Shown here piece after piece: positions 1-64,000 of a stretch of DNA of 64,000 nt. The DNA comes from a virus. The notes beneath the pieces are model-generated. The model was not told where the DNA came from, did no database searches, and saw only the letters and a program-made list of their open reading frames with translations. Location of the stretch: positions 1 to 64,000 of the IMG/VR virus record IMGVR_UViG_3300027911_000001; one strand, 5' to 3'. A program made the translations under genes and the position numbers. Numbering within the stretch: the stretch's first letter is position 1; each line of letters starts with the position of its first letter.

Positions 1-110
1 ACCTATGCATATGTGTAAGATAAACTCAAATCTATTTAAAGTACCGTGGGGAGATACCAAATCTGTGCTAAAAGAGTTCGATAAGGAATTCACGGTATAC
101 GATTTTTAGG

Positions 111-139
111 TTGACATTCGGATATATTCGATATAATAT
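111..139 (+). promoter_or_regulatory. sigma70-type promoter (TTGACA-17 nt-TAATAT)
   Basis: TTGACA at 111-116 and TAATAT at 134-139 (alternative TATAAT at 132-137). It fires into a GC-rich tract with no convincing + strand ORF. Confidence 0.55.
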
Positions 140-143
140 TGGA

Positions 144-366
144 TTGTAGAGGCGGCGTGGAAAGCTGTGGCATCAGGAAACTGATTAATGCGATATGCGG
201 TCCTAAAGGACAAGCGTCTAAAAAGTCCACTGGAGACACGCAACATACGTAATAGGCAAGGGGCTTGACCTGAGAGTTCGCGCTAAGAGAGTGAGATGGC
301 ATCAAACCAGTCTTAGATGGCCAAAGTCGTAACAGGATAGTCAGAGTCGCGTCTGGCCCTCTACAA
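144..366 (+). ncRNA. candidate structured ncRNA 1 (family unknown)
   Basis: The predicted +1 coincides with the 5' arm of a terminal helix, TTGTAGAGG (144-152) pairing with CCTCTACAA (358-366). Internal hairpins at 200-211 and 341-356. Visibly GC-richer than the flanks. The only long ORF here is an odd-composition antisense one. Confidence 0.4.
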
Positions 367-367
367 T

Positions 368-1372
368 TTATTCGGGCTTTACTACATACCAATTAGTGTC
401 GTTTTGCTGCAATGCCGGAGTATCTATGTTTCCTACAATTTTTATTCCACCAACATAGCCCTTTGGATCGGCTAAGCTAACGGCAGCCGGATTAGTATCT
501 TGCAAGATAACGCTTTCAATCTTTTTGTGTAATCCGCGTACCCAACTTTGAATAACTCTGCCAAACATAGTTACTTGCCTAGCATAGATCTCTTCGCCGC
601 CTGGGTTGCTGAATTCGGGGTTAAAAATATCAGTACTACTAAGTTTAGTTTCTAAGAACCCGTTATGCTCGAAAAACTCTCTATATCTGAGCAAAGTATA
701 TATAACAATGCTATGCAACCAGAGAAGAGATTGAGGATCGTTCGTAGCGCAGGTTATGTTCCAGTTTTCTTCAAAGAAGCTTCGCCCCATACGAGATTGG
801 AAATATCTATATTGTGGAACTACACTTAGTTGTGTAGCGTCCAATTCTAAATTTGCTTGAATTAAAATATTTTGTCCGTCTACGCCTAAAATAGGTGTGC
901 CGTCGCCATTAGCTGGATTTAGTAAAACCATTCCAGCAGATACGGCGGATAAATCCAAGCCTTCGGCTGTTTCAACGGTGCCTGTACTAGGATCGAAACC
1001 GATGGGCGCAAATGGGGGCACTACGTAGGGAATCTTCTGATCGACTTGATTTGGCAAGAGCACTACATTATGTTCGCCTACGTCACCCATAGTACGATTG
1101 TCTTGGAACTCAACACTGGAACCTAATGTTAAAAATATAGCCGGAAACTTTTCTTTATCTTTACTGAACTGAAGCTGAACGTTAATGTTATTATTGGCAA
1201 ACCATTCTTTGGCGGCTTGAATTTGCTTACTTCCATATGGAGTTTTTAAAAATGAATTGTGGGTAAAATCTGCCAATAGAAAATCTAACAACCAAAGATT
1301 TTCTTTGACGTCTTTTATAGAAGCTTCTAGGATTGCTTTCAACATCGCATCAGTTTGAAATATGCCGCTCAT
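368..1372 (-). CDS. hypothetical protein (distal gene of leftward virion-module operon)
   Basis: 334-aa ORF with a 3-nt spacer to the upstream ORF. No motif recognised. Confidence 0.8.
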   Translation of the reverse strand: MSGIFQTDAMLKAILEASIKDVKENLWLLDFLLADFTHNSFLKTPYGSKQIQAAKEWFANNNINVQLQFSKDKEKFPAIFLTLGSSVEFQDNRTMGDVGEHNVVLLPNQVDQKIPYVVPPFAPIGFDPSTGTVETAEGLDLSAVSAGMVLLNPANGDGTPILGVDGQNILIQANLELDATQLSVVPQYRYFQSRMGRSFFEENWNITCATNDPQSLLWLHSIVIYTLLRYREFFEHNGFLETKLSSTDIFNPEFSNPGGEEIYARQVTMFGRVIQSWVRGLHKKIESVILQDTNPAAVSLADPKGYVGGIKIVGNIDTPALQQNDTNWYVVKPE

Positions 1373-1375
1373 AAA

Positions 1376-2224
1376 TTAATCCTTCCACTTCGCAAAGATT
1401 TCTGGTAGAATCTTGTTATAGAATTCATTCTCTGCCCACTCAGCAGTTTTATCCATATATTTCTTAGCTGTATACCCAGGATGAATAAATTTACTATCGG
1501 CGTATTTAGATGACGCAGTACGAAATGTCATCCAAGATCTAGTGACCTTTGTCTTTCCACTTTTAGATTTAATTGGATTTCCAGCATTATCTTTTTCAAT
1601 AGCCTGGTAGACTCTTATGCGTTCTAGGGGATCGGAATGCCAATTAGACACGGCCTTGCCGCCCTTAAAATTAAACTCGTGCAAGAAACCTTCTTTAGGT
1701 TTACCGTTTTTGTCTGTTTCAATTTTTTTCCACGGAACAGGATCCAGTCCATTAGCTTTTCTAACTTTATTTTGAGCTTTCAACTCAAATTGAACACGGT
1801 CGGATAAGGTTTTTTCGTAACCGCTCTGTTCTGAGGGAAATTTAGAATGCTTGAAAGGTATTACTAGATATTTGTTACCATCTTTACTGACTTTAGTCTT
1901 ATCTGATTTAAATAGCCAGCGATCTGTAGCCATTGGAGTATTTGTCGGAATGCCTTCTTCAACCCACATAGCAGATCCAGACATAGTTATTACGTGCGTG
2001 TTTTCATCAATAGTATTCAGGGTAATATTGTCATCGCCGTCTTTATTCCTTTGAAAGACTTTGTAGACATTATTGCTAAGTTGATCTTTGGCCATCTCAT
2101 TGATATGCTGTTTTGCAGCTATAGCAAGACCCTTGACTGCCCTAGAGAGAAATTTCTTAACTTCCTCTTGAGCATCTTTACATGCGTCTAGTATGTCTTT
2201 TGATTTGATATCAATTTTTAGCAT
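1376..2224 (-). CDS. hypothetical protein (virion module)
   Basis: 282-aa ORF packed in the same-strand operon. No motif recognised. Confidence 0.8.
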   Translation of the reverse strand: MLKIDIKSKDILDACKDAQEEVKKFLSRAVKGLAIAAKQHINEMAKDQLSNNVYKVFQRNKDGDDNITLNTIDENTHVITMSGSAMWVEEGIPTNTPMATDRWLFKSDKTKVSKDGNKYLVIPFKHSKFPSEQSGYEKTLSDRVQFELKAQNKVRKANGLDPVPWKKIETDKNGKPKEGFLHEFNFKGGKAVSNWHSDPLERIRVYQAIEKDNAGNPIKSKSGKTKVTRSWMTFRTASSKYADSKFIHPGYTAKKYMDKTAEWAENEFYNKILPEIFAKWKD

Positions 2225-2226
2225 GT

Positions 2227-2493
2227 TTATCCTTTTACGGGCAAACCTCTGGGACCTTTAACGCGTGGAGATTTCATATCAATCATCGCAATTTTTCCAG
2301 TAGTAGGATCTAAGAATTTTTTTTGTCCTTTAGCGTTCACAGAACCAATAGGATCTGGAGTTTTCGCTATATGCGGGCTAGGACTTTTTGAGGGAAGTTT
2401 TTTAACTGATCCGATTGCCCCCTCGGCTTGCGCTTCGGGGTTACTGCTGTGGGGCTCCGAACGGTCCCTCCTTGGGAACCGCAGGTTGCTCAT
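2227..2493 (-). CDS. small basic Gly/Pro/Lys-rich protein, start uncertain
   Basis: Only ORF filling the 214 nt between the stop of 2441..4090 and the start of 1376..2224. The first in-frame ATG is at 2493. The track ORF runs to a TTG at 2652, in the +1 frame over the acidic tail of the upstream gene. Confidence 0.35.
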   Translation of the reverse strand: MSNLRFPRRDRSEPHSSNPEAQAEGAIGSVKKLPSKSPSPHIAKTPDPIGSVNAKGQKKFLDPTTGKIAMIDMKSPRVKGPRGLPVKG

Positions 2494-4090
2494 TTTCTTT
2501 ATCAGAATGTCCGCAATTAGGACAGCTGTCGTCGGCTGGGACTTCTTGTGGGGCTTCCTCTTGAGGAAACTCTTGTTCGGCTCCGGGCTGTTCTTCTGGA
2601 ACAGCCCCCCCTTCGATTTCATTAACTTCTTGTTCGGCTTCTCCGCCATCAATACCAGCTAGAGAGCAGAGTTCGATGAGTGCGCGTAACAAAGATATGC
2701 ATGAGGAATATAACTCTGGGGCTTGATCTTTTGCTTTATCCAAAATAGCTTTTTGAGATTTGAATCCTTCCAAAGCTTCGCCAATCATATTGATAACCTT
2801 TTCTTTTTGAATATCATCGGCATGCTGGTCTAGGCCATCATTCATGACATTTAAAAGAGAAGAGTCTTCTTCGGCTTCATCTTCGCTAAGTCCCATATCT
2901 TGCTGTTTGTCATCGTAATCTGCGGGATGACTGACGCCATCAGAATCCATGCCGTCAATCATGTCTTTGTGATTTTCGGCGTGTTGATCCAAAACTTCTT
3001 CTACCGAATCTTCGGGACCGCTTCCAATTGAATCGGCAAAATCTTTAGCATTATCTAAATGTTGATCCAGTATGCTTTCGATGTCTTCGCCATGCTCATC
3101 GCAAGTACAGCTTGGACAATGTCTATCTGCGCCCATATCTTCGGCTTCGGTTTCTTCAGCCAAATCAGAGGTAGCATCTTCGATAGGCATATCCGCTTGA
3201 GGCTCAATTTGTTCGCCATCGCCAGGAAGATATTTCAAATCACTAGGCCTGTCTTCTCTAGGTTGAGCTTCGCTTTCAGGAGCTTCACCTTCAGCTTGTC
3301 CATGGTATCCTTTGGGATCTGGTTTAGGTATCATAGGGCCTTCTTCTCCTGGATTTGCAGGTTCTTCGTTCATTACCCGATCACACTCTGGATAGTCGGC
3401 GGAAACAGCTTCAGGCAATCTAGGTTTAGCTTTAAGGTTAGGTTTTTCAATTACGGGTCTTGGCTCATCGTTAGCTTCATAGGATTCTTGTCTAGCTTCA
3501 GGCTCACTGTTTTTATACCCAGAATCATAACCATGATTGTTATCTTTTTTTGGAGGCTCAGAGAGAGTAGGTTCATTTTCTTCTGAATCAGTCCCTTCAG
3601 GAAGAACTTGATCAGAAGGCTCAATTGGATCAGTAACAGCCAGGATAGCTTTTTGTTCTGGGGAATCTCCAGACTCTTGATCTCTTTCTTCTTGAATTTT
3701 TTGAGAATGCTTTTCAGAATTGTCACTATATTGAACTACTTTGTTTTTACCGGTTTCTTTTGCTTCCAAAAGAGCTTTACCGGCTTCGCTTGGTCTAGAG
3801 CCATACCCAATAGATAGGGTAGATCCTATCATGTATTCATAGTCTTTTCTAAGTTGTTCTAAATCGTTTACGGCTTCTGCAGGAGCCTCGAAAACCCCTT
3901 CATCTCCACCGAGACTTATTTTTCTTCCACCACGAGCTTCGAAAAATTCTTGAACCATTTCATTAGCGGCTGTGATAGATTCAGAAATACGGCTAATCTC
4001 TTCAATATTGTCGTCTAATAGAGCGGCGGCGTGTCTTTTGCCGATCTCATCTCCATCAGTTGCAAAGTAAAGAACGTTTTGGTTACCCAT
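2441..4090 (-). CDS. minimal GGDEF/mCpol-like palm (nucleotide-cyclase-type) domain fused to a ~420-aa acidic low-complexity tail
   Basis: The first ~125 aa carry, in order, YFATDGDEIGK, SLGGDEGVF, TLSIGYG and AGKALLEAKETGKNKV. These parallel the GGDEF-domain blocks DxDxFKxxND, GGDEF, SxGxA and ADxALYxAKxxGRNR. The rest is D/E/P-rich with two CxxC pairs. Confidence 0.6.
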   Translation of the reverse strand: MGNQNVLYFATDGDEIGKRHAAALLDDNIEEISRISESITAANEMVQEFFEARGGRKISLGGDEGVFEAPAEAVNDLEQLRKDYEYMIGSTLSIGYGSRPSEAGKALLEAKETGKNKVVQYSDNSEKHSQKIQEERDQESGDSPEQKAILAVTDPIEPSDQVLPEGTDSEENEPTLSEPPKKDNNHGYDSGYKNSEPEARQESYEANDEPRPVIEKPNLKAKPRLPEAVSADYPECDRVMNEEPANPGEEGPMIPKPDPKGYHGQAEGEAPESEAQPREDRPSDLKYLPGDGEQIEPQADMPIEDATSDLAEETEAEDMGADRHCPSCTCDEHGEDIESILDQHLDNAKDFADSIGSGPEDSVEEVLDQHAENHKDMIDGMDSDGVSHPADYDDKQQDMGLSEDEAEEDSSLLNVMNDGLDQHADDIQKEKVINMIGEALEGFKSQKAILDKAKDQAPELYSSCISLLRALIELCSLAGIDGGEAEQEVNEIEGGAVPEEQPGAEQEFPQEEAPQEVPADDSCPNCGHSDKENEQPAVPKEGPFGAPQQ

Positions 4091-4994
4091 TTTTACTCCT
4101 TAATACTTCTAGGAGCATTTCAATATTTTCTTCAGACCAAGATTTAGGAAACGAAACCTTAATACCATCTTCAGTTTTCTTCAAATAAACCTTATTTCCC
4201 ATATCTGACCCAAAACACATACAGGCGGATATACCGGAATCATTAAAAATGGTTTGATTGCAATCAGGGCAGTTAACTGTTTCACTTTTGGTCATTTCAA
4301 TGGAGAATTCTTTTTTTGCAAGTTTCCTTTTTCTATTTTCAACGAAATCAGATAAGGGTGACTTCTTTTTAGAAACTACAATAACTACTGCTTTGGGCTC
4401 TTCCTTTTGTTCTTCTTTGATCTCTTTATGCTCTTCAGTCATTTGAGTAAGCTTTGCCATAATCATTTGCTGAACGGCATCTCTGTGCATTAACTTACCA
4501 TCTATAACTTGATTAATTAAAGAATGTAGATTTAGGCGTTCATCGATGATCTTACTGATCTGACTCTCCATGGAACTATCCATTTTGGGTCCTACAGAAG
4601 GATTTTCAAAATCATACAGTTCGAGCATTGTCATTAAAACTAAACCTAAGCCTGGGACCGATCTATGCATGAAGTCACTTATTTTTACATTATTCTGTAA
4701 AATTTGACCGCTATAGCTGTCTCTTTCGTGCTTGGTAGTACGTACAATAGTATCGTCTTTGCCAGGAATTCGAATTTCCTTGGTATCGCCAATTTGCATT
4801 GGAGAAAGTTCGCGGACTAATAATCCAAGTAGGGCTTTTGGAACTATTTGAAGACCTTGAAAAAGATCATCGGTATCTGTAATTGTTCGAGTGCCTTGCT
4901 TGTATACCTCGCTCTTAGATAAAACTTCCTCTAAAGACTTCGAAAAGTCTTCACCGAGAGTTTTATTAATAAAGAGTTCGGCGTTTTTACCCAT
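4083..4994 (-). CDS. hypothetical protein with C-terminal Cys cluster (CPDC...CMC)
   Basis: 303-aa ORF with an 8-nt overlap with the downstream gene. Lys/Glu-rich linker and a Cys cluster near the C-terminus. Confidence 0.8.
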   Translation of the reverse strand: MGKNAELFINKTLGEDFSKSLEEVLSKSEVYKQGTRTITDTDDLFQGLQIVPKALLGLLVRELSPMQIGDTKEIRIPGKDDTIVRTTKHERDSYSGQILQNNVKISDFMHRSVPGLGLVLMTMLELYDFENPSVGPKMDSSMESQISKIIDERLNLHSLINQVIDGKLMHRDAVQQMIMAKLTQMTEEHKEIKEEQKEEPKAVVIVVSKKKSPLSDFVENRKRKLAKKEFSIEMTKSETVNCPDCNQTIFNDSGISACMCFGSDMGNKVYLKKTEDGIKVSFPKSWSEENIEMLLEVLRSKNG

Positions 4995-4997
4995 ATA

Positions 4998-5480
4998 CTA
5001 AGAAGGGCTGCCAGGTTGATCATTGCTATTTACAAATGCAGGAGCTTGAACTGTGATATTGGTTTCATCATTGATCAAAAATACAAGTAAATTAGCAGAA
5101 CTTGAAATTACCCAACTATTATATCCGCTAGCAAAAAAGCTCCACGAGTTTGCGGGGCAAGGGAGACCGACATTTCCATTGGCATCAGCGATACCAACAG
5201 CAAGAGAAGCAACGGTACCGTCGCTACCAAAAGTAAGAGACAGAACGCCATTAGAGTTGTTATAAACTGCCAAGTTTTTACCGGCACCTGGAAGAGGATA
5301 AGCAGCAGAGCTAACATCTGTGGTATATCCAACCCCAACTCCTGGAACAGGAAGAGGTAATAAATGCTGTCCTTGCTCTGATGTTTTGATGGCTCCGGCT
5401 GCATTATTGTATTGCAGCATTGAAATAGCGCTAGGATCTTGGACTGAACTGCCTGGCTGATTTCTTTTTTTAATATCCAT
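4998..5480 (-). CDS. hypothetical protein (Gly/Ala/Ser/Asn-rich, structural-type composition)
   Basis: 160-aa ORF in the operon. No motif recognised. Confidence 0.75.
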   Translation of the reverse strand: MDIKKRNQPGSSVQDPSAISMLQYNNAAGAIKTSEQGQHLLPLPVPGVGVGYTTDVSSAAYPLPGAGKNLAVYNNSNGVLSLTFGSDGTVASLAVGIADANGNVGLPCPANSWSFFASGYNSWVISSSANLLVFLINDETNITVQAPAFVNSNDQPGSPS

Positions 5481-5526
5481 AAGTCACCGTTTTCCTTTGT
5501 AAATTGCCCATTATATATTATAAAGA

Positions 5527-6471
5527 TTACTCGTCATTTGCGATATCAGTTGTCTCGACCCGAACTATACCGGTTTTGATCGGTATTGTATCAGGAGTTT
5601 CAATAGTTTGCCTATTTTCAGCGCCTTTTTGGGGAGCTGGATGGGTCTCGTCACCCCTGTTAATATTATGATAAAGATACTCTCTTTGAATTTGAACAAA
5701 ATAGGGCATTCTCTCAGATTTTCTAACGGTACCCTCGGTAACATCGGTAATTCTGACTTCTCTAATGATACTGCTTACATAGTAAAAAGCTCTATAAAGA
5801 TACCTGATAGAGTAGGTGCGACCTTCACCGGTATCGGGATCGACTCCTGGATTGGAGGCGCCTTCTATCCATCTGATATTGCCATTTTCAGTAATGATAA
5901 AATCCTTACCTTGACTATATTGGGCACCAGTAGAATCCATTATGGGAAGGAGCATTCTACGGATCGGATACATTGGTACGTTATCTGTGTTAAATGAAAA
6001 ATTCAGTAATTCTTTATTCACTACCAAATCATCAGCTTGGGAATCAGAGTGATAAAGCCTGTCGCCGGGGGTTAAATATATTCTTTTTTCTTCAGGAGGA
6101 CAAGTACAAGGAGATGTGCCATGGTCGTGATCGTAAAATCTTGGAAGTACCAAGTTAGCTTGGGACGAGTCCAAAAGAGCACCTTCGGAAGGTCTAGTTT
6201 GATCTTTTTGATTTCCTGTCATTACAGCAGTAAAGGTTCCCATAGCAGCATAGACGTATCCGTTAGAAGTAATAACGTCGGTCTCGTTCCTGCGATAATC
6301 CCCTTTATCATTTAATCCAATAGGAGATGGGCTGGCGGCCCAATGAGTAAAGGTCGTACCTAGGCCTCTAACGAATGCATCCATTCGAGGTAAATCAAAG
6401 GACTCTTGCACGTAGGGAAAGGTGACAGGTACAGCCTGTATTTGCTCCCCTACAGGTTTCTTATTCGCCAT
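5527..6471 (-). CDS. hypothetical protein (virion module)
   Basis: 314-aa ORF in the operon. No motif recognised. Confidence 0.8.
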   Translation of the reverse strand: MANKKPVGEQIQAVPVTFPYVQESFDLPRMDAFVRGLGTTFTHWAASPSPIGLNDKGDYRRNETDVITSNGYVYAAMGTFTAVMTGNQKDQTRPSEGALLDSSQANLVLPRFYDHDHGTSPCTCPPEEKRIYLTPGDRLYHSDSQADDLVVNKELLNFSFNTDNVPMYPIRRMLLPIMDSTGAQYSQGKDFIITENGNIRWIEGASNPGVDPDTGEGRTYSIRYLYRAFYYVSSIIREVRITDVTEGTVRKSERMPYFVQIQREYLYHNINRGDETHPAPQKGAENRQTIETPDTIPIKTGIVRVETTDIANDE

Positions 6472-6655
6472 CTAGTTCCTTTTGGCAGATTAAGGTAATC
6501 TCTTCTAGCTTTTGATCTGCGGTTTTATGTAAGATAGCCATCTTACCAATTATATCACAAATCATGGATTCTTGTTTTAGCTTCTTATTCTTCTTAAATG
6601 ATTGGGCGTCTACGACTTTATTGTTGTCTTTAGCTGGGGTAATTTTGTCGCTCAT
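6461..6655 (-). CDS. small hypothetical protein
   Basis: 64-aa ORF with AAGGA upstream inside the preceding gene. Overlaps the next gene by 11 nt. Confidence 0.6.
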   Translation of the reverse strand: MSDKITPAKDNNKVVDAQSFKKNKKLKQESMICDIIGKMAILHKTADQKLEEITLICQKELDGE

Positions 6656-6656
6656 A

Positions 6657-7142
6657 TTATTTGATCCTTATCTTTTTTGACTCACAAGATTTTGCTTTTT
6701 CTACAGTAGCGGCGGCCATTGCGCTTTTAAACTCTTCTGGGAAACTAACTTCGGGAATAAAAAGGGAATCATCTTGAACAATACAGCTCAAGGAACCTAC
6801 TTTAAGGTTATGCCTAGTAATTTGAAATTCGATATCGTTTCCTGTTTGTACAGAATAGATATCGTGACCAGATTTACGTAGGTCGTCTGAAAGAAAATGG
6901 GAATGTCTATCAACTATTGCATCGGCAGCAAGATTTTCAGATTTACAAAGAGCGGGTTGGAAACCTGAATGCATTTTAGAGATCATATGTTTTACGATGG
7001 CAGGATGAGACCCAGCGGACAGGACCTTTCCTTTGCTGATACCCATCCAAAAGCCGCCCTTTGTGCGGATGAGCTTTACTTCTTGGCCATCTAGCATTCC
7101 AGCGGATTCGATTGTGTCTATTTGGTCGGGCGTTAAGTTCAT
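6657..7142 (-). CDS. hypothetical protein
   Basis: Start placed at ATG 7142, which is preceded by GAGGAGA and sits 1 nt after the stop of 7144..8394. The track ORF extends to 7166. Confidence 0.75.
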   Translation of the reverse strand: MNLTPDQIDTIESAGMLDGQEVKLIRTKGGFWMGISKGKVLSAGSHPAIVKHMISKMHSGFQPALCKSENLAADAIVDRHSHFLSDDLRKSGHDIYSVQTGNDIEFQITRHNLKVGSLSCIVQDDSLFIPEVSFPEEFKSAMAAATVEKAKSCESKKIRIK

Positions 7143-7143
7143 A

Positions 7144-8394
7144 TTATTTGTCTCCTCTATAAGCATGTCTTATTTTTTGTACATAAGGATGCTTTTCAAT
7201 ATTATGTTTTGCTTTTAAAGCTTTATTTGTTCCGGAAATTCCTTGATTCCAAGCGTATCCTAGTTTAGCAGGATCTCTGCCAAGATGATGCTCTAAACGA
7301 TCGAGATGTCTATTTACAATAGCTTGTTCCAATTTAGGATTATCTTGCATATATCTATTGAGATTATCACCCTGAAGCTGTAAAGCTTTTCTATATTGTC
7401 TTTTTAAATCAGGGTTCATCTTAATAGTTTCATGAATAGTATCTGGCATTACAGCCCAAGCACCATATGCGGTTCCATGAGAAGTTGGCTTATGTTGAGT
7501 ATTTTTACCGCCAGAACTTTCGACTTGTTTGATAGCATTAAGCATTTTATCTCTAGAATATTGTTCGGGGGGATGACCTGCGGCAGGCGCATGGGCGGGA
7601 TTTGCAGCCATAAGACTTCCGGCCATTGCTCCGGCAGTTAACATGCTTTTAAGAGTGCCCTTTTTCATATCTTCAGCCTTTCCAACTTTTTCTGGGAGTT
7701 TTTTGCCTTTTGTAGCTTCATCCCATTCGTGTACGGCGGCTTCTCCGCCTAATGCTTCCTTGCCAGCTTTCGTATGAGCCCAACGTCTTTGAGCATCTGA
7801 AGAATAAGGTTTCATTAAGGGTTCTAAAATTTCGGCTTTTTGAACTTCTTTTGGACCGTAAGTGTATAGAGTGTGAGGCCCGCGTCTTAGCTCAGGATAC
7901 GCAAATTCTATATTAGCATCCGCAGCAGTTTTATAACTATTGGATTTGATTTCATCATATAAAGCTTTAGGTATGGATATATGAGCTTTCCATTCGTATT
8001 CATCTTCAAAACCAAGTACCGAAAGTTTTTCATGTCTGGCTTTCATTTCGTCTGCGTCTGGACCGCTTAAAGTTAGAGAATAGACATCATTGCCTAATCT
8101 ATCTTTTAATACGGAAGGGGTAATTTTCATTTCTTTAGGGTTAGGGATATGAGGTTCAAAATCTTTTGCTATTTTATGAACATTATCTACGCTATCATTT
8201 TCTTTGTCAAAAAATCTTACAGTAGCATGATAAGGAATATTGTTATCTTCCCTACGGTCTTTTCCATTTATAGTGAGCGGATAGGCCAAAATAAACCCAG
8301 TCATAGCCAATGCCTTATAAGCTTGGGGGTTCTCGGCTTTTGAGAGCGGAGAATTTTCTACGAGAGTTTTTTTAAGGCTTTTATAAAGACTCAT
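7144..8394 (-). CDS. 2H-phosphoesterase-like domain + hydrophobic segment + SLT lytic transglycosylase domain (virion/ejection protein candidate)
   Basis: YHATVRF (about aa 56) and KAHISIP (about aa 139) form paired HxT/Sx motifs about 83 aa apart. Hydrophobic stretch LKSMLTAGAMAGSLMAA. C-terminal QVESSGG, AYGAWAVMPDT and GYAWNQG match the family-1 lytic transglycosylase blocks (ES, GLMQ, AYNxG). Confidence 0.65.
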   Translation of the reverse strand: MSLYKSLKKTLVENSPLSKAENPQAYKALAMTGFILAYPLTINGKDRREDNNIPYHATVRFFDKENDSVDNVHKIAKDFEPHIPNPKEMKITPSVLKDRLGNDVYSLTLSGPDADEMKARHEKLSVLGFEDEYEWKAHISIPKALYDEIKSNSYKTAADANIEFAYPELRRGPHTLYTYGPKEVQKAEILEPLMKPYSSDAQRRWAHTKAGKEALGGEAAVHEWDEATKGKKLPEKVGKAEDMKKGTLKSMLTAGAMAGSLMAANPAHAPAAGHPPEQYSRDKMLNAIKQVESSGGKNTQHKPTSHGTAYGAWAVMPDTIHETIKMNPDLKRQYRKALQLQGDNLNRYMQDNPKLEQAIVNRHLDRLEHHLGRDPAKLGYAWNQGISGTNKALKAKHNIEKHPYVQKIRHAYRGDK

Positions 8395-8397
8395 ATT

Positions 8398-9252
8398 TTA
8401 ATATTCACCAATTACATATTTCTTAGCGAATATACCTTTTATTTTGGCGATAAGCTCATTACGACTTTCTTTTAATTCTTCTATACGAAGAGCAAATCTA
8501 CGAGGCCCAAGTGTACTCGAGCTTTGTGATACGCCGTCTTGCGATAGACTTTGAGAAGTAGCAGTATAGAATTGTGCGATTTGGCTAATAAGGTTTATAG
8601 CCGCATTAGTTCCGACAAGCTGATTTACGATTACTGGCAAATGACCTTCGCGATTTGAAATACCGCTCGAATAATTTAATTGCCAATAAGCAGGTACTTG
8701 CCCTGCATTGCCTGCAGAGCCCCAAATTGCCAAGAAGGCAACGCCGGCACCTTGGTTGGTAACGGTTATCGGTGATCCAGTTACAGAGGTCGCTCCAAAA
8801 GCAGCTAACAATGGAATTACGTTGATCTGACCAATACTTGCGTTGGCCATATCCACCCACATGCTTGGAACGACAAATATGGTTTCATCGTTACTCGCCA
8901 CAATAGATAAAGATTCCAAACTAATAATCGGACTGTGCCTAGGTTTTAGGTGAATGAAGGACTTGTATAAGGACCAATCAAAAGGGAGCTTCTCTTTAAA
9001 TTCTTCTCTTGTAAGGGTAACGCCAATTTGAGCTTCGGTCTCATTCATGGCCATCATGATGCGATCTTTAAGGATATCTGGGGTAAATGTATCGCCGTTA
9101 GGAAGAGTTAAAGGAATACCTAAAAGAAATCTATTTTTGAAAAGCTCAGGCGTAAGGAAAGGCTCTACGCGGCGCAAAAGACCGGATGTTTCCTGCGCAT
9201 GGACAGGATACACACTTGTTTGAAACGTACGTGAAGCCAAAAAGTTACTCAT
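8398..9252 (-). CDS. hypothetical protein (virion module)
   Basis: 284-aa ORF in the operon. No motif recognised. Confidence 0.8.
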   Translation of the reverse strand: MSNFLASRTFQTSVYPVHAQETSGLLRRVEPFLTPELFKNRFLLGIPLTLPNGDTFTPDILKDRIMMAMNETEAQIGVTLTREEFKEKLPFDWSLYKSFIHLKPRHSPIISLESLSIVASNDETIFVVPSMWVDMANASIGQINVIPLLAAFGATSVTGSPITVTNQGAGVAFLAIWGSAGNAGQVPAYWQLNYSSGISNREGHLPVIVNQLVGTNAAINLISQIAQFYTATSQSLSQDGVSQSSSTLGPRRFALRIEELKESRNELIAKIKGIFAKKYVIGEY

Positions 9253-9308
9253 TAATTACTCCCGATACCTAATTTAAATATACCCGATGGTAAGCCAAAA
9301 GTCAATTC

Positions 9309-9752
9309 CTAGAAAAAGAATGTATTGTCTGGAAGGTTACCGTCAGAACCATCGGCGCTATATTCGACTACAAGCATTTGCTGTACAATAAAATTACTAG
9401 CCACATTACCTTCAAATAGCTGAAATTTAACAGCTCCTGTTTGCGGAGTATTGGTTTGAGGGATCTGTACGCTAAAGATACTACCGTCGCAACTGTTTTG
9501 CTGCGCTATAAGCGTTATAACCTTGCTACAGTCGATACTAGGGAAATTAACCCTCATACCAATAACTATACCTTCGGCGCATGCGCCAGGCAAATATCGC
9601 AAAGCACACGCCGGATCACAAGCGCTATCTAGATCAACTAGTTGAAAATATAAGGTAGCTTGATTTCCTGCTTGAATAATCCATTGATTCGCGTACTTAA
9701 AACTATTTACGTTTTGATAGTTAATAATAGGTCTTGCTGAAAGTCTGGCCAT
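9309..9752 (-). CDS. hypothetical protein (first gene of leftward virion operon)
   Basis: 147-aa ORF with a Cys-containing, beta-type composition. Confidence 0.75.
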   Translation of the reverse strand: MARLSARPIINYQNVNSFKYANQWIIQAGNQATLYFQLVDLDSACDPACALRYLPGACAEGIVIGMRVNFPSIDCSKVITLIAQQNSCDGSIFSVQIPQTNTPQTGAVKFQLFEGNVASNFIVQQMLVVEYSADGSDGNLPDNTFFF

Positions 9753-9846
9753 ATTTTTTGCCCCTAAAAAGTCTTGACAAAGCAGCCCGAAAAGGGTAAG
9801 CTTTTAAGTAAAGATTGGTTGTTTCGACCGATCGGAAGGTAACTAT

Positions 9847-10122
9847 ATGAAAAGTAAGAAGAAAGCTAAGTCTAAGAAATGTGGCAAGAAAACCAAGGAA
9901 AAATGCAAAAAGCCCAAATGTTGCGATGTGAAGACAAAACAAGCAGAACCTTTTTTAGAAGATCCTGCTTTTCGCGAACCTCCGATAACCATATTAGATT
10001 TTAGCGACCCTAATCTTGGTCGTCCGGCACCTCTTCCCGTTTCTGGTAGCGGAGAGGAAGTCGGCCAATTGTTTGGACCTGTTAAGGCTTTCTTTAAAAA
10101 ACTATTGGGACGCAAAAAATGA
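9847..10122 (+). CDS. Lys/Cys-rich small protein
   Basis: 91-aa ORF with GGAAGG 7 nt upstream of the ATG. Confidence 0.6.
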   Translation: MKSKKKAKSKKCGKKTKEKCKKPKCCDVKTKQAEPFLEDPAFREPPITILDFSDPNLGRPAPLPVSGSGEEVGQLFGPVKAFFKKLLGRKK

Positions 10123-10313
10123 TTTATTTGTCCATTTTTGGTCCAATGTTCTTGTCTCTCACTTTGTTTGGTTATCTTGATACAAAGTATCCTACTGATG
10201 GATGGGAAGGTTTTTTCCCCATATTCATTTTATGGCCAGTGGGATTAGTTCTTTTTATTATAATTTCGCCATATATGTTAGGAAAATATTTAGCAAATAG
10301 GAGCAAAAAATGA
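10119..10313 (+). CDS. small membrane protein
   Basis: 64 aa with two hydrophobic segments. ATGA-coupled on both sides. Confidence 0.6.
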   Translation: MIYLSIFGPMFLSLTLFGYLDTKYPTDGWEGFFPIFILWPVGLVLFIIISPYMLGKYLANRSKK

Positions 10314-10972
10314 AAAGAGTTATTGCTGTGAGTGGCTTTAAGCGTTCAGGAAAAGATACCTTGGCTGATTACCTTTTAAGTAATGACGAATCGGCTTATA
10401 GAGTTTCCTTCGCAGGTCCTTTAAAAGATGAAGTGGCGGATAAATTTAATATTCCACGCGACTGGCTGGATAATCCAGAATATAAAGAATCCCCTATTCT
10501 TTCTATGCCAGTAGACCCCCAAGATAAATTCTCATCTACTGTTATCAATTTTATGCTTCCTGAATTTAAGGTAGCCGATACGAATCAAAGAGATGCCCAG
10601 CTATATTGGACACCACGTGCGCTCGCGATCCTTGTCGGATCAACTTCTAGAGCCGCAGACCCTAATCATTGGGTAAAGCAGGCCATTAAGGAAGCGGAAG
10701 AAGCCCATTATGAAATGGGTTACGAAACTGTGGTTATTTCTGATTTACGTTATAAAAGCGAAGTAGCTTTGTTAAGAAAACAGTTTGGAGATAACTTAAT
10801 TACTATTAGAGTAAATCGTTTCGACACTTCGCCATCTCAAGATCCAAGCGAAGTAGATTTGGTGGGTTACGAACACGATTATGTTATCGACAATAAAGGC
10901 ACAAAAGAAGAGTTCTTTACTAAAATAGATTATCTACTAGCGACATTAAATAAAAAAGGCCCTCAGTCATAA
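10310..10972 (+). CDS. P-loop kinase, phage dNMP-kinase-like
   Basis: N-terminal Walker A (VSGFKRSGKDT). Size and layout resemble phage deoxynucleotide monophosphate kinases. Confidence 0.5.
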   Translation: MKRVIAVSGFKRSGKDTLADYLLSNDESAYRVSFAGPLKDEVADKFNIPRDWLDNPEYKESPILSMPVDPQDKFSSTVINFMLPEFKVADTNQRDAQLYWTPRALAILVGSTSRAADPNHWVKQAIKEAEEAHYEMGYETVVISDLRYKSEVALLRKQFGDNLITIRVNRFDTSPSQDPSEVDLVGYEHDYVIDNKGTKEEFFTKIDYLLATLNKKGPQS

Positions 10973-10992
10973 ACTGAGAGCCTTTAAAATTT
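10958..10992. terminator. bidirectional intrinsic terminator between convergent genes
   Basis: GGCCCTCAGT-cataa-ACTGAGAGCC hairpin (1 mismatch), flanked by an A-run upstream and a T-rich tract downstream. Confidence 0.6.
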
Positions 10993-11008
10993 TTCTTATT
11001 AAAAAGAA

Positions 11009-11356
11009 TTACAATACAAACGAAGCAGCTGCAGGCAATGCAGGCATCGCACGTAAAACGATATAAAGATCGCCTATGACAGCAGCGCCATCGGGATTAG
11101 TCCCTGCAGTAATAACTGCAGCCCAATCAGCATTACCGGCTACAGCTGGAATGTGAATAACCTGATCTCCTACTTTTAAAGCACCGAAATCCGTTACAGC
11201 AGAGGCGGCGGTAGCAACGATAGAAGCTGGAATATAGAATCCACCAAGGGCAGCAACTGCTGCTCCGTTGTTAATAGCTGATACAACTTCGTTACCAGCA
11301 CTTTGAGAAGTCAATGCGATAAGCATTCTTTTTGAAGCATTTGTTGAAAGTGACAT
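11009..11356 (-). CDS. Ala/Gly-rich hypothetical protein
   Basis: 115-aa ORF with AAAGGAGAAA upstream. Confidence 0.7.
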   Translation of the reverse strand: MSLSTNASKRMLIALTSQSAGNEVVSAINNGAAVAALGGFYIPASIVATAASAVTDFGALKVGDQVIHIPAVAGNADWAAVITAGTNPDGAAVIGDLYIVLRAMPALPAAASFVL

Positions 11357-11428
11357 TATTTTTCTCCTTTAAAGTTTGAATCCCGTCGCTAAACGGGGGA
11401 ACATGTTCATTGTAAAGATTGATGTTTT

Positions 11429-12100
11429 CTATAATTCAACCACTATTGGAATGTTAGAAGGCTTGTAATTCTCATCACATATAGCCGCATTGGCATATTT
11501 GACCCCATTAAGATCGACAATACCGTACCCACTATGAAGATGCCCAAAACAATGAAGCTTAAGATTTTTTAACTCTTTAATTCTATCCAAAAGATCTTTG
11601 CATCCGACGTGATCTACTACGACTTCGCCCTTTCCGACATCAAATCTTAATACTGGATCCAAAATACCATACGGTGGGCCATGGGTAGCCAGCGCATCTA
11701 TATCAAAGGGTATCCTATCCCAATGGCGTTTGATCTCATCTCCTCTATATCTATTATAGGCCCAATTATGGAAATAAGGAGTCATAGCCGAGCACCAGAT
11801 CTTGAGACCTTCTAGCTCTATTAAGCCTTCTTCTATAAAGTGAACTCTTGGACAGGCTTCTTCAGCTATTTGTTTGGATAGGGCAAAATTCTTCTCTACA
11901 CCCTTTTCATGGTTACCCTGAACAGAAATAATGTGTTTGGCATCTTGTTTATTAAGCCATTCATGAAAGTTTTTGACTTCATGAGGCTCTCCTAAAAAAC
12001 TGTAGTCTCCGGTAGAAAGCAGAATATCGCATTCTGGAATAATCAGCTTATTAAACTTACAGTGAACATCTGAAATCATACATATTTTAGTCATCGTCAT
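11429..12100 (-). CDS. calcineurin-like metallophosphoesterase
   Basis: Motifs SDVH, GDY, GNHE, THGPP and GHLH occur in the canonical order. Confidence 0.8.
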   Translation of the reverse strand: MTMTKICMISDVHCKFNKLIIPECDILLSTGDYSFLGEPHEVKNFHEWLNKQDAKHIISVQGNHEKGVEKNFALSKQIAEEACPRVHFIEEGLIELEGLKIWCSAMTPYFHNWAYNRYRGDEIKRHWDRIPFDIDALATHGPPYGILDPVLRFDVGKGEVVVDHVGCKDLLDRIKELKNLKLHCFGHLHSGYGIVDLNGVKYANAAICDENYKPSNIPIVVEL

Positions 12101-12196
12101 TGATATATCATAAATTTTAATTGATACAATGTATTGATTTTATTAAGTTTTATACCATGAGAATTAAGCTTTAACTGTAGATACGTATACTTATGC

Positions 12197-12206
12197 CCCT
12201 TACAAG
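12197..12206 (+). promoter_or_regulatory. CCCTTACAAG box upstream of capsid operon
   Basis: An identical 10-mer recurs at 15119-15128 upstream of the tail operon. Confidence 0.3.
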
Positions 12207-12237
12207 GCTGAACTCTTAAAAAAGGAGATTTTAACAA

Positions 12238-12702
12238 ATGATTATTTCAAATCAAAAGTTGCAAGCCGTTGCCCGAGATCTTGGAAACAGACTCGCAATT
12301 CGTTTTGCAAACAGCTCTGGACTAAATACTGTTCGTTATGCTAGCGACGCTAACGGCGGACAAGAACTTTTTTTCTCTCATAATGGAAATGAAGCTGCTG
12401 GACAACCAGTAGTTCTCGTCTATTTGCAACAAATCAGCATGGTTAGCAATGATATTTTCGGAAATGCCGAACTTGCTTATACTCCAAGTATCTCTCAAGT
12501 TTGCTACGAATTGGATGCAAATGGGAAACCAACCCCTTCTCAAGCTGATCTCACTACTATTCAATGGGAGCTTATCCCTTTTGCAATCAGCCAACAACTA
12601 GTTCAGATTGCTCATAATAGTGCTGTCACTGCTGCTAATGCATTGGCCACTACTCCTACTATTCAACTCGACCAACTTTATTGGCCAACCAAAGGGGCTT
12701 AA
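12238..12702 (+). CDS. hypothetical protein (first gene of capsid operon)
   Basis: 154-aa ORF with AAGGAG upstream. Confidence 0.75.
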   Translation: MIISNQKLQAVARDLGNRLAIRFANSSGLNTVRYASDANGGQELFFSHNGNEAAGQPVVLVYLQQISMVSNDIFGNAELAYTPSISQVCYELDANGKPTPSQADLTTIQWELIPFAISQQLVQIAHNSAVTAANALATTPTIQLDQLYWPTKGA

Positions 12703-12741
12703 TAAGGCTTTTAACCAATCTAATAAAGAAAGGAGTAAGTT

Positions 12742-13584
12742 ATGTCGAAATACACACCAAAAGATGTTGCCCAGCTCATCGCAAATGTGGAAGAAGCATT
12801 TACTGCTCAATTGGCTAAAGCTAAAGAGTCGTCCCTTGCTAAATCTGAAGATGGCGAAAAAGACCATAAAGAAGAAAGCAAAGAAGAACATAAACCTGAA
12901 CATAAAGAAGAAGCTCCTAAGCATGAATCTAAGGAACACAGTTCCGAAGAGCCAGCTAAGGAAGACCATAAAGAAGCCGCTCCAGAACACAAGGAAGAGC
13001 AGCATTCAGAAGGTCACGATTACGATGCAGAAGATCTAGCTCACATGGAAAAAATGTATAGCTCGATGTCTGATGGCGAAAAGAAAGCTCATCACGATTG
13101 TCTTTCAAAATGTATGGGTGGCTCGGCAAGCAAGCCAGCAGAAATGTCCAAGAACGAAGACGCAAGTCAAAAAAGAGGTAACGGTGGAGAAATGTCCGCT
13201 TGTGAACCTAAAAACGTTCCTGGAGCAAAATCGCCAGCTAGCGCCGCTGATGGAGATCAAATGAACAAATCAGAAAATACTGAAGTAGAGCTTCTTAAGT
13301 CGGAACTGGCTGCTGAAAAAGCCGAAAAAGCTGCAATCAAGGATTTCTTGACTGCGCTAGCCAAAAAAACCGCCCCTCAAGGTAAGGCTATTACTTCTCT
13401 TGATGTTATCGCTAAAAGCGAAGCACCAGCTGAAGAAAAGGTTCTTTCCAAGAAAGAAATTCACGATATTCTTGTAAAAAAATCCGGGCAATCGGATCTC
13501 AAGAAATCTGATAGAGATGCAATTAATTCATATTATCTGGATGGTCAGATAAACGTTAACGCTGTTAGTCACCTGCTTAAATAA
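12742..13584 (+). CDS. scaffolding-like protein (His/Lys/Glu-rich repeats, helical C-terminus)
   Basis: Lies immediately upstream of the capsid candidate. Charged EHK/KEE-type repeats and a coiled-coil-type tail. Confidence 0.5.
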   Translation: MSKYTPKDVAQLIANVEEAFTAQLAKAKESSLAKSEDGEKDHKEESKEEHKPEHKEEAPKHESKEHSSEEPAKEDHKEAAPEHKEEQHSEGHDYDAEDLAHMEKMYSSMSDGEKKAHHDCLSKCMGGSASKPAEMSKNEDASQKRGNGGEMSACEPKNVPGAKSPASAADGDQMNKSENTEVELLKSELAAEKAEKAAIKDFLTALAKKTAPQGKAITSLDVIAKSEAPAEEKVLSKKEIHDILVKKSGQSDLKKSDRDAINSYYLDGQINVNAVSHLLK

Positions 13585-13611
13585 GGCAGCTTTTTAAAAG
13601 GAGAAATGAAA

Positions 13612-14997
13612 ATGATCGAACAACTTCAATCACTAATGAAAGCCCTTGAAGCAGGCAGTTATATGTCCGCTCCAGGGAACTTAGAACAAGGCGCAGCTCT
13701 TCAAATGGAAGATCTGTCCCCAGTTATGCAGAATGTCACTTTTGACGATTCTCATATCAAATTGCAAAAGATCCTTCCTTCAAAAGAAGTTAAATCTCAA
13801 TTGCACCAATTCAATCGCCAATTAGACTACGGTATCTTTGGTGGATCTGCTCAGTTTGAAGGCGGCGTCGGAGAAGAAGACGTGTCGAATTTCATTCGCG
13901 CAGTGGTCCCAATGTCTTATTACAGCACGATTCGTCGTGTTACTGTTGCTGCCAACATGATTGGCGCATTCGACGGCGTTAAAGCTGAAGATCGCTCTTC
14001 TGCTGATGCTGCAATGAAAATCGCTGGCGATATTGAGTTTGACTCCTTCCGTGGACAATCGAATTTCTCTAACAACGGTGTTTTCGATGGTAACCCTCTC
14101 GCTGTAGCTCAAATGCCGAACATGATCGGTGTTGACCAACAAGTTCGTCAATCCGACAGCCAAGCAAATACTCAAGATTTGATGTTTGCTGAATACGGTT
14201 CTAATCAAACTGTGGTTCTCCAAGTCGGTGGAACTCTTACTCAATCTGTTATCGAAGATTCTTCGGTTCGTTCGGCCATGAACATGGGCGCAGCTGACCG
14301 TTTGATCCTTGATCCTATCAGCTTGTCTGCATATAACAAAATTGCACATGCCAAAGAGCGTATCATGCTCGCTGGCTCTGCTCAAGAAGCGACTGGCGCT
14401 CACCTTCGTACACAATGGACTTCGTCCGCTGTTGTTTCGTTGGAAGCTTCCCGTTTCTTGTCCGGAAAAACCCAACCAGCTCGTAGCCGTGCTGGAGCCC
14501 CTGCTGCTCCTTCTATCGCTGTCGCTGACGGTGGTGCTGCTGGATCCTTGCTCTTAGCTGGAACCTACGTTTATTATGCAACGGCTTGTTCAATCATCGG
14601 TGAGTCTCTCCCTGGTGCTGCTCAAACTGCAACCGTTACCGCTGCTGGCGATAAAGTCAATGTGACTATTACCGCTGTATCGGGCGCTGCATACTACAAC
14701 GTATATCGTTCGGCTCTTGGTTCGAATGCTGCTAATGCAAAATTCATTGGAAGCATCAGACAAGGTAGCGGAAACCCAGTATTCGTTGACTTAGGCAACA
14801 AATCCCCTGGTTTCGTCACTGGATACTTGATCCAAGGCAACACCCTCGGATTTGCTCAATTGGCTCCTTATAGCAAATTAAAACTTGCTGTTTCGGACCT
14901 CTCGCTTCCAGAAGCTCATTTTAGATTCTTAAGCTTAGCTGCTTATCAACCTAGAAAGAACGTCATTCTAGACAATATCACTGGCCAATTAAGCTAA
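13612..14997 (+). CDS. major capsid protein candidate with FN3/Ig-like insertion
   Basis: About 460 aa. AAGGAG lies 8 nt before ATG 13612 (the track start at 13606 is only 2 nt from the SD). Follows the scaffold-like gene and is followed by a strong terminator. The TAVSGAAYYNVYRS segment resembles an FN3-type module. Confidence 0.6.
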   Translation: MIEQLQSLMKALEAGSYMSAPGNLEQGAALQMEDLSPVMQNVTFDDSHIKLQKILPSKEVKSQLHQFNRQLDYGIFGGSAQFEGGVGEEDVSNFIRAVVPMSYYSTIRRVTVAANMIGAFDGVKAEDRSSADAAMKIAGDIEFDSFRGQSNFSNNGVFDGNPLAVAQMPNMIGVDQQVRQSDSQANTQDLMFAEYGSNQTVVLQVGGTLTQSVIEDSSVRSAMNMGAADRLILDPISLSAYNKIAHAKERIMLAGSAQEATGAHLRTQWTSSAVVSLEASRFLSGKTQPARSRAGAPAAPSIAVADGGAAGSLLLAGTYVYYATACSIIGESLPGAAQTATVTAAGDKVNVTITAVSGAAYYNVYRSALGSNAANAKFIGSIRQGSGNPVFVDLGNKSPGFVTGYLIQGNTLGFAQLAPYSKLKLAVSDLSLPEAHFRFLSLAAYQPRKNVILDNITGQLS

Positions 14998-15022
14998 TTA
15001 GATATTCAATATAATTTATAAG

Positions 15023-15059
15023 GGGTCGATCATTAAATTGATCGGCCCTTTTTATTTTT
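15023..15059 (+). terminator. intrinsic terminator after capsid gene
   Basis: 10-bp stem GGGTCGATCA / TGATCGGCCC (one G-U pair), 6-nt loop, then TTTTTATTTTT. Confidence 0.8.
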
Positions 15060-15118
15060 ATCAATATAATCCATTACATACGTGCAAAAAGCCAATCTTT
15101 ACCTTAACATGTAAGTAT

Positions 15119-15128
15119 CCCTTACAAG
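15119..15128 (+). promoter_or_regulatory. CCCTTACAAG box upstream of tail operon
   Basis: Exact copy of 12197-12206. Confidence 0.3.
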
Positions 15129-15158
15129 TTAAATCTTTTAACGTGGGTTAAAAGTACC

Positions 15159-15176
15159 GTTGACCGTGGGGTCAAC
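15159..15176 (+). promoter_or_regulatory. 5'-leader hairpin of tail operon
   Basis: GTTGACC-gtgg-GGTCAAC, a 7-bp stem just before the SD of 15197. Embedded in AAAGTACCGT...CCGTGGGG, which also occurs at 38-51. Confidence 0.4.
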
Positions 15177-15196
15177 TCCTTAAAAGGATTGGTAAA

Positions 15197-16045
15197 ATGG
15201 CATTTGAAAAGGCATGGAGCACTGTCTCCCCTATACCCTTAACAGCAGATGGCACCTCATTAGGTGTCATCACAGTCGCTGATACGGATGGTTTCAAAGT
15301 CAAAGGTATTGCCCAACTAAAAAATAATACCGGTCTGAACATGATAGTTCAGGTCAATCAAGTTCTCTCTAAAACAACAATCATAGTCGGTAAACCTGGA
15401 AGTTCCCCTTCTGCTACAGAAGGCGGCATCCAAAGCGGATCCATAGTGGATGTAAGCGCTTTTACAACAGCATTACTTTCAACTATTGGTTTTGGGATGC
15501 AACCTAAAAATAAAATCAAGCCAGACGACATAGAACAGGCGACATATGAGGCTGATCCTACTGTAGCCGTTAGAACCATAGGTGTAGACCCTTATGGTGA
15601 TTTTTATACAGCTGATAATCCCCTTCCCGTAGCTATCGATGGAACCATTTCCATAGCCCAAGTTGAAGTTAAGGGCACTAATGGAAATTTTTTAGAACCT
15701 AATGCAGATGGATCGATAAATACAGTTGGTACTAGTGTAGTTTCCGGAACGGTTGATGTCAACCTAAATGGTTTAAATGCTTTTCAGACTAGCCAATATC
15801 CGGTAGGAACGGGATCTGTTCAAATAACTCCTACCCCTTTAACTAATAGAAGCAGCGTTTGTCTAAAAGCTATCTGTCCTGGCACAAATATAATTTACAT
15901 TGGAAATAGCAGCGGAGTAACTACCTCTACAGGCTACCCACTATTCAATGGGGATACAGTTCAAATGGACCTGACCCCTTTGGACCAAATTTGGGCTGTC
16001 GGTAATGCTAACGGCAACACTTTATGTGCTTTGGAGATAGGATAA
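15197..16045 (+). CDS. hypothetical protein (tail module)
   Basis: 282-aa ORF preceding the tail fibre gene. Confidence 0.75.
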   Translation: MAFEKAWSTVSPIPLTADGTSLGVITVADTDGFKVKGIAQLKNNTGLNMIVQVNQVLSKTTIIVGKPGSSPSATEGGIQSGSIVDVSAFTTALLSTIGFGMQPKNKIKPDDIEQATYEADPTVAVRTIGVDPYGDFYTADNPLPVAIDGTISIAQVEVKGTNGNFLEPNADGSINTVGTSVVSGTVDVNLNGLNAFQTSQYPVGTGSVQITPTPLTNRSSVCLKAICPGTNIIYIGNSSGVTTSTGYPLFNGDTVQMDLTPLDQIWAVGNANGNTLCALEIG

Positions 16046-16046
16046 T

Positions 16047-16247
16047 ATGGCCAGGATTGGAGCCAGTGGAACTGGCGGTGCATCTACAGGCTTACCAAAT
16101 TACATCTACGCTTACGGATTCATTTGGCTCGATAACGTACCTTTCGGGCAAACCTTTTTTATTGGACCAAACCAACAAAGTTTGGCCATTAATACATTTA
16201 CTTTATACGGCGATATGATCGTAGAAGGTACGTTTTTAATATTATAA
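16047..16247 (+). CDS. small hypothetical protein
   Basis: 66-aa ORF with a 1-nt spacer after the upstream gene. Confidence 0.55.
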   Translation: MARIGASGTGGASTGLPNYIYAYGFIWLDNVPFGQTFFIGPNQQSLAINTFTLYGDMIVEGTFLIL

Positions 16248-16258
16248 GGATTTAAATT

Positions 16259-19200
16259 ATGGCCCAGCTGATCTTTACAGAAAACGCATCAGACCCTACT
16301 TCACCCTCTGCAGGACAATTAAGCTTATTCGCCAAAACAGATGACGAACTTTATGTAAAAACATCTGCCGGTGTAGTATATGCCCTTACTGGTACTTCCG
16401 CTATTACTTCATTATCTGGGGATGTCGTGGCATCTGGACCCGGAGGCGCCGTAGCGACTATTCAACCCAATGTTGTAACGAACGCAAAATTAGCACAGAT
16501 GGCCACCCATACTATTAAAGGAAATAATACCGGGAGTGCTGCAAATGCCGCCGATCTTACAGCAACTCAAGTAACCGCAATGTTAAACTTGTTCAGTTCT
16601 AGTCTTCAAGGATTAGTCCCTGCTTCTGGTGGCGGAACGACTAACTTCCTAAGGGCCGATGGAGCTTGGGCTGTAGCTGGAAGCGGTTCAGTAACGAGCG
16701 TTGCTTTATCCGATGGAAGTACCATTCCAATATATTCTATTTCTGGTAGTCCCGTCACTTCTACCGGAACATTAACTTTTACATTAAGCAATCAAAATGC
16801 AAATTTGGTATTTGCCGGTCCCGCTACTGGTAGCGCAGCTCAACCTACATTTAGATCATTAGTTGCTTCTGATATCCCTAGTCTTTCTGGAATATACCTT
16901 CCTTTGTCTGGTGGAAATCTTACGGGCAATCTTGGTTTAGCGGGGGGAAGTGTCGGTTCTCCATCTCTACACTTTGCTACCGATACTACTAGCGGTTTTT
17001 ATCGTCCAGGCGTTGATCAAATTAATATTGGAATATTGGGCGCACCAGTCGTTAATATCGGCACCAGCGGTGTAGCTATTACTGGCAATGTGTCGGCCAC
17101 TAACCTTTCTGGAACGAATACTGGCGATGTAACGCTAGCGCCCGTAGGAGCTTCTCCGAATGCTAACGCGGCTAGCTTAAGCGGTCAAGCTCTGACGCTT
17201 GAGCCTTTCAGTTCTGCTTTTCCAGGCGTAGTATCGGCCTCTGGCGGTGGTACAACTAACTTTTTAAGAGCCGACGGAACTTGGTCAGCTCCTCCTACTT
17301 CTCCTCCTGGCGGAAGCAATACTCAAGTTCAATTCAATAATTCGGGATCGTTTGGGGGAAGCCCTCTTTTTGCTTGGGATGGATCGCAAGTATTAATAGC
17401 TGGAGCAGGAGAAAACACAGGAGGAGGACTCGCCAATCTACAGTTAACCAATACCTCTTCTGAAACTGGTATAGATTTAAACAATACAGGAACAGGCGGA
17501 AGAAGCTATAATATCGTTTCTGCTAATAGCGGCTCAGCCGTTGGAGCTGGAAATTTCTCCATATTAGATGCTACTGCTAGTGTCGCACGTCTAACAATTA
17601 ACAGTTCAGGTAATGTTGGAATAGGAAATACCAATCCGCAAGCTCGTTTACATATAACAGGTGGCGGAGTTCAAATTGGCGACCCAGGAAATGACCAAAA
17701 TCTTACTTTTGGTGGGACTAACTCAGGAATATATTGGGCAGCTAGCGGCGCAAATATTTATTATAGTGTTGGAAGTTTAATTTTTAGTCCTGTCGGGGCT
17801 CCTAATGCGTTCACTCTTCAAGCTAGTACCGGAAATGGAATATTTACTGGCGCTCTTTCTGCTTCTAATTTATCTGGCACCAATACCGGTGATGTAACTT
17901 TGACTGGAGAAAACTATCTTACTATTGCTGGTCAAGTCATAACAGTTCATCCAGTTAATCTTGCGACCTCAAATGTAACAGGGATACTTCCTGGATCACA
18001 TGTGGGCGCTGGCGGGACTCCAACACAAATGCAATTCAATGATGGGGGCGTCTTAGGCGGATTAGGTCTATCTGCTGTTGACAACGCTTCTTTCTTCATG
18101 GGCCTACAACAAGCTACTCCTATAGCTCCATTGCATGTTACTGGGGCATCTGGTGTAACCGTTGCAGCTCCAGCTTCGCTCACATCCGTTCTAGTATTAG
18201 ATCCCACGGTAACCAGCCCTACAACTTATACGGTTGCACAGGTAAACTCTCCTGCTGCTCCTGTTATTACAGCGACAAATTTAAACTACATTGATAATCC
18301 TAATGCTGGTAGCGGTGTTCAAAATACAGGTAGCGGACCATACATTTGTAACGGACAAGTCATAACATACAATCTTTACACCTATTTACTCGTTGGTGGA
18401 GTGAGAGTCGCCACCGGCAATTACTATACAATGACAGTTCAAGATTTCATCAATGATGGAGTGACTCAGTTTTATGTTGATTTGTCGGGATTTGGTACTG
18501 GTGGAGCTAGCTTTGACGGTTATATACTATGGAAGCAAGACAATCAAGGCTATGGACCTTATTGGATTGATTTGCCCGGCGCTCCAACTGGCTATACCGA
18601 TAACGGATACACAAATCAAGACGCTTATATAGTTTCTCCTTATCAAGCAACAGGATTAACTTGGTCTTCTGGAATATCTCAATATCAAAGCATTGACGGC
18701 ACTAATTATACTGGGAATTATTCTACCAATCCTGCAGGCGATGATTCATCCGGTCGATACTTTTATATTAACACAACTTGGACGGTAGTCGGACTTGATA
18801 CCTATATGGCTGTAAGCGATATAGCATCTAATCACTATGATTTGGGTAATACGGGCACTTTTGACGATTACAATCAAAGCGGTATTCCGCCATATACCCC
18901 TTTTGCTAGTATTGCCTTTGCATATTTTCCTACTGGAATATCCGACGGATCAGAAGTCAGCGTTACTCCCAATGAGTCAGAGGGCGGCAGTTATAATTTT
19001 AACGGTAGCACATATCAATATAATGTTTACGAATACAACACTAATCCTGTAAACGGCATCCAATACTGTACCAGCGGTTATAGTTTCTCTACGGGCGACC
19101 CCAACGATGGAAGCACTACTGGGGCCTTTGATATTATTCTTAATGCAGGTACAGGACAAGGTCGCATTATCACAGTATCAGTCAATGGTGGTCCAATTGT

Positions 19201-21298
19201 TGGCGTCGATATGGGCGGAGCAACCACTATTACAGATTATGGTACTTGGGGTGCTGCGCCTAATACGAGCCATCTTATCAGCAGTTATGCTGGATATCAA
19301 CGCTATTTTAGCGCTTACGGATTTGTTACCAGCCCTTCTACTAAGTATAGTGCCACACACAATGATCAGTCCTTCATAGACAACAATCCCGTTGATGGAT
19401 ATGTCATAAATCATTTTGTTTCTGGGTTTGGCTCAGCTACCAATGTAAAGATAGTGGGCACCACTACATTAGGAGGTACGCCTTTTACTCATGTTATTCC
19501 AAACGCATCCGCAGATCCAAGCTATATATTACAGGGTGCGGCTTCTACCGATGGCAACATCACTGTTACCCCTGCAACTCTAGGATTTCTTGCGACGGGA
19601 CAAACTATAACCTATCAGGCTTGGAGCACAGAGCTAAGTGGTGGTGTTACCATCTATTCGGGCACTTTCGCATCTCACTCCCAAGTATTTCCTAACGATG
19701 GACTATATTATGTAGTTAACTTAACTATTGGCGCTGTTGGTGGCGCCACATATAAACTTGAGAAGGTCGGCACTGGGTATATGCTGAGTGCTACTACTTC
19801 CTTTCAAGACAATAATAGCGTTCCTTGGAATGCATCTAGCACTGTTACTCCAACATCGGGATATATTACTGGGGCCATTATTGAAAGAGGATTTGTCGGG
19901 ACGCCGGGAGAACCTGGATGCGCTCAGTTTAAAAGTACTTCCGTTTATTCTCCATATAATCAATTCTTTTCTAACGGCTCAGAAATTGCTAGGTATGGAA
20001 TGGAGGCCGGAGGAAATTTCTTTATTGCTCCCAATGGACAATATGGGCTTGAAATCGGTACGCAGGGTAATCCTCATACAATTATAGCGGGCGCCAATGG
20101 CCAATCTACCATATTCAACAACTTAGCTCAAACGAATAGCCCGTTCATTATTAAAGGAGCCAATAATGAAATAGTGCATACGGATCCTTTCTACAACACA
20201 TTCTTTTTGGGTAATCATGGCGCTCTTTCTTCTAATCCAAACGCCCAGCTTTCCATCATACCTTGGAATAGCAATTTAGCTATAAACGCAATTCAGCCTG
20301 GTGCGGCTTCTCCGCTTAACGTAGCAATACAGGTGACCGACTCCACTAACGGACAAGCTTTTGGCGTCAGTTGGGGCGGTCGGGCTTGGTTTGCGTTTGG
20401 TGGAAATAAAACAACCTCTAACCTATCTATCGGACAGGGACAAAATAGTCTAGATCAAATTCATTTAGACAACTCCTCAACTCCACCTCCCTTAGCTAGC
20501 AATGATTCTCCTGGGGGGATTAATAGATATGACAATAATGGATATGTGCCAAATGCTAACGCTATCGGCACTCAGTTATTATTTACTGACAAAAACAGTC
20601 ACACATACGCTATTCTAACCAATGTAGATCCGGCTACGGGTGGCTCTGGAAATAACTCTTGCTTCTGGCGTACAGGTACTAATGGTATGCCCGTCCCTGA
20701 CACTGGATTTTTTACAAATAGCACCCATACTCTTTATATTTTTTCAGGTGCGCAAGTTGAGTTTAAGCAAGGCGCTTCGATTGATAATTCTCAGTTCTTA
20801 GGAATAGGGAATGCACTCACAATAGGGGCGAGCAGCGGCCCTAGCAGCAATCCTGGGTTCAGCGGACACATGACTTTTGGTATTAGCAATGCAAGCACCC
20901 AAAGAGTAGGGTTCTTTGGTACAGTTCCAATCGCTCAGCAAGCGAACACGGTAGCAATAGATACGAACTTAATTAACCAAGGGCTGCTTGCAGCTGGTAC
21001 TATTGCTAAATTTGACACGGATGTTAAGATTGGGGTTGTCGGAAAAGGTCTTTATATTAAAGAAGGTACAAACGCAACAATGGGAGTTGCGACTTTGGTG
21101 GCCGGAACTGTCGTTGTTAGCACTACCAAAGTTACCGCTAGTTCTCGTATATTTTTGACTGCACAATCGTTAGGAACAATCACTGTTCCGGCTGCGCTTG
21201 CAGTATCAGCAAGAACAGCCGGAACATCTTTCACAATTTTATCAAGTAATCTTACCGATACTTCGGTAGTTGCTTGGCAAATTATAGAACCAGCATAA
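16259..21298 (+). CDS. tail fibre / large receptor-binding structural protein
   Basis: 1679 aa, rich in Gly/Ser/Thr/Asn. ASGGGTTNFLRADG(A/T)W occurs twice (nt ~16621-16668 and ~17236-17283). NLSGTNTGDVTL occurs twice (~17101 and ~17866). Confidence 0.75.
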   Translation: MAQLIFTENASDPTSPSAGQLSLFAKTDDELYVKTSAGVVYALTGTSAITSLSGDVVASGPGGAVATIQPNVVTNAKLAQMATHTIKGNNTGSAANAADLTATQVTAMLNLFSSSLQGLVPASGGGTTNFLRADGAWAVAGSGSVTSVALSDGSTIPIYSISGSPVTSTGTLTFTLSNQNANLVFAGPATGSAAQPTFRSLVASDIPSLSGIYLPLSGGNLTGNLGLAGGSVGSPSLHFATDTTSGFYRPGVDQINIGILGAPVVNIGTSGVAITGNVSATNLSGTNTGDVTLAPVGASPNANAASLSGQALTLEPFSSAFPGVVSASGGGTTNFLRADGTWSAPPTSPPGGSNTQVQFNNSGSFGGSPLFAWDGSQVLIAGAGENTGGGLANLQLTNTSSETGIDLNNTGTGGRSYNIVSANSGSAVGAGNFSILDATASVARLTINSSGNVGIGNTNPQARLHITGGGVQIGDPGNDQNLTFGGTNSGIYWAASGANIYYSVGSLIFSPVGAPNAFTLQASTGNGIFTGALSASNLSGTNTGDVTLTGENYLTIAGQVITVHPVNLATSNVTGILPGSHVGAGGTPTQMQFNDGGVLGGLGLSAVDNASFFMGLQQATPIAPLHVTGASGVTVAAPASLTSVLVLDPTVTSPTTYTVAQVNSPAAPVITATNLNYIDNPNAGSGVQNTGSGPYICNGQVITYNLYTYLLVGGVRVATGNYYTMTVQDFINDGVTQFYVDLSGFGTGGASFDGYILWKQDNQGYGPYWIDLPGAPTGYTDNGYTNQDAYIVSPYQATGLTWSSGISQYQSIDGTNYTGNYSTNPAGDDSSGRYFYINTTWTVVGLDTYMAVSDIASNHYDLGNTGTFDDYNQSGIPPYTPFASIAFAYFPTGISDGSEVSVTPNESEGGSYNFNGSTYQYNVYEYNTNPVNGIQYCTSGYSFSTGDPNDGSTTGAFDIILNAGTGQGRIITVSVNGGPIVGVDMGGATTITDYGTWGAAPNTSHLISSYAGYQRYFSAYGFVTSPSTKYSATHNDQSFIDNNPVDGYVINHFVSGFGSATNVKIVGTTTLGGTPFTHVIPNASADPSYILQGAASTDGNITVTPATLGFLATGQTITYQAWSTELSGGVTIYSGTFASHSQVFPNDGLYYVVNLTIGAVGGATYKLEKVGTGYMLSATTSFQDNNSVPWNASSTVTPTSGYITGAIIERGFVGTPGEPGCAQFKSTSVYSPYNQFFSNGSEIARYGMEAGGNFFIAPNGQYGLEIGTQGNPHTIIAGANGQSTIFNNLAQTNSPFIIKGANNEIVHTDPFYNTFFLGNHGALSSNPNAQLSIIPWNSNLAINAIQPGAASPLNVAIQVTDSTNGQAFGVSWGGRAWFAFGGNKTTSNLSIGQGQNSLDQIHLDNSSTPPPLASNDSPGGINRYDNNGYVPNANAIGTQLLFTDKNSHTYAILTNVDPATGGSGNNSCFWRTGTNGMPVPDTGFFTNSTHTLYIFSGAQVEFKQGASIDNSQFLGIGNALTIGASSGPSSNPGFSGHMTFGISNASTQRVGFFGTVPIAQQANTVAIDTNLINQGLLAAGTIAKFDTDVKIGVVGKGLYIKEGTNATMGVATLVAGTVVVSTTKVTASSRIFLTAQSLGTITVPAALAVSARTAGTSFTILSSNLTDTSVVAWQIIEPA

Positions 21299-21309
21299 AG
21301 GAAAAATAT

Positions 21310-21627
21310 ATGGCATTAACTTTAGATAAACCAATCATTGTAGCAAATAAACAGAACATTAAATTTCTAACTGTATCTATTAATAGTACAATTAGTGGAC
21401 TACAGGCGGTTCTTGTTGCAGCCATTTCTGATGAAAATGGTAAGTTTGTGGAACAGATATCCAAAATCTATACCGGGACAGACTTTGATAATTTTTGGAA
21501 AGGCTTTAATACCGGAACATTTCTTTATCAAGAAATAGCCAAATTAGCCGGAGCACCAATTCCAGCCCCATTAACGATGGAAAACCTATTCTTAAACGTT
21601 CAACCGAATCCGCCACCTAAGAAATAG
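21310..21627 (+). CDS. hypothetical protein
   Basis: Start placed at ATG 21310 after AAAGGAAAAA. The track ORF starts at 21274, inside the fibre gene. Confidence 0.65.
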   Translation: MALTLDKPIIVANKQNIKFLTVSINSTISGLQAVLVAAISDENGKFVEQISKIYTGTDFDNFWKGFNTGTFLYQEIAKLAGAPIPAPLTMENLFLNVQPNPPPKK

Positions 21628-22026
21628 TTATCGGCCTATAAGACGAGCTGTAACTAAGCCTGCACCAATAATAGTTAGTGCTCCTAAACCAAAGTATAGC
21701 CATTGATTCGTACGCTCCATAGAATCAATTTTGGTTAATCGATCTTCTAGTTGCGAAGACGTGTTCGTCCATAATTGGACGCGTTTATCGCTCATGTCTA
21801 GAGCTAAATCTTTTAATTGAATAGCTTTAGTTAAATCCTGTATCTGAGCGTCCTTTGCTTTATTGTCCTCTACTAATTTACCTACACAGATATGAAGGTC
21901 CTCAGGATATTTATAATACGTACCATCTGCCGATGGCTGAATTTTACTCCAGTCACAGCTTTGGTCCGCTAAGACCACATTAGAAACCATTAAAAACAAA
22001 AGCAAAACAGAAATTAACTTTTTCAT
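21628..22026 (-). CDS. signal-peptide + coiled-coil + C-terminal TM protein (spanin-like topology)
   Basis: N-terminal hydrophobic leader, a helical middle, and the C-terminal segment YFGLGALTIIGAGLVTARLIG. Last gene of a three-gene membrane cassette. Confidence 0.4.
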   Translation of the reverse strand: MKKLISVLLLFLMVSNVVLADQSCDWSKIQPSADGTYYKYPEDLHICVGKLVEDNKAKDAQIQDLTKAIQLKDLALDMSDKRVQLWTNTSSQLEDRLTKIDSMERTNQWLYFGLGALTIIGAGLVTARLIGR

Positions 22027-22325
22027 TTTTTCTTATACCAATCCTTGTCCACGTTTTGTTCTTTGGAAGGTTCTTGTTGAGCTTGCACTACTAAGGCATC
22101 CGCCTGAGTATTCGCGGTATTCTCCTGGCTAGCTAGCTTCGCATCTTGCTTAATAGCGTTATCTTCAACCCTTTTAGCACTACCTACCAATAAACTAATC
22201 AAAATGTCTCTGAATTTGACAACGACGACCCCGACGGCTATTAGAATAAATAGGCCTTTTTCCTTATCAAAAAGATCAATTAATTGCTGTTTTAACTTCG
22301 CTAAGAAAGCTTTTAGACTATTCAT
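22023..22325 (-). CDS. single-pass membrane protein
   Basis: 100 aa with one TM segment (LFILIAVGVVVV). ATGA-coupled. Confidence 0.6.
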   Translation of the reverse strand: MNSLKAFLAKLKQQLIDLFDKEKGLFILIAVGVVVVKFRDILISLLVGSAKRVEDNAIKQDAKLASQENTANTQADALVVQAQQEPSKEQNVDKDWYKKK

Positions 22326-22555
22326 TTTGAATCCCTCTTAGCGTTCAAATGGGCAGTTAGGATCTCGCCAATATGATCTACTCCAGCCGCGCCCATAAAA
22401 GCAATCCCTACGCCTTTTAAACAGTCCATTACCGACTCCCCGGACACTCCACCCTTAAAGTGCATTATGCCCCCAAAGGCCATAATGGAGAGATAGACTA
22501 TAGTCTTCCTCAATCCAACAAAAAGCTCTAGAAAATCCAATACATATTGTTTCAT
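22322..22555 (-). CDS. small two-TM membrane protein, holin-like
   Basis: 77 aa with two hydrophobic segments and a charged C-terminus. First gene of the membrane cassette. Confidence 0.4.
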   Translation of the reverse strand: MKQYVLDFLELFVGLRKTIVYLSIMAFGGIMHFKGGVSGESVMDCLKGVGIAFMGAAGVDHIGEILTAHLNAKRDSK

Positions 22556-22703
22556 TTTAAACCTCTTAAAAACTCATAGACTCTATAAAACGATAAACCT
22601 AAACAAATACACATTGCTATAAAAGCCAATAATCGTCCTTTTGCCATAACTACCTTAGTATATCATAACTTCATATTAATCTTTAATTAATAAGAGGGCG
22701 CCT

Positions 22704-23081
22704 ATGGGATCACTAAATTTCAATGATATTTTGACTTTAGCCGGTGGAATTTCCGTCATTTCTGGCGCCGTATATGCGGTAATGAAAATCCTAAGAGAAA
22801 TCAGAAAAGCTAAGAAAGAAAGTGCCGAAAAGATCTTAGAAGAAGCTAAAGAGTACGATAACGAACTCAAAGCTAAATTAGAGAACAGAATTGATATTTT
22901 AGAGCTAGATCTTCATAATTTAAAATCTAGCGTAGTTAAAGATATTAAGAACTTAAAAGAAAATCACGCAATAGAATTAGCTAATTTAGCAGATAAGATC
23001 CAAGTTTTAAGAAACGACTTACAATCGCAGCACGCCTCAGTCTTGGATTTGCTCACACAATTGGTCAAAAATACTAGATAG
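22704..23081 (+). CDS. N-terminal TM + coiled-coil protein
   Basis: 125-aa ORF with a hydrophobic N-terminus followed by a heptad-like charged region. Confidence 0.65.
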   Translation: MGSLNFNDILTLAGGISVISGAVYAVMKILREIRKAKKESAEKILEEAKEYDNELKAKLENRIDILELDLHNLKSSVVKDIKNLKENHAIELANLADKIQVLRNDLQSQHASVLDLLTQLVKNTR

Positions 23082-23264
23082 CTACTTTTTAAGTCTTTCT
23101 ACTGCTTCCCTAAGTAATTCTTCAGCTTTTTCTTCTAATTGCATTTTTTCAACTTCTCTATCAATATCCAATTGATCTGTTATACACAAGGAACTGTACT
23201 CGTATTGTCCCAGCCATCCCCACTTATGTAAAACTAGTCGTCTATAAGCATCTATTTTATCCAT
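23082..23264 (-). CDS. small hypothetical protein
   Basis: 60-aa ORF packed in the operon. Confidence 0.6.
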   Translation of the reverse strand: MDKIDAYRRLVLHKWGWLGQYEYSSLCITDQLDIDREVEKMQLEEKAEELLREAVERLKK

Positions 23265-23266
23265 AT

Positions 23267-23518
23267 CTACTCCTGAGCAAATCCATAAGATCCAACCGCT
23301 GTTTCGATACTTAATAGATCTACAGAACTAACATAGATACTAAATGGCTCCATGTCATCCAAGAAAAATACTGTCACTACCTTAACAGGTCTCTCTTGAA
23401 TTATTGAATCCTGAGCCGCTACCATCTTAACCGCATTAGGATTAAAGGTAACAGACATATCATCTTCGGGTTTCTCACCATAGGAAAGTACTGTTAAAAC
23501 GCGCATATCTACATTCAT
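23267..23518 (-). CDS. small hypothetical protein
   Basis: 83-aa ORF, ATGA-coupled. Confidence 0.65.
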   Translation of the reverse strand: MNVDMRVLTVLSYGEKPEDDMSVTFNPNAVKMVAAQDSIIQERPVKVVTVFFLDDMEPFSIYVSSVDLLSIETAVGSYGFAQE

Positions 23519-23712
23519 TCTCTGTGATCTCCTCTAGGGTCGCATTGGCCTTCTGTTCCAAAATAATCCATGGAGTGAAGTTCGTCTAAATGTTCGTTTA
23601 GCCATTCGGCTTCAAGTTTAAGATTTTCTTTACAGCTTTCTTCTTCTAAAAAATCAGCAAAAGCTCTTAAATGCTTCACTACTGTTTTTGATGTAGTCTT
23701 TTTTGTTTTCAT
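23515..23712 (-). CDS. small hypothetical protein
   Basis: Start moved to ATG 23712 (MKTKKTT...), ATGA-coupled to the upstream mini-ORF. Confidence 0.6.
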   Translation of the reverse strand: MKTKKTTSKTVVKHLRAFADFLEEESCKENLKLEAEWLNEHLDELHSMDYFGTEGQCDPRGDHRE

Positions 23713-23858
23713 TTTTTTACTTCCTTCTTCAATTCTGGGTATACATAAAGGCCGCAATTATAGCAAGCCCATCCTTGAGCGAACCTAACAAAATTTGTTT
23801 GCCCGCACTTGTTGCATTTATTGCAACTACTGTTACTTTTGACTAATTTAATGGTCAT
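23709..23858 (-). CDS. zinc-ribbon mini-protein (49 aa)
   Basis: Manual translation gives MTIKLVKSNSSCNKCNKCGQ...CYNCG, with CxxC pairs. Overlaps neighbours by 1 nt and 4 nt. Below the track size cut-off. Confidence 0.5.
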   Translation of the reverse strand: MTIKLVKSNSSCNKCNKCGQTNFVRFAQGWACYNCGLYVYPELKKEVKK

Positions 23859-24136
23859 TAACTAGCCACTCTAGTAGAAATGTCTTTTTGAAAAGTATAC
23901 ATAAAAGTCCCAAAGATACCAAAGACAGCTGCGTTTAGACCATCGATATCCATGTCTTCTACGGCTTTTTCGATTTCCGAAAGATCAATCCCTAACTTCT
24001 GAGTCATATAAACAACAAGTTCTTTTAGAGTACCATGTCTTGGATTATTGCCATCGCATTCAATAATCCATTGGTCTAATTCTGGAAAGGGTCTGTAGAT
24101 CACTGTTGAGGAAAGTTTGCTAAATTGGTAGTTCAT
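23858..24136 (-). CDS. hypothetical protein
   Basis: 92-aa ORF. Confidence 0.65.
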   Translation of the reverse strand: MNYQFSKLSSTVIYRPFPELDQWIIECDGNNPRHGTLKELVVYMTQKLGIDLSEIEKAVEDMDIDGLNAAVFGIFGTFMYTFQKDISTRVAS

Positions 24137-24145
24137 GTTTTCTCC

Positions 24146-24523
24146 TTAAAAGCTTTTATTAAAAGCCTCATCTAAGATCTTATCAAAGTCTTCAGAATTT
24201 GCAACATCTTTTTTTGAGGGATTGAATTTCTTTTTAACGAACTTAGGATCGATTTTATCAAAATTAAGCTTATATCGATTTGAATAGCCGGTATTGCCCT
24301 TCTTATAACTGATTAAGCCCTTGTCTTTTAAGGATTTAATACAAGTATTTACGGTTTTATCAGAAAATCCAGTCGTTTCGGCAATGTTCTTAATCGATGG
24401 ATAGATATCTTTACGGTTTTGAAATGACATAAGATAAACTAAAATTGTAAATTCGCTGCCATTGAGCTTATGATTATAGACCCCCAGGGGAAGTCTTAAA
24501 AAATTGCCATGTTTCTGTTCCAT
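24146..24523 (-). CDS. winged-helix/HTH DNA-binding protein
   Basis: The SIKNIAETTGFSDKTVNTCIKSLKDKGLI segment has a helix-turn-helix pattern. First gene after the divergent control region. Confidence 0.5.
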   Translation of the reverse strand: MEQKHGNFLRLPLGVYNHKLNGSEFTILVYLMSFQNRKDIYPSIKNIAETTGFSDKTVNTCIKSLKDKGLISYKKGNTGYSNRYKLNFDKIDPKFVKKKFNPSKKDVANSEDFDKILDEAFNKSF

Positions 24524-24543
24524 ATCAAATCTCCTACAGCTAC

Positions 24544-24570
24544 GTTATATCATATCTGAGGAAATGTCAA
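24544..24570 (-). promoter_or_regulatory. sigma70-type promoter for leftward operon
   Basis: On the minus strand: TTGACA-15 nt-TATAAC with a TGa extended -10. AGGAG SD downstream. Confidence 0.4.
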
Positions 24571-24666
24571 GAAAAATCCTTTTAATATTAAACTTATGTA
24601 ATTTTTACGTACCACAAAGACTCACTCACAAACAATAAGACTCTAATAAAATTTTCAATTTTTGAA

Positions 24667-24694
24667 AACGGGAACGGGAACGGGAACGGGAACG
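24667..24694. repeat. (AACGGG) x4.7 tandem hexamer
   Basis: Perfect tandem copies in the 407-nt divergent intergenic region. Confidence 0.9.
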
Positions 24695-24797
24695 CAATCC
24701 GTACAGCACTACCTATAGAATAGTCTATGTCTTAAGCCCCGTCTTTGTCTATGGCTCGGCAACAGCATATAAAACGTAATAAAATCAGGGGGTGAAA

Positions 24798-24842
24798 TTT
24801 GGGTTTTGGTCTGATTTTGGCTTATAGGCCGTTATCTTTTGG
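24798..24842. repeat. TTT(T)GG iteron-like cluster (4 copies)
   Basis: TTTGGG at 24798, and TTTTGG at 24804, 24815 and 24837. Confidence 0.6.
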
Positions 24843-24913
24843 TTTATGCGACCTGGGGGATCATTTAATCGTTTAAACCTTGCCACGAGGCTGGGAACCA
24901 TCTTCTAGCAAAT

Positions 24914-24922
24914 TGTGATATA
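24914..24922 (+). promoter_or_regulatory. TGTGATATA box exactly 8 nt before an SD-less ATG (extended -10 / leaderless candidate)
   Basis: Same box and spacing occur at 25140, 42588 and 42735. Confidence 0.45.
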
Positions 24923-24930
24923 TACAGATC

Positions 24931-25137
24931 ATGGATATAGTTTGGCTGTACAAACATTTGAAAATGAGAATCAAGATGTTCTCAGAGCGCAAAACCTATA
25001 AGACTCAAAGGGAAAGAGATTGGGATAGGGCTTATGCTTCTGCGTTCGAGGACGTATTACGTTGGATTAGGCGTGAAGCCGTAGAGGAAAGACTTAAACG
25101 TAGGGCTGCCCGCAAGTATATGAACAAACATTGGTAA
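24931..25137 (+). CDS. small basic hypothetical protein
   Basis: 68-aa ORF with no SD. Preceded by the TGTGATATA box. Confidence 0.55.
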   Translation: MDIVWLYKHLKMRIKMFSERKTYKTQRERDWDRAYASAFEDVLRWIRREAVEERLKRRAARKYMNKHW

Positions 25138-25139
25138 GT

Positions 25140-25148
25140 TATGATATA
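25140..25148 (+). promoter_or_regulatory. TATGATATA box 8 nt before an SD-less ATG
   Basis: See 24914. Confidence 0.45.
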
Positions 25149-25156
25149 TACTGGTA

Positions 25157-25633
25157 ATGGATAAGCCAAAAGAAGAATTGAAACAAGAAAAAGAAGACAT
25201 TTTTATCAATGGCGATGGAACCGCTACCTACTTTATCAGGGAAGAGTCCGATATCATGGGCACTGTTTCTGGCCCATTTCAGTTCAAATGCATCCTTACC
25301 CCAATGGATCAGCTCTTAGCCGGTAAAGAATATAAGAATCTTATTGGCCAAAATATAGCTGAAAGCGCTGAGAACGACCGCTTTTTGGCTTGGAGCTTAT
25401 CTCAGTTACGTTACCGAATTCTTAAATCCCCTCCATTTTGGACTTCGGCCCCCGAGTATCCTGGTAATATCGATGACCAAAATATTATAGCTATTATTTT
25501 AGATAAAGCTATTACCTCGGAAAAACTCTACAAGCAACAATTAAAACAACGTAAAGAAGAGGCCTTAACTAAGGCTTCTGACGCTTTAAAGGCAATGCAA
25601 GAGGCTTCTAATCCAAAACCAGAGCTAGAGTAG
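25157..25633 (+). CDS. hypothetical protein
   Basis: 158-aa ORF. Confidence 0.7.
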   Translation: MDKPKEELKQEKEDIFINGDGTATYFIREESDIMGTVSGPFQFKCILTPMDQLLAGKEYKNLIGQNIAESAENDRFLAWSLSQLRYRILKSPPFWTSAPEYPGNIDDQNIIAIILDKAITSEKLYKQQLKQRKEEALTKASDALKAMQEASNPKPELE

Positions 25634-25638
25634 GCTTT

Positions 25639-26145
25639 GTGTCTATTATTAACGAATTTACTTTTTTTGACTTAATTCAAACAGCTCAGGCTATTGCTAT
25701 AGCTGGTAGGCTGTCTCCTGATGAAAAATACATTTATGATAGAGTTTGTAGGGAATATAGCAAAGATTTTTCCACGCCATTGCATATTGTTCATACGTTA
25801 AATCCTGAATTTGTATTAACGAACTATTACGCCGAGCAGTTCTCTAATTGGAATTTGGAAGAGTCAGCTGACGAAATTCGCGATATGATTGGCGCATTAA
25901 ACGATCCTGAGTATGATGCTAAACGTGAAGCAGAATTGCGCGAGATGGATAGAAGAATGTTAGCAGAAGAAGAAGAGCGCGTAAAAGACAACAAAGCCAT
26001 TCATCCTGTATTGGAAAAGAAAAAGTCTGCCGTTATAATGCCTGAAGAAAATATAGTACCGGAGGGTTTACCGAAATCTGGAGGTTTGAATTCTAAATTG
26101 ATTCAGCAGTTACGTAATGATGGTGGAGAATCTGAGGGATTCTAG
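25639..26145 (+). CDS. hypothetical protein (GTG start)
   Basis: 168-aa ORF with no in-frame ATG near the 5' end. Confidence 0.7.
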   Translation: MSIINEFTFFDLIQTAQAIAIAGRLSPDEKYIYDRVCREYSKDFSTPLHIVHTLNPEFVLTNYYAEQFSNWNLEESADEIRDMIGALNDPEYDAKREAELREMDRRMLAEEEERVKDNKAIHPVLEKKKSAVIMPEENIVPEGLPKSGGLNSKLIQQLRNDGGESEGF

Positions 26146-26363
26146 ATCTCTGTCGGCCATGGACTAATAAGCGGCGGAGTTAAAACCGTATACATTGACA
26201 ATGGTTGATTATCGGTTTCAAAAGTTCTATTCTCTGTTGTTTTACAAAATTGACAAATTCTACCCATATTGACTATCTTTGGTCCCAAAACAAGCCCATG
26301 AGAACTATAGTAAGTAAGCCAGTTATGTCCATCAATTTCGCACCATTGTTCTAATTCGCTCAT
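26142..26363 (-). CDS. small hypothetical protein
   Basis: 73-aa ORF, convergent with 25639..26145 with a 4-nt overlap. Confidence 0.6.
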   Translation of the reverse strand: MSELEQWCEIDGHNWLTYYSSHGLVLGPKIVNMGRICQFCKTTENRTFETDNQPLSMYTVLTPPLISPWPTEI

Positions 26364-26366
26364 GGT

Positions 26367-26708
26367 CTATTCGACCTCAGTATCTAAAAATCTTTGGATG
26401 GTTTCATGAACAATATTGCCGTAATCATTGCGAATATCATCGTGCGCTTTTTGAAAAAAAGTAAGGCCTATTATATCAAAAGGCATCAGTTCTTCAAGAT
26501 CGGGATGCTGAAGTAATAAATATTTAACGGGAGCTTCGCAATAAAGACCCTTATGATTATCTGGGATAAAACATCCCACAGCGCATCGATTTTTTTCATT
26601 ATCTAAATAGGTGCATGTAGAGCCGATCATGGCCCTGCGACCGTTATTATATTTTTTAACCTGCTCCATTACTTTTTCTTTAGTCCAACCATTAATTAAT
26701 TTAATCAT
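26367..26708 (-). CDS. hypothetical protein
   Basis: 113-aa ORF. Confidence 0.7.
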   Translation of the reverse strand: MIKLINGWTKEKVMEQVKKYNNGRRAMIGSTCTYLDNEKNRCAVGCFIPDNHKGLYCEAPVKYLLLQHPDLEELMPFDIIGLTFFQKAHDDIRNDYGNIVHETIQRFLDTEVE

Positions 26709-26796
26709 ATTTCTCCTTAAGAAATTACTGTATTAACGGCCCAAATAAGAGCTATAGCTGCCAATAAGTATAGAGCAAGTCCTTCTATTAATTTGG

Positions 26797-27009
26797 TCAT
26801 TTTTTGGTTTCCATTTTAAAAACTCTTGTAAACCATCCACATTTAGAATTCCAAGTATTTTTAAAACATCCTCTTTTCCATTTAGTAACAATGGGCCAAT
26901 CAAGCGCTTCTCTTTTGGCTTCTATGTAACTTTTGTGTATGCTTACAACATAACGTCCACATTCACTTTTATAATACTCTCTTTCTACAATCCAAACTTT
27001 CATCCTCAA
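26797..27009 (-). CDS. small hypothetical protein
   Basis: 70-aa ORF. Its MKVWIV N-terminus resembles 28732..28914 and 28559..28735. Confidence 0.6.
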   Translation of the reverse strand: MRMKVWIVEREYYKSECGRYVVSIHKSYIEAKREALDWPIVTKWKRGCFKNTWNSKCGWFTRVFKMETKK

Positions 27010-27034
27010 ATCTCCCTAAATAAAAGTGAAATGC

Positions 27035-27199
27035 TCATTTTGCTTTATCTAAATTTTCTGACTCCACTACCCAATCCTCTTGGACTAAATCGAGAACTTT
27101 TATTACACAACTATCAGTAATGTCAATATAGTATTCCCATCGTGCTCTTTTTATTCTTTTTCCTTGTTTAAGAAACACAATCGCTTCTTTTAATTTCAT
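27035..27199 (-). CDS. DUF2829/Tad2-like mini-protein
   Basis: MKLKEAIVFLKQGKRIKRARW ... LVQEDWVV matches the F-x-EA-x-x-LK-x-GKK-x-x-R-x-x-W start and DW end remembered for DUF2829. Start moved to ATG 27199, just after the integrase stop. Confidence 0.4.
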   Translation of the reverse strand: MKLKEAIVFLKQGKRIKRARWEYYIDITDSCVIKVLDLVQEDWVVESENLDKAK

Positions 27200-27200
27200 A

Positions 27201-27734
27201 TTAAATCCCCCTAATTGCATTGTTAATATTGTCTTGGTCAAAGCTCAAATAGCTAGTAGTACTATTGATAGATACGTGACCCATAGCCTTTTGAGTACCA
27301 ATCAAATCACGTCCAAGTGCCTCGTAAATTTTCTTGGCAAACGTTTTCCTGGCCGAGTGAGTAGTCACTTTACCTTCAACTCTTGCCCTTAAAACCGCTT
27401 CTTTTATGATCCTGCTTGCATGCCTCTTACATACCGGAAACAGCTCGCTTTCAATTTTGGTTGATTCTAAGTATAGTCGTAAGGCTTCTTTGGCGTCATT
27501 ATGCAATACAACGCTTCTAGATCTAGTCTTGCCCTTCATATTGGATCTACTAACTGTAATAGAATCCCTGATCTTACCATATTGAGTTACATCCCCAACT
27601 GTTAGAGAAAGAATCTCCCCAATACGAAAGCCGGTCTTGAGTCCTATGGTAAACATGCACTGATCTCTTAGGTTACCAAGCTCTGTTAGAATTAGCTTGA
27701 CTTCTGTTTCTGTTAGTGGTCGTGATCCAATCAT
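27201..27734 (-). CDS. tyrosine recombinase/integrase (catalytic domain only, 177 aa)
   Basis: Catalytic residues in order: GFRIGE (R), KGKT (K), HSARKT (HxxR), GHVS (H) and TSYL (Y). Start at ATG 27734 after AAGGAG. Confidence 0.8.
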   Translation of the reverse strand: MIGSRPLTETEVKLILTELGNLRDQCMFTIGLKTGFRIGEILSLTVGDVTQYGKIRDSITVSRSNMKGKTRSRSVVLHNDAKEALRLYLESTKIESELFPVCKRHASRIIKEAVLRARVEGKVTTHSARKTFAKKIYEALGRDLIGTQKAMGHVSINSTTSYLSFDQDNINNAIRGI

Positions 27735-27744
27735 ATCGTCTCCT

Positions 27745-27924
27745 TTAGTTTGCCCAGCTGGCCTCATCAGCCTTATCCTTGGGATCTACCGCAGAGTCCT
27801 CGATTTGGAAGTAAACCAAGTCTCCATCATCAGAGTCTAATACGTCTACGCATTGAATGCAATTAAAATATCTTGATGGTGGTAATAATTTGTTACATTG
27901 CCTACATTTTCTTTTAGTTTTCAT
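27745..27924 (-). CDS. zinc-ribbon mini-protein (59 aa)
   Basis: Manual translation gives MKTKRKCRQCNKLLPPSRYFNCIQCVDV.... TAATG-coupled upstream. Its stop lies inside the SD region of the integrase. Confidence 0.5.
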   Translation of the reverse strand: MKTKRKCRQCNKLLPPSRYFNCIQCVDVLDSDDGDLVYFQIEDSAVDPKDKADEASWAN

Positions 27925-28379
27925 TAGTTAGCTCCTTTTATTCTTTTTTTGTTTTTATGCCATTCGCTATTGGTACCCAGGTTAACCATATTAGGATTAT
28001 CTGCATTAAGAGAAATAAAAACTTCTTCTATAGGTAGCAATGCCTTTGTGATCGCTGGGCCAATTTTTGGTTCATTAAATTTTACTACTTTTAATATTTC
28101 TATTTGCCAATCGTAGGCATTCCCCAGTTTTGCCGTGCTAGACATTCGTTGATATATGTGATCTCGTATTCTGGTTAATATATCACCTGTCTGTCCTATA
28201 TAAAATTTTTTAGTTTTAGTGTTTTTTATTTTATAAATAAAGCCCCGTTTTACTGGCTGAGTCTTGCAGTGTAGATCGATCCACTTGAATTTGAAACCGC
28301 CCTCGATTTCTTCTTGGTCTAAGAATTCCATTTTAGGCTTATGTACTGCACCTCCCAATCTATGGTTTAATCGTTTCAT
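27924..28379 (-). CDS. GIY-YIG nuclease domain protein (free-standing homing-endonuclease-like)
   Basis: GFIYKIKNTKTKKFYIGQT...R...H gives a GIY-(10 aa)-YIG motif. Confidence 0.7.
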   Translation of the reverse strand: MKRLNHRLGGAVHKPKMEFLDQEEIEGGFKFKWIDLHCKTQPVKRGFIYKIKNTKTKKFYIGQTGDILTRIRDHIYQRMSSTAKLGNAYDWQIEILKVVKFNEPKIGPAITKALLPIEEVFISLNADNPNMVNLGTNSEWHKNKKRIKGAN

Positions 28380-28569
28380 TAGCTGTCTCCTTTGGTTGAT
28401 GCAAATAATATCTCATTTCTTCAATAACTCGTCCCCAATGTTTTCTGGTTACAAAGTCTGATAGTTCATCCCGACAATCAAACTTTAATCTGTGTATCCA
28501 TTCGGTAACCACATCAAGATGATCGTGTGTCTTACAGGAATATATTACTTTACTAATCTTAAGATCCAT
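28360..28569 (-). CDS. small hypothetical protein
   Basis: 69-aa ORF. Confidence 0.6.
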   Translation of the reverse strand: MDLKISKVIYSCKTHDHLDVVTEWIHRLKFDCRDELSDFVTRKHWGRVIEEMRYYLHQPKETANETIKP

Positions 28570-28735
28570 TGTTTTCTCCCTGCAATTCTAGCTCATATAT
28601 CTCATAATCAAAGCAATTTGGATTATCTTTTTGTTTAGCGAGCCTCCACTCTAGCGCCTCTATACCATAGACAGTAGCAAACTTAGGCTTGCTGGACTCG
28701 TATTGATATCCTTCTGTTACAATATAGACTTTCAT
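28559..28735 (-). CDS. small hypothetical protein (58 aa)
   Basis: Manual translation gives MKVYIVTEGYQYESSKP.... ATGA-coupled to the upstream gene. Confidence 0.45.
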   Translation of the reverse strand: MKVYIVTEGYQYESSKPKFATVYGIEALEWRLAKQKDNPNCFDYEIYELELQGENNGS

Positions 28736-28914
28736 TCTTCCTCCCGTTCAATAAAAATAATCATTTTTACGCGCTTATTTTCATGTAGTTTAAAATCATA
28801 GTGATCCTGTACAAGAGCTTCCACTTCTAATTGTTCAATAGAATACTGATACCCATAAGATGTAACGTCTCGTCTTATGACTCCTGCTGTTTCTATTACT
28901 TCATACACTTTCAT
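28732..28914 (-). CDS. small hypothetical protein
   Basis: 60-aa ORF. Confidence 0.55.
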   Translation of the reverse strand: MKVYEVIETAGVIRRDVTSYGYQYSIEQLEVEALVQDHYDFKLHENKRVKMIIFIEREEE

Positions 28915-29107
28915 ATTTAAAATCCCTCCAGTATTCTTCGTCTTCTTTTCTCACCTTTATTTGATCATTCCCTATAAAGCCTCCATTGAATATATTATAC
29001 CATTCCACAGAATAAATCGTAAGCTTTTTATCGTCTACAAATATATCCTTCACATATAGATAAACATCTGTGTTTCCCATGTGTTTATAGCAATGGTCGC
29101 GTTTCAT
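28901..29107 (-). CDS. small hypothetical protein
   Basis: 68-aa ORF. Confidence 0.6.
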   Translation of the reverse strand: MKRDHCYKHMGNTDVYLYVKDIFVDDKKLTIYSVEWYNIFNGGFIGNDQIKVRKEDEEYWRDFKYESV

Positions 29108-29310
29108 GTTCTGTCCTCCTCGATAGGTTCCACTTCAAAGATAAACTTCCTGGTAACACGGATGTCGAAATTAACTTTGCATTTTGGACATGGTACTTCG
29201 TAAAAAAATATTCCCATACCCTCATTCACGCATTCGTAAGATAGCACCTTGCCCCAATTATTTATTCCTATCTTGCAGTAAGGACACCTTGGATAGTCAT
29301 CGTATTTCAT
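29104..29310 (-). CDS. zinc-ribbon mini-protein
   Basis: CPYC ... CPKC pairs. Confidence 0.6.
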   Translation of the reverse strand: MKYDDYPRCPYCKIGINNWGKVLSYECVNEGMGIFFYEVPCPKCKVNFDIRVTRKFIFEVEPIEEDRT

Positions 29311-29548
29311 TGATTTCCTCCAGTATTACCCTAAACGCGTCTTCGACCGATCCCTTATTTGGAATGAGCCAACCGGCACACATATCGTCCGAATACCTTT
29401 CCCAAATCATTCTTACTTCTTGCGTACTTAAATGATCTAAGCCGTATTCATCTTTAAGTTCTTGAGCCCATTCATCGTGTGGTTCTGGAGTATCGTCCTC
29501 GTTATTGTATTTCGGAGGTTTTACTTGAGCTACTCTATATTTACTCAT
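29297..29548 (-). CDS. small acidic hypothetical protein
   Basis: 83-aa ORF. Confidence 0.65.
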   Translation of the reverse strand: MSKYRVAQVKPPKYNNEDDTPEPHDEWAQELKDEYGLDHLSTQEVRMIWERYSDDMCAGWLIPNKGSVEDAFRVILEEINEIR

Positions 29549-29742
29549 AAAACCTCCACAACTACTTTGAAGATCCTAGGCTTTTCGCGCTTGTCAATCA
29601 GTAGGTTTGCTTTGTCTTTCTCAATATTCTCCAAAGCTTCCTGTTTGGTTTTATGTAAAAGCATATGCTGATTGTAGAATTCAAGAGCCTCAACTACTGT
29701 CTCTCCCGATCGCTTATATCCATATCCTAGCACCTTCTTCAT
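29545..29742 (-). CDS. small hypothetical protein
   Basis: 65-aa ORF, ATGA-coupled. Confidence 0.6.
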   Translation of the reverse strand: MKKVLGYGYKRSGETVVEALEFYNQHMLLHKTKQEALENIEKDKANLLIDKREKPRIFKVVVEVL

Positions 29743-29745
29743 AGC

Positions 29746-29922
29746 TTAGTCCTCCTCGTAAATACATACGTCGTCGATATCATAACAGTCTAGATCTTGC
29801 TCATCTAAAAATTCACTTTTGTCAAATTTAATTCTGGCTTCTTTTACGTTCTTAGCTTCAACGGTAGCCATTCTTTTGACTTCGCATCTATAAATTACTG
29901 TGAATTGTTTTAGCTTAGCCAT
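29746..29922 (-). CDS. small hypothetical protein (58 aa)
   Basis: Manual translation gives MAKLKQFTVIYRCEVKRMATVEAKN.... Confidence 0.45.
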   Translation of the reverse strand: MAKLKQFTVIYRCEVKRMATVEAKNVKEARIKFDKSEFLDEQDLDCYDIDDVCIYEED

Positions 29923-29925
29923 AAA

Positions 29926-30120
29926 TCACTTTCCTTTCTTATTTTTTGTTTCTAGTTTAATTTCATAATTCGGCAATTCTCCCATCCCACAGTGTGGGCA
30001 TTGGAAGTTATCCCAACAACCTGTCCAAGATACCTTGCATGTATCACAACTCATTGAGCGGCTATGCCATGGTGGAGTAGCTGAGAAGTCTCCTAAGTAT
30101 TTGTATTCTTGCTCAATCAT
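29926..30120 (-). CDS. zinc-ribbon mini-protein
   Basis: CDTC ... CPHC pairs. Confidence 0.6.
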   Translation of the reverse strand: MIEQEYKYLGDFSATPPWHSRSMSCDTCKVSWTGCWDNFQCPHCGMGELPNYEIKLETKNKKGK

Positions 30121-30409
30121 TTAATAGCCTTACTAGTAAATCTGGAAGAGTCTCTTTTAGAATTTCTTTAGCTCCCTCAAAATAGGAATCATACTTTGGA
30201 TTGGTTAAGTCTCTCTTCCCTATTTCAATAATGCTTTGAAGAATCTGCTGATGTTTTCTAAAGGCCTCAACCACGCCCTTCAATTGACTATCTCGATGGG
30301 CAATACCTTCCAGATAACAAAGCTCCAAGTCGCCCTTATGCAATTCATCATCTGGCGTATATTCGTATTCTTGGAGTAAGAATTTAATAGCCGCTTCTTT
30401 GTCAGTCAT
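30113..30409 (-). CDS. hypothetical protein
   Basis: 98-aa ORF. Confidence 0.65.
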   Translation of the reverse strand: MTDKEAAIKFLLQEYEYTPDDELHKGDLELCYLEGIAHRDSQLKGVVEAFRKHQQILQSIIEIGKRDLTNPKYDSYFEGAKEILKETLPDLLVRLLND

Positions 30410-30424
30410 AAAATCTCCTTAACT

Positions 30425-30952
30425 TCACTCTTGATTTTGCTGTCTTTCTTTTTCTAAAGCAGCCATTGCCTTAACTGTAAAATCTTTAAACTCTATTCTC
30501 TTCCAAGGCTTAGTGCCTCCTCTGTATACCTTAACACACTTCTTATCTAAGTCAAGCTCATATGCCCATTCACAAAATAGCCCATCTTTTAGGAAATCGT
30601 GCATGTTATGCAATAGTTTAACTTGACCCTTTGCGATTAGATTTAGTATTCCTGCGCCTGTATCTCTAGATAGCTCAGGATATAAGGCTTTATGTTTATC
30701 GGCAATATCAAAAGAGACTAGGTCAGAATTAGCGTCTGCTCCGCATTCAATCCAAGTATTCTTGAGAGCCTTTGGAGAGATCCATTCAAGCTTAGCTACT
30801 TCCTTTTTAAAGGTAACCAAATCGAATTGTTTAGATTGTAAAAATTTAGCGATATCCGCGCCTTGTCCACTTGGGTAGCCATCCCATTGTCCATACTGTG
30901 CTACTTTCACTCTACCTTTTAATCTCACTATTACTAAATGTCTTGTTCCCAT
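30425..30952 (-). CDS. hypothetical protein
   Basis: 175-aa ORF preceded by the conserved AGTGAATTTTAACAAGGAGA leader. Confidence 0.75.
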   Translation of the reverse strand: MGTRHLVIVRLKGRVKVAQYGQWDGYPSGQGADIAKFLQSKQFDLVTFKKEVAKLEWISPKALKNTWIECGADANSDLVSFDIADKHKALYPELSRDTGAGILNLIAKGQVKLLHNMHDFLKDGLFCEWAYELDLDKKCVKVYRGGTKPWKRIEFKDFTVKAMAALEKERQQNQE

Positions 30953-30956
30953 ATTG

Positions 30957-30976
30957 TCTCCTTGTTAAAATTCACT
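30957..30976 (-). promoter_or_regulatory. conserved leader AGTGAATTTTAACAAGGAGA (copy 1)
   Basis: A 20-mer including the SD. Near-identical copies at 35888, 36344 and 36879. Confidence 0.6.
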
Positions 30977-31005
30977 CTTTAATTCGTTTCTATTGATTCT
31001 TTGTT

Positions 31006-32016
31006 TTAAAGGGCTACCCATCCAGTAGCCGAAGTCCAATGATATCCTCCGGCTACCCAGGTAGAGTAAACATTAGATCCAGATCCCCAATTAATTTGCG
31101 ACCATGTGGTTCCATCTCCTGTCACTGAGAAGTTACAGCCACTAGAATCTGTGTCGATATAACTTCCATTTGGAATAAAAGCAAAGCGAGTATTTTGGCC
31201 TGATACTGTCTCAGAGAAAGAAGCTAAGATCTGTCCACCTTGTAACCCAAGCAATGTTTCTTTCCAAGGCGAAGAATTCGCTCCGCAAGGTTCAATCGCT
31301 TGAACTAGACTAAACGAGACCGTACCTCCAGAACTACCGTTAGTGCCGTTAGTTCCGGCCTGGCCATTTTGCCCATTAGCGCCGTTATTTCCATTACAAA
31401 CGTAATCTGTCTCTGAATGCGTTGAGTCAGTTAGCGTCAGATCAAAACCGCCATTGGTGCAATGAGTGCCATTGTCTGTAACTATACTAAAAGTTGTACT
31501 CACGCCATTCGTACCATTGGTGCCGTTTGTGCCATTTGACCCATTGCTTCCATTTGACCCGTTGGTTCCGTTCGATCCGTTGCTGCCATTAGATCCATTG
31601 CAAACATAAGTCAATCCTAATAGTGATTCGCCTGTATCTAATGTTCCATTATTGTTTAGATCTTGAAAGTTCTCCAATTGCACTCCGCCATTGGGGCAAT
31701 TAGCGTTACCTACCGATAGTTGAGTCGTTTTAATGCCAGCCCCATAACCTTGGGCACCGTTAGTTCCATTGGTCCCAGCGTTACCCTGAGTGCCTGCTGC
31801 CCCTGTCTGCCCCGTGGCTCCTTGGTCTCCAGTGTCTCCTTTAGATCCCGATGCCCCAGGGGCACCACTCGGCCCTACTACTGGGACTAATTCCTTTCTT
31901 TTACCGCATCCATTCAATCCTAACAAGATAAAGATAATTGCCATTACTGAAAAAACGATTCCCAGTCCCGACACAATAAGAGCCGCTTGATTGGTCTGTT
32001 CTTTAATTATTTTCAT
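31006..32016 (-). CDS. collagen-like repeat lipoprotein
   Basis: N-terminal TM helix plus the lipobox-like LLGLNGC. Three blocks of G-X-Y triplets: GPSGAPGASGSKGDTGDQGATGQTGAAGTQGNAGTNGTNGAQG, (GSN/GTN)n, and GNNGANGQNGQAGTNGTNG. Confidence 0.75.
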   Translation of the reverse strand: MKIIKEQTNQAALIVSGLGIVFSVMAIIFILLGLNGCGKRKELVPVVGPSGAPGASGSKGDTGDQGATGQTGAAGTQGNAGTNGTNGAQGYGAGIKTTQLSVGNANCPNGGVQLENFQDLNNNGTLDTGESLLGLTYVCNGSNGSNGSNGTNGSNGSNGSNGTNGTNGTNGVSTTFSIVTDNGTHCTNGGFDLTLTDSTHSETDYVCNGNNGANGQNGQAGTNGTNGSSGGTVSFSLVQAIEPCGANSSPWKETLLGLQGGQILASFSETVSGQNTRFAFIPNGSYIDTDSSGCNFSVTGDGTTWSQINWGSGSNVYSTWVAGGYHWTSATGWVAL

Positions 32017-32041
32017 ATCATTCTCCTCATTTTATGGTTAT

Positions 32042-32057
32042 TGCAGGCATTGTGCCA
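32042..32057 (-). promoter_or_regulatory. sigma54-type -24/-12 promoter (a)
   Basis: Minus strand reads TTGGCACAATGCCTGCAA, with GG-N10-GC spacing. It lies about 26 nt upstream of ATG 32016, with GAGGAG between. Confidence 0.6.
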
Positions 32058-32086
32058 ACCGTAACTATTTGGTTTTACTACATTGT

Positions 32087-32099
32087 GACAAAAATTGTC
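32087..32099. promoter_or_regulatory. GACAA-AAA-TTGTC inverted repeat upstream of promoter (a)
   Basis: An identical 13-mer occurs at 33457-33469. Confidence 0.5.
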
Positions 32100-32111
32100 T
32101 GTATATTTATT

Positions 32112-32507
32112 TTACGCTGCATTGTTCTTAGACACTGTTAATCCGTAGCAACTCCTCTTTGGGAGTTTAATCCGTTCTTTTAGTTTAGCATAACGCTTTA
32201 TAAACGCTACATGTTTTTTACCTTTTATAATATGCCTATCTTCTAACTCATAAACCTTAATTTCAAATCCATCGTAATAAGAGATATTGGTTAATTCCTC
32301 TCTATTAAACCAATTCGTTAACTGCGTTAAGCTCTCGAATCCATAAAAATATTCTGCGGAGACGTAGCTAGGTAAAATAATCCCATCTGCATGAGGTGCT
32401 GGATGGGTAGGCAATTCATGCTTTCTTTCAGTCCATGCTAAGCTGCCCATCGATATCCCAGAATATGGGCCTTGCCCGTAAAAGCCCTCAATTCTATATA
32501 CCCTCAT
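32112..32507 (-). CDS. hypothetical protein
   Basis: 131-aa ORF with AGGAGGA upstream. Confidence 0.7.
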   Translation of the reverse strand: MRVYRIEGFYGQGPYSGISMGSLAWTERKHELPTHPAPHADGIILPSYVSAEYFYGFESLTQLTNWFNREELTNISYYDGFEIKVYELEDRHIIKGKKHVAFIKRYAKLKERIKLPKRSCYGLTVSKNNAA

Positions 32508-32515
32508 AAGTCCTC

Positions 32516-32650
32516 CTATTTTGGTTTAAACTCAGGCCATTTTCTATAGAATATCTTTAGTGTTTCTACGCACAACTGACATACAAATCGGTCCGATGGT
32601 TTAGAAGTATGAAAGACCTTATTGCACGTTTCGCATTCGCACTCTTTCAT
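32516..32650 (-). CDS. zinc-finger mini-protein (44 aa)
   Basis: Manual translation gives MKECECETCNKVFHTSKPSDRFVCQLCVETLK.... Confidence 0.45.
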   Translation of the reverse strand: MKECECETCNKVFHTSKPSDRFVCQLCVETLKIFYRKWPEFKPK

Positions 32651-32803
32651 CTAATACTCTCTCATTCTAGCTTCATGATAAGCCACAGTCAACAGTGGAT
32701 TAACTACCAAAAACACAAAGAATAGAATTGGATTAGTGGCCATTAGGTCCGCCGTTGCAAATCCCATAAGCGCCCCTTGTGCGATCATAATTAAGTTAAT
32801 CAT
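32651..32803 (-). CDS. small membrane protein (50 aa)
   Basis: Manual translation gives MINLIMIAQGALMGFATADLMATNPILFFVFLVVNPLL.... GAGGAG upstream. Confidence 0.45.
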   Translation of the reverse strand: MINLIMIAQGALMGFATADLMATNPILFFVFLVVNPLLTVAYHEARMREY

Positions 32804-33005
32804 TTTGTTTCTCCTCTTGTTTAATATCCTTTTTAATCGAATCGATCACCACATCTAAAGAACCAATGAAGCTAAATGTTTCAACGATTGTCTTATATAT
32901 TCTATGCCTACGCCAATCATCTTCAGGATAGCTAAACTCCACGCCCCTTATTAAAGCCTTAGCCTGCATTAGGTCGTCGAGCCTTTCCTTATTGGTTCTA
33001 ATCAT
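32796..33005 (-). CDS. small hypothetical protein
   Basis: 69-aa ORF. Confidence 0.6.
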   Translation of the reverse strand: MIRTNKERLDDLMQAKALIRGVEFSYPEDDWRRHRIYKTIVETFSFIGSLDVVIDSIKKDIKQEEKQND

Positions 33006-33160
33006 AAATCTACCCCAGAACTCTTTATGGCCATATCCCTAATCGATTCGTAGTCGTTGCTATGGGCTACCTCGACATTATTTACCGATAGCGTAAAGCC
33101 CCCAGAATCGTGGGCCACACATACATCGATACCCTTATTGATAATTTTAAAAATATACAT
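33002..33160 (-). CDS. small hypothetical protein (52 aa)
   Basis: Manual translation gives MYIFKIINKGIDVCVAHDSGG.... ATGA-coupled downstream. Confidence 0.45.
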   Translation of the reverse strand: MYIFKIINKGIDVCVAHDSGGFTLSVNNVEVAHSNDYESIRDMAIKSSGVDL

Positions 33161-33171
33161 ACTTCCCTTTC

Positions 33172-33342
33172 TTAATTTGTTTCATCTTTCAATCGTTTAT
33201 ATACGATACTTCCACGCATAGTAACTCCTAGCAAATACGCAAAAGCTAGCAGCCATCGACCGTCCGTGAAATAGCACCCCACTAAGAATCCCCAAGTCGC
33301 CAATAGTACGACATTAAAAATTTTACTTGTCTTATTACTCAT
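33172..33342 (-). CDS. small membrane protein (56 aa)
   Basis: Manual translation gives MSNKTSKIFNVVLLATWGFLVGCYF.... AAAGGAG upstream. First gene after sigma54-type promoter (b). Confidence 0.45.
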   Translation of the reverse strand: MSNKTSKIFNVVLLATWGFLVGCYFTDGRWLLAFAYLLGVTMRGSIVYKRLKDETN

Positions 33343-33411
33343 ACCAATCTCCTTTCAAAAACTATCCCTGTTCGCAATCCGTTTATTCAGATCGCTTGCA
33401 TTTATATCTAT

Positions 33412-33427
33412 TGCAGCCGACGTGCCA
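33412..33427 (-). promoter_or_regulatory. sigma54-type -24/-12 promoter (b)
   Basis: Minus strand reads CTGGCACGTCGGCTGCAA. Confidence 0.6.
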
Positions 33428-33456
33428 GTCCTAAATATTTGGATTTATTAGGAAGC

Positions 33457-33469
33457 GACAAAAATTGTC
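33457..33469. promoter_or_regulatory. GACAA-AAA-TTGTC inverted repeat upstream of promoter (b)
   Basis: Same 13-mer as 32087-32099, about 30 nt upstream of the -24 element. Confidence 0.5.
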
Positions 33470-33573
33470 CGTAGAACTTTTATTCATTTGATATTTCTTA
33501 GACAACAAAACGAAAAAGCGCCCTAGTTTAAAACTAGAGCGCTGATTATCGAACTATAAAGTTTTTAGTTCTT

Positions 33574-34116
33574 CTAAAAGGACCGCTGGCCCAACGTGGC
33601 CCTAATTTTGTCCAAGTCCATTTCGGTGGCATTTGAGGGTAAGATAACTTCGGCAATCAAGCCGCTACTCAAAGTGATAGAGTAAAGTTTTCGCTCGATT
33701 TTTAAGACCACTTTTCTTGAGCGTCTTTTTTTAATCACCGGCTGAATTGGCTTGATGGCCACTACCTTAGGGACTCGTTTGGCCAATTCTCTAACTTCGT
33801 TCTCTTTTCCTTCTATAGCTACCTTTGCAATGCTTTTAAGCGAATAGTACCATTGGAACTTGTCAGGTCCTCCACGACGACCATAAACGATGGTGCCAAT
33901 TCCTAGGTCTTGTAGATCTTTCCAGAACTTTTGAAAATCCTCATCTACTACCTTCTCTCCCATGCTCACTAATTGCTGTTTTGCAAGAGTAATGTTAGAA
34001 TACCCTCTAGCGCGCTCCCTGAGCGCCAGCATGAGCATAGTCACCACGGCAGTATGGGATGTATTGGTTAAGGCTTTGAGTTTTTCACTGTTCATTTTTA
34101 CGATTTGGTTTTCCAT
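33574..34116 (-). CDS. hypothetical protein
   Basis: 180-aa ORF downstream of sigma54-type promoter (c). Confidence 0.75.
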   Translation of the reverse strand: MENQIVKMNSEKLKALTNTSHTAVVTMLMLALRERARGYSNITLAKQQLVSMGEKVVDEDFQKFWKDLQDLGIGTIVYGRRGGPDKFQWYYSLKSIAKVAIEGKENEVRELAKRVPKVVAIKPIQPVIKKRRSRKVVLKIERKLYSITLSSGLIAEVILPSNATEMDLDKIRATLGQRSF

Positions 34117-34175
34117 TTTCTTATTTCCTTCTTTTTATTTAGCGTGTCGTTATTGACTCGCTTGCTTGTACTATA

Positions 34176-34191
34176 TGCACCAGGCGTGCCA
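34176..34191 (-). promoter_or_regulatory. sigma54-type -24/-12 promoter (c)
   Basis: Minus strand reads ATGGCACGCCTGGTGCAT. Confidence 0.55.
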
Positions 34192-34247
34192 TATATAACT
34201 ATTTGATATTATTGACATGCCCATTATGACACCATAGAGAAATTATA

Positions 34248-34616
34248 TCAAGTTCTTTGTGCAGTGACACTTTTTGTACAGTTTATCAAAGAGAACAGCT
34301 GATCCATCTCGAATGGTTTTAACAGCACGTCGTCCATATGCAGTTTGTCGGCTACTTCCTTAGCTAATTTTTTTGGCATTGCCGTAAAAAGAACCGTGTG
34401 ACAATTTTTGTAATGGCTCCGGCAATAAGCTATAGCTTCCGTAGAGTCCTCCTTGGTCAATCTCATATCCGCCAATAAAAGCAACGGCTCATTTGACCGC
34501 ATAAAATCTATGGCCTCTTCACAGCTAGAGGATACCTTGTATTTGGCATCAAGCGAATCTAAACACAGGCTTAATATCTCTTTAAGTGCATCGTCGTCTT
34601 CTAGTATTAAAATCAC
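34248..34616 (-). CDS. stand-alone response-regulator receiver (REC/CheY-like) domain
   Basis: ILILEDDD (acidic pocket), LLLLADMRL (phospho-acceptor Asp position), LFTAM (Thr) and LLKPF (Lys). GTG start 7 nt after GGGAGA. Confidence 0.75.
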   Translation of the reverse strand: MILILEDDDALKEILSLCLDSLDAKYKVSSSCEEAIDFMRSNEPLLLLADMRLTKEDSTEAIAYCRSHYKNCHTVLFTAMPKKLAKEVADKLHMDDVLLKPFEMDQLFSLINCTKSVTAQRT

Positions 34617-34815
34617 TTCTTAGTCTCCCTATCATATGCAGTACGTTTCGCATAAGCGTACCTCTATCCATGCTCTTATAAACGCACTTCGTGCGCGAAT
34701 TTTTACCCCAATAGATTGTAACCTGATGGCCTTCATCAACTGGAGATAGCCTGATTGCTATGTGATTGATAGATATAAAAGAAAAAAGGGACTTGTCAAC
34801 AGAATTTGTTTTCAT
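34582..34815 (-). CDS. questionable small ORF
   Basis: 77 aa with no SD. Overlaps the REC start by 35 nt. Confidence 0.35.
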   Translation of the reverse strand: MKTNSVDKSLFSFISINHIAIRLSPVDEGHQVTIYWGKNSRTKCVYKSMDRGTLMRNVLHMIGRLRSDFNTRRRRCT

Positions 34816-34846
34816 TAGACAAGCGTTAATCGAAAAAATACTTTTG

Positions 34847-35032
34847 TCAATTAGTTAAACAGTACTCGTCCCTGAATAAATCGAAGGCCTCTCCATTCCA
34901 TATGCCAAATTCATGTTGCAAATCAAATTCAATTAGGGTATCCTTCGGAATTGTTACCTCTGTGGCTCCCCGCATATAGGTAACGTTTTTTGTAAGGTTG
35001 ACTGTTATTAATTGATCCATATATTCTCCCAC
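34847..35032 (-). CDS. small hypothetical protein
   Basis: 61-aa ORF downstream of a sigma70-type promoter. Confidence 0.55.
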   Translation of the reverse strand: MGEYMDQLITVNLTKNVTYMRGATEVTIPKDTLIEFDLQHEFGIWNGEAFDLFRDEYCLTN

Positions 35033-35040
35033 CCTATAAC

Positions 35041-35069
35041 AGAGTAAAATGGTATAAAATAAAAGTCAA
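35041..35069 (-). promoter_or_regulatory. sigma70-type promoter (TTGACT-17-TACTCT)
   Basis: Read on the minus strand. Precedes 34847..35032 and the REC gene. Confidence 0.5.
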
Positions 35070-35128
35070 CCCAAAAAACACTTTTGAAAATTGAATCTAT
35101 AGCAAATGAAAAATTGACGGTAGGGGGC

Positions 35129-35611
35129 TTACTCAAAACCCTTTGCGATGTCTTGAATGACTGAGTCTAGAGCTATGGATTTGGAAGATGCACATCTACC
35201 CCATATAACCAGGCCTTTGAAGTTTATAACCATTTCGTTGCGCTCTTTTAGCCGTTCGCCTAACCAATCGGAAACTATCCAATATTCTTGCGCTTCTCGG
35301 CAAACCTCGGATTGTTTGGTTTCTTTGTTTCGAGCTTCACAGCAACATTCGTCCAGGTCTTCTTTGTGCCTCGAACTGTAACCACATTGAGAACATTGAT
35401 ACACTGTCCCATGGGACACACGCACGAGATCGCTCGCATATTTCTGGTCTCTTAGGAGTTCTTTTACCATGTTCGAAACGCAGTAATGGACTTCATGTAT
35501 AGCCAGCCGATAAGCCCTGATAGATAGTTCCATATTAGTATGCCTCGAATGACCAGACCTTAAAATATTTAAAATGTCAACGGAAATTTCACTTTTGGTA
35601 TTATTGCCCAC
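35129..35611 (-). CDS. hypothetical Cys-rich protein
   Basis: 160-aa ORF containing CSQCGYSS...CCCEAR. Confidence 0.7.
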   Translation of the reverse strand: MGNNTKSEISVDILNILRSGHSRHTNMELSIRAYRLAIHEVHYCVSNMVKELLRDQKYASDLVRVSHGTVYQCSQCGYSSRHKEDLDECCCEARNKETKQSEVCREAQEYWIVSDWLGERLKERNEMVINFKGLVIWGRCASSKSIALDSVIQDIAKGFE

Positions 35612-35882
35612 CGAATCCGATTTTGAAGTCTACCCCACTAGTCAAATGCGGCAGTCTCCTGATATGTGACTCCCTATCTTGATAGATATGCTTGACTTCA
35701 ACGTGTTCGGTCATGTCTAAAAACTTGCCCGCGTCGATGTCTTCCTCAAGATAGGCATAGCGCTTCGATTCGTAACTGCACCGAGTAAACACATGGCCCT
35801 TGGCTTGTAACTCCCTGATTAGTTTTAGCGGTACTCTTAACCAACCGTGTCCTGAATCACTATAAGATTTTAATTTAAGCAT
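35601..35882 (-). CDS. hypothetical protein
   Basis: Start moved to ATG 35882 after AAAGGAG. The track's GTG extension lies inside the conserved leader repeat. Confidence 0.65.
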   Translation of the reverse strand: MLKLKSYSDSGHGWLRVPLKLIRELQAKGHVFTRCSYESKRYAYLEEDIDAGKFLDMTEHVEVKHIYQDRESHIRRLPHLTSGVDFKIGFGGQ

Positions 35883-35887
35883 AGATA

Positions 35888-35920
35888 CTCCTTTGTTAAA
35901 ATTCACTTTTAAAATTCACT
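35888..35920 (-). promoter_or_regulatory. conserved leader AGTGAATTTTAACAAAGGAG plus an extra AGTGAATTTT half-copy (copy 2)
   Basis: See 30957. Confidence 0.6.
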
Positions 35921-35954
35921 CTTACGTACAGTCAATTTTTGACCACCAGGGCTA

Positions 35955-35998
35955 CCGATATCTATCGGGACACTGTGTCCAGATTAATGTCCAGATTA
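35955..35998. repeat. palindrome CCGATA-TC-TATCGG followed by direct repeat TGTCCAGATTA x2
   Basis: Palindrome at 35955-35968. Direct repeats at 35976-35986 and 35988-35998. All lie in a 259-nt intergenic region. Confidence 0.7.
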
Positions 35999-36141
35999 CT
36001 ACCTACCTAGTTTTGCTAGCACATGAGTAGGATAAAATAGCGGACCAACCGAAAAGCATAGAAGTCTCTCCACACTATCCTTTGGTCGAGTTATTCTATA
36101 CATGGCTAGGCTAGAATAAACCCAATACAAAACTAAGTAAA

Positions 36142-36339
36142 TCATTTTGACCTCTTTTTGTTAACTTTAGTCATTTCCTTACACATTATGTTAGCCATAA
36201 TCCTAACATGGTCAAAGGGATTTTTGCCTGTTTCGCCTGCTCGATATGATTCTATCGACATTGCCTTAAGCTCGTCGCATATCTTGGCTAGGGATACTTC
36301 GTTGCAGTCTTTTTTATTAACTACCGTTTTCTTATCCAT
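36142..36339 (-). CDS. small hypothetical protein
   Basis: 65-aa ORF with the conserved leader upstream. Confidence 0.6.
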   Translation of the reverse strand: MDKKTVVNKKDCNEVSLAKICDELKAMSIESYRAGETGKNPFDHVRIMANIMCKEMTKVNKKRSK

Positions 36340-36343
36340 ATTA

Positions 36344-36363
36344 TCTCCTTGTTAAAATTCACT
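36344..36363 (-). promoter_or_regulatory. conserved leader (copy 3)
   Basis: Plus strand reads tctccttgttaaaattcact, identical to 30957-30976. Confidence 0.6.
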
Positions 36364-36394
36364 TTTTATAAACATTGCTAATTAAACTCAATTT

Positions 36395-36874
36395 TTAGCC
36401 CTCCCTATAGGTCCCCAGCGCATCGCTATATTTAATTGGATTTTTGACGGCTAGCCCTGTTACCTTGCGAGCATAGTTTACTCCGTCCGTCCAATCTTTA
36501 GCCGATCCGTCGCTTGACACCCTAACACAGTCTCCTAGTCTATGCTTGAGAATAGCCAAACATGCAACGACTACTAAGTCATAAGGCTTTTGCGCTGTTT
36601 TGCAAAAATTAAACCCCTCATTGGCTAAGTTTTCGTTAAAATGCTCTCTTAGCACGAAAGTCTCATGACCGTCGTCGCCCTTGCCGTTTACATTGATGCC
36701 GCCATATTGGCCTATCTTGGTATGCGCTGAATATCCGGATAGTCCGCCATTCTCGGCATAGTATCGTTTGATTACCCTTTGACAGTCTTCGATAGCGCGT
36801 TGATACTTATTCTCAATTGCCGTCGCTTGACTTCTCGATGCCGCTTTGAAAGTAAAATAATGTGTATAGCCCAT
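36395..36874 (-). CDS. hypothetical protein
   Basis: 159-aa ORF with the conserved leader upstream. Confidence 0.75.
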   Translation of the reverse strand: MGYTHYFTFKAASRSQATAIENKYQRAIEDCQRVIKRYYAENGGLSGYSAHTKIGQYGGINVNGKGDDGHETFVLREHFNENLANEGFNFCKTAQKPYDLVVVACLAILKHRLGDCVRVSSDGSAKDWTDGVNYARKVTGLAVKNPIKYSDALGTYREG

Positions 36875-36878
36875 ATAG

Positions 36879-36898
36879 TCTCCTTGTTGAAATTCACT
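36879..36898 (-). promoter_or_regulatory. conserved leader (copy 4, 1 mismatch)
   Basis: Plus strand reads tctccttgttgaaattcact. Confidence 0.6.
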
Positions 36899-36939
36899 TT
36901 TAAATTAAGTGAGTTAGTTTGTTAAAAATTGACCTATCC

Positions 36940-37131
36940 TTACCCTGTTAAACTATCGTCAATGGTTAGCTCGCTTTTAAGGTATATCTCGCCATTGTTT
37001 AGCTCATAGCCATATTCAAAATGAGCGCTTGACTCGCCACAATGCCCTAGGCTTGACTCATTGACTTGGGTCATACAATAAGGACATACTAGGACCTTGT
37101 TAGTTACTTGACTAATATCTATTCGTTTCAT
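36940..37131 (-). CDS. small Cys-containing protein
   Basis: 63-aa ORF with CPYC...HC. Confidence 0.55.
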   Translation of the reverse strand: MKRIDISQVTNKVLVCPYCMTQVNESSLGHCGESSAHFEYGYELNNGEIYLKSELTIDDSLTG

Positions 37132-37134
37132 TGG

Positions 37135-37266
37135 TTAGTCTCCTTTTAGTTTAATTAACAGTCTTAAATATTTAAACGGGCAATAGTATGGACATTTATC
37201 GTCGTGCATAGTTTCAGGCAATGCGCCACAATGCCCGCATTTTGACGTATATTGAATTCTAATCAT
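37135..37266 (-). CDS. Cys-rich mini-protein (43 aa)
   Basis: Manual translation gives MIRIQYTSKCGHCGALPETMHDDKCPYYCPF.... Confidence 0.45.
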   Translation of the reverse strand: MIRIQYTSKCGHCGALPETMHDDKCPYYCPFKYLRLLIKLKGD

Positions 37267-37286
37267 AGTCCTATCTCCTTATTTTG

Positions 37287-37961
37287 TTATGCTACCCTAT
37301 CCCATGCCGTGTTAGACCATTTTTTAGCATGGTGAAAGACTAAACCGACCTTGTTAGACTCGCCCATAGCCGCCACCATGTCGTCAATTGTACCGTTAAC
37401 ATATCCCGCTTGAGTTAATAGCTCGATTGACTCGAAAACTCGACTATGCCTATCCGTGTTAACGTCAATCAATGCGTCTTGTTTTCCGCCGAAACTATAA
37501 ATTAAAGTAAAGTTAGCAGGGATAGCGCCTAGTTGAGTTAATTGTTTGAATAACTTTACTTGCTTAGTGTACGCATAGAACGACACGCGAAAATCACTCT
37601 TAAAATGTCGCATGACTTCAAGCCATTTATTGACATAGGCTAGGTCGTAAAAATCCCCACTATCGTGAATTCTGATTTTTAGTTGTTTAACCGACCGCTT
37701 TTTTAACCATAGGTCAATTTCACTAATCATAACGCTCGCAAAATCATCTTGTTGAGTCAATGCGAGCTTTGATTCGTGCGCTCGCCTAACATTGCTAAAA
37801 AGATAGGTACCTGATCGAGCATAACAGCCTTTCGCGCATGCCCCTGCTTGAGGACATGTCCTAAAACCGTTTTGACTTAAAAAGGCTGGGATAGTCCAAT
37901 TGACGACGACTAAACCGTTTTGACTTGACTTCTTCATTTTTGTATTTTGAACTAATAACAT
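37287..37961 (-). CDS. conserved Cys-cluster protein, possibly GP88-like
   Basis: The LLVQNTKMKKS...TCPQAGACAKGCYA N-terminus resembles the phage gene-product-88 family as remembered. Not verified. Confidence 0.4.
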   Translation of the reverse strand: MLLVQNTKMKKSSQNGLVVVNWTIPAFLSQNGFRTCPQAGACAKGCYARSGTYLFSNVRRAHESKLALTQQDDFASVMISEIDLWLKKRSVKQLKIRIHDSGDFYDLAYVNKWLEVMRHFKSDFRVSFYAYTKQVKLFKQLTQLGAIPANFTLIYSFGGKQDALIDVNTDRHSRVFESIELLTQAGYVNGTIDDMVAAMGESNKVGLVFHHAKKWSNTAWDRVA

Positions 37962-38182
37962 AACTTACCCTTTCGTTTTTGTTTAGCGTTTATAGAGTTT
38001 TCTAGTCTCTCTATTAGTTTCGTTAGATATCTCTCATGATATTCTAACACGTCAAAGTCATTATGTCCGCATAGGTCTATGATACCATCCGATTGATCTA
38101 TGGACCTCTCTATGTCCGATAATTCACTTTTAGTCAATGGCTCTCGACTATCCAAAAATTGACTAGGTAGGGGATTAAACAT
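37952..38182 (-). CDS. small hypothetical protein
   Basis: 76-aa ORF. Its leader AAAGGAGTCAATTTTATG is shared with 38200..38772. Confidence 0.6.
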   Translation of the reverse strand: MFNPLPSQFLDSREPLTKSELSDIERSIDQSDGIIDLCGHNDFDVLEYHERYLTKLIERLENSINAKQKRKGKLCY

Positions 38183-38199
38183 AAAATTGACTCCTTTGG

Positions 38200-38772
38200 T
38201 TATGCAACCCTTTTTTTGGTTTTTGCCTTAGTCTTAGTCTTAGTCTTAGTCTTAGTCTTAGTCTTAGTCTTAGTCTTTTTAACTTTGGGTAAAGTCATAT
38301 GCTCGCCGTTGACGATAGTCATAACGTTATTTTTAATTAATATAGTCCCGATATCGTCAAAATTCTCGCCGCGCCATTGCACGCAACCCGTTAGCTCATA
38401 GCCCTTTGGTTTTAGGACCTTATTGATTATGTATTCAATCCATGCAATATAATTGTAAAACTTTTCGCCACCATCCCATGCAATGCCCGTGCCATTGTCA
38501 TTAGGTCGCCATTGACACCATAAACCGGGTTGAGTTCTAGGCGGTCGGTTATGATCTAAAACCGTGTCGTCGTCGTCTTGACCTGCAAAACCGTCGCCGT
38601 TGACAAAAAACTCGCCGTCAATGCCGTAGTCAATGCCCGTTTTAGCTTTTAGTTTTGCACTATCTCTTAGCATGCGTCTAGTCTCATTCAGTTTGACTAA
38701 AAAACCATGCGTGTCGAGGTCAAGCGGTTTATTAAGTTTAAATGTCCCGTTAAAATCCGTAGTATATCCCAT
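38200..38772 (-). CDS. hypothetical protein with C-terminal (Lys-Thr)n tail
   Basis: 190-aa ORF whose tail is encoded by a hexanucleotide microsatellite. Confidence 0.75.
   Translation of the reverse strand: MGYTTDFNGTFKLNKPLDLDTHGFLVKLNETRRMLRDSAKLKAKTGIDYGIDGEFFVNGDGFAGQDDDDTVLDHNRPPRTQPGLWCQWRPNDNGTGIAWDGGEKFYNYIAWIEYIINKVLKPKGYELTGCVQWRGENFDDIGTILIKNNVMTIVNGEHMTLPKVKKTKTKTKTKTKTKTKTKAKTKKRVA
38227..38274. repeat. (CTTAGT) x8 perfect microsatellite inside a CDS
   Basis: Encodes KTKTKTKTKTKTKTKT on the minus strand. The unit length of 6 keeps the reading frame. Confidence 0.95.
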
Positions 38773-38786
38773 AAAATTGACTCCTT

Positions 38787-39005
38787 TTAGTTTAGTTTCG
38801 ATAGTTCAATTTCAAGTCTATCTCTTAGGCCATACCATGACCTAAGAGCGTCTTTTTGGTTTTTATGTCCCGACTGCGTTAAGTATCCCGCAATTTTAAA
38901 AGCATGGCGTGGCGTTAGATCAATATGCAAGGTATATGTCCCATTGACTTTTTTGGTTATATGTCCACGCGCTAAGCCAAAAATACTAGATAGATAGTAT
39001 GTCAT
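38787..39005 (-). CDS. small hypothetical protein
   Basis: 72-aa ORF. Confidence 0.6.
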   Translation of the reverse strand: MTYYLSSIFGLARGHITKKVNGTYTLHIDLTPRHAFKIAGYLTQSGHKNQKDALRSWYGLRDRLEIELSKLN

Positions 39006-39008
39006 AAC

Positions 39009-39407
39009 TCACGCCACTCTCTTTTTGTTTTTAAAATCGACCGCGATAACTTCACACAATGGATTATCTAATTGTGCGGCTAGTGCGGCGCCCATAATAG
39101 TCTCTTTACATCCAAAATCAGGCCTAACAATGTTATCAGGGGCTTGACGCCATGTCGCGTCATTATACCATAGGTCAATCCATTTAATACCGCCACGCGC
39201 ATTGTCCCTATCGGCTACGGTAGGCTGATAGGCTTTTACGCCATACTCTCGACTAACAGCGTTTGAAATATCAATGCCATACAATTGACCTAACTGATTA
39301 GCTTTTTTGAGTTTTGCCCATACTTTCGCGTCAAGCCTAACTCTCACCTTGACGGTATCTTGATAACTTCTCTCGACTGAAACTATCCTAAAATCAAAAC
39401 TTAGCAT
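39009..39407 (-). CDS. hypothetical protein
   Basis: 132-aa ORF. First gene after sigma54-type promoter (d). Confidence 0.7.
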   Translation of the reverse strand: MLSFDFRIVSVERSYQDTVKVRVRLDAKVWAKLKKANQLGQLYGIDISNAVSREYGVKAYQPTVADRDNARGGIKWIDLWYNDATWRQAPDNIVRPDFGCKETIMGAALAAQLDNPLCEVIAVDFKNKKRVA

Positions 39408-39448
39408 ATATCCTACCTTTCGACCTATCCGGTCACACTATAGACTAT

Positions 39449-39464
39449 TGCATAGGCTAGGCCA
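39449..39464 (-). promoter_or_regulatory. sigma54-type -24/-12 promoter (d)
   Basis: Minus strand reads TTGGCCTAGCCTATGCAA. Confidence 0.5.
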
Positions 39465-39578
39465 AACGAATCAATGTGATATTATTGACTAATCAATGCA
39501 ATAAGCATTTTTTAACCTGTAGAACTTTTATACACTGTGACAATTTTTGGCAACGATGCGAAACTAAAAGCCTTTTAT

Positions 39579-39595
39579 ATGACAATTATTGTCAT
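39579..39595. promoter_or_regulatory. perfect palindrome ATGACAAT-T-ATTGTCAT about 115 nt upstream of promoter (d)
   Basis: 8-bp arms. Overlaps the stop codon of 39592..40011. Same GACAA/TTGTC core as 32087 and 33457. Confidence 0.5.
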
Positions 39596-40011
39596 GCGCT
39601 TTTTGCCTCAATGCGTTGACGCTCGCTATTAAAGTCATTCCCTAGGGCTAGCCTTAATTTTTTGTTTATGTCCATGCATTCCCTATATGTGTCAAGCGCT
39701 TTTAGGCTATCGTTACTATAACCAAAGTTATCGCAAAAATCATTGAATGACTCACTACCTGCTTGACTATCTGAAAACAGGCATTCTAAGACTTGATCAA
39801 TTTCCGGTACGTGTACCCATTCTTTTTCGAGCGAGATAGTTTTAATAGCCGGTTTAGTCCAAAGTCTCTTACCGAAAAGGTTGACCTTACCCGTTGCGTG
39901 ACCTAGTCCGGTCTTATAATCAAAACTAACGCCATTGATCATAACATGCCATTTATAATGTGCCCATTCTTTTGATTCGTTTCTACCTGTAAAATTTATT
40001 GAGTATTTCAT
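39592..40011 (-). CDS. hypothetical protein
   Basis: 139-aa ORF. Confidence 0.7.
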   Translation of the reverse strand: MKYSINFTGRNESKEWAHYKWHVMINGVSFDYKTGLGHATGKVNLFGKRLWTKPAIKTISLEKEWVHVPEIDQVLECLFSDSQAGSESFNDFCDNFGYSNDSLKALDTYRECMDINKKLRLALGNDFNSERQRIEAKSA

Positions 40012-40031
40012 AAAATCCCTTTCAAGGAGTT

Positions 40032-40080
40032 ATAGGGCATAACAGTTTGGCTTAGTCGATTGACTCCTGCTATGCCCTAT
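40032..40080. repeat. 10-bp inverted repeat ATAGGGCATA / TATGCCCTAT (29-nt spacer)
   Basis: Lies in the 78-nt gap between 40090..40878 and 39592..40011. No T-run follows. Confidence 0.6.
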
Positions 40081-40089
40081 TAGGTGGGT

Positions 40090-40878
40090 TTAGGCGGCAA
40101 GTTTTAAAACCGCATCAAATAAACCTTGGTTAAAATCCATGTCTTTTACTGTATTGGGTTTAATAGTCCTAGTTGACATATGTCTAACATTGTTTTGACC
40201 ATTGTTATCAATGCTTTGTGTCGTATATGCTACCCGACCGCCTAGCATTGAGTTTTCTTGCACTACGTTAAAAACCGACCACGCATCATTGCCGGTATCT
40301 TCAGCGCGTTTAGGAGTCAATAGACGATGCCTGATATTCAAAGCGTTTTCAGGAGTTAGCAATTTAATAGCGTCTTGAGCTAACTGCTCTTTTAGTTCAG
40401 GAGTCAACTCAATGCCTTGCAATTTTTGGATAGTCTCACCTAGTCGTTTTTGAATATCAAGGGCATGCGCAACGGCTAAGTCAAGATTTTCGTAAGTATC
40501 GCCATTGTGTCGAATCCCCTCGCTGAAAAATGACTTGCCTGCTACCATACCGTTTGAACACACTAGGCGATAGATACCGACTAAAATTTCAGTTAGTCCC
40601 CTACCCATATGAGGATTTTTGACTAATAGGTCTAAAAAGATCGGTTTTCCATCCTTATCATGCGAAACTACCGGACCTCTAAACCTGCTAATCGTTTTTT
40701 GAAAGTCTACCTTATCAGCGTGGCGAGCGTTGCCCGTTTTAATACTAACTAAACTTAGGCCATGTTTTTGCATGGTATCGCCTATTGACGACGCTTGAAT
40801 GACCTTGTATTTTTCAGATACAAGACTATGACGCTGATTTTGCACGTAACTACCTGAAATGTTTACAATGTTTGACAT
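40090..40878 (-). CDS. hypothetical protein, possibly DUF932-like
   Basis: Start moved to ATG 40878. The overall pattern (C-terminal NVVQENSMLGG) resembles DUF932 as remembered. Not verified. Confidence 0.55.
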   Translation of the reverse strand: MSNIVNISGSYVQNQRHSLVSEKYKVIQASSIGDTMQKHGLSLVSIKTGNARHADKVDFQKTISRFRGPVVSHDKDGKPIFLDLLVKNPHMGRGLTEILVGIYRLVCSNGMVAGKSFFSEGIRHNGDTYENLDLAVAHALDIQKRLGETIQKLQGIELTPELKEQLAQDAIKLLTPENALNIRHRLLTPKRAEDTGNDAWSVFNVVQENSMLGGRVAYTTQSIDNNGQNNVRHMSTRTIKPNTVKDMDFNQGLFDAVLKLAA

Positions 40879-40991
40879 AAATACTCTTTTCTGCACGTTA
40901 TAGCGTGCGGTTTAACTAAACAATAGGATACTTTTTAATAAAACACAACTAAATAAAACGACATAGACTAAAACCAAGTAACTTTTATGAC

Positions 40992-41147
40992 TCATATAGT
41001 TACCCAAACGGTATCATTTTGGCTAGGCCTTGGGATAGTCCCTTGTAGCTCGCCGTCAATAAACTTAGCCAAAACATTGCCTTGACTATCTATAAGGTAC
41101 TCCTCGCCGATACCCGTTAGGTCTTTTAGTTGTCCTATTCTGATCAT
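40992..41147 (-). CDS. small hypothetical protein (51 aa)
   Basis: Manual translation gives MIRIGQLKDLTGIGEEYLIDSQGNVLAKF.... AGGTGAG upstream. Confidence 0.45.
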   Translation of the reverse strand: MIRIGQLKDLTGIGEEYLIDSQGNVLAKFIDGELQGTIPRPSQNDTVWVTI

Positions 41148-41278
41148 AACTCACCTGAATCATAATAGCTATCGTGTTCGTCGATCATTTCAAACATGGC
41201 TAGCAATTCATTTTCTGTAAAATCATCGTTATTTAGTTCTAAGGTAACGGGATATGTGTTGTCGCTATAAGTTTTCAT
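41144..41278 (-). CDS. small acidic protein (44 aa)
   Basis: Manual translation gives MKTYSDNTYPVTLELNNDDFTENELLAMFEMIDEH.... ATGA-type overlap downstream. Confidence 0.45.
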   Translation of the reverse strand: MKTYSDNTYPVTLELNNDDFTENELLAMFEMIDEHDSYYDSGEL

Positions 41279-41288
41279 AAAAGCCTTT

Positions 41289-41387
41289 CTAGTTAGTTTT
41301 GGTTAAAGTTTTAGCAATTTTTGCCGCGAATACTGCAATGGTTAAAGTATTAAGGAATATTAAAAACAAAATAAATGAGTTATCCAT
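41289..41387 (-). CDS. membrane mini-peptide (32 aa)
   Basis: Manual translation gives MDNSFILFLIFLNTLTIAVFAAKIAKTLTKTN. AAAGGAGAC upstream. First ORF after sigma54-type promoter (e). Confidence 0.4.
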   Translation of the reverse strand: MDNSFILFLIFLNTLTIAVFAAKIAKTLTKTN

Positions 41388-41429
41388 AAAGTCTCCTTTG
41401 TAACCTTGTTGGTTACGGTTATAATATAT

Positions 41430-41445
41430 TGCATAGGCGATGCCA
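41430..41445 (-). promoter_or_regulatory. sigma54-type -24/-12 promoter (e)
   Basis: Minus strand reads TTGGCATCGCCTATGCAA. The leader contains the hairpin GTAACC-aacaa-GGTTAC. Confidence 0.55.
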
Positions 41446-41714
41446 AACGGACTAATGAGAGTAAAATCAGGGACTAATCAATGTGATATTTTAGTGTGTC
41501 ATTGAGTTAACCGTCAAAGCCTATATAAGGGCTAACCATAGTTAATTTAGTGTAGAACTTATATACACTAGTGACAATAAATGGCAAAGCATTGATATCA
41601 TAGCGTAACGTAGTGACAATTTTGGGCATATACTTGTAACATCGCGTTATTATAGGCATTTATAGGCGCTTTTTAAAGACGCTGTAAAAGGTACGTCAAG
41701 GATACGGTTTAGGT

Positions 41715-41776
41715 CTAGTCCCAAAGGTCAAACTAAGCTAGTTATATGAGCGTCAAAATAAACCGTTTGGGACTAG
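41715..41776. repeat. 11-bp inverted repeat CTAGTCCCAAA / TTTGGGACTAG
   Basis: Arms at 41715-41725 and 41766-41776. Confidence 0.8.
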
Positions 41777-41843
41777 CATAGGCATAGACTTAGGGTAGCG
41801 TTGCGGTCATTATACTGGTCAAGTGCTGTTATGAGGTCCTTTG

Positions 41844-41873
41844 CGCGTCTAAGACGCGGCTATAAGACGCTGT
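41844..41873. repeat. palindrome CGCGTCT-A-AGACGCG plus AAGACGCTGT repeat
   Basis: AAGACGCTGT also occurs at 41676-41685. GCGTCT occurs at 42006-42011. Confidence 0.75.
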
Positions 41874-42587
41874 TATCTAGTCCATTCCCTAGCTATAGTC
41901 AATCTTTACTATAAGGACTAACCTTAGCGTGATATAAGGCAATAGTTTTTTGATTTTTACTCTCGACCTTTTAAACCTGCACGCTAGCGCGATGCGGGCA
42001 TTTTTGCGTCTAGTACCCTAGGCTAGGCCATTGAGGTCATTCCATCAAGTCTCATATAGTAGAGATAGGTCAAGGCTAGCAATGTCCTGTTTTATCAAAA
42101 CCGGCTATTTTTAATGATATCAACTAGTTAGTATAAATCTATGGGCGACGACATACCGACCGCATCATATATGCAACGCTTTTTTAGGACAATATAAAGA
42201 GAGCGTCCATATAACATATAGGTCATGACTAAGTAATAGGCAGTGTCCTGACACAGGCAAAATAATAATCATATCAATAGGTTAAGTATCTATCAAAGGC
42301 CTTGACAAAGCTAGCCGCACGACACAGTCTAACTATATAGTATCATTAGGGTATTTGATAAAAATAACGAAAACCGGGGAATTCAATCATTACGAGTTGT
42401 TAATCCCAATTATTACAGACACGCAATCTCTAATAAAATTTTTCCAAAAATATTTTTATAATTTTTCTGGATCCTATTCCTAATATAACGCCTCCCTTAC
42501 AGAAAGGGCTCTAGAATCGATTTTAATCCCTAGCACAATCTCCTTAGGTCCAAATTGATAAAACCCCTTATAGCCTCTTACAGGGCT

Positions 42588-42596
42588 TATGATATA
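42588..42596 (+). promoter_or_regulatory. TATGATATA box 8 nt before an SD-less ATG
   Basis: See 24914. Confidence 0.45.
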
Positions 42597-42604
42597 CAGG
42601 CAAT

Positions 42605-42739
42605 ATGACTTTATTTAAAAGAATTCTCTTTATATCGCTATTTATTCCATTATTCATATTTGTTTTGGCAAATATAGCTTCACTTGCTTTTTGGATCGCC
42701 GAACATGTTTATAGGTTTTGGGGTTTGGCCAATTTGTGA
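42605..42739 (+). CDS. membrane mini-protein (44 aa)
   Basis: Manual translation gives MTLFKRILFISLFIPLFIFVLANIASLAFWIAEHVYRFWGLANL. No SD. Confidence 0.45.
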   Translation: MTLFKRILFISLFIPLFIFVLANIASLAFWIAEHVYRFWGLANL

Positions 42740-42743
42740 TATA
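42735..42743 (+). promoter_or_regulatory. TGTGATATA box 8 nt before an SD-less ATG
   Basis: See 24914. Overlaps the stop of 42605..42739. Confidence 0.45.
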
Positions 42744-42751
42744 CTCTCTTT

Positions 42752-42949
42752 ATGAAATACCTAACTGCCGTTATATCGGTTCTTTGCCTTCCAACAGCCA
42801 TATACGCAAGCCTAATAGTGCTGGATATCTTTAGTAGAATAGTTAACGGTAATGGGAACGGTTTTCAAGACTATCTTTTTCTGATTTCTTCTATTTCCCT
42901 GCTCTTGTTGCCCTTGGTCTCATTGGCCAGGTTCATAAGGGAGTTTTAG
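42752..42949 (+). CDS. two-TM membrane mini-protein
   Basis: 65 aa, hydrophobic, with an NGNGNG loop. Confidence 0.6.
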   Translation: MKYLTAVISVLCLPTAIYASLIVLDIFSRIVNGNGNGFQDYLFLISSISLLLLPLVSLARFIREF

Positions 42950-42950
42950 T

Positions 42951-43148
42951 ATGACTAACACTGATCTCTTATGGTACTTATCAGGATGGCTAATTCTCGC
43001 CCTATCTGACTGGTGGCAGCAGGGCAAGCTGACTTACACCTCTATTTTATTAAATCTCCTCTGTTCCTTTTTGGGGCTATATGCGATAATTGTCCCGATC
43101 GGCTTTCTTTTAGTAAACGGTAACCATAGGATTAAGGATTCCAAATGA
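42951..43148 (+). CDS. two-TM membrane mini-protein
   Basis: 65 aa, Trp-rich and hydrophobic. Confidence 0.6.
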   Translation: MTNTDLLWYLSGWLILALSDWWQQGKLTYTSILLNLLCSFLGLYAIIVPIGFLLVNGNHRIKDSK

Positions 43149-43741
43149 AAGACGTAATAAATGTAACCTCCGGACCCCTAAAAATTGTAAATCTTTCGAC
43201 ATTTTTGAAATTCATAAACAGATCTGAATTTAATATAGATAGGCATGTATACCGATTTAATGTATTGGCCACTCAAGGAGCGATCAGTGCCCAATTTATA
43301 GAAGGCGATCTTGCCTCATCCCAAGCCGAATCTACCTATAATGCCACTCAAACCTATCTGTTGGATATTTCAGAAGAAGAAGCTTTTAAAACTGGAATCT
43401 ATAGTCAACTGTATCTGAATAACTTATATAAACGAGATGTCGTAAGTATTATTGAAGATGTGTCTGTTGATTGCCTCGAAAACTTTGGAATACCCACTCA
43501 TTTAGTTAGGATAGATCCTAGGACCTGGCTTATATGTAATCCAGATGACTTTACTTTGGTTTATAATCATAGAGGTAAAGCGGTAGTTTGTCGATCACGT
43601 CCCTCTAATAGGTTATTTACCATCGAACGTACGCTGGAATCTGATTTAATTGCAGGAACTAAGGTTCGATTTTCATATATATCTAATTTGATTGACTTAT
43701 CAGACGAATCCCTGCAAAAGCAGTTTCGTAAATTATCTTGA
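43145..43741 (+). CDS. hypothetical protein (orphan)
   Basis: 198-aa ORF, ATGA-coupled. No motif recognised. Confidence 0.75.
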   Translation: MKDVINVTSGPLKIVNLSTFLKFINRSEFNIDRHVYRFNVLATQGAISAQFIEGDLASSQAESTYNATQTYLLDISEEEAFKTGIYSQLYLNNLYKRDVVSIIEDVSVDCLENFGIPTHLVRIDPRTWLICNPDDFTLVYNHRGKAVVCRSRPSNRLFTIERTLESDLIAGTKVRFSYISNLIDLSDESLQKQFRKLS

Positions 43742-43758
43742 CTTATTAAAGGAATTTT

Positions 43759-44763
43759 ATGATCACCCTAACCCGTCTTGCAATGTCTTCTCTTGAAATA
43801 GTCTATTCCCGTAGGCTAACCCCTCATCGGCTTAAGCATTATACTTTCCACTTTTCTGATATATTGTTTTCAGGTAAATCTCCCGATATCTTTGCTATTG
43901 AAAGAATCGCCAAGCTAGAAGGCATCGGTTTAGACGAAGTTGAGATTAAGGGTGGTAGTCTCCAAGGTCCACCGGCAGAAGAAGTGCTCAAATCAAAGGA
44001 AGCCCCCTCCGTGCTGGAAGGCCTAAGTAAGGTCCGAAAACAGCTACTGAAGAGCAAGGGCTATGGGCTAGTTCATCAATATTTGGTTCCAAAGTCCAAC
44101 CCCTTGTTTTGTTTCTTGGGTCGTTTCATAGGCTCTCTCAACCAATTAATTGGCAAAGTTAACCTATTTTTGGCCCGTATTCGTTGTCTTACTATCCCAA
44201 CGCTACCTGAACCAGAATACGATCATAGGATGACTCAGGCTACCTGCCTATCTATTATCTTTGAGGCTGAAGACCTAGAGAAGGCAGTTTCAATATTCCG
44301 CAATGATCTTAGTACGTTGGCAGATAGAAAGCTTATCGTCGGTCACTTAGCAATGCCCTCCATGATGCTCTTGGCCGACACGGTTGGGAGTGGGCAATCA
44401 ACATATGTTATGTTTTGCTATCTATTCTTAGATCAGGATCGCCTAGCGGAGGTTCCAGGTTATATCCCCAATAGTTATAAGCTTCAACTGGGCGAATTGC
44501 TTGGTATTAAATGCGAAGGCACAGAAGGCGGCATTGGCTGTCGAGATCTCGAGCCTAGTTTAAAATACAATATCGAAAGAGTCTGTGTTGGCAGCCGAAT
44601 TCAAGAACGTAACGATGCCCATCATGATAGCTATATGGAAAGTTTAGAGCAAGTCAACAAGGTAGGTAAGGTTTTCGCAGATGCCCTGGCTGATCCTGAA
44701 AATGAGACTATTGCAAAACTCAAGGAAGATCTTAGGGTTAAGAACCCAAAGCCGACAGCATAA
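43759..44763 (+). CDS. hypothetical protein (orphan)
   Basis: 334-aa ORF with AAAGGAA upstream. No motif recognised. Confidence 0.8.
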   Translation: MITLTRLAMSSLEIVYSRRLTPHRLKHYTFHFSDILFSGKSPDIFAIERIAKLEGIGLDEVEIKGGSLQGPPAEEVLKSKEAPSVLEGLSKVRKQLLKSKGYGLVHQYLVPKSNPLFCFLGRFIGSLNQLIGKVNLFLARIRCLTIPTLPEPEYDHRMTQATCLSIIFEAEDLEKAVSIFRNDLSTLADRKLIVGHLAMPSMMLLADTVGSGQSTYVMFCYLFLDQDRLAEVPGYIPNSYKLQLGELLGIKCEGTEGGIGCRDLEPSLKYNIERVCVGSRIQERNDAHHDSYMESLEQVNKVGKVFADALADPENETIAKLKEDLRVKNPKPTA

Positions 44764-44842
44764 TCAAGATTATATTACAGGCAATCGACACTAATGTCCA
44801 CTTCCCTCGTTATATATGGACTCGGAAGGGAACTCCGAACCC

Positions 44843-44888
44843 ATATTAGCTCCATTACCTAATATTAGCACTTATTAGCCAATATTAC
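44843..44888. repeat. (A/T)TATTAGC operator-like array
   Basis: ATATTAGC at 44843 and 44862, TTATTAGC at 44872, ATATTAC at 44882, and a further ATATTAG at 44922. Confidence 0.6.
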
Positions 44889-44963
44889 TAATAAATCCCT
44901 AAAACTGCCCTTCATAGGGAAATATTAGAATTGTACATTGTAATGATCATAAAGACCCTTAAC

Positions 44964-44979
44964 GTACACTATAGTGTAC
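44964..44979. repeat. perfect 16-bp palindrome GTACACTATAGTGTAC
   Basis: Flanked by further TGTAC(A) half-sites at about 44932 and about 45013. Confidence 0.85.
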
Positions 44980-45153
44980 AATCCTGAGATATGCAGAAAA
45001 GACTGTTTAACGGTACATTCTGCAAATTATAGGGGTTCCGGAAAATAAACGGAAGACCTGTAATGGTTATTACAAATCATAATATGTAATAAATTCAACT
45101 ATTTCTCATTTATTAAATTGATTTTACCTATATATGCAAATATAATTTATAGG

Positions 45154-45663
45154 CTATTCTTTAACAATACCCAAAATACAACCAAAAATCTTTAATACGT
45201 TATTTAATTTACCGATATCGTTAATAGGTTTTCCAGATTCTAGAGCGCTAATATATTTTTGTGATGTTTTAGCTTTAATAGCTAAGTCCATTTGTGTCAT
45301 ATCCGCATGCCTTCTGCTATTTCTTACAAATGTGGGTATAGCTCCTTCTATGTTAGCGTTTGAGATCGGAGCCTCTACGTCAAATGATCTGGGCTCAGAA
45401 ATCAAAGAATTGAACAAAGGATTTCCCTTTTCAAATTCTTTAGATATTTCCGATTGTTCCAACTTAAAAGCGTCTTCTTCCGTATTGCATATGTGTAGTA
45501 TTTCTACAGAATAAGCGAGACCTTTATTGTTTAGTGTCTTTACGTACAATTTCCAGGCCGTTGAACGATCTTTTTGAGCATAACAACGATTTCCCGTTCC
45601 TTTTCCTATATAAAAAGGTTTTTTATTTTCTGGGTTGATATGAGAGTAAACGTAATATTTCAT
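45154..45663 (-). CDS. GIY-YIG nuclease domain fused to an XRE-type HTH
   Basis: YYVYSHINPENKKPFYIGKGTGNR gives the GIY-YIG motif. The C-terminal MTQMDLAIKAKTSQKYISALESGK gives the HTH. Confidence 0.7.
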   Translation of the reverse strand: MKYYVYSHINPENKKPFYIGKGTGNRCYAQKDRSTAWKLYVKTLNNKGLAYSVEILHICNTEEDAFKLEQSEISKEFEKGNPLFNSLISEPRSFDVEAPISNANIEGAIPTFVRNSRRHADMTQMDLAIKAKTSQKYISALESGKPINDIGKLNNVLKIFGCILGIVKE

Positions 45664-45695
45664 AAATACACCATATCACAAAAAATATCCATATG

Positions 45696-46160
45696 TTATA
45701 ATTTGTCTGTATCGATAACCACATTTAGGTATTCTAAAGGACTAGCCAGTGTCATTTGGATATCCACCAAAACCAAGTCTTTAGGGTTAGGTTCCAGATA
45801 CTTGGGCATATCTAGCCGGTAAGGAAATTCTGAAACGTCCTTATCTGGATTTTCATCTACCCATTCTAGGTAATCAAGTTCATGTTGTAGCTTTATGATT
45901 TTTCTTTCCAGATCTCCATGCTTTTTGAGCGGGAACCTATTATAAACAAACCATTTTATCTTTTCTTTTATGGTCATCTTATTCCAGGCGCTATCGCAAT
46001 TACTAACAAAGGTATTTTTAACCCCTGGAGTATTAGACAGGGCTTCCGCCATTATATTGCTTATAGCTTTCCTGGCCTTCTTAGTGTTTTTGGTTCCCAC
46101 GAATCTAAGTAGGTTAAGCTTGAGATTTGCCTGGAACTCTTTCAATTCTTGATCGGTCAT
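45696..46160 (-). CDS. hypothetical protein
   Basis: Start moved to ATG 46160 (ATGA-coupled). Confidence 0.7.
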   Translation of the reverse strand: MTDQELKEFQANLKLNLLRFVGTKNTKKARKAISNIMAEALSNTPGVKNTFVSNCDSAWNKMTIKEKIKWFVYNRFPLKKHGDLERKIIKLQHELDYLEWVDENPDKDVSEFPYRLDMPKYLEPNPKDLVLVDIQMTLASPLEYLNVVIDTDKL

Positions 46161-46324
46161 TTGGTCTCTTTCGCTGGTTGATACCAATGCCAGCATTCTT
46201 TTGGGATATTATAATCCCCGAACCAGTCTCGATACACAATACGATTGCAGTACTCTAAGCTATAGTTTTGTTTGGTACATGCCGTAAAGAATAACCCGAT
46301 AATTACAATATAGGTAATTTTCAT
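46157..46324 (-). CDS. small lipoprotein candidate (55 aa)
   Basis: MKITYIVIIGLFFTAC carries a lipobox-like FTAC. Start moved to ATG 46324 (ATGA-coupled). Confidence 0.5.
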   Translation of the reverse strand: MKITYIVIIGLFFTACTKQNYSLEYCNRIVYRDWFGDYNIPKECWHWYQPAKETK

Positions 46325-46872
46325 TCCAAAGCTTCTTTCTTCAGTTCCGCAATGAAAACCGGCCAAACACGTTCCATAAAGGCCACTAAACTCGGATGTG
46401 TACCGCTAACCCAAGGGATATCGTATGGATTATTATCATAGATCTTTTCCATTAGAGTAGGCGCCTGATCGACTAGAGTCGAGTACAGCTCAGTACTAGT
46501 TTTGTGATCATTGCCCTCTATGTCATCTAGTTCGAGGGTACAAGTGAGGGCTTCAACTTTATCAATACTTCCCTGTTTATATTTTTCTGCAATCTCTGCC
46601 CTAATGTTATCTATAGTTTTATCATCAAAAAAGTGTTCATTTTTGCCCCCATAACCAAATTTTTGCATAACATACGAATCATTGGTTGATAAGAGGAATT
46701 GTTTTAAAGTTACGCCTATGCCTCTGGCTGTCCACCAATAGGCATAGTTACCATAGTCGGATTGAATGCTAATATCGCCGGATTGGTCATCAACCATAAT
46801 ATGGGCTTGCCATTGGCCTCTTTCGTCTCTAATTGTATATTTTTCTACTGTTGTCTTTTTCACTCTGCTCAT
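46321..46872 (-). CDS. hypothetical protein
   Basis: 183-aa ORF. Confidence 0.75.
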   Translation of the reverse strand: MSRVKKTTVEKYTIRDERGQWQAHIMVDDQSGDISIQSDYGNYAYWWTARGIGVTLKQFLLSTNDSYVMQKFGYGGKNEHFFDDKTIDNIRAEIAEKYKQGSIDKVEALTCTLELDDIEGNDHKTSTELYSTLVDQAPTLMEKIYDNNPYDIPWVSGTHPSLVAFMERVWPVFIAELKKEALE

Positions 46873-47090
46873 TTTAGTACCTTCCCTAATAAATGTTGAT
46901 AGTGTGTATGGCTGTGCGAGGTAAGAACTGCCAAAACTACTGATAGCACAAATGCTACTTTAAATAATTCCCAAACCTTTGGAATAGTATCAACGTCACC
47001 TTTCCACACTTTAGCGCCCACAACAAAGGCGAAAATAGCGCCTACGTGGATGACGTACATGTGGCCCCATTGAACCAAATAAGAAATCAC
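46869..47090 (-). CDS. small membrane protein
   Basis: GTG start at 47090, 5 nt after AAGGAG and GTGA-coupled to the upstream gene. The track ORF extends to 47111. Confidence 0.55.
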   Translation of the reverse strand: MISYLVQWGHMYVIHVGAIFAFVVGAKVWKGDVDTIPKVWELFKVAFVLSVVLAVLTSHSHTHYQHLLGKVLK

Positions 47091-47395
47091 GACTTCTCCT
47101 TTTGGTCGCATTTGGTACAGAACCTATAAGAATCCGTAAATCCTTGATAATCTATCCATTTGTGACTGCATCCGTTTGTGTTAATATTTGAACGTATAGC
47201 AGGCTTACCATTTATATATCGGCCATTTTTTATATCGAATTCTTCAACGGTCATCAAATATTCTCCAAATGACGGAAATTTATTTTTCTGAAAAGACACC
47301 GTATAAAGATCTCCAAGCGCCGGATGATACCCTGTAATTTCACCCCATTCTTTTTGGACTTTACAGTATACTGTATCACCCACTTTAAGTCTCAC
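47087..47395 (-). CDS. SH3-like N-terminus + C-terminal CxH...CTKC zinc-ribbon paralog 3
   Basis: GDTVYCKVQKEWGEITGY ... CSHKWIDYQGFTDSYRFCTKCDQKEK. GTG start after AAGGAG. Confidence 0.7.
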   Translation of the reverse strand: MRLKVGDTVYCKVQKEWGEITGYHPALGDLYTVSFQKNKFPSFGEYLMTVEEFDIKNGRYINGKPAIRSNINTNGCSHKWIDYQGFTDSYRFCTKCDQKEKS

Positions 47396-47766
47396 GGTTT
47401 CTCCTTTTGATTACACTTTGTACAAAAACGATAAGCTTCCATCAATCCTTGATAGTCTTGCCAGGTATGTTCGCAAGATACCTTAGTCTTTCTATTTAGG
47501 CTATTTTGCATAGTTTCTGTCTTTTCATCCACATAGGTTAGATCACTTTGAGGCAAGCTTTCTATCTTGGTTCTAGGGACTATATAAAGAATTTGTCCAG
47601 TGCCATCCATATCCTCAAATCCTTCGTATTCGAATGAGACATCGTAGGTAACGTCGCTATTCGGAGCGCCAGCGGAACAGCTATAATAGTAGCTTATAAT
47701 TTCTCCAATGTTATTCATTGATCTTGAATATACGCGGTCTCCAATACTAAACAGAGGTGTTGCCAT
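47392..47766 (-). CDS. paralog 2 of the same family
   Basis: IGDRVYSRSMNNIGEIISYY ... CEHTWQDYQGLMEAYRFCTKCNQKEK. Start moved to ATG 47766 after AAGGAAA. Confidence 0.7.
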   Translation of the reverse strand: MATPLFSIGDRVYSRSMNNIGEIISYYYSCSAGAPNSDVTYDVSFEYEGFEDMDGTGQILYIVPRTKIESLPQSDLTYVDEKTETMQNSLNRKTKVSCEHTWQDYQGLMEAYRFCTKCNQKEKP

Positions 47767-47767
47767 T

Positions 47768-48124
47768 CTAATTTTCCTTCTTATTGCATTTTGTGCAGAA
47801 TTGATAGGATTCAATTAAGCCCTGATACGGCTGCCATTGGTGGTCACATGCTACTGTATTTGAAGCCTTTCCTTCTAGGATGGCCCTTTCAGCGCTTTCG
47901 CTTACGGCACATATATCGTCTTCGGGTAATTGGACATGGACATATCTGGGTAATACTTCAGCTATCCAAGTTCCATCTACAGGGATAGCGGCTAAGTCTG
48001 TAAACATCACGTCATATATTGGTTGATTCGGCGGTCTATGATTAAATCCGCATACAATGCCTATTTTTTGTTTAGAAAACGAATATACGTGTTCTCCAGG
48101 ATTATACCATCTATTTTTGGGCAT
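47768..48124 (-). CDS. paralog 1 of the same family
   Basis: PGEHVYSFSKQKIGIVCGF ... CDHQWQPYQGLIESYQFCTKCNKKEN. Confidence 0.7.
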   Translation of the reverse strand: MPKNRWYNPGEHVYSFSKQKIGIVCGFNHRPPNQPIYDVMFTDLAAIPVDGTWIAEVLPRYVHVQLPEDDICAVSESAERAILEGKASNTVACDHQWQPYQGLIESYQFCTKCNKKEN

Positions 48125-48142
48125 ATCTATTCTCCAATATAG

Positions 48143-48171
48143 ACTTTATCAGGCAATACCCCAAAAGTCAA
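48143..48171 (-). promoter_or_regulatory. sigma70-type promoter (TTGACT-17-TAAAGT)
   Basis: Read on the minus strand. Drives 47768..48124. Confidence 0.55.
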
Positions 48172-48185
48172 GCTAAAAATATCTA

Positions 48186-48214
48186 TTGACAAAGTGGTTC
48201 TATTAGGTTAGCCT
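48186..48214 (+). promoter_or_regulatory. sigma70-type promoter (TTGACA-17-TAGCCT)
   Basis: Divergent partner of the promoter at 48143. Drives 48231 onward. Confidence 0.55.
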
Positions 48215-48230
48215 ATCAATAGGAGACCCT

Positions 48231-48596
48231 ATGGGCGCCACTGGACATATTGCAATCTACAGCTATTCCAAATTTATGGATCAATTTGATGAAGAAATCA
48301 TTGATTCCTTCATGGCCCACTTTACTAGTTTTAAGATGTATATCCAGTCTTTGGAAGGCAAATACTATATAACTAGATATGGGGGCGATAATTTTCGATC
48401 AGGTATTAGCGATCTATATGATGTTGTGGATCAATGCTATAATGTAGAGACTGATTCTTTTAATAAGGAATCGCGAGCTTATGAAGAGCTTGCTGCTAAA
48501 TATTTTATGAAGCTCTTGAATAGACAAGCATTTTACGAAATGACTCAATTTTTGGAAAAGGAATGCCGGTTGACTAGTTGGGAGGTCTGGACATGA
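48231..48596 (+). CDS. hypothetical protein
   Basis: 121-aa ORF with AGGAGA upstream. Confidence 0.7.
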   Translation: MGATGHIAIYSYSKFMDQFDEEIIDSFMAHFTSFKMYIQSLEGKYYITRYGGDNFRSGISDLYDVVDQCYNVETDSFNKESRAYEELAAKYFMKLLNRQAFYEMTQFLEKECRLTSWEVWT

Positions 48597-48832
48597 AGAA
48601 GATTATGTTTTGGTGTTTATTTCTGTCTATGACATACGCTTGTGATTTAGATCATAAAAAATATATTCACTCCGAACTGAAATACGCCGTTGAGGTATGG
48701 GAGTATAGAAAATCATATGAATGTGAGTCGTATTATAATGAAGCAGCCGAGAATTGTTTTGAGGCGTATTCTCACGGTCACGTATCAAAGCTTATTTTTG
48801 GCAAATCTTTTGTGGAGGTATCAGAAAAATGA
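48593..48832 (+). CDS. small secreted protein candidate
   Basis: Start moved to ATG 48593 (MKKIMFWCLFLSMTYAC) after GGAGG. Confidence 0.6.
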   Translation: MKKIMFWCLFLSMTYACDLDHKKYIHSELKYAVEVWEYRKSYECESYYNEAAENCFEAYSHGHVSKLIFGKSFVEVSEK

Positions 48833-48966
48833 AGAAAGAAACTGTATCTATGAATAAAACGTTACTTTTGCTATCTGTGCTATTGGCCATTATGCTTTGG
48901 GCAGTTCGTAAGTTTGTACAAACCGATCATCCGAGGCCGCCACTGATTCATCGTAGGATTAAGTAG
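48829..48966 (+). CDS. membrane mini-protein (45 aa)
   Basis: Manual translation gives MKKETVSMNKTLLLLSVLLAIMLWAVRKF.... ATGA-coupled. Confidence 0.45.
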   Translation: MKKETVSMNKTLLLLSVLLAIMLWAVRKFVQTDHPRPPLIHRRIK

Positions 48967-49034
48967 TGTGTAAGGAAGAGATTGTGGTATATACCATTTT
49001 ATTTGTATTGGCTTATATTTTTGAGGATTAAGAT

Positions 49035-49505
49035 ATGAACGCTAAAGAATTCGCAATAGCAGCCCATGGAGAACAGAAATACGGAGATTTGCCGTACTCT
49101 TATCATTTGGAAAAAGTAGCGGAAGCTTTAGAAAGATTTGGCTATAACGATCCAGAGCTTATATCAGCTGCATGGTTACATGATGTGGTAGAGGATACCG
49201 ATACCACCATAGAAGAAGTAAGAAAAGAGTTTGGCGATAGAGTTGCTGAATTGGTTTTCGCTGTTACAAACGAGCCTGGCATTAATCGAAAAGAAAGACA
49301 TTCTAAGACATATATTAAGATTAAAAAATTAAGTGATGCTATCGTTTTAAAGTTAGCGGACAGAATAGCTAATACTGAATCTTCTATAGAAACTAAGTCT
49401 AAATTATTAGGTATGTACAAAAAAGAATTTCCTCATTTTAAGGAAGCATTAAAAGGAACTCAAGCCCTGGAAATGTGGGATTACTTAGAAAGTATATCCA
49501 AGTAA
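49035..49505 (+). CDS. HD-domain hydrolase, SpoT/Mesh1-type small alarmone hydrolase-like
   Basis: AAHGEQKYGDLPYSYHLEKVA ... AAWLHDVVEDT ... LADRIAN match the HD_4-type blocks. Confidence 0.75.
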   Translation: MNAKEFAIAAHGEQKYGDLPYSYHLEKVAEALERFGYNDPELISAAWLHDVVEDTDTTIEEVRKEFGDRVAELVFAVTNEPGINRKERHSKTYIKIKKLSDAIVLKLADRIANTESSIETKSKLLGMYKKEFPHFKEALKGTQALEMWDYLESISK

Positions 49506-49511
49506 GGAATT

Positions 49512-49688
49512 ATGAATATGACAAAAGAAGACCTGTTAAACTTAGAAGAAAGACTGGATATTATAGAGCTTAAATTAGAAAGACTAATCGATAATTTATT
49601 GCCGGAAGACGAAAAGAAAACGGTTGATATGTACATAAGCGATATAAAGACTTATTATTGGGAAAAGAGAATGGGTGAAGATTTATGA
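49512..49688 (+). CDS. small hypothetical protein (58 aa)
   Basis: Manual translation gives MNMTKEDLLNLEERLDIIELKLERL.... AAGGAA upstream. ATGA-coupled downstream. Confidence 0.5.
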   Translation: MNMTKEDLLNLEERLDIIELKLERLIDNLLPEDEKKTVDMYISDIKTYYWEKRMGEDL

Positions 49689-49993
49689 TGATTAATGCGC
49701 TTTTAGTGTGCGCCATTATTATAATGGCAGATAGGGTTTTTATTTGGAAACATGCCAGGCGTCTAGAAGAAAGTCTAAAAAATCTTAACGATCGTCTTAA
49801 TGAAGAAAGAGATAAACGTATCAATGATAGTTTCAAGATTAATGAGGCCAATCACAAGATCGCTTCACTAACAAATAAGTACCTGATTTTATCTGATAGA
49901 TACACCGATCTTAGAAGAGAAAACAGTTCCCTAAGAAGGGACTTGACACTTTCTGGCGCATTTGTTACAAATAAGAAGGATAGTCATAGGTAG
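49685..49993 (+). CDS. N-terminal TM + coiled-coil protein
   Basis: 102-aa ORF. Confidence 0.65.
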   Translation: MMINALLVCAIIIMADRVFIWKHARRLEESLKNLNDRLNEERDKRINDSFKINEANHKIASLTNKYLILSDRYTDLRRENSSLRRDLTLSGAFVTNKKDSHR

Positions 49994-49995
49994 AT

Positions 49996-50199
49996 ATGAC
50001 GCTTAAAGAACAACGCATCCAAATGGGTCTAACTAGTATTGAGATTGCCTATTGCGAGGCCATAGATAGAGAAATACACAAAACTAGTTTTTACATTCCT
50101 TCTACTTCGTCTTTGTACGGCGGATCTTTTTATTGGACGCAAAAATATCAAAAGCTTTCCGATATGTTAGTTAGATATAGGAAAATGAACGGGAGATAG
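49996..50199 (+). CDS. small hypothetical protein
   Basis: 67-aa ORF. Confidence 0.6.
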   Translation: MTLKEQRIQMGLTSIEIAYCEAIDREIHKTSFYIPSTSSLYGGSFYWTQKYQKLSDMLVRYRKMNGR

Positions 50200-50200
50200 C

Positions 50201-50347
50201 ATGAAAATAAAACCCACTCCTACACCCACCAAAGGCAAAGTCATTAGAGAGGTTCCTCATCCGGTAGCATCTATGGGAGTTATTTTGCCCATAATGATTC
50301 TGTTACTGTCTGTATTAATCTCGTGGAGACTATATGGGAATATTTAA
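50201..50347 (+). CDS. membrane mini-protein (48 aa)
   Basis: Manual translation gives MKIKPTPTPTKGKVIREVPHPVASMGVILPIMILLLSVLISWRLYGNI. Confidence 0.45.
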   Translation: MKIKPTPTPTKGKVIREVPHPVASMGVILPIMILLLSVLISWRLYGNI

Positions 50348-50639
50348 AAATATCTTTCAGGCTTTGTTTGAAAACGGTGAACTTCCAGAAGGACCGGACC
50401 ATGACGGCCCGGACAACCCTACCCCACAGGAACTATTGGATGCGGAAGATCGATGCCCAGACGTAAGGTTTGTAAAAAGTTGTCGCGCTTTCTTCGAAAA
50501 GCGTGGATTCTTGTCTGATAAACAGAAACGCGCTTTAACATTTGCCGGCACCCGAAATAGACGTTCTAGGCAATTTCACGGAGATTATTACCAAAGGAGA
50601 GAAGATGACGAATCAATGGGCATTGATCCCTGGGATTAA
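50334..50639 (+). CDS. hypothetical protein
   Basis: 101-aa ORF. Confidence 0.65.
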   Translation: MGIFKNIFQALFENGELPEGPDHDGPDNPTPQELLDAEDRCPDVRFVKSCRAFFEKRGFLSDKQKRALTFAGTRNRRSRQFHGDYYQRREDDESMGIDPWD

Positions 50640-50652
50640 GCTATGAATTTAC

Positions 50653-50681
50653 TTGACAAACAATCCTAACCCTGATAATCT
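50653..50681 (+). promoter_or_regulatory. consensus sigma70-type promoter (TTGACA-17-TAATCT)
   Basis: The predicted +1 at about G50688 is the first base of the terminal helix of the RNA candidate. Confidence 0.65.
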
Positions 50682-50687
50682 GTAAAA

Positions 50688-50803
50688 GTAGGCCGGACCC
50701 GTGTAATGGCCTGTCTTGGATGGTCACCCGCTAAATACGGTCGCGGCCAGAGCTGTCGTGAGATACCTCTGCGATGTAGGTTCAAGTCCTATCGGTCTAC
50801 GCA
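50688..50803 (+). ncRNA. tRNA-like structured RNA candidate (not a canonical tRNA)
   Basis: An 8-bp terminal helix, GTAGGCCG (50688-95) with CGGTCTAC (50793-800), abuts a canonical T-arm GTAGG-TTCAAGT-CCTAT (50776-92). About 80 nt of GC-rich interior with further helices. No encoded CCA. Confidence 0.5.
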
Positions 50804-50817
50804 TTTTAAGGAGTTTT

Positions 50818-51018
50818 ATGAAATTATACGAACGATACGCAGAAGAATGGGTAGCTGATAGGATTCATCATGATGAACCCAGATCTGCTCAAACCGCTTA
50901 TAAGGCAGGCTTTTCCGTAGCCCTTCAATTGGCCGCTGTAGTTGGAAGACTTGCTCAGTTAGAACGTAACGTAGTAGACATAGAGATAATGAAGATTTTA
51001 GAAAGAGAAGATGGTTAG
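50818..51018 (+). CDS. small hypothetical protein
   Basis: Start moved to ATG 50818 (MKLYERY...) after AAGGAG. The track's 34-aa N-terminal extension covers the RNA candidate. Confidence 0.55.
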   Translation: MKLYERYAEEWVADRIHHDEPRSAQTAYKAGFSVALQLAAVVGRLAQLERNVVDIEIMKILEREDG

Positions 51019-51039
51019 TATATTACACAAAATTAAAAC

Positions 51040-51075
51040 ATGTAACACAATATGTAACAGAAGGTTTATGTAACA
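51040..51075 (+). repeat. ATGTAACA x3 direct repeats abutting a start codon
   Basis: Copies at 51040, 51052 and 51068. The last overlaps ATG 51075. Confidence 0.7.
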
Positions 51076-51470
51076 TGAACTTAAACGAATGGGTTAAAGA
51101 AACAAAAGAACTGTGTGATAAAGCGACGGCTGGAAAATGGAGCGCTGGATACTCAGATGGGAGCGGTCCTGAATATATAGTATCAAAAGACCCTATAGCA
51201 AAAACTAATTGGGGATGCTCTTGTTGCGAGTTGGAATTAACTGAACAAAAACTAAAAGACGCCAAATTCATCGCTGCATCACGTACCGATTTACCTCGCG
51301 CATTGGAAGTGATCGAGGTATTGAGAGAAGCTTTAAGTCTTATAGGTCACCCAAGTTTTGATTTTTGGCTAAAGAGCACGACTCCGGCATTAATCGAAGC
51401 TTACGGTTTTGATTGTAAGAGAGCAAAAGCGGCGCTCGCCAAAGCTGATGAGATTGTAGGCGAAACATGA
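51075..51470 (+). CDS. hypothetical protein, possibly Ead/Ea22-like
   Basis: ATAGKWSAG...DAKFIAASRTDLPRALEVIE resembles the ATPGPW / FIAAAR pattern of Ead/Ea22-like proteins as remembered. Confidence 0.6.
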   Translation: MNLNEWVKETKELCDKATAGKWSAGYSDGSGPEYIVSKDPIAKTNWGCSCCELELTEQKLKDAKFIAASRTDLPRALEVIEVLREALSLIGHPSFDFWLKSTTPALIEAYGFDCKRAKAALAKADEIVGET

Positions 51471-51700
51471 CTATCAATAAGCTTATAAAAGAACTGCAAA
51501 AACTAGAGAAACAGTACGGGAGTAGGATTCAAGTATCCGCCGACACTCGCGTTCTGAGAAGTACCTGCAATGATGTTTTTGATATAGTTAATATCTCGCG
51601 TATTGAGCCGACCTACGTTTATTTGTGCGATGGTGATGGCTATCAAGAAATGACCCAAAAGTGTACAGAACGTGGCGGCTATAGGGTGGTATTAAAATGA
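51467..51700 (+). CDS. small hypothetical protein
   Basis: 77-aa ORF, ATGA-coupled. Confidence 0.65.
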   Translation: MTINKLIKELQKLEKQYGSRIQVSADTRVLRSTCNDVFDIVNISRIEPTYVYLCDGDGYQEMTQKCTERGGYRVVLK

Positions 51701-51888
51701 CCGTACAAGAACTTATTGTTTCATTATCAAAGCTGCCCCAAGATAAACAGGTTGTTTGTCAGGTTGTAGCAGAGGACAATACCGTTTGGAATTGCTGGTA
51801 TGATTTTAATGACATTGAAAGATCGCAATTGGTACAGCTTAGGATTCATCATGATGAGCTAAAGACCCTAAATGGAGTAAACAAATGA
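51697..51888 (+). CDS. small hypothetical protein
   Basis: 63-aa ORF, ATGA-coupled. Confidence 0.6.
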   Translation: MTVQELIVSLSKLPQDKQVVCQVVAEDNTVWNCWYDFNDIERSQLVQLRIHHDELKTLNGVNK

Positions 51889-52073
51889 ACGTTAAAGAAC
51901 TTTACTGTATTTTGGATAAAGCAATAGAGGCCGGTTACGGCCATGCCGAGGTTTTATTCGATACCGAAGCCAGGACATTCGGGTACCATATGGCCGTGGT
52001 TGGCGCTGCGTATTTAGAAACCGAATTTATGCCAGACAAGCCCTATCTGTCACTTCATGAGGAAAGAGAATGA
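51885..52073 (+). CDS. small hypothetical protein
   Basis: 62-aa ORF, ATGA-coupled. Confidence 0.6.
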   Translation: MNVKELYCILDKAIEAGYGHAEVLFDTEARTFGYHMAVVGAAYLETEFMPDKPYLSLHEERE

Positions 52074-52345
52074 AAAAGAATACTAAAAATAAATTTCCAT
52101 TTAGGGATGAATTTGTTGGATTGTGGATAGTTATCAAATATTCACCTTATGGATTTGTATTATACCACCCAATTAAATGGCTAGGCGAATGGACGCTGAC
52201 TTCTTTGGGCAAACGCCCCGATGTTGTGGGTACTAGTTTTGATTTTCTTGCTACCGGAGTTTTAACCATACTGGTCTTTTCAGCTTCTCTAGGTTTAGTT
52301 GTTAGTATCTTCGATTTGTTAGGCAGATTAGGGAAGGACAGCTAA
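52070..52345 (+). CDS. membrane protein
   Basis: 91-aa ORF with hydrophobic segments. Confidence 0.65.
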   Translation: MKKNTKNKFPFRDEFVGLWIVIKYSPYGFVLYHPIKWLGEWTLTSLGKRPDVVGTSFDFLATGVLTILVFSASLGLVVSIFDLLGRLGKDS

Positions 52346-52346
52346 T

Positions 52347-52604
52347 ATGGCAAACCCAGACATCTATACTATACCTAAGTCCGGAGTTTATCTTGTGGCC
52401 GCAAAAACTACCCATTGTATTCCTACGGGAACTTTCAAGACAGTTCCAAATAAAGATAGGAAATTCTGGCAGTTCTGGAAACCTAAAACAGTTACCCTAC
52501 AAATATATAGATATGAGGAACATCTCGATGGCCAGGAAACCAGACACTTTAAAAAAGGCGACCAAGTAAGTATAAACTTAAAACCCCACAGGTTAGGAAA
52601 TTAA
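52347..52604 (+). CDS. small hypothetical protein
   Basis: 85-aa ORF. Confidence 0.65.
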   Translation: MANPDIYTIPKSGVYLVAAKTTHCIPTGTFKTVPNKDRKFWQFWKPKTVTLQIYRYEEHLDGQETRHFKKGDQVSINLKPHRLGN

Positions 52605-52605
52605 C

Positions 52606-52851
52606 ATGTCAAAATTTTGGATTAAGCCTACAGATACACAAGTAGAATGGAAAGAGATTGATGATCCTTACGATCATTGCGTAGACTCATATGATGCCGC
52701 TGTGTTGGCTGGACAGAATTTTTATGACAATAATCCGATTGAGCCAAGTGACTTAGAGTTCAATGTTAGCGTAAAAGACAAAGACGGCAACATTACTAAT
52801 TGGGTAGTTACGGCGGAACAAACAATAGATTTCCATGCAAATGAGGCATAA
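52606..52851 (+). CDS. small hypothetical protein
   Basis: 81-aa ORF. Confidence 0.65.
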   Translation: MSKFWIKPTDTQVEWKEIDDPYDHCVDSYDAAVLAGQNFYDNNPIEPSDLEFNVSVKDKDGNITNWVVTAEQTIDFHANEA

Positions 52852-52967
52852 TGAAAAATAAAAATATTGTCATCCTAACTAGAAAACAATTCCGCAAATT
52901 TTACGGCAAGCACCCAGATTGGCTGTGGGAAATTCTAAAGGACAACTATAGGAGAATGAAAAAATGA
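52851..52967 (+). CDS. basic mini-protein (38 aa)
   Basis: Manual translation gives MKNKNIVILTRKQFRKFYGKHPDWLWEILKDNYRRMKK. TAATG- and ATGA-coupled. Confidence 0.45.
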   Translation: MKNKNIVILTRKQFRKFYGKHPDWLWEILKDNYRRMKK

Positions 52968-53191
52968 GATTGATTGATTTAAAAACTAGAAGCATGGTCT
53001 CCGTCAGAGCTAATTTGGGTAGCATGGGAGCATTTAGGGAGCTTACTTTGAAAGATAATGGTGAAGAACTCGAAGGATGCTCTTATGTTACATTCGGAGG
53101 AGAGATTTTTTTGTTAGATGAAGAGTCTACTAAACGCCTTAAAGCCGAATTGGACTTTATAAAAACGAATCAGGCGGTATACGTACAATGA
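52964..53191 (+). CDS. small hypothetical protein
   Basis: 75-aa ORF. Confidence 0.65.
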   Translation: MRLIDLKTRSMVSVRANLGSMGAFRELTLKDNGEELEGCSYVTFGGEIFLLDEESTKRLKAELDFIKTNQAVYVQ

Positions 53192-53343
53192 AATACCTTT
53201 TACTGTTTTTGTCCCTTTCTAGCTGCTCATCCCCAAGACTTTGGGGCGATACCTACAACATATATCTTTACAATTGCTCCAAAGAGCAGATGGAGAGTTG
53301 CGCAGCTTCTAGCAATCCACAAATGGAGTGTAAGTGCAAATGA
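53188..53343 (+). CDS. small lipoprotein candidate (51 aa)
   Basis: Manual translation gives MKYLLLFLSLSSCSSPRLW..., with a lipobox-like LSSC. ATGA-coupled on both sides. Confidence 0.5.
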   Translation: MKYLLLFLSLSSCSSPRLWGDTYNIYLYNCSKEQMESCAASSNPQMECKCK

Positions 53344-53825
53344 AAACGGCTGAAATAAGCGAGTGTGGGAAGTATAGATATACTCTTACCAGAAAAACCA
53401 ATTGTCTTATGAGATGGGTACATCCGGCTTTATTTATTATGCTAAATCCTTCTACGGCAGATGAATCTAAGGATGATCCTACGATTAGGCGCTGTATTTC
53501 TTTTGCAGAACGTGAAGGATGTACGGATCTTACCGTGATTAATTTATTTGCGTTTCGTTCTACAAAACCTTATGATCTAACAAAAGCGGCAGATCCTATC
53601 GGTCCATTAAACGATATTAGAATAGCTGAACAGATAGAGATGCATAGAGATTTTGGGATAGTGGTTGCGGCTTGGGGGCAGCATCCATTTGCTAAAAAAA
53701 GAGCAGAAGAAGTAATAAGTAAATTCGGACCCTTTATGTGCTTAGGAATTACGCAGAATGGATACCCTAGACATCCTCTTTATCTCAGCAAAAATACGCC
53801 CCTGATGAAATTGGAGTGCAAATGA
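53340..53825 (+). CDS. DUF1643-like protein
   Basis: CGKYRYTL ... FIMLNPSTADESKDDPTIRRC ... INLFA matches the pattern remembered for DUF1643. Start moved to ATG 53340. Confidence 0.5.
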   Translation: MKTAEISECGKYRYTLTRKTNCLMRWVHPALFIMLNPSTADESKDDPTIRRCISFAEREGCTDLTVINLFAFRSTKPYDLTKAADPIGPLNDIRIAEQIEMHRDFGIVVAAWGQHPFAKKRAEEVISKFGPFMCLGITQNGYPRHPLYLSKNTPLMKLECK

Positions 53826-54175
53826 AATATTATGCCGTAGTTGCTATTATGGACGGAGTTCCGGATTCTTCTGGCGACATTTTGACAGAGAATGTTGATA
53901 TTCCACAATTTTTAGTGCCAGTATCAAATGCTTTCTCCCCACCGGTTATCGGACAGGCTCTAATAACTAAAGAGGGACATAGCCTTACAGCAAAAATTGA
54001 AATTGATGAAAGTAGATTTCCGACAGAGCTGATTGAGCAAATGACAGGAGTTGTTGGCGGAACTATTATTTATAGAAATGGACCTATTGTAGATAAATGG
54101 AAAGTTACAGAGGTAGGATTAACGCGAGAGCCAAGCGATAATAGATTGCCAAAACTTAAAAGGATCGAAGAATGA
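53822..54175 (+). CDS. hypothetical protein
   Basis: Start moved to ATG 53822 (ATGA-coupled, with TTGGAG upstream). Confidence 0.65.
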   Translation: MKYYAVVAIMDGVPDSSGDILTENVDIPQFLVPVSNAFSPPVIGQALITKEGHSLTAKIEIDESRFPTELIEQMTGVVGGTIIYRNGPIVDKWKVTEVGLTREPSDNRLPKLKRIEE

Positions 54176-54513
54176 AAAATACAGTTATTGTTACTGGTGG
54201 CCGCGATTACGAAGACTATGCTATGGTAGCCGATGTATTGGATTTATTCGATGCCGATCTTATTATTCAGGGCGGAGCCGCTGGAGCCGATAGAATGGCA
54301 CGAGACTATGCCTATCAAAATAATATTATTTGTGAGACTGTAAAAGCGGATTGGAATAAGCATGGAAAGGCAGCCGGTCCAATCAGAAACCTAGAGATGT
54401 TAAAGAAGTATCCAAATGCTGTAGTTGTAGCATTCCCAGGCGGTAAAGGTACAGAAAATTGTGTAAAACAAGCTGCAAGCCTTAATATGATTGTGTTAAC
54501 GGTGCATAAATAA
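54172..54513 (+). CDS. SLOG-superfamily protein (DUF2493/YspA-like)
   Basis: VIVTGGRDY ... IIQGGAAGADRMA ... AFPGGKGT gives a Rossmann-like SLOG signature. Confidence 0.55.
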   Translation: MKNTVIVTGGRDYEDYAMVADVLDLFDADLIIQGGAAGADRMARDYAYQNNIICETVKADWNKHGKAAGPIRNLEMLKKYPNAVVVAFPGGKGTENCVKQAASLNMIVLTVHK

Positions 54514-54662
54514 TGGAATCTAGAATCGTTGGTTTTTCAGGATCTGTTCTTTTAACAATCTGCGGGACATCTATTGGCCATGACACGATAGTCTCTGTAT
54601 TTTTTGGTTTAGCAGGGTTTATTTTTGTTGCCGGGGCTATAGAGATTGGAGCCAATAAATGA
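54513..54662 (+). CDS. membrane mini-protein (49 aa)
   Basis: Manual translation gives MESRIVGFSGSVLLTICGTSIGHDTIVSVFFGLAGFIFVAGAIEIGANK. Confidence 0.45.
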   Translation: MESRIVGFSGSVLLTICGTSIGHDTIVSVFFGLAGFIFVAGAIEIGANK

Positions 54663-55474
54663 AATGGTTTGAACATCCCCAAGATGAAGTAAGAGGGTTT
54701 TATTTAAAAGAGCCCTACAGTAGGATTTTTATTGGTTGTGATCCTAGAGATGGTATGACTAAGGAATCCGCCGATTCGTTCGATGCCTTTATTAATGTTA
54801 GCGATACGGCATGCACTACCTTTGAACCATCTAAGCCAGGCCAACAAATGCATTGGTATCCGGTAAATGAAGGCGGCCTTTGGAATTTGAGTTATCTATA
54901 TTGGCTTAAGACTGTAATGGATCATCACTTTGATGCTGGCCATAGGATCTATTTACATTGCCATGCAGGCGCCTATAGGTCTCCAAGCGCAGCGGTTCTT
55001 TGGCTACAAAGTAGAGGCTATTCTCCCGAAGACGCCCTGTTATTGGTTAGAGAAAAAGGAAGCGCTCTATATCGTCTTTGGAATAGTTACGACAATATTC
55101 CAAAGCTAAAAGATCAGGTATTTAAACTGATGAACGAGCATCCAAATTGGTCTTTAGGGGCTATTCTACACGAAACCGGAGATTATTGGAACAAAGAAGT
55201 TATAAGCGGACATTGTCGCACTACGGGTTTAAAACATAGGTACTTTTGGTTTTACTATCTACCAAAATGGTGGATTAGGAATAGACGAGATTGGCTTAAG
55301 GATTGGCTTGGAGGTAAGGGATTTTATACTGAAGGGTTCGGAACCTACATTTATAAACGTAAACATTTTTGGGCATGGCCCTGTAACGCTGAGCCTAATG
55401 ACATAAATGAAGATATAATTACCCATCGCCGTTGGAATTCTAATACTAAATCTTGGGAGAAGACAAATGAATAA
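54659..55474 (+). CDS. dual-specificity / protein-tyrosine phosphatase-like protein with Trp-rich C-terminal extension
   Basis: HCHAGAYRS is the C-X5-R(S/T) P-loop. Confidence 0.7.
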   Translation: MKWFEHPQDEVRGFYLKEPYSRIFIGCDPRDGMTKESADSFDAFINVSDTACTTFEPSKPGQQMHWYPVNEGGLWNLSYLYWLKTVMDHHFDAGHRIYLHCHAGAYRSPSAAVLWLQSRGYSPEDALLLVREKGSALYRLWNSYDNIPKLKDQVFKLMNEHPNWSLGAILHETGDYWNKEVISGHCRTTGLKHRYFWFYYLPKWWIRNRRDWLKDWLGGKGFYTEGFGTYIYKRKHFWAWPCNAEPNDINEDIITHRRWNSNTKSWEKTNE

Positions 55475-55649
55475 AAATGGCCTTAGGGCCGTGTACTGTT
55501 TTTGGGCTGCTATGTTACTTTTCGGTATACTGATGCTTTTATTTCAATGGCTTATGTCTGTTTTTGGTCCCGTAGCCTTTCTAGCCATCATATTGTTTGT
55601 AATTACGGTTCTATTTAGTGTTTTTATTTATGAGACCTCTAAGGATTAA
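55467..55649 (+). CDS. small membrane protein
   Basis: 60-aa hydrophobic ORF. Confidence 0.6.
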   Translation: MNKNGLRAVYCFWAAMLLFGILMLLFQWLMSVFGPVAFLAIILFVITVLFSVFIYETSKD

Positions 55650-55686
55650 AAGCTTGACAAAACCACGTAAGTATGTCATGCTTACT

Positions 55687-55852
55687 ATGTGTCCTGCGAG
55701 CGTAAACTTGCGAAAAAATGTTCCTCTCCGTAAAGAGCGCATTGGTGAAGGGCTACTTCGTGAGGAAGTAATGAACTGTGGAGTACCACAGAGTGGGAGT
55801 ATGCCGTTCTGCCCGCATAGCCACTGGCCCCGTAGACCTTAGTGGGACACAT
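55687..55852 (+). ncRNA. candidate structured ncRNA 3 (family unknown)
   Basis: A 217-nt GC-rich gap between genes. Ends pair over 8 bp: ATGTGTCC (55687-94) with GGACACAT (55845-52), followed by TTTT. Perfect hairpins TACTTC-gtgag-GAAGTA (55754-70) and CTGTGG-agta-CCACAG (55776-91). TTGACA at 55654, but no good -10 at 17 nt. Confidence 0.3.
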
Positions 55853-55866
55853 TTTTAGGAGTTTAG

Positions 55867-56019
55867 ATGACAGCTTTAGATAGCATTAATTCTTTAGAAG
55901 AATTGGCTGCGTACTTATCAGATGTCTCCTGTACTTTAGCCATAAGTCATGACGGCATAGGCAAAAAATGGGCAATGGAATTCCTTAAAAGAGCAATCGA
56001 GATTGAGAGGACCAAATGA
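55867..56019 (+). CDS. small hypothetical protein (50 aa)
   Basis: Manual translation gives MTALDSINSLEELAAYLSDVSCTLAISHDG.... TAGGAG upstream. ATGA-coupled downstream. Confidence 0.5.
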   Translation: MTALDSINSLEELAAYLSDVSCTLAISHDGIGKKWAMEFLKRAIEIERTK

Positions 56020-56594
56020 ACGAATTAACTTTGGTATGTAGTGGACAAACGGTCAATATTTATCCATACAATAGCACATATTGGCAGAACCATGTCGATA
56101 GATTTGGTTTTTCTGTTCCCAAGAATATCGTAGATCGTACAATGGGTAAATCTGTTTGCGACAAGTGCAAGCAGGTTTATTCTGGAAACCAACCGAGATG
56201 TACTAGATTGCGTTGGGGATATAAGACGAGGTCTTGGCAAAGTTCTCCCGATTTTGGATACTATATGGTGGGCGAATACAATAGACATGGCGATAAAGTA
56301 TGCGAATCAAGAGAATACGAATGTGACGGATATCTTAGTTGGGATTTATCGGAAACATTTAGCAAACAGCAACAGCTATTTAGTACTTTGGATTATCTTG
56401 TTAATGCTCTGCCTACGGAATATAAGCCAGAAGGGTTTAATCTTACGCTAGATCAACGCGAAAAGATAGCGCTTTTTCAGCGAATTGATTTTTTAACTCA
56501 CGAGAACAATATGGTAAAACAGGCACTTAGAGAAGTTATCAATAGATTAAATCAAGGCGGACAAGGTTTACTAGGCGGAAACTTTAGTTTTTAG
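56016..56594 (+). CDS. hypothetical protein
   Basis: 192-aa ORF. Confidence 0.75.
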   Translation: MNELTLVCSGQTVNIYPYNSTYWQNHVDRFGFSVPKNIVDRTMGKSVCDKCKQVYSGNQPRCTRLRWGYKTRSWQSSPDFGYYMVGEYNRHGDKVCESREYECDGYLSWDLSETFSKQQQLFSTLDYLVNALPTEYKPEGFNLTLDQREKIALFQRIDFLTHENNMVKQALREVINRLNQGGQGLLGGNFSF

Positions 56595-56601
56595 GAGACT
56601 T

Positions 56602-56859
56602 ATGGGCTGGTATCAAGATAGAGATTTTCCAGAGATTAAAACAGAACGCTTTGGCGATACTCCAGAGATCTTAGCTGTAGTTGAAAATAAAGAGCAAAGA
56701 GAAAGACTTATTAGGGAATATAACAATTTAGAGTATAGACTTTGGGAAGAAAAACGTAAGGCCGATAAACTGATTGAGGCGCTGGTTGGCGGCGCTGAAT
56801 TTGGCGGAGTTTTTTGGAGAGAAAATGCAATAGATGAATACTTGGAGAACAAGAAATGA
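56602..56859 (+). CDS. small hypothetical protein
   Basis: 85-aa ORF with TAGGAGA upstream. Confidence 0.65.
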   Translation: MGWYQDRDFPEIKTERFGDTPEILAVVENKEQRERLIREYNNLEYRLWEEKRKADKLIEALVGGAEFGGVFWRENAIDEYLENKK

Positions 56860-57032
56860 AGATTTGTCCGGTTTGTAGGGGCGAAGGCGTATGGTACGAT
56901 TACGACGGCATGTTCGACCATCGCAATAATTGCGATTCATGCGATAAGACTGGAAAGGTTTTGACTGAGTTTGAGATCAATGAGATCAGAATAGACAAGG
57001 CATTAGAAGATGCTTGGGAGAAAAATAGATGA
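56856..57032 (+). CDS. zinc-finger mini-protein (58 aa, CxxCxGxG type)
   Basis: Manual translation gives MKICPVCRGEGVWYDYDGMFDHRNNCDSCDKTGKV.... Confidence 0.5.
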   Translation: MKICPVCRGEGVWYDYDGMFDHRNNCDSCDKTGKVLTEFEINEIRIDKALEDAWEKNR

Positions 57033-57415
57033 ATGGAATTTTATTGGGTTTGTGCATGTTATTAGCTTCGGCTGCTTTCGTGGCTTCTCTAATTTTTGGA
57101 ATAGAGTACTATTGTCATGTTACCTTTACTAAAAAATATGCTATTAAAAATCAATGCACCGTGAAAAACGCTTCTATGGATGATTTGGAATTCGAGCTTG
57201 GCAGAAATAAGCTTGCAAAGCTTTCGAATGATTTATTTGTTGCAGAAAAAAGTAATGTTTTAAAAATCCAATTAGACAATTGGACGGTGCGATTCCACAG
57301 CCAAATGTTACTTTTTGGTCCAATCGATTATATCCGTTATAGAATTTTACTAAAGAGCGATAGAATGCAAAATATAGAAGTTCCAGATTATTGGAAGAAA
57401 TTTATGGAGAGATAG
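57029..57415 (+). CDS. N-terminal TM protein
   Basis: 128-aa ORF. Confidence 0.7.
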   Translation: MNGILLGLCMLLASAAFVASLIFGIEYYCHVTFTKKYAIKNQCTVKNASMDDLEFELGRNKLAKLSNDLFVAEKSNVLKIQLDNWTVRFHSQMLLFGPIDYIRYRILLKSDRMQNIEVPDYWKKFMER

Positions 57416-57416
57416 T

Positions 57417-57710
57417 ATGTCCATTGAAAATACAAGTAAAAGAGTACAAGAATTATTCGATAATATATCGAAGGCCCAAGATGAACTAGCTCAAATTAGG
57501 TCTGCTTGTGCTCATCCCACCTATTACATCGGAAGATGGTCTTGGAGAGTAGGGGCCTTCGAGCTTGCTCGTATTTGCAGTATCTGTTGTGCAAGTATCC
57601 CAGGTATTACCGATGAAGAGCGTAATCAATTTCCAGACGAGTTTGCGCAATCCACCACTGGCATTTATATGACATTAACAGGTTGCGATAATTCTAATAA
57701 AGGAGAATAA
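57417..57710 (+). CDS. hypothetical protein
   Basis: 97-aa ORF. Confidence 0.65.
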   Translation: MSIENTSKRVQELFDNISKAQDELAQIRSACAHPTYYIGRWSWRVGAFELARICSICCASIPGITDEERNQFPDEFAQSTTGIYMTLTGCDNSNKGE

Positions 57711-57711
57711 T

Positions 57712-58032
57712 ATGACCGACATAAAGAAAGAATTAGAGAGCGCTGGCCTGTCCGAGGGACAAGTAGAAGCTTTGGTGGCTCAAAGCCTCAATAACTTCGG
57801 GGCAGATCCGGCTCTCCTTGGCTTTGTCCATGCTGAAAACTATGACAATGACCACAAAGATTTGGCCGAAGATAACCAAAAACTTAGAGATAGAATTTTT
57901 CTATTAGAATCAGCTGCGCGAAATCTACGTACAGCACAAAAGCTTTATATGGCCAATCGTGGAAATCAAGAATATGGTAAAGCCGTGGCTGTGGCGGCTA
58001 AGCAATTAGACAAAGTACTTGGTGATGTTTAA
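57712..58032 (+). CDS. hypothetical protein
   Basis: 106-aa ORF. Confidence 0.65.
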   Translation: MTDIKKELESAGLSEGQVEALVAQSLNNFGADPALLGFVHAENYDNDHKDLAEDNQKLRDRIFLLESAARNLRTAQKLYMANRGNQEYGKAVAVAAKQLDKVLGDV

Positions 58033-58582
58033 GCCTTCTAAAAATCCCAAAGTAGAGGAACTTACTAAGTCTATTAGGAGTAGATCCTATAATCTTTCTT
58101 GTTTGCAACCAATTATATTGGAAGAACTTAATAAAAAGGGTCAAACAAAGAAGCTGTGCGCTTGGTGCGCTGAAGGCGAATTCTATAATGGGAATCAGAA
58201 ATACTGCAGTAACGAATGCTCCGACTCTGCTATGGCGTGGGCATATCCCCAAAAAGAGAACGCTCTAAGATTTTTACTCATTAGACAAGAATGGAAATGC
58301 GCCGGATGTCAATTTGATTATCTACCGATCATGAAGACAATCCTGCAAAGGGAGAAAAAAGACTATCCAAGCACTCCCGATATCGATCCGGGCAAATTGC
58401 CTTGGTATTATTTTAAAAGGCTAAAAGGTAGATGTCCCGATGATAGACGCATAGAGATTGACCACGTTATAGCTATTAGGCATGGCGGAGATTCTTTAGG
58501 TATTTCAAATCATCGAGCGCTTTGCTATACATGCCACAAAGCAAAGACTAAGATTGATAATTCAGTTAAAAGAAATAAATAA
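58019..58582 (+). CDS. HNH endonuclease
   Basis: IEIDHVIAIRHGGDSLGISNHRALCYTCHKAKT, plus upstream Cys pairs. Confidence 0.8.
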   Translation: MVMFKPSKNPKVEELTKSIRSRSYNLSCLQPIILEELNKKGQTKKLCAWCAEGEFYNGNQKYCSNECSDSAMAWAYPQKENALRFLLIRQEWKCAGCQFDYLPIMKTILQREKKDYPSTPDIDPGKLPWYYFKRLKGRCPDDRRIEIDHVIAIRHGGDSLGISNHRALCYTCHKAKTKIDNSVKRNK

Positions 58583-58583
58583 T

Positions 58584-58757
58584 ATGTCTAAAGTAGATAC
58601 CCTAAAGACTGCCAAGATTTCTGTTTCTGCGGAAGACATGGCAAGTGACGGCCATCATGATCGCCATGTAAAGAAAGCTCGTCGTAAAGAACGCCAAAAA
58701 GGCAAGAAAGTCATTAAAGAAGAACTAAAGAATATGGCTAAGAAGTCTGAAGATTGA
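58584..58757 (+). CDS. small basic protein
   Basis: Start moved to ATG 58584 (MSKVDTLK...). Confidence 0.55.
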   Translation: MSKVDTLKTAKISVSAEDMASDGHHDRHVKKARRKERQKGKKVIKEELKNMAKKSED

Positions 58758-59037
58758 TTTTTATATACCCTTCTAAATTCAATTTCCCATAACGCCTTCG
58801 CATTCTTCTTTCTCTACGTTTATCAGGTCTGGGCCTTTTATCGGAATTTAGACATTTTTCTGAACACCAAATATCACCATAACCCCAAGGAATACTGTGG
58901 TGGCCAATAGCCTTAGAATACCTAACGCGCTTATCGCAGGCTAGACAACGAGTAAAGGAAACCGCAGCATAACAAGATTCGTACATTTCATCGGTTGGAG
59001 GGAACCATTCGGATAGTTTAACTGGATATATGCTCAT
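58738..59037 (-). CDS. Cys-rich basic-tailed protein (isolated minus-strand gene)
   Basis: Start moved to ATG 59037 after AGGAGA. Convergent 20-nt overlap with 58584..58757. Confidence 0.6.
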   Translation of the reverse strand: MSIYPVKLSEWFPPTDEMYESCYAAVSFTRCLACDKRVRYSKAIGHHSIPWGYGDIWCSEKCLNSDKRPRPDKRRERRMRRRYGKLNLEGYIKINLQTS

Positions 59038-59163
59038 AAGATCTCCTAAAGATAGGGTATAATGCCTAATCTGGGATGTCAACGAAATTAAATGTCTTTG
59101 TAACCTATTGTTTATGTTAATATATCCGGTCTTCAAAACTAAAGTCTCAATCTTTACTTAAGC

Positions 59164-59892
59164 ATGAGTAATCCTATATATCCCTTTACAGTCCTGCGCT
59201 ATACCCTCAACCCTTCTATTTGGCAGGTTGGTCAGGCCGTTTCAGTAGGTCCTAGTCCTGGGGCCGCCCAGGCGACTTACGCCATTACTTCTGGTACCTT
59301 GCCGGCAGGGCTCAGTTTAAGTAGTTCGACGGGCATTATAAGCGGTACGCCAACTACTGTCACGCCAGCTTCTACCATTCTCATCACAGCTACCTTAACA
59401 GATGCCTCGACCAAACAATGCTCCGTTATTATCACTATTTCTGATATCCCAGTCATAGCACCTGCCGCCAATCAAACTAGTGCTACCGATCTAACGGCCC
59501 TTATGAATCAAGCGGCCATCAATTTTATTACCGATGCTACGGCTATGATCGTCAATAACAATCAACTTGGCTTATTTCAGGCATTCTTTGATCTATTAGA
59601 TTACGCTCCTATAAATGCCCTTAGGACTTACTTCCAAAATCTCGGATATACTTTCAATATAGTAACTCAAGAGAACTGGCAATATCAGTATAATTCACCT
59701 TATTTGGGCGAGTTTTATTATATTGGCTATCCTTATTATCAAAACGGTCCACTTAATCCATTTGGCCCCGTACCTGCCCTCAACTATCCCTATTCTGGCC
59801 CCCAACAGACCCCTGTAAGGCCCAGAGTCCTCATCACATGGCAATCCACCCCGGTTTGCCCTCAATGGCCATATTATCCATTTGGCACTTAA
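59164..59892 (+). CDS. putative-Ig (He_PIG-like) domain protein with Tyr/Pro/Asn/Gln-rich C-terminus
   Basis: YAITSGTLPAGLSLSSSTGIISGTPT is the classic putative-Ig motif. No SD is visible upstream. Confidence 0.6.
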   Translation: MSNPIYPFTVLRYTLNPSIWQVGQAVSVGPSPGAAQATYAITSGTLPAGLSLSSSTGIISGTPTTVTPASTILITATLTDASTKQCSVIITISDIPVIAPAANQTSATDLTALMNQAAINFITDATAMIVNNNQLGLFQAFFDLLDYAPINALRTYFQNLGYTFNIVTQENWQYQYNSPYLGEFYYIGYPYYQNGPLNPFGPVPALNYPYSGPQQTPVRPRVLITWQSTPVCPQWPYYPFGT

Positions 59893-59904
59893 TTAAAAAA
59901 TAGG

Positions 59905-59933
59905 TTGACATCTTAGAACAGCTCTGCTATTCT
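59905..59933 (+). promoter_or_regulatory. sigma70-type promoter (TTGACA-17-TATTCT)
   Basis: Precedes 59951, with AGGAGA SD between. Confidence 0.6.
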
Positions 59934-59950
59934 CTTTGTAGGAGAAAGCA

Positions 59951-60934
59951 ATGAACTCTAAGGTCATCAAGTCAATTCTCAATAAGAAGCTAAATCAATG
60001 GGTTGAGTCTATAAAAGACGACAAAGTCAAACAACTTGTTAAAAAGAACACAATTGTAACCGGCGGATCCATCGCCTCCATGCTTTTGGGCGAAGAATAC
60101 AAAGATATCGATGTTTATTTTAAAGATAAGCAGACGACTTATTTGGTGGCCCAATATTACGCTCAAGAATTCAATAAAGCTCATCCGGATAAAGTAAAAG
60201 CCTTCGTTGTCGATGGAGAAGTTGATTTTAGTAATGGAACATTGATCAACCCAACTCTGATGCGCGAGTTCAGTCACAATGCTGGCGTACTTAGGAATGT
60301 TACCCCAGATAGGGTAAAGATCCTAATTAATTCTGTAGGCGTAGTAGCTGAAAATGAAGATGTATTAAAAGCTCCCTTCGAGGATGCCGTTCAAGCTATT
60401 ACTGATGCAGACCATATTGATGAAAATGCCTTAGAAGGTGTGGGAGATAAAAAAGATCCCTATCGAGCTGTATTTTTAAGTAGCAACGCTATTACGCTGG
60501 CAGACAAAATTCAACTAATTGTCAGATTCTATGGTGATCCTGAAAAGGTTCACGAATCTTTTGATTTCGTCCATTGCACCAATTATTACGATTACGGTAC
60601 TAAGGAATTGGTCTTAAAAAAAGAAGCCCTCGAATGTTTGATGGCTAAAGAACTTCGGTATATGGGTTCAAAATATCCCGTTTGCTCTATTATAAGGACC
60701 AGAAAATTTATTAAGCGCGGTTTTAATATTAATGCAGGTCAATATCTGAAGATGATGTTCCAGATATCTCAATTGGATCTAACCAATCTAGATGTTTTGG
60801 ATGAGCAACTTGTTGGTGTAGACAGCGCATACTTTAGTCACCTAATTAATGCATTGAGAACAAAACAAGAGTCCGATCCGACCTTTACAGTAGACAGCAC
60901 TTATCTTGGTACACTAATCGATAGAATTTTTTAA
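59951..60934 (+). CDS. pol-beta-superfamily nucleotidyltransferase-like protein (CCA-adding/poly(A)-polymerase-like head)
   Basis: IVTGGSIASMLLGEEYKDIDVYF fits hG[GS]-x9-13-DhD. The later FLSSNAITLAD resembles the RRDxTxNA block. Confidence 0.4.
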   Translation: MNSKVIKSILNKKLNQWVESIKDDKVKQLVKKNTIVTGGSIASMLLGEEYKDIDVYFKDKQTTYLVAQYYAQEFNKAHPDKVKAFVVDGEVDFSNGTLINPTLMREFSHNAGVLRNVTPDRVKILINSVGVVAENEDVLKAPFEDAVQAITDADHIDENALEGVGDKKDPYRAVFLSSNAITLADKIQLIVRFYGDPEKVHESFDFVHCTNYYDYGTKELVLKKEALECLMAKELRYMGSKYPVCSIIRTRKFIKRGFNINAGQYLKMMFQISQLDLTNLDVLDEQLVGVDSAYFSHLINALRTKQESDPTFTVDSTYLGTLIDRIF

Positions 60935-60944
60935 GGAGCAACCC

Positions 60945-61925
60945 ATGTCCGACGAAAGTGATTTTGAAGAATTTGTAAGATTGACCGATAGGTTTGAAAA
61001 GCCGTCTAGAGTTGGAAGATCCGTATTTCCTACTAGTGCTGAAGAGCCCATCGAATCCAAGGACAGGATAGTTTCTCCTGGTCAGCCCACTCAATATGCC
61101 TTATTTGATGATGGGTATAAGCCCACTACCTCGACCGTTAGATTTCTTCCTTCTGGATCTTATGTCGTTAACGTAAGCCAACACGGACCCTATGTTTCCC
61201 CAATGCCCGAGCCATCAGGCCTTCTTTTGGAATTGCCCGAGATGCGTTCCGATGACATCATTAAGTTGGTTCAAAATTTCTGGGATTCGGAAAAAGACTA
61301 TAAAGAAGGAAACGAATTTGTAATCGGAGGCGCCATATTTAAGCAGGGACTCTTAATTTATGGCCCTCCAGGGTCAGGAAAATCTTGTACTCTAAAGATC
61401 TTGTCTAAAAAACTTATCGAACGTGAAGGACTTGTATTTTATTCTTCCGTGCATCCTATGCATTTGGGAAATTTTTTATCTGATTTCTCTAAAATTGAAA
61501 CACAAAGAAAGATCATTGTAATTTTAGAAGATATCGATAGTCAAATCGAACAATTTGGAGAGTCTAATTTTCTAGAAGTTTTAGATAGCGCCAAAACTAT
61601 TGATAATGTTTTATTCGTAGCTACAACCAACTATCCGGAGAGACTGGATCCAAGAATTTATAACAGACCTGGGCGCTTCGCAAATGTAGTTAAGGTTGGA
61701 TATCCTACTATAAAAGCAAGAGAGGCTTACTTAAAGGCTATTCTAAAAAATCATAAGGATATCCCATATATCGTAGAGCATTCAGATGGCTTTACGGTGG
61801 ACCACCTAAGCTCTTTGGTAAATTCAGTTTATCGAGAGAAGAAAGAACTCAAATCAGAGATTGAGCGTCTTAGGACTCTTTTTAAGGTTCCGAAGGCCAA
61901 CGAATCGTTAAAGATTGGATTTTAA
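60945..61925 (+). CDS. classical AAA+ ATPase
   Basis: Walker A is GPPGSGKS and Walker B is IIVILEDID. The second region of homology is ATTNYPERLDPRIYNRPGRF. Confidence 0.85.
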   Translation: MSDESDFEEFVRLTDRFEKPSRVGRSVFPTSAEEPIESKDRIVSPGQPTQYALFDDGYKPTTSTVRFLPSGSYVVNVSQHGPYVSPMPEPSGLLLELPEMRSDDIIKLVQNFWDSEKDYKEGNEFVIGGAIFKQGLLIYGPPGSGKSCTLKILSKKLIEREGLVFYSSVHPMHLGNFLSDFSKIETQRKIIVILEDIDSQIEQFGESNFLEVLDSAKTIDNVLFVATTNYPERLDPRIYNRPGRFANVVKVGYPTIKAREAYLKAILKNHKDIPYIVEHSDGFTVDHLSSLVNSVYREKKELKSEIERLRTLFKVPKANESLKIGF

Positions 61926-61934
61926 GGAGAAAAA

Positions 61935-62111
61935 ATGGCACTAAAGTTACTAAAAATTAATATCGCTTCAATAGAAATCAAAGCAAACCCCAAAGATCCA
62001 GAGGATATCAAAGAAAAGGTATATGAATATCTTATGTTTGAGATCGAAAATGAAGATCTGGTCTATGAAGTAGATGAGGAAGAGTCAGAAGACTACGAGA
62101 TGGAGGATTAG
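61935..62111 (+). CDS. small acidic protein (58 aa)
   Basis: Manual translation gives MALKLLKINIASIEIKANPKDPEDIKEKVYEY.... AAGGAGA upstream. Confidence 0.5.
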   Translation: MALKLLKINIASIEIKANPKDPEDIKEKVYEYLMFEIENEDLVYEVDEEESEDYEMED

Positions 62112-62309
62112 ATGAAGACCAAGTATGAAACGGCTTGGACATGGATTTGTCCTGACATTGGAATGGGCAAGTTCGCAGTAGCAACCAAGGAGATTCTTTT
62201 AGAAGAAGGCAAAATGACACCTGAATCAAAGCCATTAAGAGTAGTTTTGGTTCCTTATGCTGAAGTAAATAAACGTGCTTGGAAAAACCTTAGAGGTAAA
62301 AACAAATGA
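62112..62309 (+). CDS. small hypothetical protein
   Basis: 65-aa ORF. Confidence 0.6.
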   Translation: MKTKYETAWTWICPDIGMGKFAVATKEILLEEGKMTPESKPLRVVLVPYAEVNKRAWKNLRGKNK

Positions 62310-62782
62310 AAGTTAAATTTAAAAAGCTACATGAGGATGCCGTTTTGCCCCAATATGCTAAGCCCGGCGATGCCGGAATGGATTTAACCGCCACATCTAA
62401 TGGCGCCTTTATCGAATCTCCAAAGGGAGACCCGATTTGGTACTACATAGAGTTTAAGACTGGCTTGGCTGCAGAAATTCCAGAGGGCCATGTAGGTTTG
62501 TTATTCCCAAGGTCTTCTATTAGTAAATCTGCTCTTATGCTCAGCAACGCGGTTGGAGTTTTGGACAGCTCGTACCGTGGCGAAATATGTTTCAGATTCA
62601 AGGTAGATTCAGGAATCGTTATGAGCACTAACAATACCTTTGATAATCCGGCTAAATATGCAAAGGGCGATCGCATTGGACAGTTATTGATCCTTCCTTA
62701 TCCTGCCATTGAGCCAGAATTTGCAGATGAACTTTCTACTACCGAAAGAGGGTCCGGTGGATGGGGAAGCAGCGGACAATGA
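62306..62782 (+). CDS. dut: dUTP diphosphatase (trimeric dUTPase)
   Basis: The five dUTPase motifs are present: GDAGMDL, PRSSI, GVLDSSYRGE, RIGQLL and RGSGGWGSSG. Confidence 0.9.
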   Translation: MKVKFKKLHEDAVLPQYAKPGDAGMDLTATSNGAFIESPKGDPIWYYIEFKTGLAAEIPEGHVGLLFPRSSISKSALMLSNAVGVLDSSYRGEICFRFKVDSGIVMSTNNTFDNPAKYAKGDRIGQLLILPYPAIEPEFADELSTTERGSGGWGSSGQ

Positions 62783-63018
62783 AAAACTCTGAAATTCTAG
62801 ATCTTATTCTTAAAATAAATAATCTTGACTACGAAGTTAAATTTTCTCCCGACTTTCATGATATGGTTAGAATTGGGTTTTTTAGCGAATATGATGAAAA
62901 ATTTTACGAGCACGACCACGTTGGTTGTCCTGGATTTCCTAGAAAACTAGAGCGTGGAGTAATAAAATCATTAAAACAGTTTATAGAAAAACACAAAACA
63001 GAAAGTGAGTCAAAATGA
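62779..63018 (+). CDS. small hypothetical protein
   Basis: Start moved to ATG 62779 (ATGA-coupled). Confidence 0.6.
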   Translation: MKNSEILDLILKINNLDYEVKFSPDFHDMVRIGFFSEYDEKFYEHDHVGCPGFPRKLERGVIKSLKQFIEKHKTESESK

Positions 63019-63233
63019 TGTTCGATATTGATTATATGGCAGATGGAACTCCCTTCCTTAAGAAGGTAGATAGACGTAGAAATAGAGACGTAGATGGTAG
63101 GACTTTATGGGTAGAAGTAGGTAAAGCTCATGAGAAAGGCATAAGCAATATTATTGAGCAGAATAAGGCCCAAGGGTATTTGGTTTTGATGGACGAGGAT
63201 GGCGTTTACAGGGCTCTTATTAATACAGATTGA
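63015..63233 (+). CDS. small hypothetical protein
   Basis: 72-aa ORF. Confidence 0.6.
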   Translation: MMFDIDYMADGTPFLKKVDRRRNRDVDGRTLWVEVGKAHEKGISNIIEQNKAQGYLVLMDEDGVYRALINTD

Positions 63234-63242
63234 GAAGTTAAA

Positions 63243-63419
63243 GTGCCAAAATTAACACAAGAACAATTTGAGTTTATGATGTACCTACTAGAAATAGGCG
63301 ATCCAGTAGAAGCCTTGGATAGATTTGTAGAGATAATGCATGAAGAGAAATTAGACGTAAAATATCTTTATAGGGCCATTGAGATTACCATGAGAAAGTT
63401 CGAAAAACGGAGGACTTAG
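63243..63419 (+). CDS. small hypothetical protein (GTG start, 58 aa)
   Basis: Manual translation gives VPKLTQEQFEFMMYLLEIGDPVEALDRF.... Start uncertain, with an alternative ATG at 63276. Confidence 0.4.
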   Translation: MPKLTQEQFEFMMYLLEIGDPVEALDRFVEIMHEEKLDVKYLYRAIEITMRKFEKRRT

Positions 63420-64000
63420 ATGTTGGTGGTAAGTAAGTTCCACGATTACTACGATGTAGGAATGAAGCTGGGAATAGATAAGACTGTCGTTTATGAAAGG
63501 AACACTACCTTTCTTAAGGGTAAGAAATTTCCCAACACGCCAAATCTCTCTACAAGCGAATGGAGATGTTTTGTATTGGCTTTTTGTGGTAAGTTCTATC
63601 CTTTTGTTTGTCGATTTGCTAGATTCGAGATAAAAGATATCGTTTGGGATGTAGAAGAGGCTGTAAACGTGTTACCTAAAACAAATCGCACGAAATACTA
63701 CTCTTGGGACGAATATAAGCTGGACACCGAAAAAGGAATAAGGGAGTTTTTTGATAAAAAATATCCACATTTAGAAAAGTTTTACCATGAACATAGAACT
63801 CCTGTTTTTGGATTCATCCCAGAAAGAGCCTATCATTGGAGATCTAAGAACGACGAATATAGCACTTTAGTTCTTAATCCTAATCTGAAAGATCTAGAAT
63901 TCTATAAGGTAAAGGATCCAATTACCGCCTTTCAAGACATCGCAATGTATATGGGAGGAGTTATCGGAGCACCTCCGCCACCAAAGGAAAAGATCGATGA
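63420..64000 (+). CDS. hypothetical protein, 3'-truncated by window end
   Basis: Open frame from ATG 63420 (MLVVSKFHDYYDVGMKLG...) to the last base of the window. Confidence 0.7.
   Translation, partial: MLVVSKFHDYYDVGMKLGIDKTVVYERNTTFLKGKKFPNTPNLSTSEWRCFVLAFCGKFYPFVCRFARFEIKDIVWDVEEAVNVLPKTNRTKYYSWDEYKLDTEKGIREFFDKKYPHLEKFYHEHRTPVFGFIPERAYHWRSKNDEYSTLVLNPNLKDLEFYKVKDPITAFQDIAMYMGGVIGAPPPPKEKID

Follow-up and report, generated by a model that had tools for sequence, protein, structure and literature searches.

The question raised by this locus is whether five -24/-12-like elements, placed by the initial annotation before leftward genes of a phage accessory region, are promoters of the sigma-54 (RpoN) type, and what would activate them. 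The window, i.e., the whole stretch of DNA analysed, comprises 64,000 nt (positions 1 to 64,000 of the IMG/VR record IMGVR_UViG_3300027911_000001). The five sites, here called a to e, lie exactly where they had been reported and on the minus strand. The pattern TGGC-N8-TGCA occurs six times in the 64-kb window against 1.50 expected, a number reached by none of 100 shuffled sequences; other viral loci, 2.78 Mb in total, have a background rate of 1.66 per 64 kb. The six matches share the minus strand and fall inside 32.0-41.5 kb, and five are intergenic and precede genes led by a Shine-Dalgarno sequence, intergenic DNA making up 9.7% of the window. The start codons of a to e lie 25, 69, 59, 41 and 42 nt from the A of TGCA, which agrees with the proposed 25-70 nt; the TA described after the core was likewise found, as TGCA-TA in c and as TGCA-ATA in the other four.

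The sites were scored with an approximate sigma-54 weight matrix, built from the promoter consensus reportedly given by Barrios et al. 1999. Scores were 16.0 bits for a and 18.2 bits for both b and c, and these three are, as far as sequence can tell, near-consensus sigma-54 promoter matches. At least 16 bits was reached by four window matches, against 0.21 expected by Markov simulation (300 runs, maximum 2) or 0.26 with related phage DNA (1.47 Mb) as the reference; at least 18 bits was reached by three against 0.02 expected, and by none in the same 1.47 Mb. Thus, both the core pattern and the high-scoring matches exceed the shuffled and simulated controls that had been proposed as a check, and the enrichment, orientation and geometry of the motif are established. 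Sites e (13.3 bits) and d (10.3 bits) are not significant by score alone, 30 window sites reaching 10 bits, so that the 'five near-consensus' promoters should be read as three near-consensus plus two weaker ones; d and e owe their credibility as promoters solely to membership in the cassette family described below. The initial annotation also overlooked the sixth match, TGGCACGGGCATTGCA (38479-38494, minus strand, 19.5 bits), which lies inside the ORF 38200-38772 and around which the cassette profile search found no cassette context. This site may either have arisen by chance from N-G-T-G-I-A-W codons or serve the GP88 sub-cluster as an internal promoter; in Salmonella, sigma-54 sites within genes are common (PMC3844500).

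Each intergenic core is part of a cassette of about 125 nt, composed of an upstream box, an IHF-like box, the core TGGCAY-N6-TGCA and a +1 region. The dyad-like upstream box (..TTAGTCAnTGACTAAAAGTTCTAC) spans roughly -99 to -69 and is followed by an A/T-rich palindrome near -62 and by the IHF-like WATCAANNNNTTR box at about -44 to -32; the initiation region is often GCA, 12 nt 3' of the -12 C. The upstream box (..CTAAAAGTTCTAC) lies 43 or 54-55 nt 5' of TGGCA, thus the helical phase is preserved. When the upstream box was the sole query, 10 of its 23 occurrences were followed by TGG-N10-GC, the distance being exactly 43 nt in eight cases and 54-55 nt in the other two. Among 48 non-redundant cassettes the -24 element is almost invariant (T47 G48 G48 C46 A43 Y48), as is the -12 element (T45 G48 C48 A47), with variable spacers, and position -15 is rarely T, vs the textbook TTGCW. 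Across the 11 sites of the window and the locus L065, only -26..-22 and -14..-11 carry information content, and the paralogues a to c have kept TGGCAC and TGCA while the intervening spacers diverged. A Shine-Dalgarno sequence lies 3' of the predicted +1 in 17 of 19 cassettes, GCA falling exactly at that position in about half of the 19; two cassettes of L279 have their Shine-Dalgarno sequence 5' of the predicted +1. Judged by its sequence, this order of putative UAS, IHF-like box and -24/-12 core with helical phasing is textbook sigma-54 architecture.

All copies in the window are on the minus strand. Cassette a (32036-32152, nhmmer 63.3 bits) contains the core TGGCACAATGCCTGCA (32042-32057), the IHF-like box CAAATAGTTA (32062-32071) and the palindrome GACAATTTTTGTC (32087-32099); it heads a leftward unit from ATG 32016 (a collagen-like lipoprotein) to about 26 kb, and its predicted +1 near 32031 would give a 15-nt leader with a Shine-Dalgarno sequence. 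Cassette b (33406-33523, nhmmer 74.1 bits) has the core TGGCACGTCGGCTGCA at 33412-33427, the IHF-like box at 33432-33441, the palindrome at 33457-33469 and the upstream box TAAAAGTTCTAC at 33471-33482, exactly 43 nt 5' of TGGCA, and heads a unit of seven small genes (33342 to 32112). Directly before it, an intrinsic terminator (33517-33543, minus strand; a 12-pair stem then TTTTCGTTTT) ends the single-gene unit (33574-34116) headed by cassette c (34176-34270). The latter is a partial nhmmer match (22.1 bits) with a diverged upstream half, in which the core TGGCACGCCTGGTGCA (34176-34191) is accompanied by a perfect IHF consensus, TATCAAATAGTTA (34196-34208), and by TGTCA repeats upstream. The upstream box proposed for a to c is indeed shared as CAAATAKTTA, but (A/T)CCAAATAKTTA is better described as the IHF-like core. 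Cassette d (39443-39595) scores 48.6 bits as a cassette vs 10.3 for its core TGGCCTAGCCTATGCA (39449-39464) alone; its upstream box, again TAAAAGTTCTAC (39519-39530), lies 54 nt 5' of TGGC, i.e., 43 plus one helical turn, and AATTGTCAY boxes occur twice (39537-39545, 39579-39587). The unit headed by d runs from 39407 to about 34248 and includes a GP88-family gene and a receiver gene. Cassette e (41425-41625; core TGGCATCGCCTATGCA, 41430-41445; box TATAAGTTCTAC, 41552-41563) precedes the unit 41387 to 39592, which includes a DUF932 gene, and is a paralogue of d with insertions; the d/e alignment, with its 48-nt gap, bears out the indel-bearing promoter duplication described earlier.

The most telling evidence comes from comparison. 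Relatives with 42-63% protein identity retain the element between genes, at syntenic positions, and relatives found via protein homology alone carry three to five or more sites each, intergenic and on the gene strand. Two syntenic sites flank the gene of a 180-aa protein (33574-34116 in the window): counterparts of cassette b follow it in L276 (10665), L277 (6072) and L279 (10907), and counterparts of cassette c stand between the receiver and 180-aa genes in L276 (9913) and L277 (5327). In L252 a site of 16.7 bits precedes the DUF932 gene by 49 nt, and in relatives cassettes also head the rIIA-rIIB operon. The cassette pattern matches 33 IMG/VR stretches, a set partly retrieved by a pattern already containing TGGCAY-N6-TGCA; among them are 155-177-kb contigs encoding a major capsid protein with 78-82% identity to that of the window. 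The cassette profile gave 42 matches in 24 loci, at least nine of them on one contig; no copy was found in Myxococcus phage Mx1, in the flanks or in the rest of the window. Altogether, some 20 contigs from Mx1-related phages of ~165-177 kb contain about 50 non-redundant cassettes, and cassette and upstream box are conserved among phages of 36-54% GC. The feature is thus a property of the whole related-phage group and not of this genome alone.

The activator was sought in about 0.43 Mb of phage-group DNA (the window, both flanks, L276-L279 and L280-L313, with ~80 kb of this genome lying outside). Neither canonical signatures of enhancer-binding proteins (EBPs; GAFTGA, EBP-type Walker A, ELFGH, arginine-finger motif) nor an RpoN box was found there, and Pfam gave no domain relevant to EBP or RpoN in the phage-group DNA examined. 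The earlier statement that the window encodes no activator agrees with this result, and the suggested search for GAFTGA-containing proteins beyond it yielded none in the flanks or related loci read. A binder encoded by the phages would account more readily than a variety of host EBPs for the conservation of the upstream box over 36-54% GC. The 180-aa protein is a candidate for binding the cassettes, its N-terminal winged-helix fold weakly resembling the DNA-binding domains of Fur, PadR, ArsR and MarR (E 0.015-0.2). Its gene would be expressed from cassette c and, in relatives too, adjoins a stand-alone response-regulator receiver gene (34248-34616, minus strand; Pfam Response_reg, 9e-13). The latter is the final gene of unit d, directly upstream of cassette c, is conserved in L276, L277 and L279, and encodes a receiver with the acidic pocket, D50, T79 and K100 all intact.

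We consider it quite probable that the five sites are -24/-12 cores of sigma-54/RpoN-type promoters, with an activator of host or unseen phage origin. This reading withstood each computational test applied to it. Enrichment, strand, intergenic placement, invariant boxes, synteny and upstream architecture support it, as do bacterial genomes, in which CAAATAKTTA-N4-TGGCAC-N6-TGCA has 10 matches vs about 2 expected. Most of these are intergenic and precede genes; Bdellovibrionota MAGs account for two, and one in an alphaproteobacterial MAG equals site c at 22/23 nt. Host RNA polymerase with sigma-54 would form a closed complex on the core, the upstream box would serve as the enhancer (UAS) at which an ATP-dependent activator is bound or recruited, and the IHF-like bend site would bring this activator over to open the complex. 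The cassettes would in this way drive successive leftward units, about 15 kb of small early/accessory genes. Since the cassette recurs in many relatives, the phage group probably ties its early/accessory block to the host sigma-54 machinery.

A phage-specific transcription system, in which a phage sigma factor or activator reads the box and/or TGGCA..TGCA and the likeness to sigma-54 is coincidental or convergent, seems unlikely to us. Candidate readers exist, namely a sigma-70-family factor that is a core gene of the phage family and the winged-helix protein, paired with the conserved receiver among the cassettes; conservation of the entire cassette, beyond the core, and the negative EBP search also suit such a system. 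Nevertheless, a separation of exactly 10 bp between GG and GC conforms to sigma-54 geometry, whereas sigma-70-family factors need 16-19 bp; the core fits the extended sigma-54 consensus and is asymmetric, as opposed to a site for a dimeric operator protein; and the same composite of IHF box and core stands upstream of bacterial genes. A repeated motif before structural genes, CAATCTTTAC, would be a more natural phage sigma target. As for coincidence alone, the modest scores of d and e could be chance matches in A/T-rich intergenic DNA, but this was refuted for the set by the excess at 18 bits or more, syntenic conservation in diverged relatives and the upstream-box-only geometry test, and the sites are intergenic and co-oriented with genes, so we give chance practically no weight.

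We give little credence to sigma-70-type promoters, with TTGGCA as a variant -35, an A/T-rich -10 at 16-18 bp and an optional activator. A consensus scan does read a as TTGGCA-18-TAAAAT (10/12) and d as TTGGCC-17-TATAGT (9/12), by eye e offers TTGGCA-17-TATAAC and b CTGGCA-16-TATAAA, and clear TTGACA-N17-TAnnnT promoters elsewhere imply that the host uses ordinary sigma-70 promoters. Yet c is devoid of a usable -10 hexamer, those of a to c stand at unequal distances from the conserved boxes, most cassettes of L065, L252, L276, L277 and L279 have none at 16-18 bp, a -35/-10 reading of the upstream box leaves a spacer of 14 nt, and the invariant TGCA stays unexplained. Very improbable, too, is binding of the sigma-54 holoenzyme without any activator, by which polymerase would be sequestered, sigma-70 promoters blocked or insulated, or unit boundaries marked. 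Sigma-70-like hexamers overlap a, d and e and occur just upstream of c and e, the EBP search was negative, and in Salmonella, sigma-54 sites that are not promoters have been suggested to play regulatory roles (PMC3844500); however, a phased conserved upstream box and an IHF-like site suit activation and not mere occlusion, the +1 region is conserved with leaders built to carry a Shine-Dalgarno sequence, and long gene runs are preceded by no promoter-like elements other than the cassettes. Activator-dependent sigma-54 promoters thus remain the preferred reading.

Bacterial sigma-54 promoters such as Pu of the TOL plasmid, nifH and glnHp2 have an IHF site between UAS and core. The phage cassettes resemble this class in TGGCAY-N6-TGCA with GG and GC 10 bp apart, in an IHF-like box between the core and an element at about -70 to -100, in the helically phased upstream box and in their position 25-70 nt before genes (for consensus and enhancer distance, see PMC3844500 and PMC12316311). 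They differ in residing in a lytic-type ~165-kb phage genome as a repeated, mobile-looking element (five copies here, at least nine on a related contig), with no EBP gene in the DNA searched, a rare T at -15 and an enhancer unusually near the core and uniform among copies. Middle promoters of phage T4 consist of a MotA box plus a -10, the host sigma being appropriated by MotA/AsiA. Common to both systems are a repeated phage-specific box at a fixed distance from a host-polymerase core element, a position before early/middle units, including rIIA-rIIB in relatives, and a distinct promoter class, set apart from the early sigma-70 promoters and from a late motif; T4, however, remodels sigma-70 and uses a -10 hexamer, whereas the present core has sigma-54 geometry and no homologue of MotA or AsiA was noticed here. 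A phage genome tied to sigma-54 is also found in Bdellovibrio phage phi1422, which encodes an enhancer-binding protein (PMC3391216), and in uncultured ~48-53-kb IMG/VR contigs, which have a strong -24/-12 site immediately 3' of their EBP gene. Those phages, which bear no sequence relation to the present group, combine an activator with one or two promoters, whereas here there are many promoters and no visible activator. Finally, the presumed rarity in phages must be qualified by a published, albeit weaker, precedent for phage sigma-54-type promoters, the virulent Pseudomonas phage YuA, for which use of sigma-54 plus sigma-70 is reported in the passage of PMC10914365 citing Ceyssens et al. 2008. 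Several YuA promoter-trap fragments are annotated '-24/-12 consensus' (GenBank NC_010116); three lie in the structural region, whereas the cassettes here precede early/accessory genes, and these three gave no plus-strand match of at least 10 bits with our matrix. The two phages have no cassette, IHF-like box or upstream box in common, and promoter-trap experiments back the YuA sites, whereas support for the present ones comes from sequence and comparison, with much stronger motif matches.

The sigma-54 promoter interpretation put forward in the initial annotation is the best-supported reading of the leftward block. The five -24/-12 cores, here called a to e, were found exactly at the claimed minus-strand positions (a 32042-32057, b 33412-33427, c 34176-34191, d 39449-39464 and e 41430-41445), all of them intergenic, gene-oriented and with the GG-N10-GC spacing of the sigma-54 consensus (TGGCAC-N5-TTGCW). 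A search of the window for TGGC-N8-TGCA gave six matches against 1.50 expected; none of 100 dinucleotide shuffles reached six, and the background in 2.78 Mb of other viral loci was 1.66 per 64 kb. All six matches lie on the minus strand within 32.0-41.5 kb and five are intergenic, while the sixth, absent from the initial annotation, is located at 38479-38494, inside the ORF 38200-38772. The product of this minus-strand ORF, a protein of 190 aa, ends in a C-terminal (KT)n repeat.

The window was also scored with an approximate sigma-54 weight matrix, built from the consensus of Barrios et al. 1999, which reportedly reads mrNrYTGGCACG-N4-TTGCW. With this approximate matrix, site a scored 16.0 bits, b and c 18.2 bits each, the intragenic site 19.5, e 13.3 and d 10.3. 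At 16 bits or more, the window contains four hits, compared to 0.21 expected from first-order Markov simulations (maximum 2 in 300) and 0.26 expected from the rate in 1.47 Mb of DNA from related phages; with the threshold raised to 18 bits, three hits remain versus 0.02 expected, and none in the same 1.47 Mb. Since intergenic DNA makes up 9.7% of the window, three strong hits that are both intergenic and co-oriented with the next gene are far beyond chance. Scoring against shuffled or simulated controls, the check proposed at the outset, returned an excess of strong, intergenic, co-oriented hits. The description of the sites as near-consensus is justified for a-c (16-18 bits) but not for d and e, which are not significant by score alone. 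Placement upstream of genes and orientation fit sigma-54 promoters, and we regard a-c as promoters of the sigma-54 type with high confidence.

An upstream activating sequence (UAS), an IHF site and a -24/-12 core set in phase form the textbook enhancer-dependent architecture. Both the sigma-54 consensus and the position of the UAS, 70-150 bp upstream, have been described (PMC3844500, PMC12316311). When 18 sites were aligned on TGGC, a cassette of ~125 nt became visible. Its upstream box, ..TTAGTCAnTGACTAAAAGTTCTAC, occupies roughly -99 to -69 when counted from the predicted +1 and is second only to the core in conservation, and an A/T-rich palindrome (GACAATTTTTGTC in cassettes a and b, GGTTTTnAAAACC in relatives) is centred near -62. 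The IHF consensus is WATCAANNNNTTR; a box resembling it, with predicted IHF binding, is present at about -44 to -32 and is perfect in c (TATCAAATAGTTA). Downstream of this box stands the core, TGGCAY-N6-TGCA(A)TA, followed in about half of the cassettes by GCA 12 nt after the -12 C (the predicted +1), and a Shine-Dalgarno sequence falls inside the predicted leader in 17 of 19 cassettes. Searching from the upstream box alone, we found TGG-N10-GC after it in 10 of 23 occurrences; the box-to-core distance was exactly 43 nt in eight of these and 54-55 nt in two, site d included. As 54-55 nt is one helical turn beyond 43 nt, the helix face is preserved. The putative UAS of the cassette agrees with the usual position of about 70-150 bp upstream, and the IHF-like box with the IHF site that often intervenes in such promoters. 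By their membership in the cassette family, sites d and e are predicted to be of the same kind as a-c.

Genes for a major capsid protein, tail fibre proteins, a tailspike and a protein with a lytic transglycosylase (SLT) domain mark the window as phage DNA. Its capsid protein shares 52% identity with the one of Myxococcus phage Mx1, the nearest cultured relative, whose host genus is Myxococcus. The window spans both ends of a 164,751-bp JGI metagenome contig (JGI 3300006162, Ga0075030_100000005), which indicates that the genome is complete, with either circular permutation or terminal redundancy. In the leftward block, which runs from 41.4 kb to about 26 kb, the successive units are headed by the sigma-54-like sites.

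For a sigma-54-type cassette, the comparative evidence is decisive. The IMG/VR contigs L276 (171 kb), L277 and L279 (112 kb) were found via homologues of the 180-aa protein encoded at 33574-34116 (minus strand), with no DNA pattern used, and their proteins are 42-63% identical to those of the window. The gene order DUF932 ... GP88 ... receiver gene, 180-aa gene is complete in L276 and partial in L277 and L279, and each contig carries 3-5 or more sigma-54-like sites, intergenic and on the gene strand. They recur at syntenic positions, namely between the receiver and 180-aa genes (site c, L276 9913, L277 5327) and just after the 180-aa gene (site b, L276 10665, L277 6072, L279 10907). Viral locus L065, an otherwise unrelated phage that has only a GP88-family gene and a 63-aa gene in common with the window, contains seven non-coding sigma-54-like sites, up to 20.5 bits, around these two genes; in L252, an unrelated phage with a DUF932 gene, a 16.7-bit site is found 49 nt 5' of that gene. 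Apart from L065 and L252, no site clusters were present in eighty DUF932-centred and 35 GP88-centred loci.

With a cassette profile, a, b and d gave strong matches and c and e partial ones, and no other copy was found in the window, its flanks or Mx1; the Mx1 genome has no cassette and one isolated -24/-12 hit. In IMG/VR, the cassette pattern occurs in 33 stretches, several of them on contigs of 155-177 kb that also carry capsid relatives at 78-82% identity, and the profile detected 42 cassettes in 24 of these loci, nine of them on one 85.6-kb contig. The core counts in 48 non-redundant cassettes were T47 G48 G48 C46 A43 Y48 - variable - T45 G48 C48 A47, and 48 of 50 related cassettes keep GG and GC 10 bp apart, the degenerate copies being one TAGCAC and one GTGAA; part of this set was seeded with a core-containing pattern, so the invariance of the core is partly built in, while the L276-L279 set is free of this bias. 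Several other searches were negative: megablast of 31-42 kb against cultured phages gave no match, the DUF932 protein and a 334-aa protein gave no close relative in IMG/VR, the exact pattern CAAATAKTTA-N4-TGGCAC-N6-TGCA had 0 matches there, and the search for receiver-protein homologues returned the self-match only, the 99%-identical variant not being located. We conclude that the cassette is not peculiar to one genome; it is the characteristic promoter of widespread uncultured Mx1-related phages, and it heads early/accessory units and, in relatives, rIIA-rIIB too. It stands directly 5' of the rIIA-rIIB operon in four relatives (L276 12585-14738, L277 8028-10178, L299 10262-12564 and L302 6683-8817); rIIA is absent from the window.

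Recognition of the cassettes by sigma-54 is, from their sequence, the probable case. The main rival, reading of the cassette by a phage-specific factor, we consider improbable: a pair of short boxes spaced by 10 bp on the same helix face is sigma-54 geometry, which no sigma-70-family factor shows, and the core lacks the symmetry of a site for a dimeric operator protein. TTGGCA/TTGGCC can also be taken as -35 hexamers of sigma-70-type promoters, and sites a, d and e match at 9-10 of 12 positions, with -10 hexamers 17-18 bp downstream. However, site c does not fit, the -10-like hexamers are out of register among the paralogues a-c, the invariant TGCA is left unexplained, and most related cassettes have no -10 hexamer, so that -35/-10 hexamers 16-18 bp apart are not conserved across the family. 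It is possible that the sites bind sigma-54 non-productively, but this fits poorly with a design of phased enhancer, conserved +1 and leader.

Other readings of single elements were dropped. The TGTC/TTGTCAC boxes, which we take to resemble PilR-/GlrR-type sites, are enriched, and a broader alignment gave the ..CTAAAAGTTCTAC box as the conserved element. As a T3/T7-like single-subunit polymerase promoter the upstream box has no matching polymerase in Mx1, in the Pfam scans of the window or in the annotations of the flanks, and as a sigma-70 promoter it has a spacer of 14 nt. An RNA structure formed by TGGCA..TGCA would pair in site c only.

The statement of the initial annotation that the window encodes no enhancer-binding activator was borne out by motif and Pfam scans. 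A GAFTGA loop, a Walker A of the type found in AAA+ enhancer-binding proteins (EBPs), ELFGH, the arginine-finger motif and the RpoN box were all absent from the window and both 10-kb flanks, and no EBP or RpoN motifs were found in the viral loci L276-L279 and L280-L313 (about 0.43 Mb together with the window and flanks) or in Mx1. The recommended wider search for a GAFTGA activator was thus run on the phage flanks and relatives, with no match in those, and a cognate AAA+ EBP was not found in the phage DNA examined. No EBP was seen among the Pfam hits of called genes in the window, flanks and relatives, in the surroundings of the cassettes, or near the sigma-70-family factor of two relatives. 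The AAA protein of the window (60945-61925) was rejected as a candidate because it is a generic AAA ATPase that lacks the EBP loop. Of the viral loci with an EBP, the 80 retained have no contig in common with the relatives of the window phage, and EBP homologues in the cultured-phage collection were mostly mislabelled bacterial contigs. The Myxococcus lineage has many EBPs (PMC12316311). Phages of 36-54% GC share a uniform upstream box, which points to one conserved binder, be it a single conserved EBP of the host or a phage protein not yet seen.

A pair of genes is conserved among the cassettes, encoding a receiver domain that stands alone and keeps its phospho-acceptor pocket intact (34248-34616, minus strand) and the 180-aa protein; the pair is also present in L276 (9467-10543), L277 (4880-5949), L279 (9578-10585) and L302. 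The N-terminal domain of the 180-aa protein has a predicted winged-helix fold (pLDDT 73), and its Foldseek matches are weak and all DNA-binding domains of the Fur, PadR, ArsR and MarR types. Receiver and winged-helix protein together resemble a split response regulator. Both are candidate modulators, with the upstream box or the palindrome as possible binding site; neither is able to stand in for the ATPase required by sigma-54.

Further elements were noted in the window. Clear TTGACA-N17-TAnnnT sites occur at 9.8, 24.6, 48.2, 50.7 and 59.9 kb, from which use of ordinary sigma-70 promoters by the host is predicted. The 24.5-24.8 kb intergenic region also holds a CCCGTT x4 tandem repeat at about 24640-24665. 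The 10-mer CAATCTTTAC is present in six exact copies versus about 0.2 expected, at 9808-9817 and 11412-11421 on the minus strand and at 15093-15102, 18370-18379, 41900-41909 and 59148-59157 on the plus strand; five of the six are intergenic, at least four of these co-oriented with the next gene, and three lie in the structural-gene region. A sigma-70-family factor is a core gene of the phage family, and CAATCTTTAC is a candidate late-promoter class and possible target of this factor. A leader, GTGAATTTTAACAAGGAG, directly precedes four start codons on the minus strand (30958-30975, 35889-35906, 36345-36362 and 36880-36897; 0.06 copies expected) and may represent an internal promoter, a processing site or a region conserved for translation initiation. 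Divergent gene blocks are separated by a gene-poor stretch of 1.3 kb (41279-42604), with cassette e at its left edge, several sigma-70-like hexamer pairs and one CAATCTTTAC copy; this stretch is a possible control region or origin. Cassette a is followed first by a gene (31006-32016, minus strand) whose collagen-repeat/DUF7151 product has a signal of the lipoprotein type (..LLGLNGC) and a homologue in L277. In the structural region, 2441-4090 (minus strand) encodes a protein of 549 aa whose N-terminus carries a minimal CRISPR polymerase (mCpol) domain (Pfam PF18182, 1.5e-18); Mx1 has a 'nucleotide cyclase' annotated at a different place in its genome. At 59951-61925 (plus strand), a Gad2-like nucleotidyltransferase (PF26128) is paired with the generic AAA ATPase, which is conserved in Mx1.

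Bacterial genomes contain the composite of IHF-like box and core as well, with 10 matches versus about 2 expected. They are mostly intergenic and 5' of genes, many of which encode secreted proteins. Their sources are Glaciecola, two Bdellovibrionota MAGs and an alphaproteobacterial MAG, whose match shares 22 of 23 nt with site c; for one match, an EBP gene is 3.6 kb away. In the Glaciecola MAG loci L265, L267, L269 and L272, a sigma-54 promoter region of ~100 nt with a perfect IHF box is repeated 5' of several secreted-protein genes.

Sigma-54 promoters stay off unless an ATP-driven activator fires them, and hence they normally serve tightly signalled bacterial responses. Here, a group of large phages has dozens of genes behind a standard sigma-54 cassette. 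What is new is enhancer-dependent promoters as a phage promoter class without a visible EBP. We tentatively propose, as a possibility that is rather unlikely at present, that Mx1-related phages of ~165-177 kb run a whole temporal gene class on host sigma-54 RNA polymerase without a canonical phage EBP. This class would comprise the early/middle accessory block and rIIA-rIIB, expressed via the standard enhancer-IHF-core cassette; either one conserved host EBP would be hijacked or a new phage activator used, and the conserved receiver-domain and winged-helix proteins could tune activation. If the cassettes are indeed sigma-54 promoters, the phage senses the host signalling state via a host activator or supplies an activator of a new kind, and either outcome would be a third route of phage gene timing, in addition to the remodelling of sigma-70 and the use of polymerases or sigma factors encoded by the phage. 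The cassettes would then be natural enhancer-dependent parts; should a phage factor read the motif, it would be a striking convergence on sigma-54 promoter geometry. The question is testable, as the cassette is small, shows high conservation and can be moved into reporter systems, and since the host lineage must carry rpoN, strong -24/-12 matches could aid host assignment.

Full-text literature searches turned up no account of phages with a sigma-54 cassette in repeated copies. Dependence on sigma-70 as well as sigma-54 was reported for Pseudomonas phage YuA (PMC10914365), and three promoter-trap fragments are marked '-24/-12 consensus' in its GenBank record. These fragments, however, share no cassette with the window and have no plus-strand hit of at least 10 bits with the approximate matrix. 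Bdellovibrio phage phi1422 encodes a sigma-54-type regulator (PMC3391216), and IMG/VR contains 162 EBP homologues. In a group of ~48-53 kb IMG/VR contigs (L162-L165, L170 and L179-L184), an internal NtrC-family EBP gene is directly followed, at its 3' side, by a strong sigma-54 site (TGGCACGATTCTTGCT, 16-19 bits), an arrangement that resembles a module of activator and promoter carried by a phage, with no relation to the window; an EBP gene adjoining the promoter, as in phi1422-like cases and in this ~50-kb group, was not found with the cassettes. In phage T4, MotA/AsiA appropriates sigma-70; the counterpart proposed here would be an appropriation of sigma-54.

What the first reader, a model, noticed from the sequence alone, without database searches (positions are those of the whole stretch)
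50653..50803. Promoter-defined ~115-nt RNA with a canonical tRNA T-arm stacked on an 8-bp terminal helix, but not a tRNA
- A textbook sigma70 promoter (TTGACA-17-TAATCT) predicts a +1 at G50688.
- From that very base, GTAGGCCG pairs with CGGTCTAC (50793-50800; 8 bp, one G-U).
- Immediately 5' of the closing strand is GTAGG-TTCAAGT-CCTAT. This is a 5-bp stem with the GTTCAAGTC T-loop consensus, placed exactly as in the acceptor/T-arm coaxial stack of tRNAs.
- The remaining ~80 nt are GC-rich and contain other helices (for example 50707-11/50745-49 and 50748-52/50767-71).
- No D-arm or anticodon-arm geometry fits, and CCA is not encoded; the sequence after the helix is ...ACGCA.
- The track ORF that covers it only becomes plausible from ATG 50818, which has an SD.
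- It could be a tRNA-like decoy or mimic: a substrate for a CCA-adding-like enzyme (see 59951..60934), a target decoy for tRNA-directed defence nucleases, or a Y-RNA/tmRNA-like module.
Basis: partly seen in the sequence, partly recalled or inferred. Interest (0 to 1): 0.65.

Follow-up and report, generated by a model that had tools for sequence, protein, structure and literature searches.

The report
Lone tRNA-shaped leader RNA in phage
A freshwater phage carries a 113-base stretch, between an early promoter and the first gene of an operon, that keeps the top half of a tRNA but cannot decode. It is most likely a tRNA-derived leader or small RNA, but it has no relatives in any database, so its function is unproven.

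Summary
Window 50688-50800 (+) has an 8-bp terminal helix directly abutting a canonical T-arm (GTAGG/TTCAAGT/CCTAT). It starts 7 nt after an extended -10 promoter, is GC-rich (57% against 40%) and scores as non-coding. ARAGORN and Rfam do not call it a tRNA; the best match is tRNA-Sec at 22 bits, below the threshold of 47.

When aligned to real phage tRNAs, a 47-nt arm sits in the D-arm position. A 10-bp arm capped by GUGA sits in the anticodon-arm position.

The topology matches T4 species 1 RNA (rnaC), but an rnaC covariance model scores it at only 5 bits.

Its tRNA-like fold is unusually unstable. Acceptor pairing probability is 0.43-0.65, against 0.93-0.99 in real tRNAs. A 5' hairpin competes for the acceptor strand. 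In sampled structures the ribosome-binding site is open when the tRNA fold forms (about 80%) and mostly closed when it does not (7-28%).

My best reading, at 0.38, is a tRNA-derived cis-acting leader similar in principle to the yjdF riboswitch. The rivals are a processed stable small RNA and a decaying tRNA relic.

No homologue was found anywhere, so covariation could not be tested. No RNA reads exist. The "CCA-adding-like" gene is a Gad2 family protein.

The parts
50653..50658 (+). -35 hexamer TTGACA
   Evidence: This promoter class is enriched 8 against 0.83 expected. A relative has the same promoter in the same position (L034).
50673..50681 (+). Extended -10: TG, one base, then TAATCT
   Evidence: Other window promoters have the same TAnnCT form.
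50688..50695 (+). 5' strand of the 8-bp terminal (acceptor-like) helix, GUAGGCCG. G50688 is the predicted +1 and corresponds to G-1 in a tRNA-His reading.
50696..50742 (+). Arm A, 47 nt, in the D-arm position. Stems 9-12/52-55 and 14-17/48-51 enclose a poorly structured interior that contains UAAUGG.
   Evidence: Covariance-model alignments to real tRNAs place it at the D-arm position.
50744..50748 (+). Competitor strand CGGCC. It pairs with GGCCG (50691-50695) and extends arm A into a 5' hairpin that excludes the acceptor helix.
50746..50772 (+). Arm B, in the anticodon-arm position. CAGAG/CUCUG is followed by a C-C mismatch and UGUC/GAUA, capped by a GUGA tetraloop (50758-50761). There is no 7-nt anticodon loop.
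50772..50775 (+). 4-nt variable-loop equivalent, CGAU
50776..50792 (+). T-arm GUAGG-UUCAAGU-CCUAU, identical to the T-arm of real phage tRNA-Thr and tRNA-Arg genes
50793..50800 (+). 3' strand of the terminal helix, CGGUCUAC. C50800 corresponds to C73 in a tRNA-His reading. It is followed by GCA; no CCA is encoded.
50801..50813 (+). AU-rich trailer GCAUUUU plus the Shine-Dalgarno sequence AAGGAG (50808-50813). In the non-tRNA fold, AGGA can pair with UCCU of the T-arm 3' strand.
50818..51018 (+). 66-aa ORFan, the first gene of the downstream + strand operon
   Evidence: Codon score 0.49. The only database match is the protein itself, with no homologue among 5.8 billion proteins. It is called as a gene in the source contig.

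Best explanation
The element is a tRNA-derived RNA that cannot decode. It forms the 5' leader of an early operon and acts in cis.

Proposed mechanism:
1. Host RNA polymerase starts at G50688.
2. The first 61 nt can fold into a 5' hairpin that uses GGCCG of the acceptor strand.
3. Once the 3' strand is made, the RNA can instead adopt a four-way tRNA-like fold: an 8-bp acceptor stacked on the T-arm, with two long arms in place of the D and anticodon arms.
4. In the tRNA-like fold the 5' end is base-paired and the Shine-Dalgarno sequence 7 nt downstream is open. [quoted passage not shown]
5. The balance between the two folds therefore sets the stability and translation of the 66-aa ORFan operon. 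Whatever stabilises the tRNA shape, whether a tRNA-binding protein, a ligand or temperature, would turn expression up. This is the logic shown for the tRNA-Lys-derived yjdF riboswitch and for tRNAs grafted as mRNA leaders.

Status of each step:
- Shown: the sequence features, promoter class, non-coding character, tRNA-like layout and predicted bistability.
- Inferred: transcription from +1, the switch itself, its trigger, and any effect on expression.
For: - The top half of a tRNA is intact and unlikely to be chance: 2 of 300 shuffles and a GC spike in the top 0.5% of windows.
- The promoter is credible and positionally conserved.
- Other promoters of this class have leaders of roughly 10-45 nt. 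This one has about 130 nt, of which 113 form the element.
- The Shine-Dalgarno sequence lies 7 nt after the helix with no terminator between them.
- The region is non-coding by codon score.
- A covariance model of the element aligns full-length to real tRNAs, with arm A at the D-arm position and arm B at the anticodon-arm position (22-26 bits).
- Bistability: the cloverleaf scores -37.5 and the alternative -38.2 kcal/mol. The first 61 nt form a -23 kcal/mol hairpin.
- Acceptor pairing probability is 0.65 for the element alone and 0.43-0.49 with the ribosome-binding site included. It is 0.93-0.99 in 12 real phage tRNAs and 0.79-0.97 in T4 rnaC.
- In Boltzmann samples the Shine-Dalgarno sequence is free in 79-84% of structures with the acceptor formed, and in 7-28% of those without it.
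- Precedent: yjdF is a tRNA-Lys homologue whose T-arm equivalent pairs with the ribosome-binding site in the off state, and cis-tRNA leaders raise translation 2- to 6.3-fold (PMC9142559).
Against: - There is a single sequence and no homologue in IMG/VR, JGI metagenomes, GTDB genomes or INPHARED. No covariation test is therefore possible.
- Relatives of the upstream gene lack the element.
- No RNA-seq run holds it.
- The folding energy is not better than shuffles (z = -0.9).
- The complementarity between the T-arm strand and the Shine-Dalgarno sequence is short: 6 pairs with a mismatch, against 9-11 nt in yjdF.
- The coupling between fold and Shine-Dalgarno accessibility may arise for any T-arm placed next to an AGGA.
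- The GGCC repeats that create the competing helix could be fortuitous.
- A simple hairpin would be enough for 5' protection, so this does not explain why a T-loop is kept.
- No trigger is known.
Confidence: 0.38

Rival explanations
1. It is a processed, stable, trans-acting tRNA-like small RNA of the same kind as T4 species 1 RNA. Host tRNA 3'-end enzymes (RNase E at GCA|UUUU, or RNase Z/BN) would cut after the acceptor. RNase P would trim read-through transcripts. CCA would be added. The resulting ~113-116-nt RNA would then engage tRNA-binding proteins as a mimic or decoy.
For: - The retained part is exactly the acceptor/T-arm minihelix, the unit that RNase P, RNase Z and the CCA-adding enzyme are known to recognise (established knowledge).
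- The topology matches T4 rnaC. That RNA has its T-arm abutting a 7-bp terminal helix and two long arms, supported by 22 of 44 compensatory pairs across 7 Tevenvirinae sequences.
- rnaC is expressed and its function is still unknown (PMC9697503).
- There is an AU-rich trailer after the helix.
- The phage is rich in counter-defence genes: Gad2, NAD salvage and a Macro domain.
Against: - The tRNA fold is far less stable than in real tRNAs or rnaC.
- There is no D-loop partner for the T-loop elbow.
- It is not in a tRNA cluster; no tRNA was found in about 84 kb of the genome.
- The rnaC covariance model gives 5.0 bits, E = 4.4.
- Cleavage would leave the downstream mRNA with a short monophosphorylated leader.
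- There is no transcript evidence.
Confidence: 0.22
2. It is a decaying tRNA gene, possibly a former tRNA-His, tRNA-Arg or tRNA-Thr. A few insertions or a recombination disrupted the D-arm region (+33 nt) and the anticodon loop (+7 nt). It is now a functionless passenger in the 5' UTR.
For: - The T-arm is identical to that of real phage tRNA-Thr and tRNA-Arg genes. The acceptor resembles both tRNA-Arg(TCT) (GTA-T-CCG against GTA-GG-CCG) and a phage tRNA-His (GUAG..CUAC).
- The element is unique to this lineage and absent in relatives.
- The predicted structure is weak and bistable.
- The internal region 18-47 is poorly structured.
Against: - All 13 bp of the top half and the T-loop consensus are intact, while the bottom half is unrecognisable.
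- GC remains at 57% in a 40% GC genome.
- The helix starts exactly at the predicted +1.
- The anticodon loop is replaced by a tidy GNRA-capped extension rather than random damage.
Confidence: 0.27
3. It is a chance resemblance in an ordinary 5' UTR, or part of a longer protein (ORF from TTG 50716) or of an opposite-strand ORF.
For: - An open frame runs from 50716 into the 66-aa ORF.
- The source annotation called a 46-aa ORF on the minus strand over this region.
- The fold z-score is -0.9.
Against: - The T-arm plus 8-bp helix arose in 0.7% of shuffles.
- The GC outlier.
- The extension's codon score of 0.002 is lower than every 102-nt window of the genes.
- There is no Shine-Dalgarno sequence before TTG 50716, while there is a perfect AAGGAG before ATG 50818.
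Confidence: 0.05

Closest known systems
Bacteriophage T4 species 1 RNA (rnaC, 139 nt) and its Tevenvirinae homologues
   Same: - Phage-encoded and non-decoding.
- A canonical T-arm directly abuts a terminal helix formed by the 5' and 3' ends.
- There are two long arms, the second about 10 bp, in place of the D and anticodon arms.
- No CCA is encoded.
- Function is unknown.

   Different: - No detectable sequence or covariance-model similarity (5.0 bits, E = 4.4).
- rnaC lies inside tRNA clusters at the end of an operon and folds very stably (z = -4.6).
- This element is solitary, lies first after a promoter, sits 7 nt from a Shine-Dalgarno sequence, has an 8-bp perfect helix, and is bistable (z = -0.9).
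yjdF riboswitch (RF01764), a tRNA-Lys-derived leader, and engineered cis-tRNA leaders
   Same: - A four-helix-junction, tRNA-derived fold in a 5' UTR immediately upstream of the ribosome-binding site.
- An alternative fold in which the T-arm equivalent pairs with the ribosome-binding site.
- The tRNA-like state favours translation.
(PMC9142559)
   Different: - No Rfam match.
- Complementarity to the ribosome-binding site is much shorter.
- No conserved D-loop GG is shown to pair with the T-loop.
- No ligand is known.
- The acceptor is intact and 8 bp long.
- The context is a phage.
tRNA-His (G-1:C73, 8-bp acceptor) and tRNA-Sec (13-bp acceptor/T stack)
   Same: - 8 + 5 = 13 stacked base pairs.
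- G at -1 paired with C at 73.
- A 4-nt variable loop.
- GUG at the tip of the anticodon-position arm.
- A phage tRNA-His is the top covariance-model match (26.3 bits).
- The tRNA-Sec model aligns end to end (22 bits).
   Different: - No D-arm.
- No 7-nt anticodon loop.
- Scores are below the thresholds (gathering score 47).
- tRNA-Thr and tRNA-Arg score almost as well (22-25 bits), so the origin is unresolved.
- No bacterial tRNA-His with this acceptor was found.
tRNA-like domains of tmRNA and of bacterial Y RNAs (YrlA)
   Same: A T-arm plus an acceptor-like helix used as a tRNA mimic within a non-decoding RNA (PMC4201824).
   Different: - No tag ORF or pseudoknots, and no G3:U70 pair.
- ARAGORN finds no tmRNA.
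- YrlA has a permuted order (T, acceptor-like loop, D), a GNCGAAN0-1G motif and a neighbouring Ro60 gene. None of these is present here.

Membership tests
canonical tRNA (RF00005 / ARAGORN) | Acceptor helix coaxial with a T-arm carrying the TTCRANY loop | tested here: met
canonical tRNA (RF00005 / ARAGORN) | D-arm, and a 5-bp anticodon stem with a 7-nt loop | tested here: not met
   There are 52 nt where about 19 are expected, and a 14-nt or GUGA-capped region in place of the loop.
canonical tRNA (RF00005 / ARAGORN) | Detected by tRNA finders at their thresholds | tested here: not met
   ARAGORN finds none. Rfam finds none at gathering scores. Relaxed ARAGORN calls it only below the 80% threshold.
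tRNA-Sec (RF01852) | 13-bp acceptor/T stack (8/5 or 9/4) | tested here: met
tRNA-Sec (RF01852) | Model score at or above the gathering score; UCA anticodon; 6-bp D-stem | tested here: not met
   22 bits against 47. The D and anticodon arms are not aligned, and there is no UCA in a 7-nt loop.
tRNA-His | G-1 paired with C73 (8-bp acceptor) | tested here: met
   G50688-C50800. A phage tRNA-His is the top covariance-model match.
tRNA-His | GUG anticodon in a 7-nt loop; D-arm; specific similarity to tRNA-His over other tRNAs | tested here: not met
   GUG lies in a GUGA tetraloop on a 10-bp arm. tRNA-Thr and tRNA-Arg score within 1-4 bits of tRNA-His.
T4 species 1 RNA (rnaC) | Four-way topology: terminal helix, long arm, ~10-bp arm, abutting T-arm | tested here: met
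T4 species 1 RNA (rnaC) | Significant match to a family covariance model | tested here: not met
   R1 gives 5.0 bits, E = 4.4 on 50685-50806.
T4 species 1 RNA (rnaC) | Located in a tRNA gene cluster | tested here: not met
   No tRNA in the window or in 20 kb of flanks.
yjdF riboswitch (RF01764) | Match to the Rfam model | tested here: not met
yjdF riboswitch (RF01764) | tRNA-like four-helix leader next to the ribosome-binding site, with an off state in which the T-arm equivalent pairs with that site | tested here: inconclusive
   The layout is met. Pairing is 6 bp with a mismatch. The Shine-Dalgarno sequence is free in 79-84% of sampled structures with the acceptor formed, against 7-28% without. 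This rests on one sequence and on prediction only.
yjdF riboswitch (RF01764) | Ligand-dependent folding | not testable with these tools
   Needs structure probing with candidate ligands or proteins.
tmRNA | tRNA-like domain plus tag reading frame and pseudoknots; G3:U70 | tested here: not met
   ARAGORN tmRNA mode finds none, even when relaxed. There is no plausible tag ORF, and the G-U pair is at 4:69 or 5:68.
Bacterial Y RNA (YrlA) | GNCGAAN0-1G motif, permuted T/acceptor-loop/D order, Ro60 (TROVE) gene within 4 kb | tested here: not met
   The motif is absent (GCCGGA). The arm order is that of a tRNA. No TROVE domain appears among the genes of about 84 kb. The criteria come from PMC4201824.
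C4/CI-type phage antisense RNA | Rfam match and loop complementarity to a downstream target in the same operon | tested here: not met
   There is no Rfam hit. Complementary 9-10-mers occur only at the chance rate and none is near a ribosome-binding site.

The most novel reading that the evidence does not exclude
The leader is a tRNA-His-type mimic (G-1:C73, 13-bp top half, GUG at the tip of the long arm) that works as a switch. A host tRNA-handling protein, such as HisRS, the CCA-adding enzyme or TruB, or a small ligand would capture the tRNA-shaped fold. That would turn on an early ORFan operon. This would be a second, independently evolved 'tRNA as riboswitch', and the first in a phage. It would let the phage read the state of the host's tRNA machinery.
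Probability: 0.1. Interest if true: 0.75.

Novelty: new variant of a known kind. Interest (0 to 1): 0.4.

Why it matters
Phage tRNA-like RNAs that do not decode have been known since T4 species 1 RNA, yet none has an assigned function. This one sits in an unusually informative place: it runs exactly from a promoter's +1 to 7 nt before a Shine-Dalgarno sequence, and two competing folds are predicted. That makes a simple cis-regulatory hypothesis directly testable with reporters. If it holds, tRNA genes would be shown to be recycled by phages into expression switches. It would also give a lead on what T4-type tRNA-like RNAs do. If the element is only a relic, it documents how gene callers place spurious ORFs over decaying tRNA genes.

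Tried and rejected
**Homologue searches, all empty or uninformative**
- blastn against INPHARED phages gave only T-arm fragments. One hit sat under a false 'tmRNA' annotation that is really a tRNA-Tyr.
- Exact and degenerate pattern scans of IMG/VR were run. The T-arm 20-mer hit only real tRNA-Thr and tRNA-Arg genes and three insert-bearing tRNAs. The tRNA-His-style pattern hit only the L010 tRNA-His.
- JGI metagenome scans found nothing.
- GTDB genome scans found only one non-tRNA chance hit.

**Synteny**
- The 66-aa ORF has no homologue.
- The eight homologues of the upstream 101-aa protein were traced to contigs. None carries the element.

**Other tests**
- Paralogues: the covariance model R2 finds only the element itself in the window plus 20 kb of flanks.
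- Transcripts: only two DNA runs hold the locus, with no variants, and no RNA runs hold it.
- attP / host tRNA 3'-half idea: no bacterial genome carries the 25-mer.
- Antisense (C4-like) idea: no target was found.
- tmRNA, Y RNA and intron-containing tRNA (ARAGORN -i) readings were rejected.
- 'CCA-adding enzyme' at 59951: rejected in favour of Gad2.
- tRNA-His origin: suggested, but it weakened once all tRNA loci were scored.
- The 10-nt direct repeat that brackets the promoter, element and Shine-Dalgarno sequence is probably chance.

Full report
**Source**

The window is part of a 164,751-bp freshwater metagenome contig (JGI 3300006162, Ga0075030_100000005). It looks like a phage: it has a major head protein, tail fibres, ribonucleotide reductase, dUTPase and HNH endonucleases. 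It has no nucleotide-level relative among 50,697 deposited phage genomes.

**Checking the observation**

- TTGACA lies at 50653-50658, followed by a 17-nt spacer and TAATCT at 50676-50681.
- That hexamer alone is weak (3 of 6), so the promoter scanner ignored it. It is preceded by TG, which makes it an extended -10.
- The pattern TTGACA-N17-TAnnnT occurs 8 times in the window against 0.83 expected. Several copies lie just upstream of + strand genes with short leaders (48186, 59905, 9774).
- A distant relative (L034) has TTGACC-17-TAAGCT at the same place, right after the homologous upstream gene. I therefore accept the promoter.
- G50688 lies 7 nt after the -10.
- From that base, GUAGGCCG pairs with CGGUCUAC (50793-50800). 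The T-arm GUAGG-UUCAAGU-CCUAU (50776-50792) abuts the closing strand with no spacer.
- A T-arm with an abutting 8-bp closing helix appeared in 2 of 300 Markov-shuffled windows.
- The 113 nt are 56.6% GC against 39.6% for the window, in the top 0.5% of 113-nt windows.
- The in-frame ORF extension from TTG 50716 has a codon-usage score of 0.002. That is lower than every 102-nt window of the phage's genes (0.47 +/- 0.19). The 66-aa ORF from ATG 50818 scores 0.49 and has AAGGAG 4 nt upstream.

**It is not a tRNA**

- ARAGORN finds no tRNA or tmRNA in the window or in 20 kb of flanking contig.
- Relaxed and intron modes give only a poor 94-nt call below the 80% threshold.
- Rfam gives nothing at gathering scores.
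- At permissive thresholds the only hit is tRNA-Sec, end to end on 50688-50800. It scores 22 bits against a gathering score of 47, with the D and anticodon arms replaced by a 52-nt insert.

**Anatomy**

Position 1 is window base 50688.
- Acceptor: 1-8 paired with 106-113.
- Arm A: 9-55, with stems 9-12/52-55 and 14-17/48-51 and a loose interior containing UAAUGG.
- Arm B: 59-85. CAGAG/CUCUG is followed by a C-C mismatch and UGUC/GAUA, closed by a GUGA tetraloop.
- Four-nt linker: CGAU.
- T-arm: 89-105.

A covariance model built from the element (R2) aligns full-length to real phage tRNAs. Arm A falls at the D-arm position and arm B at the anticodon-arm position. So the top half of a tRNA is intact (13 stacked pairs, consensus T-loop). 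The bottom half has been remodelled and there is no 7-nt anticodon loop.

The 8th pair, G-1:C73, is the hallmark of tRNA-His. GUG sits at the tip of arm B, and a phage tRNA-His (L010) is the best match at 26.3 bits. However, tRNA-Thr and tRNA-Arg genes that share the T-arm score 22-25 bits. The acceptor can equally be derived from a tRNA-Arg(TCT) by a one-pair insertion. The ancestry is unresolved.

**No relatives**

- The T-arm 20-mer occurs in IMG/VR only in real tRNA-Thr and tRNA-Arg genes and in three tRNAs that carry large inserts.
- Every pattern that included sequence specific to this element returned nothing in IMG/VR, JGI metagenomes or GTDB genomes, apart from one coding-region chance hit.
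- The downstream 66-aa protein has no homologue among 5.8 billion proteins.
- The upstream 101-aa protein has eight homologues. Their contigs show a short leader, a direct gene junction, or an unrelated ~290-nt non-coding stretch downstream, and never this element.
- The element is therefore a lineage-specific occupant of the slot between a conserved promoter and a variable first gene. Covariation cannot be tested.
- Only two DNA runs carry the locus, without variants, and no RNA run does.

**Closest known analogue by shape**

T4 species 1 RNA (rnaC, 139 nt) has the same topology:
- a canonical T-arm (CCGGG-UUCGAAU-CCCGG) abutting a 7-bp terminal helix;
- a long first arm and a 10-bp second arm.

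I aligned seven Tevenvirinae homologues. In the RNAalifold consensus, 22 of 44 pairs carry compensatory changes, including changes in the terminal helix. rnaC is expressed late and its function is still unknown (PMC9697503).

A covariance model of that family scores the present element at only 5.0 bits (E = 4.4), although it aligns over exactly 50685-50806. There are also differences in context and stability: rnaC sits in tRNA clusters and folds very stably (z = -4.6). The resemblance is therefore one of kind, not of family membership.

**The fold is bistable**

- The cloverleaf scores -37.5 kcal/mol and an alternative scores -38.2.
- In the alternative, GGCCG (4-8) pairs with CGGCC (57-61). 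This extends arm A into a 5' hairpin that is already worth -23 kcal/mol when only 61 nt have been made.
- Acceptor pairing probability is 0.65 for the element alone and 0.43-0.49 with the ribosome-binding site attached. It is 0.93-0.99 in 12 real phage tRNAs and 0.79-0.97 in rnaC.
- In Boltzmann samples the Shine-Dalgarno sequence is unpaired in 79-84% of structures with the acceptor formed. It is unpaired in only 7-28% of the others. In those, UCCU of the T-arm 3' strand and neighbouring bases pair with AGGA.

This is the logic described for the yjdF riboswitch. That riboswitch is a tRNA-Lys homologue whose T-arm equivalent pairs with the ribosome-binding site in the off state. Its tRNA-like state, like authentic tRNAs grafted as leaders, raises translation 2- to 6.3-fold (PMC9142559).

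**Verdict on mechanism**

- Cis-acting, tRNA-derived bistable leader: the most likely single mechanism, at 0.38. The sequence features, the layout and the predicted two-state behaviour are shown. Transcription, switching, the trigger and the effect on expression are inferred.
- Excised stable small RNA in the manner of T4 species 1: 0.22. This is weakened by the unstable fold.
- Recently disrupted tRNA gene with no function: 0.27. This fits the uniqueness and weak structure. It fits less well with an untouched 13-bp top half, a GNRA-capped arm, retained GC and a helix that starts at +1.
- Chance or coding: about 0.05.

**Other corrections**

It has no PDB sequence match and only a weak PHROG nucleotidyltransferase hit.

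The Y-RNA, tmRNA and C4-type antisense readings each fail their defining features.

**Score**

The element is real and odd, but it rests on one sequence with no expression or conservation data. It belongs to a known, if poorly understood, kind. Interest: 0.4.

Noticed in passing
L017 3575-3763; L010 1826-2013 (-); L024 4867-5056 and 2147-2294: Unrelated ~170-kb IMG/VR phages carry tRNAs that pass the Rfam tRNA model (about 50 bits). They hold a ~121-nt insert in the anticodon loop (about 75 nt in the fourth case). In the three insert sequences read, the insert is closed by the helix GCUGAGU/ACUCAGC or a near variant. ARAGORN misses them and no Rfam intron or ribozyme family matches. They could be small introns or natural 'tRNA-scaffolded' RNAs.
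   Followed up: partly
L027 4310-4600; L028 4060-4370: In the closest relatives of the upstream 101-aa gene, the equivalent slot holds a ~290-nt non-coding stretch that includes a GAAA-capped hairpin. It ends just before an AAGGAG. It has no Rfam match and a fold z-score of -1.2.
   Followed up: partly
window 111, 9774, 15734(-), 24542(-), 48186, 50653, 59054(-), 59905; L034 632-660: There is a phage promoter class TTGACA-N17-TAnnCT, in some copies with TG at -15/-14. It occurs 8 times against 0.83 expected. In relative L034 the -10 lies only 7 nt from the ATG, which suggests a leaderless mRNA.
   Followed up: partly
window 59951-60934 and 60945-61925: A Gad2-family (PF26128, anti-Gabija) protein lies next to an AAA ATPase, behind its own promoter.
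   Followed up: partly
window 2441-4090 (-); contig just beyond the window start (L038 11264-13979): A 549-aa protein carries an mCpol domain (PF18182). There is also a cluster of Macro domain, NAPRTase and a phosphoribosyltransferase-like gene, which looks like NAD salvage and counter-defence equipment.
   Followed up: no
window 50642-50651 and 50817-50826: A 10-nt direct repeat (TATGAATTTA / TATGAAATTA) brackets the promoter, the element and the Shine-Dalgarno sequence, and the second copy contains the start codon. About 1.4 such repeats are expected by chance in this stretch, and the promoter is ancestral, so it is probably not a target-site duplication.
   Followed up: yes
L025 1353-1787 (Vibrio phage D51, OZ196642.1): The deposited 'tmRNA SsrA' annotation spans a run of ordinary tRNA genes (Tyr, Met and others) and is almost certainly a false ARAGORN call.
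   Followed up: yes
window 49035-49505: An HD_4 (RelA/SpoT-type hydrolase-like) domain protein lies 1.2 kb upstream of the element, in the same + strand early block.
   Followed up: no
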